Below, piece by piece: positions 1-64,000 of a stretch of DNA of 64,000 bases. The stretch is from Nemertoderma westbladi (lineage: Eukaryota; Animalia; Xenacoelomorpha). The stretch is from NCBI GenBank assembly GCA_032718475.1, contig JAUCBJ010005882.1, positions 1 through 64,000 of the forward strand, in the 5' to 3' direction. The notes beneath the pieces were generated by a model. That model ran no database searches. It saw only the letters and a program-made list of their open reading frames with translations, and had not been told where the DNA came from. Position 1 is the first letter of the stretch. The number at the start of each line of letters is the position of its first letter. A program made the position numbers and the translations under genes.

Positions 1-1040
1 ATAAGTGCGGCTTCGTATTCTGCGAGTTTAGCAATATCCGCGTTCTTTTTGTGGATGAGAATTGCTTGGGCCTCGGCGTGTTGTTTACGCATTTCCGCTT
101 CCCATTTACGTTGTTCGATCTCTCGTTCGGCCTCTCGTCCGCGTTGTTCGGCCTCCTGTTTACGTTGTTCGACCTGCCGTTCGTCCTCTAGCCTACGTTG
201 TTCGGCCTCCTGTTTACGTTGTTCGACCTGCCGTTCGTCCTCTAGTCTACGTTGTTCGGCCTGCCGTTCGGCCTCTCGTCTATGTTGTTCGGCCTCCTGT
301 TTACGTTGTTCGGCCTGCCGTTCGGCCTCTCGTCTATGTTGTTCGGCCTCCTGTTCGCGTTGTTCGGCCTGCCGTTCGGCCGCTTGTTCGGCCTCTCGCT
401 TTTGTGTTTCGGCGGCTAATACATCTTGCTCGGCTTGCAGTTGAATATACTCATCTTCCATCCGAGCTTTGAGGGCTAATGCCTTCCGTTCTCTCAGTTG
501 GTCTCGGAGTGGCGGCGCCCCTTGAGAACTGCGCGCTGAGCCGGATATCTCGCTCCTAGCGCTGGAGTGCTGATTTCTGGTGGACCCCATTCTCTTGTGA
601 TGTACTCCTGTCCTGATGCTGGAGGATCGTACTGATTCCGCGTCTGTTCTTTCAGCCCTCTTGTAATACTGTTCCTCATAGCCTCTCACCAGGCTGAGGG
701 TCCTCCGGTGTTGTTTGCGGAACCCATCTAGATGTACAACGTGTTCTTCCAGCTTGGGGTAGTTTTCCTGATCGGTGGGAGGAACGAGCTCTTGGTACGC
801 CTGTATCATTCTTTCGTACCGCTGTAGGATATTTCGGATACTTTGAAGCTGAGTTTGTACCTCATTGAGGGGGGTTTTGACTCCCTTGAGTTGTTTCTCC
901 ATCCGTTGATACGCTCGGGTTACTCCGCCTTTAAGAGCCCCTAACCGACGGGTCATGTTCTTGACGTTTGGGACCTCGTCGGCTTCCGAGTCTGTGTGGT
1001 GATCCATCTCGTCGGTATCGGATATGTTATTTGTGGTCAT
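1..1040 (-). CDS. BEL/Pao-like LTR retrotransposon gag(-pol) N-terminus, running off the left edge
   Basis: Manual translation from ATG 1040 is open to position 1 (MTTNNISDTDEMDHHTDSEADEVPNVKNMTRRLGALKGGVTRAYQRMEK...), then a Ser-rich linker and an EAEQ/RQAEQ coiled-coil repeat. This layout is typical of BEL/Pao gag. It is absent from the ORF track because it has no stop in the window. Confidence 0.65.
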   Translation of the reverse strand, partial: MTTNNISDTDEMDHHTDSEADEVPNVKNMTRRLGALKGGVTRAYQRMEKQLKGVKTPLNEVQTQLQSIRNILQRYERMIQAYQELVPPTDQENYPKLEEHVVHLDGFRKQHRRTLSLVRGYEEQYYKRAERTDAESVRSSSIRTGVHHKRMGSTRNQHSSARSEISGSARSSQGAPPLRDQLRERKALALKARMEDEYIQLQAEQDVLAAETQKREAEQAAERQAEQREQEAEQHRREAERQAEQRKQEAEQHRREAERQAEQRRLEDERQVEQRKQEAEQRRLEDERQVEQRKQEAEQRGREAEREIEQRKWEAEMRKQHAEAQAILIHKKNADIAKLAEYEAAL

Positions 1041-1228
1041 TGTAACGCCTCGTCGATGGCGAGATACGCGATGTCGTAAAACAGTTCCTCGTAGGTATTG
1101 TACTCAGCTTGGACCACCCGAACAGTAATCCTGAATCGTCCAACGTTCGTTCCTTGTACCTCAACTTCGACGTGCCAGATTCCTGGCTCAACTTGAATTA
1201 TATCAATGGGTGTGATCGATACTTCCAT
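1037..1228 (-). CDS. 63-aa upstream ORF overlapping the gag start (ATGA overlap)
   Basis: ORF track; its TGA (1039-1037) overlaps the gag ATG (1040-1038); non-repetitive, protein-like composition. Confidence 0.4.
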   Translation of the reverse strand: MEVSITPIDIIQVEPGIWHVEVEVQGTNVGRFRITVRVVQAEYNTYEELFYDIAYLAIDEALQ

Positions 1229-1887
1229 TCCCTGTTAACAACTCTCCCGAATTGTGATCTGCCGACTACGAGTTGGTTAGATCGAGTTTGCTGATTAATT
1301 AAACCACGACTTTGTCTCAACTCAAATACCAGAGTTTCCTCGTAGTGGGTGCTGGCAAGCACGTAGAGAGTTTTTGAAGAGTATTGAAGGATTCTCAACT
1401 TCCACCAGTTGAAGTTGACCGCGATAATTATTCTTAATTTTGACACCCTGTCAAAATTAACCACGTGAATTATTCTTAATTTTGTTGCCGTTATTCCTAC
1501 ACCAGGGGGAAAAACGCCGATGCTGGAGACGTGACTTAACAGACCACCGAGCCCCGGCCAGTCACCGGATATTGATTGTGGGGAGGGAATATTTCTAAGA
1601 TGCAAGTTTGCGGTTGAGAAAAGCTGCATTAGTTGGATATACTCTTTAATGTAACTTCCTATAGTTGAAACCTGTTCAACATCATTGAAACCTGATTAAG
1701 AATAATTTTGGGCTTCCCCAAATCAATATACACCAAATATTCACAATAAGTATACACGATAATATAAATCCCTACGGTATATTATTTAATAACCCACTGT
1801 TCGCTCAGAATTTTAGCCTACCTAATGTACCCCAGATTTTCCCTCAGTCCCAGTCTTAGTGCCGTAGTGTCGGTGTCGGTCGACCCT

Positions 1888-2672
1888 GTCGCGTGTCCGT
1901 TCCACCCCTCACGAACCCCGAAGGGAACGATCATCGAGAACCAGCACGGCTTGGCTAAGGGTCGGTCCAGTCGGTAGACTCTGTCGCGTATCCGTACCAC
2001 CCCTCTCGAACCCCGAAGGGTTCGGTCATCGAGAACCAGTACGGCTTGGCTAGGAGTCTGTCGTGTCGGTGGACCCATTCGCGTGTCCGTTCCACCCCTC
2101 ACGAACCCCGAAGGGTTCGATCATCGAGAACCAGAACGGCTTGGCTAGTGGTCCGTCAGTTCATCACAGAAACCCAACCACCTAGGCTTTCCGAGTCCGT
2201 TTCAGGCTCGTAGTCGCTTCGGCAGCCGAGAAACTGCTCCGAACAGTCGGTAGGCCAGTAGAGTCTAGTCGAGTCTAGTCCTTTGTCTTTCGACCCCATC
2301 GCGTGTCCGTTCCACCCCTCACGAACCCCGAAGGGAACGATCATCGAGAACCAGAACGGCTTGGCTAAGGGGTCTGTCGTCGGTTCCCGTCGCAAATCAC
2401 AGTCAAGCAGTCAGCGTTCCGAGTCCTTTTCAGGCTCGTAGTAGCTGCAGTTGACCCGAGACCGCTAAGGGCAGTCCTTGTCAAACCAGTCCTGTGGCCA
2501 GCCCTTTCGCATGTCCGTCCCACCCCTCACGAACCCCGAAGGGATGGGTCATCGAGAACCAGTACGGCTTAGGTCAGGGGGCAGTCTTAAGTTGGCCACC
2601 TGTTCGCGTGTCCGCTCCACCCCTCACGAACCCCGGGGTTCGATCATCGAGAACCAGAACGGCTTGGCTACT
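1888..2672 (-). repeat. Six ~68-nt structured repeats (kink-turn plus hairpin, cUUCGg loop in five) in the retrotransposon leader/LTR
   Basis: Copies start near 1890, 1985, 2080, 2300, 2508, 2605; minus-strand consensus CCGTTCTGGTTCTCGATGATCGAACCCTTCGGGGTTCGTGAGGGGTGGAACGG; variable spacers. Confidence 0.8.
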
Positions 2673-3545
2673 AAGGGGCCGTCGGTGCCCGTCGCAAATC
2701 CCTGACACAAGCAGTCAGCGTTCCGAGTCCTTTTCAGGCTCGTAGTAGCTGCCGTTGGCCAGGGACCGCTAAGGGCAGTCCTTGTCCTTTAGGCCTGGCG
2801 CATTACCAAATCCACCCCTACAGGCAGCAGGAAGTTGGCCAGGGCCTAATAGTACTCAGGCTAACCTGAATACTGCTTGCATTTTCCATCCCCCCTGGCC
2901 CTTATAACTATGAAATTATTCCCGTACCCTGTAAGTTGCCCCAAAGTTCGCCCATAAATCGCCCCCAGTTTATTGAATGTGCCCAAAACCCGTGGTCCCG
3001 CACCCAGTAGTAATATCGGAATAATCGATTTTAATAAAATACAAAAAATATTCAACTCGCGTTATGGAAAGTTGAAATACCGCGAACATTTATTAATTAA
3101 AATTAATAAAATTAATTAAAATTTTCAATAATATTAAAAAAAAAAATTTTTTTTCAAAAAAGTGCTGGATAATTTTTCAAGATGTTCAAAAAACCTTTCA
3201 AACGAGCCATAAATGTAAATGATCGAATTTGGGTGAAAAACGGCGGAGTAGTATTTTGAAAAATGGAAATATCGTGAAATGTAATTCCGAGATAATTTGC
3301 TTTAAAATTTGAACCTTCCCGCTCAAACCTGATTGTCTGTAGTCTGTTAATCGGTCAGTAATGTTTGACACTATGGCTTCATACCAACTCACTAAAATTA
3401 TCAATATGGGGGTTTTCGAGGTCGGTGATTTCATTTCTGATGTCACTTTTAATGTTTGGTGGCATCTAATATGTCTGTCTGACAGCATGTCTGTCTGTCT
3501 GTCTTCTAAATTTTGACGGACAAAGGTACTTCAGCAAGGACAGAA

Positions 3546-3951
3546 GGAACTTCCTGCCAAAAAGGGGCTGTCCTAACAGCCAATACCAGGCAGCCAGGCT
3601 GGATTTACCACAGGCTGACAGGAAAAGTGTCTAGACATATTTTTTGTTGACGATTACACCCCATAGAGATCATAGTTAAAACCCAGACAGGACTGCAGGA
3701 CAGCCAAAATGGGGCAGGAATATGATTAATTTTTAATTAAAACAAAAGCATGCATAATAATTAATTTTTTTTTCATACATATATAAAGTTAGAAATCATC
3801 TATATGCTGGTATAACTTTCTATATAACGCTGTTATAACAGCAGAGGCGCCGCCAAAATATTTATTTTCCCATGATATTCAATGTGGAATTCATGAATTG
3901 GCCCAGGGCGATTTTGGCTGTCTGGACAGCCCCTTTTGGCAGGAATTTCCT
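3546..3951. mobile_element. MITE with ~28-bp terminal inverted repeats
   Basis: aggaacttcctgccaaaaaggggctgtcc ... ggacagccccttttggcaggaatttcct. Confidence 0.7.
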
Positions 3952-5699
3952 AGTTGCTAATATAACAAATTTTTTCTGATCTATTTCTGTATTTGGTGGA
4001 TGGAAAGTCTGACACTGACAGCAGCACAACAGGCAGACAGGTCTCCTGGTCGCAGGTCTCCACCTCTGAGCCTCTACCGGTACAGTCAGAATGACAGCAG
4101 GCCAGTTTGAAGTGAAGTGAACTTTAAAATGTTTCGGTTTAGCATGTAGGCCTAATATGGTAGCCTTCTGGTCTTACTGCTTACCTACTGCCTTAAGCTT
4201 AAACACAATCATGTCAATTGTCAAGGTCAACTACTGCCAGATAAAAATATTCAAAGCTAACTGGCTAAAGCTCCTGACAGCCTGCTGAGCTCATCTGCTC
4301 ATCAGTATCTGCTAGAGTGCTAGTCTGCCTACGCCTGTCAGCCTGTAGGCTAGGTCAATAATTGGCAATTGGTAATACTGTAATAGGTCAGTACTACTAT
4401 GGTATCGTAGGTAACAGGTAAAAATATGTAGGCCTAGGGTAAGCGGATTGTGAGCTTCAATGCATGGTCAGTTATAGGTACTGTAGACCCTTTCTGCCTT
4501 TGACTGATAGAGTAGCTCTAGCAGGATAGTCCTATTGTTTTTAAATAAGACTACGTCTGCTGGTCTGGTTGTCACTGCTGCACTGTCCGTACTCACTGAC
4601 ATTGCCATGCTGTATGTATAGGCCTAATAACTGAATAAGCAAGTTGACTACTGTATGTATCAATCAGTAACATTTAGAACAATCAGACAATGTGTAACAT
4701 TTAGAAAGTAACATTAAAAAATTATTTGTAATCTTTTGCAAACGAATGATGTTAATTGTTTTTATATTCCCAAGGTTTTGAACCGACTGACAACTACTGT
4801 ACTGTAACAAATCGAGGTTGTTTAATGTTTACACATTTCACCCGCTAGCTGTGGTCAAAATCCCATATTTTTATCGTATTTAATGTCGAAATATTACAAA
4901 ACTTTAAGATTTAAATCAATCTCAGTAGTTATTAAGTTAACCCATTACATTAAAAGTCCTAAGATCTACATTTGTAGACCCATGCAATATGGTACACGCA
5001 ATTAAAAACCGTATCAATTTATTTAGTATTTGCAATATAAATCAGACTTAGAGGCATGGGAGTACTATTTAATGTAAATTTTAGCCCTCATGTTCGCAAT
5101 ACGAACACCAGACAAAAGCTCAATGTTATACGTTATACATTATATTATAAGATCATTTTCGTTCTAAATAGGCAAAAAGTTGGCGAAATATGATTACTGT
5201 AGGCCCTACCTATATTATATATTATTATGTATTTATTATGTTATTTATTATGTATGTATTATTATATTATATGTAGAATATCTCCCTATTTAAGAATATT
5301 TGTATTTTCGCTTTACAATAATTATTGTTTGAAAAGAATTTAAAAACGTCTCCATCCAATCTAATCTGGCCACGGCCATTTATGACTTTATGATCCTGTA
5401 AATTTTATATTCGATGGGTTTAGTTTCAGAAGTGCAAATGGACTTAGCAGAATTCATACTCCACCATTGGAAAACCGAATTGCTTTCTGCTGAACTTGCA
5501 GACTGGAAGTGGATGGACGTTACAAACTCAAATGTCATTCATTATACTTGATGGCAATGTCTCATGACAAATCTGATATTCTTGAATACAAATGATGTCG
5601 ATATTATATTCCATTGACAGAGCTATAATAATGTTTGCTAAGCAGTTTCAGAGTGCGTGCGTTCATTGTAGCAATCTTTAGTGTCTTTCTAAGTTTCAA

Positions 5700-5765
5700 C
5701 AGGTTGGTTCTCAGCTTGCTCTACGTTCTTTCATCCACTGGGGTCGATAAAATGAGTACCTGTTG
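5700..5765 (+). mobile_element. SINE central-domain fragment
   Basis: tttcatccactggggtcgataaaatgagtacc; same core as the SINE at 13190-13460. Confidence 0.5.
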
Positions 5766-6849
5766 AATTACTGGAAGCAAACCTTGGGATAGGAGTAGCA
5801 CCAGTCCTACCGTCGGGTAGTAGCTATTGACGAGGGAGACAGGAGAGGGGGAAACTTGATACAAATCCCATGTCAGCGAATTAATATTTTGTATCAATGT
5901 TAAATTACCAATTTATTGAAAGAAGCATGTTACTGTGGCACGTTATTCTAACCAAAACTATAAACTAAAGTCAATAGAACAGGTTACAGTTTTATTTTTG
6001 AGAATAATCAGCTGTTATTTGCGTCGATTTTCCCTGGAGAGGGATGAATTTTGATTGCGACTAAAGTCCCTCCATATTTTCGAAGTGATGCCTTCGGTTC
6101 GTCTTCGACCGACTGGATATTCATATATATTATTCTAATTCCTATAACTTTTAATTCGAACTTTTAATTTCTGCAAAGCTAACCTAGCATTGCGAATTAT
6201 CTTGCACAATATATAATGAAAGTTTTATTTATTTCAGATATGAATTTTAGAATTAAAGGAAACTGCAGTAGTCCAGAATATAAGAAGGGCGGGCTCGCAA
6301 GTATTATTCTGGAGAGCGGCTGTAGATAATATGGAGCCGGCAGCCGCCACTATAGCCTACAAACTTTGGTTGGATGTGGCAGCAATTTATAAATTGGACT
6401 TTCAATTTTTATTGCAAGTGTGCGAACAAGGACTGTGATAACGTGTTAATAAATATATTATCAAACATTCAACTAAAAGTAATTACTGCAAATGCAGAAG
6501 TTGTTTCATCGACATTCCTTCACCTTTCATTTCACGATCCACTGGTAATACCGAACATCACCTTACAGAAACAACATCTCAGTTTGGGTAACCACTGCTA
6601 CTTCGTTAAGGATAAACCTGCGCCATTCTGTCCATAAATGTGTCGGCCACAAAGTCAGAAACCGATTAATTGGTTAATAACATTTGTTATTATGTGGGAC
6701 GAGCCACAAAGTCAGCTAGCCTCACGTCTTACAGTTTAGACAATAATTGTTTAGTTTACTTACTGCTGCTGACTGACAAGGTTCATTTGTAATAGTCTTA
6801 GCTAGGATTCTTCCCCCGGGCTCCTTCCAGCCAGCTTGCTGGCTTTCTA

Positions 6850-7472
6850 GTTTTTGCTTTCATTCTTTAGCTACAAGCGTTTAAAAAAAAGTGTCTCCGT
6901 CGATATTGCACCAGTTACGCACCGCAGTTATTCTTCAAACATTTAGTGATTTGTTGGTACTAGTAGAAAGCTCACCGTGCAAAGATTCCAAATATGTAAA
7001 AATATTTGAATTTGGTTGGGAAATAGCTGAGTTATGGGCATTCGAATTTTGCATATATTTGCTTCCACTGCAGCTGCCATTTATTCTATTAAATAAATAC
7101 ACAATGTTCTAGAACATTTTGTTTATCTCATAAGTGGCTTGGCAACAATGCAATGCCTACATGATAATACTAGTATAAGGATATTCATACATAAACAAAA
7201 TGTTCTAGAACATTGTGTATTTATTTAATAGAATAAATGGCCTGCAGTGGAAGCAAATATATGCAAATTTCGAATGCCCATATCTCAGCTTTCCCAACCA
7301 AATTCAAATGTTTTTACATATTTGGAATCCTTCCTTGCACGGTCAGCTTTCCACTAGTACCAACAAATCACTAAATATTTGAAGAATAACTGCGGTGTAA
7401 CTGGTGCAATATCGACGGAGACACGCTTGTAGCTTTAAACGCTTGTAGCTAAAGAATGAAAGCAAAAACTAA
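6850..7472. mobile_element. Palindromic (foldback) MITE with ~280-bp arms
   Basis: gtttttgctttcattctttagctacaagcg... is mirrored by ...cgcttgtagctaaagaatgaaagcaaaaac; arms align nearly to the centre (~7150). Confidence 0.85.
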
Positions 7473-7754
7473 AGATTCTGGCTCACCCAGCAAGGAGGAG
7501 GGAGGTGAAACTATCTCTGTTTCAAATTTCATGCAATCTCATTAAGATTTGTAGAAAAATTTGGGGGGGGGGTGGCAGTTACCTGAATAGACATGGTGTA
7601 AACAGGTAGTTTGTTATCTTTAAGTTTATTCAATGTATCAGACATATTCGAGTCTCTTGAAAGTGATGACATTAGGGTGCAGAGTAGGGTTGGTGCGCAG
7701 TAGAAATTGTTGGGCTAGCAAGGGAAGAATACGGGGTAACAAGGTGCCCTGAAT

Positions 7755-8511
7755 CGAGTGGCGGGGTGTGTTAGACACACGAGGGAACGGTCGAAACGGC
7801 GGGTTTAAGTAAGCGTGGGAAGCCAATTTTGAAAATCAGCTTTGATTGGCTGCTACATATTTGACGTCATTACAAAGTGATCTGATAATTTTTTATCTTG
7901 GTTTCTATGGGGGGAGATTTTCGATCGATTCAAATACACATTAAATTTCAATCATTTCACACGTGGCTTATATAAATTGAAAACGGAGAGTCTTGCGCAT
8001 CTTTTGGCACTACAATTATTTTAATTCACGACGAGGAAGGAAGATTGTTAAATTGCTGTTCACAATTGCAAACTCGATAGATTGTCTGACGGGTTGGCAG
8101 CACTAAGCCCTATCAGCCTAATGCAGTAGTATCTTAGCAGATACGTCATTAAATAATGGTATGACATCTAGCAGCGCCCACTGAATCGTATTAAGTTGGG
8201 TTTACCGCTGACCGGTACACAGTTACATTTTATCAATGTTCCTCATCATAAATTTAATTAATTAGACGCGCAAGACACTCCGCTTTCAATTGATATAAGC
8301 CACTTGTAAAAAGATTGAGATTTAATGTTCGAATGTGGAAAATCACTATCCATAGAAACCAAGATAAAAAATTATCAGATAACTGCGTAATGACGTCAAA
8401 TCTGTAGCAGCCAATCACAGCCGATTTTCAAAATTGGCTTCCCGCGCTTACTTAAACCCGCCATTTCGACCGTTTCCACGTGTGTTTACAAAAAACACAC
8501 CCCGCCACTCG
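7755..8511. mobile_element. MITE with ~270-bp imperfect TIRs
   Basis: cgagtggcggggtgtgtt...ttggtttctatgg is mirrored by ccatagaaaccaag...aacacaccccgccactcg. Confidence 0.85.
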
Positions 8512-8525
8512 ATAATTGTTTCTCG

Positions 8526-8590
8526 ATAATTGTTGGCGATTTGAGAATAGGATGTCTCAATTACGCAGATGACCTTCAATACTTGCCACA
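8526..8590 (+). pseudogene. Non-LTR reverse transcriptase relic (YADD motif)
   Basis: Translates IIVGDLRIGCLNYADDL; a degenerate GV-QG-like stretch lies on the other side of the MITE (~7730-7750). Confidence 0.4.
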
Positions 8591-8828
8591 TCCCCTACAA
8601 ACCAATTATAATAATTTAAGAATACAATTTTTATAACATTTTTTTTCAATATTCTTTCAACCCTTTTATTAACCTCGCTGACACACGGTAAATAGAATGC
8701 CTCGAGAATAGTGAAAAAAAGTTCTCACATTTTTTCTCATGTATTAAAAAATTCTTACGAATTTTTTATGGAGCGTTTCAAACGAAACTGGTGCTTTAAA
8801 CATTTTTACCCCCCCCCCCAGCACTTAC

Positions 8829-8956
8829 TCGTCTGCTAGTTCTTTGTTCAGCTTTACGATTCCCATCTCTTCGGCTAGTTCTTGGAATAATATTTTAATG
8901 AAGATGCGCCCGCTGCTAGTTGTATCGTGTTCATTGAGTTGAATGCAAGCCATGCA
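8829..8956 (-). CDS. CWC22: CWC22 exon (C-terminal part of MA3/MI region)
   Basis: tttag|[42 protein letters not shown]|gtaagt; matches CWC22 TTSSSRIFVKIFFQEL; 128 nt, phase 0 to 2. Confidence 0.93.
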
Positions 8957-10198
8957 CTAAAAACAAAGTTAATGTTAAATTATATATTAAAAACAAAATA
9001 AAATTTTAATAATATAGTAGGTCTCCTGGGGTGTGTTTGTGTTAATAATTAATAGTGTTGCTAACTTGGCCATGTTTTTCAAGTTTTCGTTGGATTCATG
9101 TGAAAAAACATAATTAAATCAAAAAATATAATGTTTGCTGAGATTGTTTGTTAATTGGCCAATATAAAATGTAAATATCGTAGTAACCGGGTATATTAAA
9201 TAATAATTAATCATGTAAGGTAATTATGTATTATGTTATACACTACAGTATACTATACAGACAGACACACCTCCACACCTGTCCTCCCCTACCGACCGAT
9301 AAACATAATAAAAATACACCAAGGAATAAATATATCGACGGTGCTCATTTTGCACGATACCTATGATTGCTTATTCCTATGATCCACCAGTAATATACCT
9401 GTTGTAGTTGCCTATCATGTATAAATGAATTATTTATTCCTCTATGACATTTTTCTCGTTCGAATAAATAATATTATTATATAAATAATATATTTTATTG
9501 TGTAATAAGTTTTGTATTTATAATATGTATTTTATTTGTTCACCACAGTGCTATTGTGACGTCACAAGTACAGCTAGTCACCACCATGCAACCCCCCTCT
9601 CGACCGTGACATCATGCGTGACAAGGCGGAATCTCAAAGTTAATTTAAAAATTCGACAAATTTCAAATACAACGTACGGGACGGACATTGAGTCAATAAG
9701 GTTGGCATTGATCCATATATTATAATAAAATATTTCTAAATATACCGGTAATTAAATTAATAATTTAAAATTTATTTTATAAACTAATGGTTTTTTTGTG
9801 ACGTGACGTTCGTGAGGGGGGGGGGGGGGGGTAGTAAATACTATTTACAAATTTACAATATGACCGGCTCTAAAAACAACTGTTTTCCTCAGTTTGTCGA
9901 TTTTGGCATTCTTCATTACTAAATAAAATTACTAAAATTTGTAGACCGGAAACCGCGTCACCGAATCCACAAAATATACTATTTTTGAAAAAAAAACCGA
10001 CCTGCACAAAAAGTGCCATATTTTTCGAACAAAAGGGTTTACGAAGTTATCCATTCTTTACTTAGTTTACAGAGTAAAAGATCACAGATTGTCTAACAAT
10101 TTCACAACGGTATCTTTAGGGCTATAAATATTAAAAAATACGATTTCAGGTATAAACCAAGAGTACGGTGAGCGCTACACTTATATAATTAAACTTAC

Positions 10199-10432
10199 AT
10201 TCCAGGACATTGCTCCAGAGTGTAACAGATGCGCCATCAATCTAGCGGTGTTCCGTAGCTTACCCATCTCTAGTCGATGACACGTCTCATATTGATCGCG
10301 AAAACATTTCTCGAACATACCCTTATAGAGTTGGCCCTTGAGGTTGCAGAACCGCTGTGCCAGGAGGCCGTAGAACTTCTCGTAAGATCGTTGCTGAGCG
10401 CAGCAGTCAATAATCATTTGGCATAACTCAGA
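10199..10432 (-). CDS. CWC22: CWC22 exon (MA3/MI domain)
   Basis: ttttag|SELCQMIIDCCAQQRSYEKFYGLLAQRFC...KLRNTARLMAHLLHSGAMSWN|gtaagt; 234 nt, phase 0 to 0. Confidence 0.96.
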
Positions 10433-10736
10433 CTAAAAGAAACACAATGTTTATTTAGGCTGGAATTAAATTGAAAAAAAAATCCTTGAACAACATGTTA
10501 AGGACAATTAAATTATATCAACAAAGTCCTTTGACAATTATATAATTAATACACCATTTCGGTAACTTGGTGTAACTAAAGTAACGAAAAATATATATTT
10601 ATCAAATAAAACAGCTATAACTTCAGTTATTCTAATTTGGGATCTGATTGGTTCCCCAATGCGTTTATTTTAAAAGTTTAACATTTTTAAATATATTTTA
10701 AATTAAAGCTTTCAGGCAGGAAATATAACGACTCGC

Positions 10737-11020
10737 CTCTTGACCGTCTTTAAACTCTATCTTCAGAAGTTTGTGAGCTGCTTCTTCGTAATCCAAACTG
10801 GACTGAATGGTGAGGTATATGGTTCGTCGTAGAGAGACCAGGTTGGTCTCGGTCCGATCTATGATTGGTTGTTGCTCGGTAACGGTATCAACATCCTCCC
10901 CCGATTCCTCGGAATCTCCGTCACCATCATCTTCTTCTTCCGACTCATCGAGGATTTCCTCTCGTAACGTCCTGTATCTTTCCTCGTTGACTGCAAAATC
11001 CGGATCCTCCTTGAATATGT
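10737..11020 (-). CDS. CWC22: CWC22 exon (acidic linker, MA3 start), ending at a GC donor
   Basis: [23 protein letters not shown]...[39 protein letters not shown]|gcgagt; 284 nt, phase 1 to 0. Confidence 0.93.
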
Positions 11021-11287
11021 CTAAAAAAAAATAGAAGAAAATAATAGTAGAAAAAAATATCAGAGGAAAAATTTACAAAAATTTAACTTAGTTTTGGCCA
11101 CTTATCGATTTTGAGCCGCTGATATTTCCAGAATTCGAAGACGAAATCGTAAAGAAAACCAATAAGATAAAAAAAAACAAATAAAAAAATACTCTTAACC
11201 TCTATTATGGTAAACTTACATAGAGTAAATACATTAGTAATAGTCAGTGTCACTCATATTAACAAATTTTATCGGAATGTAACTTAC

Positions 11288-11500
11288 TAAGTACATCTTC
11301 GGCGTCCTCCTTCTTAACGTCCTGGAGGGGCAGTAGATGTGTGAACTGGTCCGCGTCGTCCACCAAATCCAATTCATCCACAATCGCGGGGTAATCCTTA
11401 AAACCATCTTTACGTACGGCAAACATTACCTCGATCATATATTGAACACGTTTGTCGATTTGTGAGTCGTGAAGGATTGCTCGTAGTCTATCGTATATAG
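11288..11500 (-). CDS. CWC22: CWC22 exon (end of MIF4G)
   Basis: ttcag|IYDRLRAILHDSQIDKRVQYMIEVMFAVRKDGFKDYP...DQFTHLLPL...EDVL|gtaagt; 213 nt, phase 1 to 1. Confidence 0.96.
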
Positions 11501-11944
11501 CTGAAAGGGGAATAAGTCATTGATAGATAAATATGTTGTAAGACGTGAAATTAATCTTGATCTTGAATATATTTATCATTGAACTTATAGGAGTGTAAAC
11601 GATAAGCCGACAAACGACAACGATAACTATGGAACTGGACCGTGTGATCTTTACTCTCGTTTATTGCTCTAATTTAGTCCAATTTTAAAAAAAACACAAC
11701 TAAATAAATATATAGTATTATTGTGAATTGTGATGTTGCTTTTATCCATGAACAACAATTAGTCTAGCGTATTTGATTGGCTAAAATCATAAAATATGTA
11801 AATATTGGACAGGTTAAGAAAACATCTGATTTACATCATTCTGTGAAAAGTAGCACTTTTCAGCGTTTTGAACCGAGCGAGTGCAGTGAGGGTTGTTTAC
11901 ATAAATTAACGATCAAAAGTAGGTACAACAAGATGTATAATCAG

Positions 11945-13157
11945 TAGGGGTGTGCCGGATATCCGGCCGGGCCGAAATTCCGTCCGGATTTAGAGGAAAA
12001 AATCCGGTTCCGGCTCCGGTCGGATTTAAATTTTTTGGCCGGATTTCCATTTCAACGAATTGTTGACAAAATTTACAATTAATGTAAATTTTCAAAAATA
12101 AACTTTAAAATAAATTTTCGTTTAAATTCAAACAAAAATAGACATAAGCAAATACAATGAAATACAATACAATTTTTGTCATAGTTTGTACCGTTGGACT
12201 CAGCGTTACTAGCACTTAATTTATATAATATTACACGCCCATAATTATTAATTAATTATAATTTAATAATTATGGCCCATGTGAAGAATACCAGACTTTC
12301 TGCCGTTATATTTCACTTTGCAGTTACCCCCAAGTGAAGAATACCAGGTTTTCACTAGAAACATAGGTTACAGAAGTGCTGAATCTAACCAAAACAATAA
12401 ACGAATTAGTATATGTACAGGTTATGAGACAGAAATAAGCGCTATAAAACACTTAGTGAAGATAAATTAAAAAAAATAAAAAATCTTCATATATAAAATT
12501 ATAATAAAAAGTCGACCGAAAAGTGAAATCCTTGTATTCTTCACATGGGCGATAATTATTATTAATTAGCCCATAATTAAAACGAGTATGTCTAGGTATA
12601 TTGTTATAAATTGAGATTAAGCTTACCACTATGAATGACCAGTTTATATATTCGACAGGCAAATTTAGAAACTCTAGTAAATCCAATTTAACTCAGAGTG
12701 TATAAAAATACAACAGCTATTATTTCTTCGTTCTATTTTTCAATTTGCAATTTATATTATCAAATCAATTCATTATGATACTAAATATGCATGTACAACT
12801 ATTTGTAAATTAGGAAATTATTCCTTATTTGCAGCCAACCAACGCAAAACGCTCTTCTCGTCCCCTTTAGATAATTGACATATACTTACTAATCTACTTC
12901 TGAATTCATAATATGAATGAAGTCAAAGTCCATATCACATGACCTTGCTGATCATGATTAGCACGTTAGGTTCTGTATCTGTCGACGCAGGACCTAACGC
13001 ACAAAGGACCAAATGATGGGTTCCCCTTCCTCAGTTCTGTTCATTCATACAGGTACCATAGCTTATCGGGAAAAACAAAAAATTCGGATTTTTTTTACAA
13101 ATCCGGCCCCGGCTCCGGCCTCGACGGTTTAAAAATAGCCAATCCGGCACATCCCTA
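11945..13157. mobile_element. hAT-like non-autonomous element
   Basis: TIR tagggg(t)gtgccggat / atccggcacatcccta, subterminal ccgg repeats, perfect 8-bp TSD ATAATCAG (11937-11944, 13158-13165). Confidence 0.85.
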
Positions 13158-13189
13158 ATAATCAGTTTATACGGCGGGTAAAAATGCTA

Positions 13190-13460
13190 TATGAATGGGA
13201 GATTGTTTTAGGCTCATTAAGCCAAGGAATGCCTGTTCATCACCATGGGGGATTTTCCACAGTAAACCCTTCCACTCTGTTTCCCAAGTTGCTTTGGTTC
13301 CCATTTATCGACCACCGAAGGATGAAGGCCAGAGTTGGGCTAGGCTGCAGCAATTAAAGTACTGTGCCCAAACAGTGCTGTCCACTCTAGGGATCGAACC
13401 AAGGCTTCCTAATTGGAAGCCCATGAATGTCACCTCACCACTAGACCAGGCTTAACGACC
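13190..13460 (-). mobile_element. tRNA-derived SINE
   Basis: Minus strand has A-box-like tggtctagtgg, B-box ggttcgatcc, then the core ttcatccttcggtggtcgataaatgggaacc; superfamily not verified. Confidence 0.65.
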
Positions 13461-13731
13461 ATTACCGGTATATATCTGCCTACTTACGTGGTACAGATGG
13501 ACACTAAAACCACCTAAAGTCCTCCTGCATACAAAGTCCCATAGCTTATAACATAATCGGTACGGTAAATACATTTTATAGTCCGGTACATGAGTGAATA
13601 AGGTTCAAAGATAAGCGGGTTTATATACCGGAATCGATTCAAATTGTATAATAAAAGAAAGAACCGCAGCGTTTCTCCATTTCGTACCGGACTTTAGATA
13701 CTTCCGTTTCCGGTACATCTCTAACACATAC

Positions 13732-13867
13732 CGTGCATTCCTCTGGGTGTGACGTCATTCAGTTTATGACCGCATTCTTTCAGAAAACCTACAGCCATTT
13801 CGACTGAGTCATTGGTTGGGTTCTCCAGCAACAAAGTTAGTATTTCCAAAGCGATAATCTCATGGGC
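13732..13867 (-). CDS. CWC22: CWC22 exon (MIF4G)
   Basis: ttttag|[45 protein letters not shown]|gtatgt; 136 nt, phase 0 to 1. Confidence 0.96.
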
Positions 13868-13936
13868 CTAAAACGAAACATTACAAAGAAATATAATTAA
13901 TAAAAAACATAATAAAAAATGATATTTCAATATATT

Positions 13937-15290
13937 ATGGGTCAATGCCAACCATATTGATATCAGATTAATATCCCTGCTGAATATAATTCCTGTGAAC
14001 AAATAAACATTGATTTGTAGTAAATTTGAGATATTAGAAATACAAATAAAAAATTAACGTGGTCCGATTTTTTGTCACTTATGTGACACTCAGTAAATGA
14101 TTAATTTAATGGCATATAAATTGTCAAATATGAGCCATTAACCCGATGTGTTAACACTCCCACTAATATTCTTCCATATGAATAAGTTAGATGGCAATTT
14201 TAGGTGGTTAATCAGTGCATATGAATAATTGCGCGAGAGTCTCCAAAATGGCCCAAAAAAGTGTCCCTTAACGGAGGTTTTTTTTATCAGAAAACGCGAA
14301 CTCAAAGATTTTCAGTGAGACTGCTCCGTAAACATTTAATTGGCCAGGTTGAAGAAACTGCCCTGTCCCATAACGTGACATGATGTCCCATACTTGACAT
14401 TGTATTGGGGACAGAAGTTAATCATGGTCTAACTTACATATAATTAATGGTTAGGGGCTTACCAGTCACAGATAAACTGTAACCTGAATTGACAACAGAC
14501 GAAATTAATTTATTACCAAATTAACTATTTGTGGAAAGGGTTTTTAGATTGGGACAGTAGTTGAGAGTGGGATGTAAGTTGGGAATGGAACAGGAGTTGA
14601 ATTCTAGTACGGGAGTTGTTTGAAGAATTTTATGATTTGTTTTTAATTGGAAAATAAATGTCAAAATTTATAATAATCGTTTCCATGCAAATTCCGTCCT
14701 ATACTATATCAATATGTCCCATACATGACATAAAAAACTGTCTATTTACATTTTCAAATTAATTTTTTTAATATAAAATAACGGTTTTCATTTGACCATA
14801 ATATGTAACATTTTTGTGTATCACATTGTTATTAACAGGAAAAAAAACAACTAGCCCCACTTTTCACGGCAAAGTTGCCAGAAAGTGACACTTTGTCTTG
14901 TCACTCTATGTATAATTTATTTTTAGTGACAGAATTTTTAAATTTTATCTCACCAGAAAACTTTCCACTTCGATCTGACATCTCTTGCCGGACACCTCAA
15001 TACCCTATTAAAGGACTGCTACTTCAATTTTTCAAGAATATGGACATAAAGTACGAAAAAAATATTTATATATTTCCCATACGTGACAAAAAAAATTTTC
15101 TAAATTTTTGCATTCCAGAGCGATTCTCTCAATAACGGCCAAGAAATTTGTGGGGCACTTTATGGTTTCATATGCAGAAATTATCGCTCTTTCTAACCAT
15201 GACTATGGTATATTCTCAAAGTTGATTTCAAAATTCAACAAATTTCAAAAATCACGTACGGGACATTGGTCAATATGGTTGGCATTCATT
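13937..15290. mobile_element. Non-autonomous TIR element
   Basis: tcaatgccaaccatattga ... tcaatatggttggcatt; a related right end occurs at ~9650-9720. Confidence 0.6.
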
Positions 15291-16399
15291 GAAATTCATT
15301 GAAAACAAGTTTTCTTGTAAATAACTTGTGTAAAGGATGTCCTTAAAGCAAGAAAGTATCAATAAGTTTGAAAGTGTCACCTGACATGTCAAGGAGCCGA
15401 TGGTATAAGTTAAATAATTTGGGATCAAAACTTTAATAAAATTACATTCCGATAGAGTTAGCACAACCACCACCACCACCAGGGCACCAGCTCTACAAAA
15501 TGGTGAATAATGAAATAAAAACCACCGGGAAGTTATGTTAAGATTATACAATGTTAATAATAAATTATATTATGGAATGTTTGAATCCATATCATCTCAA
15601 AATAAATTACCTCAAAATAATTATCCCTACTAATATAACTCTCTGATGAGAGTTTTAATAGTTCAATAGTTGAGAATATAAATATCGGTAATTTTACCAA
15701 GTGATGTGGGGCGAGTCAAAACTGCCACCCATCATCTAACTGTTAATAATTATACTATGGCCGTTTTCTAAAATTCTGTGTGTGTTGGAAGCTATAATAT
15801 AACTAGCCATTGTATAATTATAATTGTTCGCTAAAAGACGACTTACATCTTTTGCTGCACGAAGGCTCGCCCCACTCGTGTTATAGTGCAGTAACAGGCT
15901 ATCCTACTTAACCCACAGGAGTATTAATAGGGTAGAAGCGGGATTCAGTAATTAGCTTGGGGTGGGGGGTGGGGGGGTGGGTGGGTGGGTGAAAGGTTGA
16001 GTTTCGCAATTTTCCCCGCCCGCTCCGTCTATTACCCTTAAAGTATAAGGGTTAGGGATATTACTAGATGGAATGGACGGGAAGATGGGGGGGGGGGGGG
16101 GGGGGAGACAATACTAAAACAATACGGTCAGAAACCGTAGAATGGAAACATCCAAATAAAGTTAGCCAATGACAAGAGGGTTCATAGAGTACGAGTACAC
16201 TGCAGTTGTGTGGTAAAACACTAAATCTCGAAAATAAGCGTTTAGAGAAAAATTCGAGAACATTTTTAAATAGTCAAGATCGGGTGATTTTCATATCACA
16301 GGGAAGAGGAAAACTTATTTAATTAATTAATTTCCCTAATGGTTCTTCCACATTCTTGAAAACATGTCGCTTAAAGTTTAGGAAACGAACGTAACTCAC

Positions 16400-16622
16400 C
16401 ACTTCCTGGTTGACGAGATGAGCCAAGAACCTAGAGGAAGACAGACTGGGGGTCTTTAGGTTCCGTCTGTAGCCTTTACGGAAGGTGAGAATCAGTCGCT
16501 TAACGACCAGTTCGCCAATCTGTGGAAACTTCGTGTTTATAACGGATACGAGAGCCGCGTAGACGTTAGTGAAGGTAGGTGAGGCTGACTGGGCCTGGAT
16601 TACAGACCGGGAGAATAAACCT
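16400..16622 (-). CDS. CWC22: CWC22 exon (MIF4G); source of the 78-bp array
   Basis: ccctgtag|(R)[56 protein letters not shown]...[10 protein letters not shown]|gtgagt; 223 nt, phase 2 to 0. Confidence 0.95.
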
Positions 16623-16992
16623 CTACAGGGAAATAAAGCGGAGTTAGTGAAGGTAGGTGAGGCTGACTGGGCCTGGATTACAGACCGGGAGAATAAACCT
16701 CTATAGGGAAATAAAGTGGAGTTAGTGAAGGTAGGTGAGGCTGACTGGGCCTGGATTACAGAGCGGGAGAATAAACCTCTATAGGGAAATAAAGTGGAGT
16801 TAGAGAAGGTAGGTGAGACAGACTGGGCCTGGATTACAGATCGGGAGAATAAACCTCTATAGGGAAATAAAGTTGAGTTAGTGAAGGTAGGTGAGTCTGA
16901 CTGAGCCTGGATTACAGACCGGGAAAATAAACCTCTATAGGGAAATAAAGTGGAGTTAGTGAAGGTAGGTGAGGCTGACTGGGCATGGATTA
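16565..16992 (-). repeat. 78-bp CWC22 splice-acceptor/exon-start tandem array, proximal block (~5.5 units including the real exon start)
   Basis: Minus-strand unit TCCACTTTATTTCCCT(A/G)TAG + AGGTTTATTC...ACCTTCACTAAC; acceptors at 16623, 16701, 16779, 16857, 16935. Confidence 0.95.
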
Positions 16993-18362
16993 TATAAGCA
17001 GTAGGTAATTATTCTATAACACAATACAATCCTGTAATCCAGTGTATAATATTAGTAGTACAACAATCCAGCAATATTATAATTAGTAATACAGCGGTAC
17101 AATAATTAGGCAGAACAACCTCACTCTGCCAGCTTTACATGTAGGCCTAACCCTCCACCTGTCACACTGTACTGTACATCTGTATGTATCTCTTAACCTC
17201 AGTTCAGCCAGTCCGGTACCGGTACAACCCACATTCGTACATCCCTCTATTGGGCCATGGCCTCTTATTTCCCCTTATACTCCCCCCAGTTCATTAATGA
17301 ACTAATCTTGAATTGTCACACATGTGGAAATCATAATTTTACTTTCAGTTTATATTAATCCCATATCTCATAGGTGGTCTTGACACTCGTCCCGTACGCA
17401 ATCTATAGTGCTCTCCTGGTTCTTCAACTGCGTTTGCATTGGTATAATCGACAGTTTCCTCCAAACTTTCATTTGCAACAATATTATCTTCTTCATTTGA
17501 GCTAGATTCACTGTTACTATCACTATAATTCTGGTGTTGTACGGGTACTGTTGTGCAGTACTGAGCAGTACTGAGATTATTTGGGCTTATCTGCCCACAT
17601 TCCGCTTTCCTAATGTCTTGTATATGTCGCTTGTATCCACCTGCTATAACTGACCAAGAATCTGGAACCGCCTCAATTATCAGTGGGCCTCTCCATTTTG
17701 TGTGGCACTTTACATGTTGTTTCGGCTTAATATATACAAATTCCCCAATTTTAAACTTATATTCCATTTCCGGTTCTGTTGCAATAACTTCCGTAACACC
17801 TGGTAATTTGGTGATATGATTTGAGGTAAGCAGTTCCCATGGTGACTTATTTCCATGTGATGCAGTCCTGTTATACCAAAAGGCAATTTGCGTGGGTTCT
17901 TTGCCTGTTCTTGCTGCCCATGTCTTAATAGTTCTATGGGATCTTTCAACTATATTCCCTTGTGGTCTATAAGTGCACGAGGTCCGGTGTTTAACTTCCC
18001 ATTTTTCCAAAAATTGTTTTGTTTCTTTACTCCTAAAAGCGGGTCCATTATCAGACAATAACTCTTCTGGGGGCCCCCACTCAACAAATACTTGCTGCAA
18101 TTCCTTTATAACTGCCTCTGCAGTTTCTTTATTAACTTTACGCCATATAGTAAACCCGGTAGCGCAATCGACCATTGTCAGATATTGGTTTTTATTTTCA
18201 TCCTCTGTGAAGTCAGTTGATAGTCTTTCCCACCCTCGCTCCATCTTACAAGTTCCTTTTTTCACTGCAGTAACAGGATTTGGATCTATGTATTTGCATT
18301 TATTACAGCTATTGCACACTTCTTTGACTAATTTCCTTGTCACATTCATTGTCTGTAATTCT

Positions 18363-18611
18363 CTAAGTGCTTAGGCTGTAGCGGAGTACCCTAAACTTTT
18401 AAATTGTGAACTAATTTTTAAATTTAATTATATTTTAACGCGATTTTAATTGAATATACTGCTGAAGACGCCCGCGAGGGTGAAATGGCCATACGGTAAA
18501 TAATTAACTTCATTTTTTATATATCCACGTGGTGAAAGACCCTTCCTTGCCTTTATTAATCCTGTAATTATGAATACGCCACGTAAAACGTTGTTCCGGT
18601 TAATCCAAAAC
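18363..18611 (+). mobile_element. 249-bp hammerhead-bearing insertion (retrozyme- or Penelope pLTR-like)
   Basis: Bounded by the direct repeat ctaagt (ACTTAG on minus); removal restores integrase DKLRELQTMNVT; contains a hammerhead core. Confidence 0.75.
18457..18498 (+). ncRNA. Minimal type I hammerhead ribozyme
   Basis: UACUG-CUGAAGA-C-GCCC(GCGA)GGGU-GAA-AUGGCCAU-A^CGGUA: stem I UACUG/CGGUA, GNRA-capped stem II, palindromic stem III, NUH site AUA. Confidence 0.8.
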
Positions 18612-18901
18612 CTAAGTTTATCGAATTCCGTATCATTGTTACATAACATTTGAGTACGATCCGTATCTGTATGAGCAATTTGATGAATCTCTTTAATTCT
18701 CTCAATCACGTGTGCTTTGTTGCAAGGAACATTGTGTGCTTGTATTCCTATTCCTGCTATTTCCCTTATGTTTTTATTTTCGTCATTCCCCTTTAACCAT
18801 GATTTCGGAACTCTGGTTAAGCAATCTGCCAGGTTCTTAGCAGATGTAATTTGCTGTATTGTCACTTTTATGCCATATTCATCCACCGTCCTCTTTAATA
18901 G

Positions 18902-19309
18902 CTATAATCGTCTTCTTATTAACATTTTTGATAGACCTTTTGTCTTCAAACGGTGCTCATCATTCAACATTGATTTGATCCAACCATATGCTGAGCTCGA
19001 ATCTGTATATATCGTAATTGTTTTAAGACCCCACTCAATAGCAATGTTTAACCCCTCAATGATCGCAGTCAGTTCTGCCGCATTTATATGCTCAGGGTCA
19101 TCGTCTTTTCTCAACCATGCTCTATCCTCGGCGACTACCCCACCAATCTTCACTAACGCCCCAATGGCTATTGTACTTGCGTCGGCCCATACTTCTCCTA
19201 CGTGAGTCTTCATTATTGGCCACTGACCTTGTGAGGGATCTACTTTATTGACTCTATCTACCACCTCAATGAGTTTCTTTCTAGTGTTCTCACTGATAGG
19301 ATCATCCAT
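18902..19309 (-). pseudogene. Gypsy RNase H
   Basis: VWADAS...HINAAELTAI...IYTDSS motifs; flanked by stops. Confidence 0.88.
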
Positions 19310-19321
19310 GCTAACTGATGA

Positions 19322-20130
19322 TTATTGGCGTTGTAGCCACCCACATGCAACGCGCAACCAACCAGAAATTAAATAATTACCTCGGAGTTGACCAATCACA
19401 GCCAATAATTTTCGATGGGTCACTATCCCTTGAATAGATTCTATTGTCGGTAAATCGCTGTCTCTGATCCATCGACCATCCTTCACATACACTCCCAATA
19501 TTCGAGCCCCATTTTTAACCTCCACTGGTTCTTTAGATTCAAGCCCAAATTTCTTCAAATGATTTCTAACATCATCAGCTGTAATTCCAGAATCCAGGTC
19601 CACATAGACATCATCACGGAAACTTTCTGTGGCTCTCTCAATCTTCTCGTCTTGTTTTAGCACAGTCTCTACAATATTGTCAAGTATCTTTGGTGCTGGG
19701 CCCAGTCCAAAACCAAGCTTGGTCATACAATATCGTTTGTCCTTATACTCAACAACTTGGTATGGATGCAGTTTAGAATGCACATTGACCTGCATATAGG
19801 CCCACTTCAAGTCAATCAGTGCTGTCCTTTCACCCATGGTAGCCCACTTTCTCAGTTTCTCAACACTGGTAGCTGATTCCGTTCAAGGTTCATTTATAAT
19901 AAATTGATTCAATTTTCGAAAATCCATTATCGGACGTACTCGATCTTTTTTGGTTCATTTTTGTACATTAGAGGAATGAGTGCTTTTGTTTCCCCGTGAA
20001 ATTCTTTTAACCATTCACCCATGCCAATATCAAACTTCTCCCGTAGTTCCTGGGGAATTTTGTATTGCTTTACTCTATTAGTCAGTTTGTCTGGGTTTTG
20101 TCCAGTGATGAATATATACTCTGTTTCCCA
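19322..20130 (-). pseudogene. Gypsy reverse transcriptase (frameshifted N-terminal part)
   Basis: LIDLKWAYMQV, KLGFGLGPAP, SFRDDVYV; upstream RVRPIMDFRKLN in another frame. Confidence 0.88.
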
Positions 20131-20568
20131 TTATATTGAGATTGTAATCAAAGCTTCAGGATTAATATTTCCAACTGCACTCATTAATTGTAAATTTGGG
20201 ACTGAATTAAACAGCACACTAACAGTGTCTTTCGGCCCACATTGAATGGAGATCCCCCCCATTTTTTTTATAATGTTCCATCCTATAACTAAGTCTAAGC
20301 CCCCAACCATGTCTACAATAACTAAAAATTCACATTTAGGCAAAGTGACATTATTAATTCTAATTTGTGTTTCAATTGTCCCCATAATCATATCTGTTTT
20401 TGTACCATCTAACATTGAAATAGTGTTTCCAGCCATCTTTCGATCTAAAATCCCATTAATCCTAGCACTACATTTATGTGAGACAATCGACTGCCTACAA
20501 CCAGTATCTATTAACCCATCTACTGCAATTCCACCACATTCTGCCTTTATAATTGGCAGATCGCCCAT
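20131..20568 (-). CDS. Gypsy aspartic protease
   Basis: GLIDTGC active site and DLVIGWN motif. Confidence 0.85.
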   Translation of the reverse strand: MGDLPIIKAECGGIAVDGLIDTGCRQSIVSHKCSARINGILDRKMAGNTISMLDGTKTDMIMGTIETQIRINNVTLPKCEFLVIVDMVGGLDLVIGWNIIKKMGGISIQCGPKDTVSVLFNSVPNLQLMSAVGNINPEALITISI

Positions 20569-20587
20569 TATTTTAGGGAAACGGCCA

Positions 20588-21610
20588 CTAGCGCATATGC
20601 CGTTCCCCTCTACTCGTTTCCCTAGCTCTGTAGCCTTCCACTTGGCCGCATGGAACTATCTGCTCCAGTATGTTTGCAGTACAGTTGCGAGCTATGTAGT
20701 CTGGTCCTCCACATCTAAAACAATTACTGGCAATCGAATCCCTATAGTTGTGGTAACTTGATTCTCCCCAACATTCTCGTGCATAATGTCCACTTTTTCC
20801 ACATCTGAAGCAGTTAATCCCAAATCCTTGGCCTCGACCCCGGGATATATTTACTTGCCCTCGGCCAATTCTGAAATTTCCTCCATCTCTACCACGACCA
20901 GTTGTAAGATTGCCTATCTCTCGTCCCCGACCGAAACTTGTCCCATCTCGCTCTCGATGGAAACTTCCACCTCCTCGGGGATTTTGGAAATTTCCAGGAA
21001 ATCCTCCAGCAGCTCCAACAGATCCAATTGGATACGGTAGGCCGACAACTAATCCCCCTGCAGCTCCTACGGTGCCAGAATCCTTATGTTGTTCTGACAA
21101 TAATCTGCGGGCCTGAACAATTAGATTGTTCAGTTCCAATCCATCAACTAAAGCTTTGACCTCCCCAGCTATCCTTTCAGGAAGAACACTGACGAACTGC
21201 AGAGCAATAATTATATTAGCTACAACTGTCTCTACCGCGTTTAGTTTTATTTCATCAGACACTAATCCAAACAGTCGTTTTAAATCGGCTAGGTACGTAT
21301 CCGCTGCCTCCCCATCCTGCAGTTTCCGTATCTTAAACAGTTCGTAGGCAGTATACTCGCTAACAGCAAATGCAGATATTAATGCCTTCTTTATTAGGTC
21401 ACAATCTTGCTTTTCGGCGTTAGATAACTGACTCACTACTTCATACGCTGACCCATCTAACGACAATCGTAAATAAGTTGCCCGCGCCTCCTCTTTTAAT
21501 CCAGCCTCGACCACTAATACATCATAAGTGTCATTAAATATCGCCAGCCACTGACTCGGATCTGTACTACCATTATACTTCTTAACATCATCTGAGAGTT
21601 TTGGAGCCAT
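20588..21610 (-). CDS. Gypsy gag with CCHC zinc knuckles and RGG tract
   Basis: 340-aa intact ORF; CFRCGKSGHYAREC and a second degenerate knuckle. Confidence 0.9.
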   Translation of the reverse strand: MAPKLSDDVKKYNGSTDPSQWLAIFNDTYDVLVVEAGLKEEARATYLRLSLDGSAYEVVSQLSNAEKQDCDLIKKALISAFAVSEYTAYELFKIRKLQDGEAADTYLADLKRLFGLVSDEIKLNAVETVVANIIIALQFVSVLPERIAGEVKALVDGLELNNLIVQARRLLSEQHKDSGTVGAAGGLVVGLPYPIGSVGAAGGFPGNFQNPRGGGSFHRERDGTSFGRGREIGNLTTGRGRDGGNFRIGRGQVNISRGRGQGFGINCFRCGKSGHYARECWGESSYHNYRDSIASNCFRCGGPDYIARNCTANILEQIVPCGQVEGYRARETSRGERHMR

Positions 21611-21832
21611 GTTGCCCGGTTAGCTTATAAGATATAATAAGTAATATCAATCGTAATATCATTAATATCAATCACACACTACTCCAGAATCAGGTTTATA
21701 TTAACTCCTGCACTCAATACACCACCGGTAGGCCTACTCAGTCGTTCCACCCTAACTATCTACCTGTTTTAATTTACCGCCACCTTATATATATCGCAAC
21801 TCAACCCACAGAGTCTCTTATTGTACCTTATA

Positions 21833-24800
21833 GATTACAGACCGGGAGAATAAACCTCTATAGGGAAATAAAGTGGAGTTAGTGAAGGTAGGTGAGGCTG
21901 GCTGGGCCTGGATTACAGATCGGGCGAATAAACCTCAATATGGAAATAAAGTGGAGTTAGTGAAGGTAGGCGAGACTGACTGGGCCTGGATTACAGAGCG
22001 GGCGAATAAACCTCTACAGGGAAATAAAGTGGAGTTAGTGAAGGTAGGTGAGGCTGGCTGGGCCTGGATTACAGATCGGGCGAATAAACCTCTATAGGGA
22101 AATAAAGTGGAGTTAGTGAAGGTAGGTGAGGCTGACTGGGCCTGGATTACAGATCGGGCGAATAAACCTCTATAGGGAAATAAAGTGGAGTTAGTGAAGG
22201 TAGGTGAGGCTGACTGGGCCTGGATTACAGATCGGGCGAATAAACCTCTATAGGGAAATAAAGTGGAGTTAGTGAAGGTAGGTGAGGCTGACTGGGCCTG
22301 GATTACAGATCGGGCGAATAAACCTCTATAGGGAAATAAAGTGGAGTTAGTGAAGGTAGGTGAGGCTGGCTGGGCCTGGATTACAGATCGGGCGAATAAA
22401 CCTCTATAGGGAAATAAAGTGGAGTTAGTGAAGGTAGGTGAGGCTGGCTGGGCCTGGATTACAGATCGGGCGAATAAACCTCTATAGGGAAATAAAGTGG
22501 AGTTAGTGAAGGTAGGTGAGACTGGCTGGGCCTGGATTACAGATCGGGCGAATAAACCTCTATAGGGAAATAAAGTGGAGTTAGTGAAGGTGGGTGAGGC
22601 TGGCTGGGCCTGGATTACAGATCGGGCGAATAAACCTCTATAGGGAAATAAAGTGGAGTTAGTGAAGGTAGGTGAGACTGGCTGGGCCTGGATTACAGAT
22701 CGGGCGAATAAACCTCTATAAGGAAATAAAGTGGAGTTAGTGAAGGTAGGTGAGGCTGGCTGGGCCTGGATTACAGATCGGGCGAATAAACCTCTATAGG
22801 GAAATAAAGTGGAGTTAGTGAAGGTAGGTGAGACTGGCTGGGCCTGGATTACAGATCGGGCGAATAAACCTCTATAGGGAAATAAAGTGGAGTTAGTGAA
22901 GGTAGGTGAGGCTGGCTGGGCCTGGATTACAGACCGGGAGAATAAACCTCTACAGGGAAATAAAGTAGAGTTAGTGAAGGTAGGTGAGGCTGACTGGGCC
23001 TGGATTACAGACCGGGAGAATAAACCTCTATAGGGAAATAAAGTGGAGTTAGTGAAGGTAGGTGAGCCTGACTGGGCCTGGATTACAGACCGGGAGAATA
23101 AACCTCTATAGGGAAATAAAGTAGTGTTAGTGAAGGTAGGTGAGGCTGACTGCGCCTGGATTACAGACCGGGAGAATAAACCTCTATAGGGAAATAAAGT
23201 GGAGTTAGTGAAGGTAGGTGAGGCTGACTGGGCCTGGATTACAGATCGGGCGAATAAACCTCTACAGGGAAACAAAGTGGAGTTAGTGAAGGTAGGTGAG
23301 GCTGACTGGGCCTGGATTACAGACCGGGAGAATAAACCTCTATAGGGAAATAAAGTGGAGTTAGTGAAGGTAGGTGAGGCTGACTGGGCCTGGATTACAG
23401 ATCGGGCGAATAAACCTCTACAGGGAAACAAAGTGGAGTTAGTGAAGGTAGGTGAGGCTGACTGGGCCTGGATTACAGAGCGGGCGAATAAACCTCTACA
23501 GGGAAACAAAGTGGAGTTAGTGAAGGTAGGTGAGGCTGACTGGGCCTGGATTACAGACCGGGAGAATAAACCTCTACAGGGAAATAAAGTAGAGTTAGTG
23601 AAGGTAGGTGAGGCTGACTGGGCCTGGATTACAGAGCGGGCGAATAAACCTCTATAGGGAAATAAAGTGGAGTTAGTGAAGGTAGGTGAGCCTGACTGGG
23701 CCTGGATTACAGACCGGGAGAATAAACCTCTATAGGGAAATAAAGTAGTGTTAGTGAAGGTAGGTGAGGCTGACTGCGCCTGGATTACAGACCGGGAGAA
23801 TAAACCTCTACAGGGAAACAAAGTGGAGTTAGTGAAGGTAGGTGAGGCTGACTGGGCCTGGATTACAGATCGGGCGAATAAACCTCTACAGGGAAACAAA
23901 GTGGAGTTAGTGAAGGTAGGTGAGGCTGACTGGGCCTGGATTACAGACCGGGAGAATAAACCTCTACAGGGAAATAAAGTAGAGTTAGTGAAGGTAGGTG
24001 AGGCTGACTGGGCCTGGATTACAGAGCGGGCGAATAAACCTCTATAGGGAAATAAAGTGGAGTTAGTGAAGGTAGGTGAGGCTGACTGGGCCTGGATTAC
24101 AGAGCGGGCGAATAAACCTCTATAGGGAAATAAAGTGAGTTAGAGAAGGTAGGTGAGGCTGGCTGGGCCTGGATTACAGACCGGGAGAATAAACCTCTAT
24201 ATAGGGAAATAAAGTGAGTTAGAGAAGGTAGGTGAAGCTGACTGGGCCTGGATTACAGACCGGGAGAATAAACCTCTATAGGGAAACAAAGTGGAGTTAG
24301 TGAAGGTAGGTGAGGCTGACTGGGCCTGGATTACAGACCGGGAGAATAAACCTCTATAGGGAAATAAAGTGGAGTTAGTGAAGGTAGGTGAGACAGACTG
24401 GGCATGGATTATAGAGCGGGAGAATAAACCTCTATAGGGAAATAAAGTGGAGTTAGTGAAGGTAGGTGAGGCTGACTGCGAGCCTGGATTACAGAGCGGG
24501 CGAATAAACCTCTATAGGGAAATAAAGTAGAGTTAGTGAAGGTAGGCGAGACAGACTGGGCATGGATTACAGACCGGGAGAATAAACCTCTATAGGGAAA
24601 TAAAGTGGAGTTAGTGAAGGTAGGTGAGGCTGACTGCGAGCCTGGATTACAGAGCGGGCGAATAAACCTCTATAGGGAAATAAAGTGGAGTTAGAGAAGG
24701 TAGATGAGGCTGACTGCGAGCCTGGATTACAGAGCGGGCGAATAAACCTCTATAGGGAAATAAAGTGGAGTTAGTGAAGGTAGGTGAGGCTGACTGGGCC

Positions 24801-25692
24801 TGGATTACAGACCGGGAGAATAAACCTCTATAGGGAAATAAAGTGGAGTTAGTGAAGGTAGGTGAGGCTGACTGGGCCTGGATTACAGAGCGGGCGAATA
24901 AACTTCTATAGGGAAATAAAGTGGAGTTAGTGAAGGTAGGTGAGGCTGACTGGGCCTGGATTACAGACCGGGAGAATAAACCTCTATAGGGAAATAAAGT
25001 AGAGTTAGTGAAGGTAGGCGAGACAGACTGGGCATGGATTACAGACCGGGAGAATAAACCTCTATAGGGAAATAAAGTGGAGTTAGTGAAGGTAGGTGAG
25101 GCTGACTGCGAGCCTGGATTACAGAGCGGGCGAATAAACCTCTATAGGGAAATAAAGTGGAGTTAGAGAAGGTAGATGAGGCTGACTGCGAGCCTGGATT
25201 ACAGAGCGGGCGAATAAACCTCTATAGGGAAATAAAGTGGAGTTAGTGAAGGTAGGTGAGGCTGACTGGGCCTGGATTACAGACCGGGAGAATAAACCTC
25301 TACAGGGAAATAAAGTAGAGTTAGTGAAGGTAGGTGAGGCTGACTGGGCCTGGATTACAGACCGGGAGAATAAACCTCTATAGGGAAATAAAGTGGAGTT
25401 AGTGAAGGTAGGTGAGGCTGACTGGGCCTGGATTACAGACCGGGAGAATAAACCTCTACAGGGAAATAAAGTAGAGTTAGTGAAGGTAGGTGAGGCTGAC
25501 TGGGCCTGGATTACAGACCGGGAGAATAAACCTCTATAGGGAAATAAAGTGGAGTTAGTGAAGGTAGGTGAGGCTGACTGGGCCTGGATTACAGACCGGG
25601 AGAATAAACCTCTATAGGGAAATAAAGTGGAGTTAGTGAAGGTAGGCGAGACAGACTGGGACTGGATCAAAGACCGGATCAAGTCAATCCCT
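21833..25692 (-). repeat. 78-bp CWC22 splice-acceptor/exon-start tandem array, distal block (~49 units)
   Basis: Near-identical units; 654-aa open frame 21935-23899 of (RGLF[SA][20 protein letters not shown][YC])n; small indels at ~24130-25200; most diverged unit at 25635-25692. Confidence 0.95.
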
Positions 25693-25847
25693 GGGGAATT
25701 AAATAAGATAATATTAAAAGCATATAAACTATTTAGAAATTAAATAGAACTCTTGAAATTCCAAATAGTAACTGCCAAGAATAGACAATTTTTAAATGTC
25801 AGTTTAAAATAATATAAAAAAAAATAATTATATATAAATAAACTCAC

Positions 25848-25976
25848 CTGCCACGGATAATGTTCTCTTGAAACAGTTCCTTAACGATCTCAATAATATT
25901 AGATATATTGATTTTGTTAATTAAACCGTGGATAGATTTACGGAGGGCCTCCCACGACAGGCGCTGGTACAAAGCG
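25848..25976 (-). CDS. CWC22: CWC22 exon (start of MIF4G)
   Basis: tttcag|(S)[42 protein letters not shown](R)|gtgagt; 129 nt, phase 2 to 2. Confidence 0.96.
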
Positions 25977-26365
25977 CTGAAAATAGATATTATATTATAT
26001 TAATATAGAATACTTGCCAAAACCACCAATCCATATATAATAGCCTCAATATAATGGACGAGTTGTTAAGAAGTCCCTTAAAATCAAGCGGGCACTTAAT
26101 TTAAGTTGATTCAAAGGGACTTCTAGAATATCATATAACATGACAAAAACTTCCTCTTATAATTGGAATTCCAGAATACCTCCTTAATAATACTCATTAA
26201 GTTAATGGAGCTATTAACATAGTTGAATTTAATTATTTTACCAGTGTCCCATTGTATGTACTGTCCAGTGTCCATTAGTTGATTTGGAGGCCGGAAAACA
26301 GATAGATATAAGGAAATGAATAACATGTGCGAATATCCTGAACTTCATTGTTTAAAAAACTAACC

Positions 26366-26407
26366 AGCAAACGTTTCGAGTACAAAACTGTATTCATCAT
26401 CAGAGCA
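26366..26407 (-). ncRNA. Penelope-type minimal hammerhead motif (degenerate; second copy 27763-27804 on +)
   Basis: gcuCUGAUGAu-gaauaca(guuu)uguacuc-GAAACGUU-ugc; the other copy has CUCAUGA but a better stem I. Confidence 0.55.
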
Positions 26408-26490
26408 ACACACATAAATGCAGAAACTAATAATCATAATCATAAACAAAAAACTAAATACTAACATCAGGCAAAAATTACTAAATAGAA

Positions 26491-27527
26491 GCAGAGGCAG
26501 TTAAGTTAGCAGCTGCAGAAACAGTTCCTGTATACCCTCGAAACAGGAAACGGGCCCCCTGGATTGACAACAAAATTCAGAAGTGTCGAAATGACCTCTA
26601 CAAGGCGCAGAAAGAGTCCCGACTCAAACAGACTACAGCGGCCAAGAATGCAGTTAAGGCTGCATCCTAGGTCCCTGAACAGGCAGTACTCTGTTAATTT
26701 ACAGGAGCTAATAAACTAACAGGTTGATGCCATCAATGATGCTGACGACAGCAGGCAATCATCCCAGGCATGGAGATCGATCAACTTGGTTGCTGGTCGA
26801 AAAAGCCAACCAACCACCAAGGTTAAGGCTGAATCACCAGCCGATCGCCTCAATGGTTGGAAGGCCCACTTTGAAAAGCTCCTCAATAGTGACCGGGTAT
26901 TGCCTGATAACTTTATAGAAGTAAAAGGATCATGGATCGGGAAGTCAGATGAGGACCTTCGAATACGTAAGGGAAAGGCATGGGCAGCCTTGAATAGGCT
27001 TTCCAGGATTTGGAAGTCACCGAGAATTAATCGGAAACTTAAGGTCCGATTATTTAGAGCAGCAGTAGTTCCAGTACTCCTCTATGGGAGTCCATGCTGG
27101 GCTCTAACTGCTGAGGACACCAAATCTCTGGATGGCACATTCACAAGAATGCTACGCCGAGTTCATTGTGTCAAGTACAATGCACAGCACACATCTTCAA
27201 CCAGACACTATATAACATTGGAGGTGTCTCATTGGTTCCCCCAAGCTTGACACTAGAACAAAATCGCCTCCGCTTTGCAGGACATTGCTTTCGCCGTGAG
27301 GACCAGCCAGTGCATAATCTTGTACTTTGGCAGCCTCATGGAGTGAATAAGCATGGTGGACAGCCCATGACTTTCTTGAGACGCATCTTAAAGGACACTG
27401 GCCTTGAAGATGCGGATGATCTAGCAAATGTCATGGGTGATAAGGAGTTGTGGCGGTGCAATTTTACGATAAGCCGGCACAGCATTCTTAAAAATGCAGC
27501 TGCAATGCAGCATGCCGATCCTAGTAG
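26491..27527 (+). mobile_element. RTE-like LINE, 5'-truncated and lacking the RT core
   Basis: WKAHFEKLLN...GSWIG...IRKGKAWAALNRLSRIWKS...LLYGS...RLRFAGHC; (TAG)n tail; 12-bp TSD TACTAAATAGAA (26479-26490, 27528-27539). Confidence 0.88.
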
Positions 27528-28190
27528 TACTAAATAGAATGAATAGCCCAAACGGATAGTAGGGCAGTCTACCCAGAAAATAAGGCTAGTTTTATGGAGC
27601 TAAAACTAATCTGTTTTGTTTATTATGGGTAGGTTGGATGTCTCGAATGAAAAGGGACCCTGTAATGGCTGTATCAAAATTGTAATTAGCTGAACCAATA
27701 ATCGAACAATTAACGATTGTACACATCGCATGCAATATATTAGTTTCTGCATTTATGTGTGTTGCACTCATGATGAATACAGTTTTGTACTCGAAACGTT
27801 TGTTGGTTAGTTTTATTAAACAATGAGTTTTAGGATATTCGCGCATGTTAATCTTTTCCTTATACTGTCCATTGCATCTGCCACTGAAATATGCGAGCGT
27901 CTAAATATTTTCTAACCAAAACAATAAACCAAATAGGAGAACGCATGTTATATTATAGCAATGTTAAAGGAACAAGAACTAATGCCTATACTAGTGCTAT
28001 ATGCTAAACTAATGCCTATACTAATGCCTATACCCAAGAAAAAACGAAACGCAAACTGGAAATAAACAATTGTGCATTAAAATATCCTGGTACAAATATA
28101 TAAATACACAATCCACAAAGATGCCGGTATTGTAAATTTATATAATATAGAGCACTACATACTACAGTAGGCCTACTATACAACACAAAC

Positions 28191-28562
28191 CTGGACTTGT
28201 CGGACGCATCTGTTTGCAGAGCCCGTAGACGATGGGGCGGGATATAGGCGCCGCCAATGAGGCCAGACAGAGTCTCTGAGCTCGGTGTGGGTCGGGCTGC
28301 CGTAACAGACGAGGTGGCAGCAGTCTGTCCACTGGGACCAGAACCAGAAGCAGCTATGGGATCTGGAACATTTTCTCTAGGGAGGCTTACATTAGATAGT
28401 CCTTTGACCTCTTCACTTGCCTCCCCTGTTTTAGACATCATCGTTGATTGATCTTCGACTGCATCGCCGACTTCCGAACCTTTACTTCCGATTTCCCCAT
28501 CTTCTGGTTCAGATGAATGTTCCGAAACAGATTGTTCGGCCATAGAACTGGCACTGGAAGAG
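28191..28562 (-). CDS. CWC22: CWC22 exon (disordered N-terminus to GGAYIPP motif)
   Basis: ...LIGGAYIPPHRLRALQTDASDKS|gtttgt matches conserved GGAYIPPxxLR; acceptor atctttag at 28563; phase 2 joins the next exon. Confidence 0.88.
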
Positions 28563-28815
28563 CTAAAGATAAATAAACACGGGTGTAGAAAGATAATATT
28601 ATGGAGTAATCGTAATGTTAATACATCGGTGTCACAATGGAGAATGGCTGTAAGGGCAGAAGGGTAAGGGCCAACTTGATCGGCTACCGCTACCTGGCTA
28701 CGCTAACTACAGACAACTTCTTGCATTGATTGCTATAGCTCCGCATTTTTGTGTTTTAGACATGATCTATGTTGTACCGCTATCGTCAGATCGTGGCTCT
28801 ATCACAGTCTGACAG

Positions 28816-29720
28816 CCAGGTTGGAATTCATGCATGAGCGCGCAGGTACGCTTTGTTGTTTTGAAATCACCGCGCACCTGAAATTGGCTCGTCGCGCACC
28901 TCATCATGTCATAATCCAAACAAAATCGCGCAGCTCATGTCATGCATATCTCAAAAAATCGCACAGTTCATAAGAACAATTTTACATTCCTATTTTACAA
29001 GTTTGAGCGTTTTAAGCTTATCTTTACGTCTGTCTGTCTGTACGTTGAATCTAGGCTTACATAATAAATGTAATTTTTGCAACATCAAAATTGTTAATAT
29101 TAAAAAATATTTTTTTAATCCACTACTACAGTATGGTGGCCCATCGGGCTCACTGCTTTTATAACAGAAAATATTATTTTAGATTACAAACAAAACATGT
29201 ACCGGTAATTTCAAAAAAACGAATATTGAAATAGGTACCAGTCTGCCAATAATACTTTGTATAGGCCTACCTAACAATTAGGCTTAAACATACAGTTGGC
29301 TTATAATTAAGTCATACTTATAATACATTGTTACTTTCTGACTTTACCTGTTTACTAACGTAACATCGGCATAGCATAGACCTAATAACAATACAACAAT
29401 AGAGTACTGTAGTTAAAATAAATAGACAAATTCAGCTCCGGTTGCCGGTATTACAGTATTATGGTGAAGTGATTTGACTGTTTGAAGAATTGGAAATGAG
29501 AAAATAATGCGAGCGCAGCGAGCGAAATTTTTTTGTGTATTTTCGTGATTTCAATTAATTTGTGGTGCGCATCAGAGGCAGAGCTGCGCGCTGAGGCGCA
29601 ACGCGCACCTGTCTCACACCCGAACGCGCACCTGTCTCACCCAAACGCGCAACGCGCATCTGGTTTGCGGTCATTCGCGCAGGTACGCGTCCGAGTTTTG
29701 CAGCATGAATTCCAACCTGG
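28816..29720. mobile_element. hAT-like MITE
   Basis: TIR ccaggttggaattcatgc / gcatgaattccaacctgg; perfect 8-bp TSD TCTGACAG. Confidence 0.85.
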
Positions 29721-29988
29721 TCTGACAGTACAGGCGAGGCTGCGAGGCGCACTTTTTATTTTATATGGAAATCATACAGAGTTTTTTACTTGTCTGACTT
29801 GGGTTTACTTAGGAGGCCTAACTGCCTAACTGGCCTAATGTATTAATGGGATGTTTTACATGTACAGAGTACCGGTACAGACTGCAGACTGGGATATTGG
29901 TTTGTTTACAGCAGTAGGCCTATCTGCCTATAACCAATAACCAGCATATTACTGTATCAACTGCTGAACTGATTAATTAATAACAAAC

Positions 29989-30176
29989 TATTTAGGAATG
30001 ACATGTTGGTATCCAATTTTATCCTCATCTGAATCATCCTCTGCAGAACAATGTTTCCGTTTGTTCGAAAATTTTGAATCCGCCCCACGTCCACCATCAG
30101 GTAGTTGTCTCTTCAAACCTTGAGATAATGTATTCCCATTGCTGGAAGGATAATTTTCATCCGCGGATCCAGGCAT
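29989..30176 (-). CDS. CWC22: Candidate first coding exon of CWC22
   Basis: MPGSADENY...NKRKHCSAEDDSDEDK...IPK + TA|gtttgt (same donor hexamer as at 28190) joins exon 28562 in frame (TA+C = Tyr); no conserved motif to confirm it. Confidence 0.45.
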
Positions 30177-33100
30177 GATCTTATGTTGATGATAGGCCTA
30201 TTACCTTATTACAGTATTACTGCTGAGGCTGCTGCAGTCTGGCAGTGCTCAGTGCTGCTGTACTGTGCAGCTGTGCACTGTCTGATTGTCAGACTCTACC
30301 AGTCTACCAGACTGCCGGGTATAACTTTTGCGTAGAGGTATAGCCTACATAGAGGCTACATGTAGGTATGTGTAGCCTACATGTAGATGCACGTGTAGGG
30401 TGAATGTAGGTAGGTGTAGGTAGGTCTTTAAAAACAACAATGGTGAATGAATAGGCTTACACGGGGTACCCGGACCGGAACTTCCTCGATGAGATGCGAA
30501 TACGGCGAACGGGGGTGGTACCCGGAACAACCACGAAGAGATGCGCATATGGCGGGCGGTGGTATCCGAAACAACCAGGAGGAGATGCGAATACGTCGAA
30601 TGGGGGTCCCCTGAATACCCACGAGACGGAGCCTATCAATACTACAGTACTGACAAAGGAAAAAACGACTGAACGATATACCGATACATACTGTAGATCT
30701 TATGATCCTGCGGGTTCAGGCATGGAGGCTAATAACTTTGTATGGGACGAACGGCCCGAACCTGATGTTTCCAGTCAAGGAGGAATCGACTAACGGTTAG
30801 GGTTATTAGAGCTCGTCGTCGGTGTCCATGAGGGTCTGAGGATGAGTGGGTGATTCAATAAAACGCTAACAATGATACCGGACTGACTGATTGAACCAGA
30901 GTGGCGATGGTAGTCGCTGATGTATATACAGTATATTATATATATCATGTATTGATTGTTAGTAGATATTTTTTTATAATATTTGTTTATTAAATTGTCT
31001 TCAATGTCTATATTGATAATATTGTGTGCTGATTTTACTTATTTTCCATTTTATAAATCTTGCTGTGGCCGTTTTAATCTACTATAAACTGCCGTATCAA
31101 TTTCATGATATTTTAATGGATATGCAATTTAACTTCTTCTTTCTATTAACTTTCAATGCAATCAAATATAACTGTAAAGCTATTGACTTTCGTGTTATTG
31201 TTTTGCTGTTACTTCGAGATGGGATTTGAATCCCATCTGATTACTGATTAATTCCCATCATCGAGATGGGAATACTTTATAATGAAACAGTGTGGTGGTC
31301 CGCGGGATAGTGGGAAGGGATGGGACTGTTGCTGGAATGTGACAGCCTGAAAAATTAAAACAAACAAAACTTCCAGACTTCTATATTTTTACTTTCAAAA
31401 CAAAACGCCCAAAACATTTCAATGCTGAAAGTCCCATGGATGTATGGTTGATAAACAGATAAAGAGGGGCAGAGGGGGTCAGGGTTTCTGGTAGACTATA
31501 GTCCCCGCGATGATGGCTGTTTGTTTTAGGTTACTCTTACTCAATAAACATATAAATCAGAACGAGTTAATCTAATGGAACGATGCCTTTCGTGGCGTTA
31601 GCATACTCAAATTTATTAGGGCCTAATATTTATGACGAGTAAGGGACTTTCAGTCTGGTTCCCGGCTTAATTTGACATTATGTCAAATTTGACATGTGGC
31701 ATGTCAAATTTGTCACTAATGTCAAAATTGCCATTTCGTTGTTTAAATTCTATCTATAGGCATACCGGTAGTTAAAAGACAGATGGAGGCAAATACGGGT
31801 AGTTGGTAGTTGATAGTCATTACTGACTTAAATAGTTAAACAAATAGTTAATAATACGGTACTTTCTTTCGTTGTATTCAGTAAAAATATAATCAGGCAA
31901 GGTACGTGTAGGAGCAATCCCTCTGTGAGCAAGTCGAGTTCGATGGAAATGCTACATATGACATACTGACATATGCCTGCCTATCCCAAAAACAAGAACT
32001 AGTCGATTTGTACTTCCAAATCCAACAAGATATGAGCAATAGGTACCATAAAAGAGGAGCCTGAAACTGATGAATAGTCTGTTCTGAATCATTCATTTCA
32101 TACCATTCAGCCATTAGAATAGGCCTATATATTATATTGCACTAGTCCTAATCTTTTGTGGTTCATAAATTGTATTGATATTGAGTTCCGAAATTGCTGG
32201 GGACTGGCTGACTGGACGCAATAAAGTTGCATCCCTCTCCAGCTCCAGGGGAAATTGGACACAATTAACAGTTGCTTACTCTCAAAAATTAAACTGTAGC
32301 CTTTCTCTATTTCGTTCTATTGTGTTTAGTTTATTGTTTTGGTTAAAATAATGTGCCTTTGTAACTTGCTCCTTTCCAGAAGGAATCCGTAATTAAATAT
32401 CCCATTTTTCATTTCATCAGTTGTCCAGTTTAAAATATAAAGCTATACCTAGGGTTCAACAGAAGGCACTTTATGGGGCCGAACCGATCCGAAGCAGGGT
32501 CAACTTCGGGCCGAACCAAATCCGAACCGAAGTTCAGAAAGTTAGCAAGTTATGGTCATAAATTCGCATTTACGTTACTGTACTGGCTGGCTGGCAGTGG
32601 CAGACTGGTTAAATTTGTACACTACCTGACTACCCGGTCTGCCGGTTAAAAAGTACGCATGTGATGGGATTAGTCCTACTGCCTACAATCAGTCGGTGAG
32701 AAGTCAAAAATTGGACTTCAAGTCCAATTTTAGACTTCAAGTCCAATTTTGGACTCCAAAGTCCAATATTGGACTTTAGTACAACTCCAAGTGTACCCAT
32801 GCTGCCATACTGTATATCGGTATTTAAATCAAAACTGCATCCCGTATCAGTACATATATATTACATAATTACAATGCAACATTATTTTAATGATCAAATT
32901 AATTATTATATGTATTACAAACAGGGATCGCACACGTCAGCACGTACAGTCAGACATCAGTAGTTACTTTTTGCGGTAGTGGTATAGCTTTGCGGTAGCC
33001 ATGTAGCCTTACTGCCTTAGCGGTGTATGCCGCGGTAGCCTAGTTGAGTTATAGTTGTATAGTTAGTTCATTCATACCCATACTGCCATACCTGTGGTAT

Positions 33101-33186
33101 TTTCGTATGGCAAAAATAAGACTACTGTAAACTGTAACCTATTATGTTATTGAGTTTAATGTTTATTGACTAATTGTTTTGATTAG

Positions 33187-33612
33187 GTTCACTGTGTCAA
33201 GTACAATGCACACATCTCTGCATCTCCAACCAGACACTATATAACATTGGAGTTGGAGGTGTCTCATTCAGTCATTGGTTCCCCCAAGCTTGACACTAGA
33301 ACAAAGCCGCTTCCGCTTTGCAGGACATCGCTTTAAGCCGTGAGGACCAGCCAGTGCACCTCATGGAGTGAATAAGCATGGTGGACAGCCCATGACCTTC
33401 TTGAGACGCATCTTTCTTTACTGTCTTAAAGGACACTGGCCTTGAAGATGCGGATGATCTAGCAAATGTCATGGGTGATAAGGCTGTAAGAGTGTAAGGG
33501 AGTTGTGGAGGCGCACTTTTGTCAACAAGCCGGCACAGCATTCTTAATACATAATAGGGCCTATATATATATAATGCAGCTGCAATGAATCATGCCGATT
33601 GTAGTAGTAGTA
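33187..33612 (+). mobile_element. RTE-like LINE 3' fragment with many micro-insertions
   Basis: Aligns to 27160-27527; (TAG)n tail. Confidence 0.85.
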
Positions 33613-33748
33613 TGTGGTGAGGTTATAGGGCTCCTTCAATTGGTAAAGTCAAAAGTGGCCGTTTATTGTTTTAGTTAGAAAAGCCTGCCTCTGTAACCTG
33701 TTACTTTCCCTCAATAGGTTTATGATTATGACGTGTGTTACTTGTTAC

Positions 33749-36700
33749 CGGTCCTACTAATTACCCCAACCTACCCCAACCTACCACAAACTACCACAAT
33801 CTACCACAATCTACCCCAACAATTCGATACAGGCATCTAATTACCACAATGTTATTTTACAATGGCATCTAATTACCACAATATACAGAACTCAAGTGTC
33901 TATTTACCACAAGACTACACTGCATCTAATTACCACAATATTATTTTACAATGGCATCTAATTACCACAATATACAGAACGCAAGTGTCTAATTACCACA
34001 AGACTATACTGCGTCTAATTACCACAATCTATTTACGAACAAGACTACACTGCACACTGCATCTAATTACCACAATATTATTTTCCAATGGCATCTAATT
34101 ACCACAATATACAGAACGCAAGTGTCTAATTACCACAAGACTATACTGCGTCTAATTACCACAACACTATACTGCGTCTAATTACCACAACACAACACTG
34201 CGTCTAATTACCACAATCTATTTACCACAAGACTACACTGCATCTAATTACCACAATATTATTTTACAATGGCATCTAATTACCACAATATACAGAACGC
34301 AAGTGTCTAATTACCACAAGACTATACTGCGTCTAATTACCACAACACTATACTGCGTCTAATTACCACAACACAACACTGCGTCTAATTACCACAATCT
34401 ATTTACCACAAGACTACACTGCATCTAATTACCACAATATTATTTTACAATGGCATCTAATTACCACAATATACAGAATGCAAGAGTGTCTAATTACCAC
34501 AAGACTATACTGCGTCTAATTACCACAATCTATTTACCACAAGACTACACTGCATCTAATTACCACAATATTATTTTACAATGGCATCTAATTACCACAA
34601 TATACAGAATACAAGTGTCTAATTACCACAACACTATACTGCGTCTAATTACCACAATCTATTTACCACAAGACTACACTGCATCTAATTACCACAATAT
34701 TATTTTACAATGGCATCTAATTACCACAATATACAGAACGCAAGTCTCTAATTACCACAACACTATACTGCGTCTAATTACCATACCACAACGCTATACT
34801 GCGTCTAATTACCACAACACAACACTGCGTCTAATTACCACAATCTATTTAAGAACAAGACTACACTGCACACTGCATCTAATTACCACAATATTATTTT
34901 ACAATGGCATCTAATTACCACAATATACAGAACGCAAGTGTCTAATTACCACAAGACTATACTGCGTCTAATTACCACAACACTATACTGCGTCTAATTA
35001 CCACAATCTATTTACCACAAGACTACACTGCATCTAATTACCACAATATTATTTTACAATGGCATCTAATTACCACAATATACAGAACGCAAGTGTCTAA
35101 TTACCACAAGACTATACTGCGTCTAATTACAACAAGACTATACTGCGTCTAATTACCACAAGACTATACTGCGTCTAATTCCACAATCTATTTACCACAA
35201 GACTACACTGCATCTAATTACCACAATAATATTTTACAATGGCATCTAATTACCGCAATATACAGAATGCAAGTGTCTAATTACCACAACACTATACTGC
35301 GTCTAATTACCACAATCTATTTACCACAAGACTACACTGCATCTAATTACCACAATATTATTTTACAATGGCATCTAATTACCACAATATACAGAACGCA
35401 AGTCTCTAATTACCACAACACTATACTGCGTCTAATTACCACAATCTATTTACCACAAGACTATACTGCATCTAATTACCACAATATTATTTTACAATGG
35501 CATCTAATTACCACAATATACAGAACGCAGTGTCTAATTACCACAAGACCACACTGCATCTACTGTAATTACCACAATATACAGAATGCAAGAGTGTTTA
35601 ATTACCACAATATACAGTACGGTAGTTATTAATATTCAGTGTCTAATTACCGCAAAACTTCACTAACGTCTAATTACCACAATATACAGAACTCAAGTGT
35701 CTAATCACGGGTAGGACTAAAAACCCAAACGGACCCAAACGGTACCCAAACGAACCCAAACGGTGGAATACGGAGTTATATCAACAGATGTTATAGTTGC
35801 CACAACGGGGAAACAATTATACGATTATATGAAATCATAATTACAGTAATGCAGCTTTTTGTGTTTTACATTCATGAAGAACACAAAAAACGGTGCCAAG
35901 CCCGTATAAATGCAGAGGCTCATCTATCAACCACGCTACTTTACACGTATATGATATACAATAGACATCATTAAAAAAATTAATCAAAAAAATAAAATAA
36001 AGTACAGTGTATTTTCTGAACGGGCATTTATCAGGGCAGGGCATTTGTAAATAAATTCCAAGGGCAAGGGCAAGGGTTCTGTTGTGCTCTGGGATATGTG
36101 GGCACAATTTACTGTAGGACACACAGTTATCACAATTGGTGGTGGAGAATGATATTTATAACATAAGCGACATTTACAGTAGCAAATATGTGAAAGAATT
36201 ATGTATTTCAATCCATCGTTATTATTCGTGGAAGAGTTTCAGCGAGAAGAGTCAAAATTATGTCAACCTCGTACAGTACAAATTTCAACAGAATGGACGT
36301 GATTAATTACTCTGCAAAATTTTACTCTTAATCATAAAATCGGCCCACCCATCTATGAAATACTGGAAAACGGTGAAGGAAGAATTACGGATACTGTACC
36401 AGAAACGAACGAGACACAGGAAATACATAATTTGTAAGTTTAAATACTTTATTGAAGTAATAAAATTAACCAATAAATTAATTGTGTTTAAACACCATTT
36501 AATTCCGAATAAAAATAGCCTTAGTTTATATAAATCAATTATTGGGGCACAATTTCAGTATATTATATCCATAACGAAATCAGTTTATTTCATTTAGTAA
36601 TAAGTTCTACAGTATATAGGTAGGTGAGTCTGTCGGTAGGTCAGTTGGTTAGTCTGTCGTTCAGTCTGTCGGTGGGTTAGTTGGTCACTCAGTCGTTCAG

Positions 36701-39700
36701 TCTGTCGGTTGGTTGATTGGTCGGTAGGTCAGTTGGTTAGTCTGTCTGTCAGTCGGTTGGTCAGTCTTTCATTCAATCTGTCGGTCAGTTTGTTGGTTGG
36801 TTGGTTGGTCTTGTGGCAGTTGGTTTTGTATGTGAGTCCGTCGGTCGGTTGGAAAATTTATCATTCAGTCTGTTGGTTGGTCGGTCAGTTGATGGATCGG
36901 TACGTCAGTTGGTTAGTCTGTCAGTCGGTCGGTCGGTTGGCTGGTCAGTCTGTCGGTCAGTCTCTCGGTCGGTTGGTCAGTATTTCGGTCAGTCTGTTGG
37001 TCGGTTGGTCAGTCGGTTGGTCAGTCAGTCGCTCAGTCTGTCAGTCGATTGGTCAGTCTGTCGGTCAGTCTGTTGGTCGGTCGGTTGGTCAGACTGTCGG
37101 TGGGTCTGTCAGTGTGTACCAAAAAAAAATTGTAAAAAAAGGTTAATTAAGCAATATTATATTATACAGTAATTAACCACAGTAACTTTTAGAGGCTGAA
37201 ATGAAGGAAGTGAGAGATGATAACAAAAGATTTCAATCCCGGTCCCTATTGGCTACCAATGTGAATTATCTACACGGCTATTGGTAGATGGAAGGAACCC
37301 TTGCAGTACAAATAGTAATGGTACTACATGCATTAAGTCAATACATGCTTACTCTCTTCAGCTGATTTTATTTTTATCCAATCATTGTGTGTGTGGCAAG
37401 GTAGCTTACAGAATCTTTGCTATTTTGCTAATTCTTTAAATTAAACTGCACAATAATAGCTTCACCCACACATATCCCACAACCTATTTTTGTATATTCA
37501 CATTTATAAGTGCCAACATCGCATCCATGTGATGGATGCGATCTGCCATCCTCTGCCAATCTCTGACAGTGTCAAAGGCAGTTTGGGTTGGGTTTAGAAA
37601 TACAGTTCAGGTAGACATTCCGCACATTAAATTTATACAGAAATTTATACTGTCCTACTGATGGGATTCATACAGTATATACAAATTATAAATTCAGCCA
37701 GATATTTTATTAATATTGCCATTACTGTTTGCAATAGTTTTATACGAATATAATATATATTTTATACGCTTTTGTTGTGGATTGCTCATCGGCTTGTGGA
37801 TTCAGACGAATAAAGGATAATGAAACCAAAGGTATTATTCCCGAAATCGAAAGCATTATTCCCATGTGGAACCTGTTTACTAAATTGTGAAACAAATCAA
37901 CCCGCTATTATTTTGCGATCAATGCAGGATATGGTTCCATAAAGATTGTGAACAACTTAGTGAATCAACTATAGAAATGTTAAGTAGTCCAAATTTCGAT
38001 AACATTGAGTACCTTTGTAGTCGGTGCGTAGAATTTCACGGGAAGTTTGATTTTATGGCATCGCTTGATCGCCTGGGAAAATCAATTATTAACGATAACC
38101 TCGATAAAGCTATCGTAATGGAGGAGATATTTCTTCGCTCCAAAACAACAATAAATGTAAGTATTATTGATATTTACGACACTTTCGTCAATCTTGCCAA
38201 CTCTGGGCTGACCATGTACTGTAAATTACTGTTGGTCATTGTTGACGTTAAACATCTCAAAGACGATATAAGTCGATACCTAATTAATAAAGTTGGCTGC
38301 GATGGGGACGAACGCAATGCTATCATAGGTATTATATTCGGTCCGAATGGTATTGCAAAAAGTTGTGATGAACATACGTTCAATACTCGTTTATTCGAGC
38401 TTATGCCCTTTTTAACAAAGTACCCAGTATTCGATAAGTACTTTGATACCCATGTGCGGGATACCTTGTATGAAAATATTTGTGTTCCACACCAAATGGG
38501 CTGTCACGAAAAACTGTGGACCAACAATAACTGCGAGTCCATCAACAATATACTAAAGGTCACTATCGATTGGCATCCAAAGAAATTGCCAGAACTAATA
38601 AGACATTTACACTCAGTAAGCGATTTACAAATGAGTGACCTTAGGCGAGCCCTATATGGTACAGGTAATTACGTTTTGTCCAATAAATTTCAAAAGTTTA
38701 GAGTTTCTCGCAACGTCTGGTTGCAGAAAACTGAAGCCCAAAAAGATAAGCTGGTAATGGACTTTATCCATAAGCGACTACCATGTAGTGGATCTGGTCA
38801 ACCTAAAGGGGAATCCGAAGTAATATTTTCAAAAGATAAAATATTCACGATGCCTAGAAGAAAAGGAACTGCAAAAAAACCCCAACAACGCAAACGTCCC
38901 AAGAGCGAGCGCACCCGCATAATACAAAGATGATTTATTTTCAGTCAGCCGAACTGACCGACCGTCTATCTAACTTAAGATGGTACACACTGACAGACCC
39001 ACCCACAGCCTGACCAACCAACCGACAGACTGACCAACCGACCGACAGACTGACCAACCGACCGACAGACTGACCATCCGACTGACCCACTGACAATCAA
39101 ACTGACCGACCAACACACTGACTGACAAACTGACCAACCGACCGAGAGACTGACGGGCAGACTCACCAGTGACCAACCGACCGACTGACCGATAGACTAA
39201 CTAACTCACCTACCGACAGACTCACCGACAGACTGACCAATAGACTGACCGACAGATTGAATGACAGACTGACCAACCGACAGACTAACCAACTGACCTA
39301 CCGACAGACTCACCTACCAAAGAACTTAATACTAAATGAAATAAACTGATTTCGTTATGGATATACTGTAATATACTGAAATTGTGCCCCAATAATTGAT
39401 TTATAGGAACTAAGATTATTTTTATTAGGAATTAAATGATAAAGCGCTACTTTATACATAATGATGTCCATTGTATATCATATACGTGTAATACATATTG
39501 TTTTGGTTAGAATAACGTAGCAGTTTAACTAGCTCCTCTCCCTTAATTGGATGCTTTACCATTGAAACGAGATATAAATTATCCAATTGCTTTCAGCCAC
39601 CCCCCCCCCCCCCCCCCGTATAAATAAAGCGCTACTTTATACATAATGATGTCCATTGTATATCATATACTGTACATGTAAAGTAGCGTGGTTGATAGAT

Positions 39701-41999
39701 GAGCCTCTGCATTTATACGGGCTTGGCACCGTTTTTTGTGTTCTTCATGAATGTAAAACACAAAAAGCTGCATTACTGTAATTATTATTTCATATAATCG
39801 TATAATTGTTTCCCCGTTGTAGCAAATACAGTATAACATCTGTTGTGGCGATTGTGTCCCCCGTTGTGGCGATTGTTTCCTCCGTTGTGGCAACTATATC
39901 CTCCGTAGTGGCGATTGTTTCTTCCGTTGGGGCAACTATAACATCTGTTGTGGCGATTGTTTCCAGAGGGCGGCAACTTTAACTATAACACCCAACAATA
40001 AATACTTTTTATTTCAATAACTAAGTATACAGTACTTTAAATAGGGGGGTCTTTCGATACAAACGATATTTACAGAAATAACAACTGATCTTTCAGCCCC
40101 CCCCCCCCCCCCCCCCCCCCCGTATAAATAAAGCGCTACTTTATACATAATGATGTCCATTGTATATCATATACGTGTAAAGTAGCGTGGTTGATAGATG
40201 AGCCTCTGCATTTATACGGGCTTGGCACCGTTTTTTGTGTTCTTCATGAATGTAAAACACAAAAAGCTGCATTACTGTAATTATTTTTCGTATAATCGTA
40301 TAATTGTTTCCCCGTTGTGGCAACTATAACATCTGTTGATATAACTCCGTATTCCACCGTTTGGGTTCGTTTGGGTACCGTTTGGGTCCGTTTGGGTTTT
40401 TAGTCCTACCCGTGATTAGACACTTGAGTTCTGTATATTGTGGTAATTAGACGTTAGTGAAGTCTTGCGGTAATTAGACACTGAATATTAATAACTACCG
40501 TACTGTATATTGTGGTAATTAGACACTCTTGCATTCTGTATATTGTGGTAATTAGATGCCATTGTAAAATAATATTGTGGTAATTAGATGCAGTGTAGTC
40601 TTGTGGTAAATAGATTGTGGTAATTAGACGCAGTATAGTGTTGTGGTAATTAGACGCAGTATAGTCTTGTGGTAATTAGACACTTGCGTTCTGTATATTG
40701 TGGTAATTAGATGCCATTGTAAAATAATATTGTGGTAATTAGATGCAGTGTGCAGTGTAGTCTTGTTCGTAAATAGATTGTGGTAATTAGACGCAGTGTT
40801 GTGTTGTGGTAATTAGACGCAGTATAGCGTTGTGGTAATTAGACGCAGTATAGTCTTGTGGTAATTAGACACTTGCGTTCTGTATATTGTGGTAATTAGA
40901 TGCCATTGTAAAATAATATTGTGGTAATTAGATGCAGTGTAGTCTTGTGGTAAATAGATTGTGGTAATTAGACGCAGTGTTGTGTTGTGGTAATTAGACG
41001 CAGTATAGTGTTGTGGTAATTAGACGCAGTATAGTCTTGTGGTAATTAGACACTCTTGCGTTCTGTATATTGTGGTAATTAGATGCCATTGTAAAATAAT
41101 ATTGTGGTAATTAGATGCAGTGTAGTCTTGTGGTAAATAGATTGTGGTAATTAGACGCAGTGTTGTGTTGTGGTAATTAGACGCAGTATAGTGTTGTGGT
41201 AATTAGACGCAGTATAGTCTTGTGGTAATTAGACACTCTTGCATTCTGTATATTGTGGTAATTAGATGCCATTGTAAAATAATATTGTGGTAATTAGATG
41301 CAGTGTAGTCTTGTGGTAAATAGATTGTGGTAATTAGACGCAGTGTTGTGTTGTGGTAATTAGACGCAGTATAGTGTTGTGGTAATTAGACGCAGTATAG
41401 TCTTGTGGTAATTAGACACTCTTGCATTCTGTATATTGTGGTAATTAGATGCCATTGTAAAATAATATTGTGGTAATTAGATGCAGTGTAGTCTTGTGGT
41501 AAATAGATTGTGGTAATTAGACGCAGTGTTGTGTTGTGGTAATTAGACGCAGTATAGTGTTGTGGTAATTAGACGCAGTATAGTCTTGTGGTAATTAGAC
41601 ACTCTTGCATTCTGTATATTGTGGTAATTAGATGCCATTGTAAAATAATATTGTGGTAATTAGATGCAGTGTAGTCTTGTGGTAAATAGATTGTATTAAT
41701 TAGACGCAGTGTTGTGTTGTGGTAATTAGACGCAGTATAGTGTTGTGGTAATTAGACGCTGTATAGTATTGTGGTAATTAGACACTTGCGTTCTGTATAT
41801 TGTGGTAATTAGATGCGCAGTTAGTCTTGTGGTAAATAGACACTTGCGTTCTGTATATCATGTATATTGTGGTAATTAGATGCCATTGTAAAATAATATT
41901 GTGGTAATTAGATGCCTGTATCGAATTATTGGGGTAGATTGTGGTAGATTGTGGTAGTTTGTGGTAGGTTGGGGTAGGTTGGGGTAATTAGTAGGACCC
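33749..41999. mobile_element. Foldback Mutator-like (Phantom-like) element with ~2-kb minisatellite TIRs
   Basis: Termini (c/g)ggtcctactaattacccc; 8-bp TSD CTTGTTAC; arms 33749-~35965 and ~40155-41999 built from taattaccacaa units; second inner inverted pair ~36500-37125 / ~38975-39440. Confidence 0.85.
37887..38933 (+). CDS. PHD finger fused to a Mutator-like transposase C-terminal region (deletion derivative)
   Basis: CDQCRIWFHKDC...YLCSRC; WTNNNCESINNILK and LRRALYGTGNY motifs; basic C-terminus; no ATG at the ORF start. Confidence 0.65.
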   Translation: MKQINPLLFCDQCRIWFHKDCEQLSESTIEMLSSPNFDNIEYLCSRCVEFHGKFDFMASLDRLGKSIINDNLDKAIVMEEIFLRSKTTINVSIIDIYDTFVNLANSGLTMYCKLLLVIVDVKHLKDDISRYLINKVGCDGDERNAIIGIIFGPNGIAKSCDEHTFNTRLFELMPFLTKYPVFDKYFDTHVRDTLYENICVPHQMGCHEKLWTNNNCESINNILKVTIDWHPKKLPELIRHLHSVSDLQMSDLRRALYGTGNYVLSNKFQKFRVSRNVWLQKTEAQKDKLVMDFIHKRLPCSGSGQPKGESEVIFSKDKIFTMPRRKGTAKKPQQRKRPKSERTRIIQR

Positions 42000-43788
42000 C
42001 TTGTTACTTCTGTACTTATTATGTGGAGACCCCAACACATTAATCAGTTACTAATCCCATTTCATTATCCTGTTATCCAGCCGTTTTATAATACCCTTCC
42101 TGTTGCCTGTTGTATGGAAAAATTAGAAGAGATGGTGGTAGCATCAACTTGCAGTATTTCTTTCTGATAGGGCTCCCATAGCCTTAGACGAAATCGTAGC
42201 TTGTACTGTAGTTAGCCTTAGCAGCAGCTGCAGTTGACTAACCTGGCATTGCTACCAGTAGGCCTATCCACCAAATATAATTTGTAATTAAATATTTGTT
42301 GGAGCATAATCTAATCTAGTCCTAAAGACACTATAAAGTCCTGGGTACATAAGGCTCTAAGGTTAGACATAACATGAATATAAATTGTAAACTAAACAAT
42401 AATGCTAAAAGTAAAGTACAAAGTACCTAGAATGCTAGAATGTAACATTATATTATAAGTACAGTACAGTCAGTACACTGAAGATACATACAGAGCTTGC
42501 AAAGGTAACTTTCCATAACTTAACAGCTGTCTGGCTGTCTCTCATCTGTCATGCTTCATGTACCTTTAAGTTCGATTCTCAATGTCACGTCCAAAATTGG
42601 ACTTAAAGTCCAATATTGGACTTTTGTAAAAATTCAAAGCCTTATAAAAAAAGTTCCCCCTGGTGAATTTCAGGTCCCCCTGTTCAAAACTCTTATTTTT
42701 TGATATATTTTCGATTAAAGAAAAAAAATCCCGCCCGATCCAATTACCCAAGGCCCTGGAACAATGGGCTGATTTGAAGTCCAATATTGGACTCACAGAA
42801 GTCCAATTTTGGACTTGAACTGGAGTCGAAGTCCAATTTTGGACTCAAGTCCAATTTTTGACTTCTCACCGACTGACAATTGCGCCAATTAAAGATAAGT
42901 TATTTTCGGTAAAATAAACTTATCATTCGAGGTTAAGACCCCTAGATCCCTTCCTATAACAACATTAATTAGTACAACAATGGACAAATTGATTAGTCTT
43001 ACTGTCTAAGCTCAATTAGTCAATGTAATACTTGGAATATTTAGCAAAGTTTGCCCGGGCTTCTGCAGTATCAATTGCAGAAATCGAACCGAACGGAAAT
43101 TGCCAAACTTCGGCCCGAACCGAACAGAAGCCGAAGCTTCTGTTGAGCCCTAGCTATATGCTATATAATACTGTAATAATTAAAATTGATGTTGGATCAA
43201 TTAAACAGATAAATACTGTAATAATAAACCTTCAACATCAAATCGATGAATCGTCTTATATATTTATACTAGGGGCCTACTGGCAGTAGGGAACATACCC
43301 TTAAATAAGCTCCAAAAGTGGGTTCTTATTTAAGGAAAATGGCTCTTATTTAGGGGTTTTTGGGCCTTTTTTGGATATTTTTTCGATATAATATGCAATA
43401 ACTTGTTTCAGGAAAAAATACCGCATAATTTTATTTCACAATGTAAAAGTTGGGTCTTTCTTGAACATAAAGCAAAAAACCAGAAAACATTTCACCGTCC
43501 GGTTTTTTTTCTACAAGCGTTTTAAAATTGCATCAAAAATACGACTAGTTCCTAAATAAGGGGGATTTTTTAAATTTACCTTATTTAAGATATCGAAATT
43601 GTTCACATAGATACTAAAAGTCCCTAAATAAGAACTTTTTGACCTGGGTTTCTTATTTAGGAATACAATTGTATTCCAAAAGCTGCACATTCCTTAAATA
43701 AAATAAATATTCCTTATTCCTTACAGTACTGCAGTATGCCGGTATGTGTTACACTTCTTTCATAATTCTTTGATTTATGTCAGTCTGT

Positions 43789-45212
43789 ATATGTGGCTGG
43801 TTGCGAGAAAAGGGACCTGGGGAAAAAATGTTCATTCTGAGAAAAACGCGTTTAAAGTTTGGCTCTTAAAATCGACTGTTTTCATTGGTTTATTGGTCGT
43901 TATTGGGTTTTATTAGAGCGAAATTCAAACTGTATTATACTAGTAATAGTACTAAGCACTGTATACACTTGTTATTTTAGATTATCGTAGAATATCTGTA
44001 GCCTATTCGGATAGTTATTGTACAAACAAGTTCACACGAATAATTTAGAATTTATTATGGAAACTGAAGCAGAGTGGCTGAACCTATTAAATAATAGGGT
44101 TTTCAGGTCGCTGATCATGATAAAACTTGTTAAAAATATTTTTTGGAAAAGCAACCATCATTTTTTGTGCTATTTTGGTCCACCAGTATGAAAAGTACAA
44201 GTAAAAAAATGTCAACATAAAAAAATTTGTGTTTGGTTTGATAATTCTGAACGTATGTGTTTTCGAGGTCGCTGATTACGATGAATCTAGTTATAAATAT
44301 TTCTGGTAATGCAAACCCAATTTTGGTGCTATTCTAATGCCCCAGAACTGGAAATTACAAGTAGCACAAACTTATAAACTGTCAAATTATGCCTATGATT
44401 TGGTAATTCTGAAGCTATACTGGTTTTCAAGGTAGCTGATTACGATATAACACGTTACAAATCATTCGTGGTAACGCAACTGATTTTGAACAAAATTTTG
44501 GTGCTTTTCTGTTGGGACGAAAATTACAAGTAGCAAACATTTCAAATTGCAAAAAGCGAATTTGGTCGGATAATACGATATTTTTGAGTGTCATATTCGT
44601 TATCAGTGTCCCAGAAAACCCATAATGTCTAAAATTCAGGTTGATTTGGTAATGATTTTTGGTTATCAAACTTTTGCTACTTGTATTTTTCGTGCCGCAC
44701 ATTCACACATCGAAAAAATTGTTTTAATTCGTGATCAGCATTCCAAAAAAACCATATGTTCATAAAATCAATTTAATTTTGTGGTGATTTTTCATTATCA
44801 TATTTGCACTACGATTTTTTTTCGTGCCCCAAAGGGCACATTCAAAATTACCAAAAATATTCTAGAATGTTATATTTGAGTTCAATATTTGTGATCAGTG
44901 TCCAAAAAAACCGCTATATATAGCGCAAAAAATTAATTTTAGTGAATTATAAAAATATTCGAAAATTTTAGCACGAAAAATACCTGAGATGGATGCCAGA
45001 ATGGACCACATCAAAAAATTAACATTGGTTGCGAGAAAAGGGACCTGCGTTTTTAATTTTTTGTTTAAACTCTCATAACTTTTTAACGAAAAACGATATG
45101 AAAAAACTAGTTCGATATTCGGAAAGCCCAGAAAATTCTGCATCTAATAGGCCTAAAAACGCAAAATCGACCATGTGGTCCCCAGGTCCCTTTTCTCGCA
45201 ACCAGCCACATA
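43789..45212. mobile_element. Non-autonomous TIR element (ATATG termini)
   Basis: atatgtggctggttgcgagaaaagggacctgggga / tccccaggtcccttttctcgcaaccagccacatat; internal ggtcgctgat repeats. Confidence 0.85.
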
Positions 45213-45479
45213 TTGCTAATTGTTGGGTTAAGGATAAGGACAATGGTGCAACAATTGTCCTTATCCTTAACCCTTTATCCTTAACCTTAACCTATATAAT
45301 ATCGTATCATAATGAAGTTGCTAGCACTGGCATTCTTACCTCACACGGTAGCATAGAATAGCCCATTGATATTCAAAAGAATAGCCCATCGCCCATCTGA
45401 GCGCACATACATTGTCACGTATTTCGATGAAACATGACTCAAGTAACTGGACATCGCCGCACAGTTTCGAAAAACTAAC

Positions 45480-45749
45480 TTGTGTCCTGCATATCCTCTT
45501 CTGCTCCGCGTTACGCCCCACTTAGATGGATTGTCCACAATGTTGAACTTGAAAGGTGTGAAAAAAGTGAAAAACCAATGTCAATGTCATGTCAATAGGC
45601 ACAAAGATGGTTCGGTCGGGCAGCTGATAGACATTATGAAGGTTAAAGATGATGACGTTTTGGCTCAACTGGCTCAGGCAGGAGTGGGACACGTTCGTGG
45701 GACCTTTGCGCAGCATGAAGTGAGCAAAGCCTTAGCTAGCCCTATCTGA
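45480..45749 (+). pseudogene. Possible LINE ORF1 (I/Nimb-like) fragment
   Basis: DDDVLAQLAQAGVGHVR resembles the EI..L..QGV..VR ORF1 motif; weak. Confidence 0.25.
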
Positions 45750-46054
45750 TAGGGGCCCCACCCCATTAACATGTTGCCTTTCGTTAGTCAGAGGTCGTTC
45801 AACACAATACTCGTCTCCTTAATTTGCCTCATTGCGTTCGTTTGTTTTTTGCCAAACTTCAGATTATTTCTAATCTTTTGACAGATTACATACATACTAA
45901 GTTTCGTTTAATTTCATCATGGAATGACCGAGTTATTAGCAATAAAAAATTTACAACGACGACAGACAACTCGTTAATAGCACCCATATGCTAAGGCTTC
46001 GCTCACTTGAATGTGGCTCTCCCGCTCCCCCACATTCAATCCGGTTCGACGCAG

Positions 46055-47635
46055 TTTGTTGCTCGTTGTTGCTCATTGCTGCTCGTTGTGCTTTATTATT
46101 TCTCATTGTTGGTCATTGTTGCTCGTTGTTGCTTGTTTGTTGTTGGTGCTCATTGTTGCTCGTTAGTTGTACTTTATTATTGCTCGTTGTACTTGTACTC
46201 TATTATTGCTCGTTGTTGCTCATTATTGCTCAATGTTACTCATTGTTGCTCGTTGTTGTACTTTATTATTGCTCGTTCAATCGTTGTTCCTCATTGTTGC
46301 TCGTTGTTTCTCGTTGTTGTACTTTATTATTGCTCATTGTTGCTCGTTGTTGCTCAATATTACTCGTTGTTGCTCGGTCAGTCGTTGTTGCTCATTGTTG
46401 CTCGTTGTTGTACTTTATTATTGCTCATTGTTACTCAATATATCTCGTTGTTGCTCAATATAACTCGTTGTTGCTCGTTCAGTCGTTGTTGCTCATTATT
46501 GCTCGTTGTTTCTCGTTGTTGCTCATTGTTGCTCGTTGTTGTTTTTTATTATTGCTCATTGTTGCTCGTTGTTGCTCAATGTTACTCGTTGTTATACTTT
46601 ATTATTGCTCAAAGTTACTCGTTGTTACTCATTGTCATTGTTGCTCATTGTTACTCGTTGTTCCTCATGTCCTAATTATTGGTCGTTGTTTCTCGTTGTT
46701 GTACTTTATTATTGCTCATTGTTGCTCGTTGTTTCTCAATGTTGCTCGTTGTTGAACTTTATTATTGCTCGTTCAGTCGTTGTTCCTCATTGTTGCTCGC
46801 TGTTTCTCGTTGTTGCTCATTGTTGCTTGTTGTTGCTCATTATTACTCAGCGTTACTCGTTGTTGCTCATTGTTGCTCGTTGTTGTACTTTATTATTGAT
46901 CGTTCAGTCGTTGTTCCTCATTGTTGCTCGCTGTTTCTCGTTGTTGCTCATTGTTGCTCGTTGTTGTACTTTATCATTGCTCGGTGTTTCTCAATGTTAC
47001 TCGTTGTTGCTCATTGTTGCTCGTTGTTGCTCGTTCAGTCGTTGTTCCTCATTATTGCTCATTGTTGTTCGTTGTTTATCGCTGTTGCTCATTGTTACTC
47101 GTTGTTGTACTTTATTATTGCCCATTTTTGCTCGTTGTTGCTCATTGTTTCTCATTGTTGCTCAATGTTACTCGTTGTTGCTCATTGTTGCTCGTTGTTG
47201 TACTTTATCATTGCTCATTGTTGCTCGGTGTTTCTCAATGTTACTCGTTGTTGCTCATTGTTGCTCGTTCAGTCGTTGTTCCTCATTATTGCTCATTGTT
47301 GTTCGTTGTTTCTCGCTGTTGCTCATTGTTGCTCGTTGTTGTACTTTATTATTGCTCATTTTTGCTCGTTGCTGCTCATTGTTTCTCATTGTTGCTCAAT
47401 GTTACTCGTAGTAGTCGTAGTTGCTCATTGTTACTCGTTGTTGCTTATTGTTACTCGTTGTTGCTCATTGTTGCTCGTTCAGTCGTTGTTCCTCATTATT
47501 GCTCGTTGTTGTACTTTATTATTGCTCAATGTTACTCATTGTTGCTCATTGTTGCTCGTTGTTTTGTTACTCATCAGCTCATTGTTCGTTTGTTGCTCGT
47601 TGTTGCTTATTGTAGGTCATTGTTGCTCGTGGTGC
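46055..47635. repeat. Low-complexity (TTGCTC[AG]TTG)n minisatellite
   Basis: 9-bp core with higher-order variants; explains the overlapping Leu/Cys ORFs. Confidence 0.95.
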
Positions 47636-47677
47636 ATTTTTGCACCTATCCAATTAAGCTCAGAAGCTCCCTTATCG

Positions 47678-48105
47678 TGGGATCTAAGTTCGCTTCGCGA
47701 CTAGCACGATGAGTACACAAGGCTTTTAATATCATAAATTGGGATCTAAGTTCACCTATTTAGGATCTAAGTTCACCCACATAGGATCTATGTTAGCATA
47801 TATAGGACCTAATAAGTTCGCAAAGCCATAGGCCATAGGCCAGCGCAGAACCTTTCATCAAAGTCAGGCCTTGTAGGATCTAAGTTCGTTTTACCCATTA
47901 TAAGTACTTTTATATGTTTAAAATGTAGCACAGTACAATATACTACAGTATAATATCGATAGAAAGTGGCCAACGCACAGTACACGTGGGATCTAAGTTC
48001 GCTTCTCCTCTCGCGTGTGCTAAGGAATTTGTATAAATTGGGATCTAAGTTCACCTAAGATCTAAGTTCGCTTTGCTTTCAACGTGGGATCTAAGTTCGT
48101 TTGCG
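47678..48105. repeat. Cluster of ggatctaagttc repeats
   Basis: About 9 copies with variable spacers. Confidence 0.8.
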
Positions 48106-48112
48106 ATTAGGA

Positions 48113-50870
48113 TACTACTACTACTACTAGGATCGGCATGCTGCATTGCAGCTGCATTTTCAAGAATGGTGTGCCGTCTTTTCAACAAAATTGCGCCGCC
48201 ACAACTCCCTCTCATTAATTACATGTGCTAGATCATCCGCACCTTCGAGGCTAGTGTCCTTTAACCCTATTAAACCCGGGGGGGGGGGGGGTCAATATGA
48301 CCCCCCCCCGTGGTTTTTTTATTATAATTCTGAAACAAACGCAGTTGGGAATCTGAAATTTTATGACTTTTCCTAAAAATCTATTGTCTTCATGGTAGTG
48401 AAAACCGTTTTCAAAAATATTTGGTACTTTTCGAGTTATAGCACCATTTTTTAACCCTACTTTTGGCACTTTTTTTGAGACGTTTTTTGAAAATTACATT
48501 TCATTAAATATGAATTGTAACATCTCTATTTTTGATTTACACCGGTTTTTTGGTGTTAGAAATTGGATGGAATTCATATAAATTGATTTAGAAATTTCAA
48601 ACTTGTTTTTTTCGATGGGTGCCAAATTTTGGTGCCAGCACCAAATTTTGAAATAAGTCAATTTTGTAAATTGATTGTTTGAAACTTGTTTTTTACGCAA
48701 TTGGGGTTTTTTGGGGTTCTGGATTCGATGAAATATATACGAGTTGCACCAAGCGTATCAAACTTATATTTTTCGGTGCTGTGTGCAAATTTTGGTGCTA
48801 GCACTAAATTTTGAAAATCCATTCAATATATAAAATTGCTTGTGACAATTTATTTCTTGCGTTTTAGAGGTTTATGGCTGTTCTGAATTCAATGGAAAAT
48901 ATAATTATCGAACTAGACATCTCAAACTTGTATTTTTCGGATGTGGGTGCAAAATGTGGTGCTAGCACCAAATTTTGAAAACCATCAAATATATCAATTG
49001 ATTGTGTCACCTTGTTTCTTGCGTTATACGGGTTTGTGATGGTTCTGAATTCAATGGAATCAGTAAAAATTTCATAAGAGTTCTCAAACTTGTATTTTTC
49101 GCCGGTGGGTGAAAATTGTTGTGCCAGCACCAAATTTTGGAAAATATGCAAATTGATAAGTAGATAGTATCACCTTGTTTCTTGCGTTATACGGGTTTAT
49201 GGGGGTCCTGAATCCGATGGAATCAATAAAAACAGCACTGGACATCGCAAACTTGTACTTTTTGGTGATGGGTACGAAATTTGGTGCTAGCACCAAAATT
49301 TGCCAAATTACGCCGAAAAATACAAGTAGCAATGATCTGGCATATTAGAAATGTATTACATTAGAATCAGCGCCCTCGAAAACCTGAAAATGTAAATTTA
49401 TAGCATCGTATAAGTGAATTAAAAATTTTGAGTTTTAACTGAAAAGTGCTGGTTACTTGTTTTTTTCATTTTTTTCCTACGCAGAGAGGACTAAACAGCC
49501 ATTTATAGTAATCATATCATTTTTAAATATTTTCCAATGTATTATGCACCCCAAAAAACCTGTATTGAAAAATAATTAGCCGAAAATGTATCTTTCAAAT
49601 TTTGTGAAAATTGTGCACTACTTGTAATTTTGGTGCTGCAATATAACCACCCCAGTACATTTTTTAGAAATTTTTTTTTTTCGGTCGGATCCAGACAAGT
49701 GATACCTACGTACAAACAAAAAATCAGACGTTTTCGTAAATATTTGTAGATTTTAGAGGGGGGGGGGGGGGGGGGTCAATATGACCCCCCCCCCCCCCCC
49801 CCGGTATTTGTACAACATTTTATAGCCCGGTACTAATAGGGTTAAGATGCGTCTCAAGAAATTCATGCGCTGTCTACCATGGTTATTCACTCCATGAGGC
49901 TGTCACAGCACAAGATTATACACTGGCTGGTCCTCACGGCAAAAGCAATGTCCTGCAAAGCGGAGGCGGCTTTGTTCTAGTGTCAAGCTTTGGGGAACCA
50001 TTGAGACACCTCAAATGTTATATAGTATCTGATTGGAGATGTGTGCATTGTACTTGACACAGGGAACTCGCGTAGTATTCTTGTGAATGTGCCATCCAGA
50101 GATTTGGTGTCCTCAGCAGTTAGAGTCCAGCATGGACTCCCATAGAGGAGTACTTGAACTACTGCTGCTCTAAATAATCGGACCTTAAGTTTACGATAAA
50201 ATTTGAGTGACTTCCAAATCCTGGAAAGCCTATTCAAGGCTGCCCATGCCTTGCCCTTGCCTTGCCATGGTGTGCCCCTACTTTTACTTCTATAAAGTTA
50301 TCGGGCAATACCCTGTCATTATTGAGGAGCTTTTCAAAGTGGGCCTTCCAACCATTGAGGCGATCGGCTGGTGATTCAGCCTTAACCTTGGTGGTTGATT
50401 GGCTTTTCCGCCCAGTAAGCAAGTTGATCGATTTCCATGCCTGGGATGATTGCGTAGCTGCTGTCGTCGGCATCATTGATGGCAACAACCTGTTGGTTTA
50501 TAAGCTCCTGTATATTAACAGAGTACTGCCTGTTCAGGGACCTAGATGCAGCCTTAACTGCATTCTTGGCCGCTGTAGTCTGTTTGAGTCGGGACTCTTT
50601 CTACGCCTTATGAAGGTCATTTCGGCACTTCTGAATTTTGTTGTCAGTCCAGGGGGCCCGTTTCCTGTTTCGAGGGTATACACGAACTGTTTCTGCAGCT
50701 GCTAACTTAACTGCTTCTGCGAAGGCAGTATAACCCTCGCAGTGATCTGCTGCCTCAGAGGCAAGAACCTCATACCTGTTGCTCAGATGTAGTGTGAAGC
50801 TGGATCTCACACTTGGCTGCTGCAACAGAGAGGACCGACCAGTCATGCCGCGGCAAGGCGGATTTCATTG
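48113..50870 (-). mobile_element. RTE-like LINE copy split by a TTAA element
   Basis: Same family as 26491-27527, extending further 5' (LSNRYEVLA); (TAG)n tail at 48113-48130. Confidence 0.85.
48265..49841. mobile_element. piggyBac-like non-autonomous element
   Basis: TTAA|ccctatta ... taataggg|TTAA, duplicating the LINE's TTAA; poly-G/poly-C subterminal palindromes; internal ~165-bp repeats. Confidence 0.85.
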
Positions 50871-50896
50871 TTCTGCTACAGTAGCACGCAGACTTA

Positions 50897-53268
50897 GGCC
50901 CGGTTTCTCAAACTAAGTGCCCACTTATCCTAAAATTGCCACTTAATAATTAATTTTAAATGACCACTTTGTTAAATGGTAACCAGGTTTAAGTTAAGTG
51001 ATGTTTCTCATAAAAAGATAACGAGCACTTAACCCTTTAGCACCTAAAGCAGGATTTTATTTGTGCCCCATAATCCTAAACTAAAATCATAAAGTCTATC
51101 AGTCTTTCAAATGTCTTATCAGTCTATCAGTTTATCAGTCTTTCTGTCTGTTTGTCTGTCAAAACTTATAACAGAATACTAACTAACTAACATTCTCGCT
51201 CTGGGGGTTTTAAAGGTCGGTGATTTCATTTCTGATGTCAGTTTTCACTTTTAAATAAATATTGTCTGTTGGTCTGTCGGTCTGTCGGTCTTTCTGTCAG
51301 TCAGTCCGTCAAAACTAAAAAAGAATACAAACTTACTAACATTCTCGCTATGGGGGTTTTAAGGGGTGCTGATTTCATTTATGATGTCAGTTTTATCGTT
51401 TACATAAATCTCGTCTGTCTGTCTGTCGGTCTGTCGGTCATTCTGTCAGTCAGTCTGTCAAAACATAAAAAAGAATACAAACTAACTAACTTTCTCGCTA
51501 TGGGGATTTTAAGGGGTGCTAATTCAATTTCTAATGTCAGATTTCACTTTTACATAAATCTATTCTGTTGGTCTGACGGTCTGTCGGTCTTTATGTCAGT
51601 CAGTCTGTCAAAACTTAAAAACAGAATAAAAACTAACTAACATTCTCGCTATGGAGGTTGTAGGGGGTGCTGATTTATTTCTGATGTCAGTTTTCAGGTT
51701 TACAAAAATCTAGTCTGTCTGTTTGTCGGTCTGTCGGTCTTTCTATCGGTCAGTCAGTCTGTCAAAACTTAAAAAATAATACTAACTAACTAACATTCTC
51801 GCTATGAGGGTTTTGATGGGTGCTGATTTCATTTCAGATGTCAGTTTTAACGTTTAAAAAAATCTAGTCTGTCTGGCTGTCGGTCTTTCTGTCAGTCAGT
51901 CTGTCAAAACTTAAGAAAGTATACAAACTAACTAACATTCTCGCCATGGGGGTTTTAAGGGTTGCTGATATCATTTCTGATGTCAGTTTACACGTTTACA
52001 TAAATCTAGTCTGTCTGTCTGTCGGTCTTTCTGTTAGTCTGTACGACTGTACTGTGGTTGGCATTATGTCATATACCTAACACTAATAATACAGTCTACA
52101 ATACAGCCTATCTACAGTACAGAATGGATTTTTTGCCATGAAGAGCACTAAATGTCATTAATACTGTCCACCAGTATACCTACTCTAAGAGCCTTCCAAT
52201 AAAACATGTATTCCAGCATGACGTCCACTGCACGTCTTAGTGCTGTCCATGGTGACGTGCAGTGGAGTCATAGGCTCTAAGGGGTTAACTAAGTGGCCAC
52301 TTTAATAATTTAAGGTAAAATTTATACTAAAGTGAAAGTTTTAATTCAGTAGTTACCGGACCGGTAGCTAACAGTTCAATCAGTTAAATTTGTTTATATG
52401 TGAATGGAAGATCAATTTAATTTATTTTAATTACGTCTGAGCAAAGGGTGAGAACAAAACAAGAACCCAATACTTTAAATAATAATAAATAATTTAAATA
52501 ATAATAGTAATAATAATTAAATAATAAAATAATTTTAGCTAGGTAGACCAAGAATAATAGCTACCATAAAAAATCTATATATTTATGCCACGGGATGTTC
52601 TAGAAAATTAATTATGTTAAAATCTGCATTAAAATAGCTAGTAAAATATTGTCAATGAATACGTATCTACGGATCTCTTCCCAATATTTTACAGACGATT
52701 TAAAATGCCCTGTAGTGGCTCAGTAGAACAGTATCGTTATATACTTGTACCGGGTAGGAGTCAATGGCTTAAAATGACCGCAAACTCAAAATAAATTGTA
52801 GTGGAAGTTTGAAAATTGATTTGATTAAATTAAAAACATTAAGGGAATGGAGCAGGTTGCAGTGTTTTCAGGTGTTTTCTAACCAAAACAATAAACTACT
52901 GTATACATTATTTCATTTGCGGTCAATTTGCGTTGAAGATCACTATTTTCACTTACGGCCAATGTGCGCCACGATCTGACTTGTAATGGATTGAGTTTGA
53001 TGTTGTTTACCCTTGATTTTCGTCAATGCCTATTTATAACTCCTGGAACAAAATTTACGACACAAAGCAAAGCATTTTTTATAAGCTTAAGACTTACGTG
53101 GCATGATAATGTACCTCCCAGGGCTAGTTAAGTTCTCCCTTAAATGTGAAACTTTAAATGGCCATTTAACTTTTGAGAAACTGCAAATAAATTTAAGGGG
53201 GCACTTAGTAACAAAACACTTAGTTTAAGTGCCCAATTTAAGTTAAGTGAGTTTTGCGAAACCGGGCC
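50897..53268. mobile_element. PIF/Harbinger-like MITE with a nested TTAA element (~51033-52284)
   Basis: ggcccggtttc / gaaaccgggcc TIR; inner ttaaccctttagcaccta / taggctctaaggggttaa with ~150-bp tandem units at 51150-52040. Confidence 0.7.
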
Positions 53269-53840
53269 TACTACTACTAGGATCGGCATGCTGCATTGCA
53301 GCTGCATTTTTAAGAATGCTGTGCCGACTTGTCAACAAAATTGCACCGCCAAAACTCCCTATCACCCATGACATTTGCTAGATCATCCGCATCTTCAAGG
53401 CCAGTGTCCTTTAAGATGCGTCTCAAGAAAGTCATGGGCTGTCCACCATGCTTATTCACTCCATGAGGCTGCCAAAGTACAAGATTATGCACTGGCTGGT
53501 CCTCACGGCGAAAGCAATGTCCTGCAAAGCGGAGGCGATTTTGTTCTAGTGTCAAGCTTGGGGGAACCAATGAGACACCTCAAATGTTATATAGTGTCTG
53601 GTTGGAAATGTGTGCATTGTACTTGACACAATGAACCCGGCGTAGCATTCTTGTGAATGTGCCATCCAGAGATTTGGTGTCCTCAGCAGTTAGAGCCCAG
53701 CATGGACTCCCGTAGAGTACTGGAACGACTGCTGCTCTAAATAATCTGACCTTAAGTTTCCGATTAAATCTCGGTGACTTCCAAATCCTGGAAAGCCTAT
53801 TCAAGGCTGCCCATGCCTTTCCCTTACGTATTCGAACCAC
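53269..53840 (-). mobile_element. RTE-like LINE 3' fragment
   Basis: Near-identical to 26957-27527. Confidence 0.88.
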
Positions 53841-54008
53841 CACTGTTTGGAGGTGGGTAGGACAATATGCAAAAAGGGCCCTATGACAATTGACAAGACA
53901 TTACGCCAAATTTAGAGCTGTTTGTTTGTCAAACGTCCTGTTTGCATAACGTCCGTCGCCCGACTGTGTATGCACTGCACTTACTACAGTATGAACCACC
54001 CACAACCA

Positions 54009-54066
54009 AAGCCGGCACAGCATTCTTAAAAATGCAGCTGCAATGCAGCATGCCGATCCTAGTAGT
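54009..54066 (+). mobile_element. 58-bp 5'-truncated RTE-like insertion
   Basis: LINE 3' end flanked by 15-bp TSD AACCACCCACAACCA (53994-54008, 54067-54081). Confidence 0.85.
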
Positions 54067-55009
54067 AACCACCCACAACCAGTCAATGAGTCATGTATTC
54101 TCCCACGCTTTTCAGATTTAAATTGAACTTTGGCGGGGTCAAATCGACTGTCTGTACTAGATAGTTTATACTTTTTAGTAACGGGTTTTCATCTTTCTTG
54201 AAACGCAACATAAGTAGTAAGCACTACTGTAGGTAGTTGAAACTACAGGTATGATACTGTAGTTAAGACTTTCAACTTCAAACGTTATTGTCACCGGGCC
54301 TAAAGCGTTTGCGTTAATTTAGGCCGAATAGTGATTAATATAATTAGTGATTTAGGTGGGGGGATGTGTCAGTAAGTAATAAATGTTTGCGTATCTGTCT
54401 AAAGTCTAAAGTTCAAGACAGGCAGTGGAATGATAGCAATTACTTCCTTATTGTTTTATACTGTATATGTAAAGCGGCAGGTTGGCAGTATTTACAGTAA
54501 ATTATACATAATAATATGTTTGTTCATAGCATTATATAAGACAGACAGTGTCGTTATAGATAAGTAGTTGTGTACTCCTGTAAATTGTCTCTAAGAGTCT
54601 GTAAGTTTCTGGAAATTAAACCTTTGATATACCGATAGTATTAATAATTTATACAGTATATTACAGTGTCTATATATCATGGCCTACAGTATTCTACACA
54701 CGTGTAGGCCTAGTATGCCATGGTCTATATTTTAGTGGGGAATACATTTGTTGCGATAAAATATACATCTGTACCAGTGATATATATATACAGTAGTCAA
54801 AGATTAGCTGTCGTAGGCCTATGTACTGTATGACTCTTTTTCTTAGTCGAAAGGAAACGACGTTGTAATTCTTCCGCCAAGCACGGTCGACATATCATAT
54901 ACACCACAGCTTCACTGCAGGTTTGCCCATAACCAACTTCCAAGCATTGCGGTAAACGTTGAGTAACGTAAATGTTGAGTCCAACGACAACCTGACATAA
55001 TCCACTAAT

Positions 55010-55660
55010 GTAGATGATCCATTGTCACACCAGATGCCAATTTACCAGCAATTTTAACGCGTTGTTCCTTCGAGACATAAATCGTTATCGTGACCAACAT
55101 GGTTGGGTCGGTATGTAACATGCCCTCCACCTATTCACAAAAAAATCGGTATATTTATATTTATTAAGTTTATTTAATATTTTTGAAATTATATTATTTA
55201 AATATTGCGATTAAGGAATTAGAAAATTTTATAAAGACTTCCTTTATACGACATGGAATAAAAAATTATTTAGGATGGGCGTCTTTAGATGATATACAAT
55301 ATATTACTGTAATAATATGTGAAGACCGGACGAGACCCAACTGGGCAAACCTACACGAGATTATTCACAAATATAATAAAAAATAATAGGAATACAATAA
55401 AATGTAATATATTTAGTTTACCTGTACTATTCAAGCGCGCCGTTATTACACCCGGACAACAAGAATCGATTTTGAGGGAACCTTGAACTTTCAATTCCCG
55501 TGCTGTATGTAGGCCTACTGTTGAAAGGCCGATTCGATAGCTACTGTATAGCACGTAGACCTATCAGTGGCGACGCAGTTTTGGCGATGTAGCGTGGCTT
55601 ACTTGCAGTTTCTTCTTCTGTCATTTTCCAATCATAAAAGTCAGAATGCGTAAAAACAAA
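55010..55660 (-). pseudogene. Degenerate Mutator-like transposase N-terminal region with an intron
   Basis: Pieces DFYDWKMTEEE...RYI, RELKVQGSLKIDSCC...|gtaaac intron ~55421-55131|GGGHVTYRPNHVGHDNDL, SKEQRVKIAGKLASGVTMD resemble recalled invertebrate MULE proteins. Confidence 0.45.
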
Positions 55661-56480
55661 TAATGGCATATATTAACAGGAAGAGGGGACTTCACCCAGA
55701 ACGTGAGATTAAATTATCATTATATAATTATTTAATATGCAGCTCGCCAGGCTGTGCCTACATGTGGCAACCATCACAAAACATTAGAGCCGTTAAGGAG
55801 ATAAACATTAATCAGTATTTTAATGTAAAGTCCCTTTATATCTTGTTAAGCACTGTATATTCGCGTTAATGTACAGATAATTTGACAAAGTAGACCTAAA
55901 ACCGATACCGAAACAAGTGAAATTCTAATTTGATACCATAAACTTTCGTTTCTGTATGGTACCGTACAGGACTGACAGTAGGCCTAGTGCAGAAATGAGA
56001 ACAAGTGAAATTCAAATTTCCCGCGGGAGCCATTCTGCAATTAAATCTGTATTACATGAACCCTGTCTTCCTTCTGAACTTTGGCCTGTATCTGAATTGC
56101 GTTGAGAGTGCTGAGCTTGAGTGCTGACTCAACCCACCGGTACCGCCATATCTGTATACATTCGGAAAGTAGTACAGTAAGAAAAGAAGGCTGTAGTACG
56201 GGCTCAAATCAATTTGGTGCACGAAAGCCCGATTTTTTTGGTTATGGAGTGACTACTGATGGCCTGACCATATGCTGATATGGTTTCCCTCAATTCTGCA
56301 ATTGCAGAATTGGTAAAGTCAGAAAGTAATCGTTTATTGTTTTGGCCTCTGTAACCTGCTCCTCTCCCTTTAAAAATGGGCAATTTTGATAAAAAAAAAT
56401 GTGGTGTGCATGTGCACCAAGTTGATTATTCCCGTAGGATACTGACATACTGACATAGGCCTGTAGGCGTACTGATTACC

Positions 56481-58076
56481 ATGGATTTCTTAACTAAAGC
56501 AGCAGTTATACCCAACGCAATTGGACGTATCCTAACATTACAGGAAATATGTTATACAGGTGTCACCCGGACATTAGCAAAACTAATTATAAGCGCCGAG
56601 TCTCAGAAAAAATCTCCCGATATTAAAGCTAGGCCTATATGTAATTGGCTAGCGATAACTGCACCCAAGCTTCGTATGGTCATGAGGAAATATATACTGC
56701 GTTCTTATATATTGGCATTTCATCAACTGGACGTTATATATGAAATATACGAACTTTGTAATTACGAACAACCTTCGCCATCCACCCAACCCGCCCTACT
56801 GCCTCACAACAAAGAGCGAATAACTTTGCACTACATTATGGAATCCTATAAAGATATATTCATTGCTCAATGTTTCTTTCCCCTGGATATCTTAGTTGTC
56901 GATGGTAAAGAAGTGTTTGGTGAAGAATTTTCCGAAGGTGTAATTCGCAAACTATTACAGTGGGTCCCGTTAATGTCTCCAGGGTTGAGGGAGTTGGATC
57001 TGGATAGATCAGCACCTATCTCGATATCCGAAATGGGGTTTGGTAGAATTAATTTCCCTCAACTAAACACACTAAAGATGAAATCCTTGAAAGTAAATAA
57101 TGACGCAGTCAATGCTATCGCACAATCCTGTCCCAACCTGGTAACCTTGTGCTTTCCAGGATCTGATATCATCACCTTTACGGGACTTCGTTGTCTTCAC
57201 CAACTAGGAAGTTTGCGAACTTTGAAAATAATTCGATGTTGGAAAATATCAGTCGACGATCTAATAGATTTACATGAATTATTACATCGGGTTTCTATCG
57301 TTATAGATACAAATATTGCAATGAAGCTACTAAAGGGTTTAATTAAGCGTGAAATAAATCCATCCGACACAAACTTCAACTTTAATGATTTCACTTTAGC
57401 ATATGACTATGATGTTACAAATCCTATTGAATCTATCTACGACCAACGTAAAGACGTTCTCTCTTACTGCAAAGATACCGTTGAGAGTTTAAGGTTCAAT
57501 TTAAATTGGACACGGGAGTTGACTTGGGGAGTATATCGGACCATTGCTGAACATCCACTATTCGAACCGCTACTAGAATTTGGACATTTAAAGTGTTTGC
57601 AATTTTATAATGTCGATGTTTATGATTATAAATGCATTTCGGATGCCGTTAATAAAGGAGTTACTTTTCCTCAAGTCGATCGCTTAGTATTGAAACATTG
57701 TAATGTTTCGTATGTTGATTTAGTGCGAATGTTCCCAAACTTAAAGGAGTTCACTATAGCTGATACCGATCCCATTATAGGAAACGCCCTCCCACTAATG
57801 AACTCTGTAGAGACCCTTGGTATAGATGTACGGTCTAACATGTCTCTTATAACAGCCCTGCCTAAGTTCCCTTCTGTTAGTAAACTAACGATTGATTTCT
57901 GGATTGTTGAACAAACATTCAATAAAGAAGAGGTTCTACTCGATATGGAGAATTTATTTGCTTCAGAGAATCTCATAGAGAGACTAAAGAGCTTTAGGTA
58001 TACTCAGCGTAGAAAATCAGGTTTCGCGCTGTTTATAGTCGAAATATTTGGGAAAAGATGTAAAAACCTGTTGTAG
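56481..58076 (+). CDS. Intronless leucine-rich-repeat protein (531 aa) with N-terminal BC-box-like motif
   Basis: Long intact ORF with good Kozak context (accATGG); cysteine-containing LRRs (AIAQSCPNLVTLCF, LRTLKIIRCWKIS, FPNLKEFTI); TLQEICYTGV. Confidence 0.8.
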   Translation: MDFLTKAAVIPNAIGRILTLQEICYTGVTRTLAKLIISAESQKKSPDIKARPICNWLAITAPKLRMVMRKYILRSYILAFHQLDVIYEIYELCNYEQPSPSTQPALLPHNKERITLHYIMESYKDIFIAQCFFPLDILVVDGKEVFGEEFSEGVIRKLLQWVPLMSPGLRELDLDRSAPISISEMGFGRINFPQLNTLKMKSLKVNNDAVNAIAQSCPNLVTLCFPGSDIITFTGLRCLHQLGSLRTLKIIRCWKISVDDLIDLHELLHRVSIVIDTNIAMKLLKGLIKREINPSDTNFNFNDFTLAYDYDVTNPIESIYDQRKDVLSYCKDTVESLRFNLNWTRELTWGVYRTIAEHPLFEPLLEFGHLKCLQFYNVDVYDYKCISDAVNKGVTFPQVDRLVLKHCNVSYVDLVRMFPNLKEFTIADTDPIIGNALPLMNSVETLGIDVRSNMSLITALPKFPSVSKLTIDFWIVEQTFNKEEVLLDMENLFASENLIERLKSFRYTQRRKSGFALFIVEIFGKRCKNLL

Positions 58077-58224
58077 GACGCTATGAAGACTTTATTGAAC
58101 TGAACTAAATTTAATTGAACGGGCAACGTGGACTAGAGATGGCGTACGTTTACCTGGGGTTCATTAGGGGTTGGGGTTGAAGGCCAGGGTTGTGCCCTCT
58201 TCTCCTCATCTGGCACACAAACCT

Positions 58225-59415
58225 GAGGGTTGTGTGCCAGGTGAGGGGAAGGGGCCAGGGTTGTGTGCCAGGTGAGGGGAAGGGGCCAGGGTTGTGTGCC
58301 AGGTGAGGGGAAGGGGCCAGGGTTGTGTGCCAGGTGAGGGGAAGGGGCCAGGGTTGTGTGCCAGGTGAGGGGAAGGGGCCAGGGTTGTGTGCCAGGTGAG
58401 GAGAAGGGGCCAGGGTTGTGTGCCAGGTGAGGGGAAGGGGCCAGGGTTGTGTGCCAGGTGAGGGGAAGGGGCCAGGGTTGTGTGCCAGGTGAGGAGAAGG
58501 GACCAGGGTTGTGTGCCAGGTGAGGAGAAGGGACCAGGGTTGTGTGCCAGGTGAGGAGAAGGGGCCAGGGTTGTGTGCCAGGTGAGGAGAAGGGGCCAGG
58601 GTTGTGTGCCAGGTGAGGAGAAGGGACCAGGGTTGTGTGCCAGGTGAGGAGAAGGGAGCAGGGTTGTGTGCCAGGTGAGGAGAAGGGAGCAGGGTTGTGT
58701 GCCAGGTGAGGAGAAGGGACCAGGGTTGTGTGCCAGGTGAGGAGAAGGGACCAGGGTTGTGTGCCAGGTGAGGAGAAGGGACCAGGGTTGTGTGCCAGGT
58801 GAGGAGAAGGGGCCAGGGTTGTGTGCCAGGTGAGGAGAAGGGGCCAGGGTTGTGTGCCAGGTGAGGAGAAGGGGCCAGGGTTGTGTGCCAGGTGAGGAGA
58901 AGGGGCCAGGGTTGTGTGCCAGGTGAGGAGAAGGGACCAGGGTTGTGTGCCAGGTGAGGAGAAGGGACCAGGGTTGTGTGCCAGGTGAGGAGAAGGGACC
59001 AGGGTTGTGTGCCAGGTGAGGAGAAGGGACCAGGGTTGTGTGCCAGGTGAGGAGAAGGGGCCAGGGTTGTGTGCCAGGTGAGGAGAAGGGGCCAGGGTTG
59101 TGTGCCAGATGAGGAGAAGGGACCAGGGTTGTGTGCCAGATGAGGAGAAGGGACCAGGGTTGTGTGCCAGATGAGGAGAAGGGACCAGGGTTGTGTGCCA
59201 GATGAGGAGAAGGGACCAGGGTTGTGTGCCAGGTGAGGAGAAGGGACCAGGGTTGTGTGCCAGATGAGGAGAAGGGACCAGGGTTGTGTGCCAGATGAGG
59301 AGAAGGGACCAGGGTTGTGTGCCAGATGAGGAGAAGGGACCAGGGTTGTGTGCCAGGTGAGGAGAAGGGACCAGGGTTGTGTGCCAGGTGAGGAGAAGGG
59401 ACCAGGGTTGTGTGA
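58225..59415. repeat. 31-bp G-rich minisatellite (~38 units)
   Basis: (gggttgtgtgccaggtgaggagaaggg[ga]cca)n. Confidence 0.97.
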
Positions 59416-61634
59416 CAGATGGTTTAGAGCGTATGGTTAACTGAACTTACAATCATACTTGAGATATTTGAATAGGCGAGAAGTATCGGACCTCGACAGC
59501 CTATTTAGTAACAGTAAGAATGTGTTGGCAAGCTGAAATTTTCGAGGTGTTTGTTATTAGACATTTATTATAGGAAGACACTACATTTACTTTTACAATC
59601 TGGAATTATTTTTAAACATTGAATATTAAAAGCATTAAAATCTTGCCAACTCATAATCTCAACCTTTCGAACGGAATAGTCGAATTTCGCTAAACAGAAA
59701 ATTAGTGAAAAAAAGCGGTGATTTCTGCTTCTTTTATTTAATCAGTAATTAAAAAATGCAATTAAATATCCCTGTTAGCTAATCGAGATAAGTTGTACAT
59801 ATATTTCTAACGGCCACAAAATCTGGATTACCGGAGATCCCCCCTCCCTTTCCGTTGGGATTGATAAGTTTTGTTTAATTAATTACACAATATATTAAAT
59901 ATGTATGGAGGATGAATTGGGTTAAACTAATTATTATTACTTGGAATTTCATACCTTATGTTTTATATAACATTAGGGTCTGAATTATTACATAATACAC
60001 TATATGTGTACTATTGTACACATATAGTGTATAATTATTAATCTGATATTGTTCCAAAATATTTATTTATTATTTATTCGGATGACTGATGTTTACTCTG
60101 CTCGTTTATATATTTGGTAATATTATTATTACATATTATTATTATTAAATTATTGGAGATATGGCCCCGTATGCATAAAACACTTACGACCGTCGTAATC
60201 CTCCGATCGTCGTATGTCAGCAGATACGACTATAGTAAACAAAATCGTTGTGCATAAAAATTGTCAGCCTCTTTGATTGTAAACTTAAGTAAGATTCATT
60301 TGGATCGTAAATTTAAGGGTGCTGCACTCTATCGAGTTAATAAACTTACGATCTGCCCCAGTTTACATTGAACTCAATTTCTATTGGCTAAAAGTTATTA
60401 TAGATATTGTTGATAAGGCTACCTCTATAAAACAATACAACAGTCGTGAATTATCTCTCATTTACCACACTTTAATTTAACAACTTTTTTAAACAAATTG
60501 CACCCCGCTATTTTATTAATTACAATCAAATGCTACGAAATTTCGTACGGTAATAGTTTAGTACTGTTTTTTTTTTACCTCAGACTTGGACGGATTTTTA
60601 ATTTTTTTAAACTATTTCGCAGCTAGCATGCCGTTATAAAAAGTCTATTAGCACTTTTTAACCACCTCTACAGGCTTTATTTTTAGTTTTTGGAATACAA
60701 TCCAGATTTCTAAAGACCATTTTGTCTCTGCAGATTGTGAATATGATAACCATTTTTATATTTCAACAGGAATTGCCTGTGATAGGATACCAGCTTTTTA
60801 ACAAAAATGAAAAGCAAAGGCCTATTTCTTCTGTAACTTTCTCCTTCTTACGTTTCACTTCTGTATAATTTTTTTACTTAGCTCTGCGTTTAAAACTTTT
60901 CAGTTTGTTTCTTCACATATTCTAGAATATATATTCGATTTGAGCTATCTTATACTATGGATGTATGTACGTCTACAGTAATTAGTGGGCACTTTAGTGA
61001 GGTTGCTGTAGCGAAATAAGGTGAAAATTTTAAAAAATCTGGTGTTGTTAAAAAAAGTTGTCATATTATTACGGCCGGGTTGTGGGGTACGTGAACAGTT
61101 ACATCTGTGTTTAATTGGGGGATGATTTATCGACTACGTGTCTCGGCGCAGTGGCGGTACGGCTAATGTCGCGTTACGGCTAATTTTCAGAGTTGCCGTA
61201 CGTAACGCGACTTTGAAAGTCGCGGTACGGCTACTCAAAAAGTCGCGTTACGGCTAATTGTCGCGTTACGGCTAATCTATTGTCTTGGTTTTACATAGGG
61301 AATCATTATCAATATTATTCTACTGTATGGTGTTTACGTACAGATGAGAAAGGTTCGTAAAATTTAATGTAATAATGTTTTACAGCATGGGAGTATCCAG
61401 GGGGGGGGGGGGGGGGGGGGGAGAAATTTAACTAAAAAATCGTAATTTATTAATTATTGTATTATTATTGTTGTATTGAGTACCACAGTACACAGTACCA
61501 TAGGTATATTGGTCGAAAGTATATCAGTATTTTGCCGAAATATTGCACTTTTAATTTATCATTATATTAATCAAATCAAAAGTACTGTATCTAAAACTAA
61601 AGCTCTTGAATTAGCCAGTCATCGTCCGCGTATG

Positions 61635-61815
61635 GCATTTGGTTCGGTGGTGGGGTGGGTTGGAATGGTTCGGACGCGAAGGGGTGGTTCGGGGGTGGGT
61701 TGGGAAGAAAGGGTTCGGCCGGTTCAGTGGTGGGGTGGGTTGGAATGGTTCGGACGCGAAGGGGTGGTTCGGGGGTGGGTTGAGAAGAAATGGTTCGGCC
61801 GCGAAGGGGTGGTTC
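61635..61815. repeat. G-rich ggttcg/gaagggg short repeats
   Basis: Two ~80-bp direct copies plus a partial copy. Confidence 0.7.
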
Positions 61816-62179
61816 ACTACACCAACATGCCAGTCGGGATCACCACCCCCTCCCAATGCAGCTGGACTTTCAACTGGGTGATCGGCGGCTGGAAGGACAG
61901 CCATTGCCTGCTTGTCAGTCCCCAAACAGAACGCCATATGGTCCAGGTAGCGAGCCAGGCGTTGGTTAACAACATCGATCTTATTTGTTCTAAAATACTA
62001 AATTATTATTTATTCAGAGGGCTGATGTTTACTCTGCTCGTTTATATATTTGGTTATATTATTATTACATATTATTATTAAATTATTGAAGATTTGAAGT
62101 GCTACTGTATAATTATTAATCTGATATTGTTCTAGAATACTTAATTAATATTTATTCGGGTGACTGGTGTTTAATCTAG

Positions 62180-62620
62180 TTTTATTGAGTATCATTTATG
62201 TTTTGGTTAGAAAACAATACCACTGTTTTCCACACATACCACACATTTTCCAGGATTTGTGTATATTTTCTGTATCAACCATGTAACCAGTTTCAATGAG
62301 TATCATTTATTGTTTTGGTTAGAAAACACAATCACTGTTCCTGTTTCTTTCCTATGATTGGTGTATTTTCTGTATCGACCATGCTGATGCAACCAGTTTA
62401 ATTCAGTATTGTTTATTGTTTTAGTTAGAATACCCCGCCACTGTAACCTGTTTCGTTATAGCATGATTGGTGTATTTTCTTTATCGACCATGTAACCAAT
62501 TTTATTGAGAATCGTTTATTGTTTTGGTTAGAAAACAACGCCAAAGTAACCTGTTCCATTCCCATGATTTGTTTATTTTCTGTATCGACTATATAACCAG
62601 TTTTATTAAGTATCGCTTCA
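62180..62620. repeat. ~103-bp tandem units containing gtttattgttttggttagaa
   Basis: About four degenerate copies; the same core is dispersed elsewhere in the window. Confidence 0.75.
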
Positions 62621-63204
62621 TGAATTTCACGAATAAACGGACATAGGGGCTCATAAAAAAAACCTTCGCAGATAACCTTTTTAATGTTTGGATATCATGC
62701 CTAATATCCTAAATTATCTGAAATGAGAAATTGGAAGCAAATTCCGTTATGTGTGGGCTCCTACTGTACTTGCAAGTTGAAATTGACTGAACATTTTTTA
62801 ACATTTTCCAAAATCTCTGTGCGAATTTTGCCTACAATTATGGCGAAAATACAGTCATTATAAATAACATTAATCCTAGTCTGTTTGTTTGCCTGTGTGA
62901 GTGATGGTTCAACCTCGGTTGTAGTTAAGAAATAATTTATTTTTGGTTTCCTAGAAAGCAATCAAAAAATAACAAAACGATATTGCGAATTTCGTAATTC
63001 CGTAACGAAAACATGACATTTTTTAAAATAACTACTCAACATGTGACATTCAAATTTTAAATTCTCTTCCTCTAACCGCTGGGCAATACGCAATTATTTT
63101 CCTTTTGTGGCAATGTGATATATAAGTCGAGATATTTGCGTTACGGAATTACAATTTCGCGTTACGGAATTACGTTACGGAATTACAATTTTCCAACTAT
63201 GCGT

Positions 63205-64000
63205 GGCGTTAGTCTTGGTGTAGACTATAGAGTGGTACACTGCGTGACGTTAGTGTTGGTGTAGACTGGTACACTTCGAGACGTTACTGTTGGTGTAGAC
63301 TGGTACACTGGTAGACCTTAGTGTTGGTGTAGACTGGTACACTGCGAGACGTTAGTGTTGGTGTAGACTGGTACACTGAGAGACTTTTGTGTTGGTGTAG
63401 ACTGGTACACTGAAGAGACTTTAGTGTTGGTGTAGACTGGTACACTGAGAGACTTTAGTGTTGGTTTAGACTGGTACACTGCGATACGTTAATGTCGGTG
63501 TAGACTGGAACACTGCGAGACTTTAATGTTGGTGTAGACTGGTACACTTCGAGACGTTACTGTTGGTGTAGACTGGTACACTGGTAGACCTTAGTGTTGG
63601 TGTAGACTGGTACACTGCGAGACGTTAGTGTTGGTGTAGACTGGTACAATGCGATACGTTAACGTTGGTGTAGACTGGTACACTGCGAGACTTTAATGTT
63701 GGTGTAGACTGGTACACTGGGCGACGTTAGTGTTGGTGTAGACTGGTACACTGCGAGACGTTAGTGTTGGTGTAGACTGGTACACTGAGAGACTTTTGTG
63801 TTGGTGTAGACTGGTACACTGAGAGACTTTAGTGTTGGTGTAGACTGGTACACTGAGAGACTTTAGTGTTGGTTTAGACTGGTACACTGCGATACGTTAA
63901 TGTCGGTGTAGACTGGAACACTGCGAGACTTTAATGTTGGTGTAGACTGGTACACTGGGAGACGTTAGTGTTGGTGTAGACTGGTACAATGAGAGACTTT
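63205..64000. repeat. 32-bp minisatellite running off the right edge
   Basis: (gttagtgttggtgtagactggtacactgcgagac)n with higher-order variants. Confidence 0.97.

Follow-up and report, generated by a model that had tools for sequence, protein, structure and literature searches.

Intron 2 of the CWC22 gene of Nemertoderma westbladi, which lies on the minus strand of the 64,000-nucleotide stretch of contig JAUCBJ010005882.1 analysed here (the window), contains 55 head-to-tail units of ~78 bp, each composed of 20 nt of intron end followed by the first 58 nt of exon 3. Since just one copy of the unit is present in the only spliced transcript found, the array is likely to be a tolerated repeat, of a kind known from lancelets, rather than a regulatory device.

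The CWC22 gene and its acceptor array

The locus was compared with the public runs X1, X2, X4, X5 and X6, X3 being left out. X1 and X2 are DNA runs of two samples from two studies; X4 comes from a third sample (S3) and is without an RNA label on record, its spliced state having been recognised from its contigs. The features on which the argument relies are the following:

28191..28543, minus strand: CWC22 exon 1 (first coding exon), from tblastn to homologues and the open spliced model
25848..25976, minus strand: CWC22 exon 2, 129 nt, matched without any difference by the X4 contig over 25848-25979
25632..25717, minus strand: diverged 5' edge unit with a CAG acceptor, exon part from 25690, from sequence comparison
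21833..25631, minus strand: distal array of 49 near-identical units, from TRF, unit listing and frame check
16993..21832, minus strand: broken LTR retroelement in sense orientation, from domain pieces and target duplication
16643..16992, minus strand: proximal array, i.e., the remainder of a split unit and four complete decoy acceptors, from unit listing and frame check
16643..16647, minus strand: predicted branch point of the working acceptor, CTAAC with its A at 16644 (-22), from sequence and motif scan
16623..16642, minus strand: intron end of the working acceptor, with its pyrimidine tract and TAG; the X4 contig match ends at the AG (16624)
16400..16622, minus strand: CWC22 exon 3, 223 nt, MIF4G domain, matched by the X4 piece 16399-16624 with 0 differences
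13867-13732, 11500-11288, 11020-10737, 10432-10199 and 8956-8829, minus strand: CWC22 exons 4-8, with the MA3 domain, from homologue search, domain search and spliced model

CWC22 encodes a splicing factor that loads the exon junction complex (PMC4482076). The gene is identified by the succession of a MIF4G and an MA3 domain and by its best matches, which are CWC22 orthologues; the MIF4G of exon 3 is a fragment scoring under the curated Pfam cut-off (E 2.9e-4), the same exon matches human CWC22 structures with E 1e-29, and the MA3 domain reaches 23.6 bits vs. a cut-off of 23.2. Exon 1 has a predicted ATG at 28543 and a GGAYIPP motif, and its end is matched by the loose end of the spliced X4 contig at 25979; intron 2, 9,225 nt in length, starts at the exon 2 donor CAG|GTGAGT (25847), and the internal exons measure 128-284 nt. 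That only the last acceptor yields a normal CWC22, as a sequence-only reading of this DNA had held, is borne out by the splice from exon 2 to 16622, which gives an open frame of 566 aa having 59-63% identity to three CWC22 homologues, to which the exon 2/exon 3 junction of the spliced contig aligns without insertion. No exons after exon 8 were found in the window, and two homologue slices of the conserved C-terminal core past MA3 had no match within its 64 kb; the X4 contig runs 470 letters further than exon 8.

Unit listing and TRF (period 78; 49.2 and 5.5 copies with 95% and 94% matches) substantiate the ~55 tandem copies, with the same 20 + 58 nt composition, that had been counted earlier. 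The 55 units comprise one diverged unit at the 5' edge and 54 near-identical ones, whose exon parts start at 25611...21857 (49 units, the last of which is cut by the retroelement) and at 16934...16622 (five units); the boundary inside the unit matches the splice boundary of the spliced X4 contig. Every unit opens with AG|GTTTAT, and 14 of the 54 share 58 nt identical to the last unit. The acceptor TAG is kept in 53 of the 54 near-identical units, that at 21935 having TTG. All 54 acceptors are preceded by CTAAC, its predicted branch A lying at -22, so that the earlier proposal of a branch-point motif supplied by the exonic end upstream of the next AG stands. The CTAAC predicted to serve the working acceptor belongs to the coding tail of the copy before the last.

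The same reading had invoked the rule that the spliceosome usually takes the AG that comes first downstream of a branch point. This rule leads to no paradox, since every unit possesses a predicted branch point of its own and no AG intervenes before that unit's acceptor; the question is rather which of the branch points, and which acceptor, the splicing machinery recognises.

The consequences of using another acceptor, which had also been correctly anticipated, depend on its position. All 49 near-identical distal positions read into a stop, and splicing to the edge acceptor (25690) would remove an intron of 157 nt and give at once the frame R-D-stop. The edge unit, which has 46/58 identities with the working unit and a 1-nt insertion, is also found on a second allele of its region in X2. 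The four decoy acceptors adjacent to the working one (16934, 16856, 16778 and 16700) would add 78-312 nt (26-104 aa), in frame and without a stop, yielding exons of 535, 457, 379 and 301 nt, respectively.

Reality of the array

Evidence from the runs consists of assembled contigs of short reads, examined at both edges of the array. Two DNA contigs of X1 have depths of 530.6 and 390.2, i.e., 25.9x and 19.0x the single-copy depth of ~20.5, and the corresponding mean 31-mer multiplicities in the window are 26.0 and 19.0, X1 being possibly the source of the assembly. As the copy number in the assembly agrees with the depth of the short reads, the array is neither a chance occurrence nor an assembly artefact, and both its existence and its copy number are confirmed. 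In both X1 and X2, the DNA contigs enter the array for 30 nt and end at 16594. The acceptor-to-acceptor segments carry 30 distinct labels among 53 (one being the segment that contains the retroelement) and include a repeated four-unit block; X2 carries other unit variants. A single contig of 108 nt, a piece of the array, was found in X5, best read as low-depth DNA, and 0 contigs of X6 matched at the locus.

CWC22 appears to be single-copy: its exon bins have single-copy depth in the DNA runs, with 0 DNA contigs at the splice joints. Thus the two circumstances under which the sequence-only reading would have failed, an assembly artefact and an untranscribed duplicate, were both checked and neither was found. 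The view that the array is artefactual or the locus a silent duplicate of a CWC22 located elsewhere, in favor of which it can be said that each of the two DNA samples may be a source of the assembly and that the last exons are absent from the window, is already largely refuted and deserves next to no credence, given the agreement of depth with multiplicity, the diversity of the segments, the break at one and the same base in two samples, the single-copy exon bins devoid of DNA contigs at the splice joints, and a spliced contig differing from these exons at 2 listed places.

The spliced transcript

CWC22 is expressed. The spliced X4 contig (2,559 nt, depth 544.5) has five joints at the predicted introns 3-7, which support exons 4-8, and joins exon 2 to one 58-nt unit, with 0 differences, followed by the unique remainder of exon 3. 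The X4 depth in the bin 16414-16665 is 455.9, exactly the share of this contig (544.5 x 211/252), and therefore no other X4 contig lies on the repeat. The linker, the edge unit and the 157-nt intron are covered by no X4 contig, and no alternative junction occurs among the contigs of this one spliced run, assembled contigs being able to hide minor forms. Other acceptors may thus be used at a low level, and a short allele in sample S3, consisting of the edge unit and one further unit, would give the same contig. An X4 joint between 25611 and 25848, which skips 236 nt, was considered as use of the second acceptor and rejected: the 58 nt of the unit in question are identical to those of the last one, and the contig continues into sequence that, within the window, follows the last unit alone.

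The retroelement and the drift of the units

Elements of the Ty3/gypsy type have the order gag, protease, reverse transcriptase (RT), RNase H and integrase, are flanked by a target-site duplication and possess two near-identical long terminal repeats. The element inserted within a unit of the array has a 5-bp target duplication (21837-21833 and 16992-16988) and retains pieces of a zinc knuckle, an aspartyl protease, DUF7047, RNase H and integrase; zf-CCHC, protease, RNase H and rve stand in gag-to-integrase order, and the piece expected to be RT matched DUF7047, not the Pfam RT core. Near-identical terminal repeats were not found, the best blastn matches between the two ends of the element being 14 and 18 nt, so that the two repeats have only their ends in common.

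Signs of drift are 1-2 nt indels in 7/49 distal units, one lost AG and the insertion of the retroelement within a unit. No selection on the decoys was detected: none of 18 distinct substitutions falls in CTAAC, i.e., in 5 of 57 nt, a result of low power (P ~0.19) that reveals no protection of the motif, nor was protection of the frame detectable in the four proximal units (P ~0.54, likewise of low power). Synonymous changes account for 9/18 of those in the unit variants vs. 27-31% expected (P 0.03-0.07), an excess that pure neutral decay does not predict. Outside the array region, tandem repeats make up 21.5% of the window.

As to the seed of the duplication, a CTAAC microhomology had been suggested and could not be shown; the edge intron end, scoring 0.0 against the linker, is no closer to it than six unrelated CWC22 intron ends (-4.5 to 4.0).

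Choice of the last acceptor

The array is probably a tolerated mirage minisatellite whose last acceptor is selected through exon definition, with nonsense-mediated decay (NMD) clearing distal errors and the decoys lacking a selected function. Such an array would have originated from a small duplication spanning the intron/exon boundary, and would then have been expanded and homogenised by unequal exchange, with the edge unit diverging. The spliceosome would define exon 3 from its own donor and take the nearest, i.e., the last, acceptor. Exon definition is suggested by two circumstances: only the 223-nt exon fits the 128-284 nt range of the internal exons, its four neighbors measuring 301-535 nt, and only the last unit runs on directly to the remaining part of exon 3 with its donor. 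As an additional filter, NMD or nuclear decay would act on errors at the 50 distal positions, all of which read into stops; NMD cannot explain the absence of the four proximal in-frame forms from the main contig, since these carry no stop. We infer that the decoys have no selected function. The array may moreover be difficult to lose, since a crossover in the exon part that reduced it to one unit would leave an edge acceptor carrying a stop and a frameshift, and since the predicted branch point of the working acceptor lies in the coding tail of the previous copy.

As far as use of the last site is concerned, the earlier suggestion that exon definition picks the last of ~55 sites agrees with the one spliced contig. 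Exon definition may not suffice, since in human data the preference for the upstream 3' site is described as “significantly reduced” by exon definition, not reversed, this site being still preferred overall (PMC9225289). Furthermore, the 157-nt intron closed by the edge acceptor has a size at which intron definition would favor that acceptor.

A rather unlikely alternative is that acceptors are chosen loosely and NMD carries most of the burden, a sizeable fraction of the transcripts being spliced to the first two or other distal acceptors and then destroyed; the array would in that case cost expression without performing a function. Such a situation is compatible with the stops following 50/50 distal positions, with the invisibility of decayed products to steady-state contigs and with the short introns (157 and 236 nt) closed by the first two acceptors, at which size the intron-proximal site is favored in human data (PMC9225289). 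Yet the four proximal in-frame acceptors produce forms that are not NMD targets, and the main contig nevertheless has one unit and no X4 contig contains the linker; in addition, use of a distal site would leave 5-9 kb to be treated as exon.

It is improbable that the array acts as a locked-in fidelity sensor, whereby weaker exon definition would divert splicing to the poison acceptor at 157 nt or to MIF4G isoforms longer by 26 to 104 aa, the array length tuning the output of CWC22.

Even less credit can be given to the decoy or isoform-tuning device entertained by the sequence-only reading, in which selection would maintain the array to regulate CWC22 by adding 26-104 aa to MIF4G or by routing transcripts to decay. 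The persistence of TAG (53/54) and CTAAC (54/54) in the near-identical units, the open frame of the four proximal units, the slightly raised share of synonymous variants and the occurrence of the array in two samples could be viewed in this light, and feedback is conceivable given the role of CWC22 in exon junction complex loading and splicing (PMC4482076). However, no alternative form or linker contig exists among the X4 contigs, the retention of signals and frame does not exceed chance, and the class of repeats to which the array likely belongs is described as leaving splicing undisturbed and is known from unrelated genes (PMC3087553, PMC3902484), so that nothing links it to a splicing gene.

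A two-step re-splicing, in which exon 2 would join an upstream unit whose AG|GT would then serve as donor for a further splice to the matching position in the last unit, is highly improbable: although its product would be identical to the X4 contig, and the GTTTAT with which the units begin resembles the GTTTGT donor of CWC22 intron 1, the unit donor scores 5/11 vs. a U1 consensus, the eight real CWC22 donors scoring 6-9, and a GAG situated two bases after a TAG would have to serve as acceptor in the second step.

Significance

Since the array is of a known kind, its significance is modest. As a tolerated repeat it offers a large natural test case for the choice of one among 54 near-equal 3' splice sites, and, since four in-frame decoys would escape NMD and the 50 distal positions end in stops, exon definition and NMD are separable at one locus. 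Such arrays also represent a warning to annotators, as they give rise to false exons and, in this case, to a false 734-aa repeat ORF at 21935-24139. The lock-in, if true, would illustrate how an essential gene can be left with a neutral duplication that is no longer reversible. A surprise would arise only if decoy use were regulated, and nothing in the present data shows regulation.

Comparison with known systems

No case of an acceptor array, or of such an array with CWC22, was found in the literature searched by title or beginning of the abstract. A donor-side relative is the 37-bp VNTR of human F7 intron 7, likewise a boundary-spanning minisatellite with identical potential sites, of which the exon-adjacent one alone is used and the others are silent; unlike CWC22, it concerns the donor, and oriented scanning was invoked and tested with mutant constructs (PMC1557585). 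In human CBS, the 844ins68 duplicates an intron end and an exon start, thereby creating a second 3' splice site, and the downstream copy enters the mRNA; unlike the array, it has two copies (52 nt of intron and 16 nt of exon), and the choice is tied to a cis variant (PMC7490669). As in the Rogers model of intron gain by tandem duplication (PMC3087553, PMC2812944), an AG|GT occurs in the CWC22 units two bases past the start of the exon part, but neither a new intron nor a cassette exon was seen at CWC22.

The closest counterparts are the mirage minisatellites of amphioxus, described in the globin genes BflGb6 and BflGb9, Adh3, troponin C and PGBD5 (PMC3087553, PMC3902484), to which class the CWC22 array likely belongs. 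In BflGb6, the intron's 3' end and the exon's 5' part are repeated in tandem as in CWC22, with concerted evolution, diverged boundary units and undisturbed splicing. The CWC22 unit, arranged head-to-tail across the intron/exon boundary of its host, is of minisatellite size (period 78; 10-160 bp in the described cases), and the array resembles the amphioxus ones in that many, not all, copies keep the AG (TAG in 53/54), in that the interior has evolved in concert (94-95%) with a diverged boundary unit (46/58), and in that a normal mRNA is made, splicing being undisturbed in one spliced run, in which minor forms may be hidden and whose sample may carry a short allele. On the other hand, CWC22 has 55 units vs. 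3-6 in BflGb6, a count on which alignments in the supplement of PMC3087553 may bear. The CWC22 array also differs from the amphioxus mirages in that it has a 78-bp unit, is split by a 4.8-kb LTR element, resides in a core splicing gene and carries its predicted branch point in the coding tail of the unit.

The CWC22 gene and the array in its second intron

Exon 3 of the minus-strand gene, which carries the MIF4G domain, matches human CWC22 structures (E 1e-29) and is 68–77% identical to CWC22 homologues (among 120 matches listed of 438), and the spliced model of eight exons yields an open frame of 566 amino acids with 59–63% identity to three homologues; the conserved end of the CWC22 core was not found within the 64-kb window. 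CWC22 is described in PMC4482076 as acting in splicing and in EJC loading. Intron 6 (10433-10736, minus strand) is of the GC-AG type with a GC donor, as confirmed by the joint in a spliced contig from a third sample (X4). Intron 1 contains retroelement-like fragments at 26720-27537 on the plus strand, opposite to the gene, with a DUF6451 match below its cut-off; resembling fragments lie near 49983-50600 and 53310-53900.

The 3′ end of intron 2 (minus strand; donor 25847, working acceptor 16623, 9,225 nt) is a tandem array of period 78, each unit combining 20 nt of intron end with the 5′-most 58 nt of exon 3. Its components are:

25690, minus strand: diverged 55th unit at the array's 5′ edge, preceded by a CAG acceptor (46/58 identities, one extra base)
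25611 to 21857, minus strand: exon-part starts of 49 near-identical distal units
21832-16993, minus strand: broken LTR retroelement inserted within one unit
16934 to 16622, minus strand: exon-part starts of 5 near-identical proximal units

CTAAC, whose A at −22 is the predicted branch point, lies upstream of all 54 near-identical acceptors, and the TAG acceptor is kept in 53 of them. The script-based unit search and the motif scan bear out the counts and coordinates of the sequence-only reading.

Of six sequencing runs, five contain the test stretch, and contigs of five were placed on the window. Two DNA runs (X1 and X2), from two samples and two studies and both possible sources of the assembly, gave contigs ending at 16594, 30 nt within the array. 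Within the array, two contigs from X1 reach depths of 530.6 and 390.2, i.e., 25.9x and 19.0x the single-copy depth (~20.5), the corresponding 31-mer multiplicities in the window being 26.0 and 19.0, and X2 contains another allele of the edge region in which the edge unit is likewise present; the array is confirmed. The single-copy depth of the CWC22 exon bins and the finding of no contigs at CWC22 splice joints in the DNA runs speak against a second copy of the gene, whether processed or clean.

The acceptor used

X4, from a third sample and study and labelled DNA by guess, is read as RNA because it displays splice joints and because its depth falls almost to zero (0.82 and 0.43) in two intron bins that are single-copy. 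A contig of 2,559 nt (depth 544.5) has five joints at predicted introns 3–7 and a sixth joining exon 2 to one 58-nt unit, its loose end matching exon 1. Since this unit, which shows no differences from the last copy, enters the unique remainder of exon 3 at its other end, and since the depth of the bin over the array's 3′ edge (455.9) is exactly equal to the contig's share, the main CWC22 mRNA of this sample has one unit, i.e., is normal, as judged from one run and from contigs, which drop rare forms. The array itself is unseen in the X4 sample, where an allele of two units would produce an identical spliced contig.

Spliced models agree with the earlier proposals that the four adjacent acceptors (here 16700, 16778, 16856 and 16934) would add 26–104 amino acids in frame and that distal acceptors lead to stops, the latter at 49/49 distal near-identical positions; the edge acceptor gives R-D-stop and closes an intron of 157 nt. 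The exon is 223 nt long from the last acceptor and 301–535 nt from its four neighbours, the other internal exons of CWC22 being shorter than the latter (128–284 nt).

Each unit brings a predicted branch point of its own, and no AG falls between any of these and its acceptor, so that the first-AG scanning rule holds everywhere and decides nothing. Only the last acceptor is followed by the remainder of exon 3 together with the exon 3 donor, and exon definition is the likeliest selector. The edge acceptor, with its short intron, should be attractive under intron definition. NMD could mask mis-splicing at the 50 distal positions; the four neighbour acceptors are in frame, so that NMD cannot be the reason why the main contig lacks them. 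The literature backs exon definition in part: in PMC9225289, human splice sites nearest across the exon are preferred when the flanking introns are long; for 3′ sites under those conditions the upstream preference is reduced, not reversed.

The retroelement within the array

The retroelement is flanked by a 5-bp target duplication and retains zinc-knuckle, protease, RNase H and integrase pieces. Its terminal repeats, 21832-21626 (~207 bp) and 17279-16993 (~287 bp), are alike only at their ends, with matching termini, and recombination inside the array may have made the element a chimera of two related ones. Eight sense AATAAA hexamers occur in it (16993-21832, minus strand), within intron 2; together with an upstream decoy acceptor (any repeated acceptor other than 16623) they could delimit a shortened terminal exon, a form found in none of the listed X4 contigs.

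Drift, selection and persistence

Indels affect 7 of the 49 distal units, the AG is lost in one and the retroelement landed in one. CTAAC is hit by none of the 18 distinct exon-part substitutions (P about 0.19) and the four proximal decoys are free of indels (P about 0.54), both within chance and of low power. Nine of these 18 substitutions are synonymous against 27–31% expected (P 0.03–0.07), an excess that counts against pure drift and may stem from exchange with coding alleles or the edge unit. The commonest amino-acid variant of the units (21833-25631, minus strand) is S to A, in 21 units; among 13 distinct homologue peptides, 6 have A.

Outside the array, 21.5% of the window consists of tandem repeats, so that such arrays arise readily here; the suggestion that CTAAC microhomology seeded the duplication could not be shown on comparison of intron ends. 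Collapse to one unit via the exon part would retain the edge acceptor with its stop, and the coding tail of the previous copy (16647-16643) is predicted to contain the working branch point; for these reasons, particular to the CWC22 locus, we infer that loss of the array may be difficult. A regulatory role finds no support here and is improbable, as is the reading of the array as a locked-in fidelity sensor whose length tunes CWC22 output.

Other repeats in the window

58226-59418, plus strand: array of 31-bp units, 38.5 copies, a donor-like CAG/GTGAG in most
63228-63997, reaching the window end: 34-bp array, 22.6 copies, some minus-strand units with CTAAC then CAG
33762-35764 and 40356-41986: complex repeat arrays, mutual reverse complements ~5 kb apart

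The 31-bp array starts ~150 bp past the stop codon of a 540-aa ORF without introns (56454-58076), and no exon boundary was established at 58226-59418; no gene was tied to the array at 63228-63997. The reverse-complementary pair resembles the arms of a foldback element.

Comparison with known systems

Titles and abstract beginnings in the literature revealed no such array in CWC22. The array is a mirage, i.e., a minisatellite spanning an exon/intron boundary, and thus of a known kind; as a new example it is fairly large, and its host gene is notable. Further mirages occur in Adh, troponin C and PGBD5 (PMC3902484), and that of the amphioxus globin BflGb6 displays concerted evolution, diverged boundary units and undisturbed splicing (PMC3087553). 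Like the CWC22 array, BflGb6 repeats the intron 3′ end and the exon 5′ part, although two haplotypes contain 6 and 3 units, respectively, as opposed to 55. The VNTR of human F7, whose extra sites are silent (PMC1557585), is donor-side whereas the CWC22 array is acceptor-side, and human CBS 844ins68 (PMC7490669) is an acceptor duplication of two copies, compared with the 55 units of CWC22.
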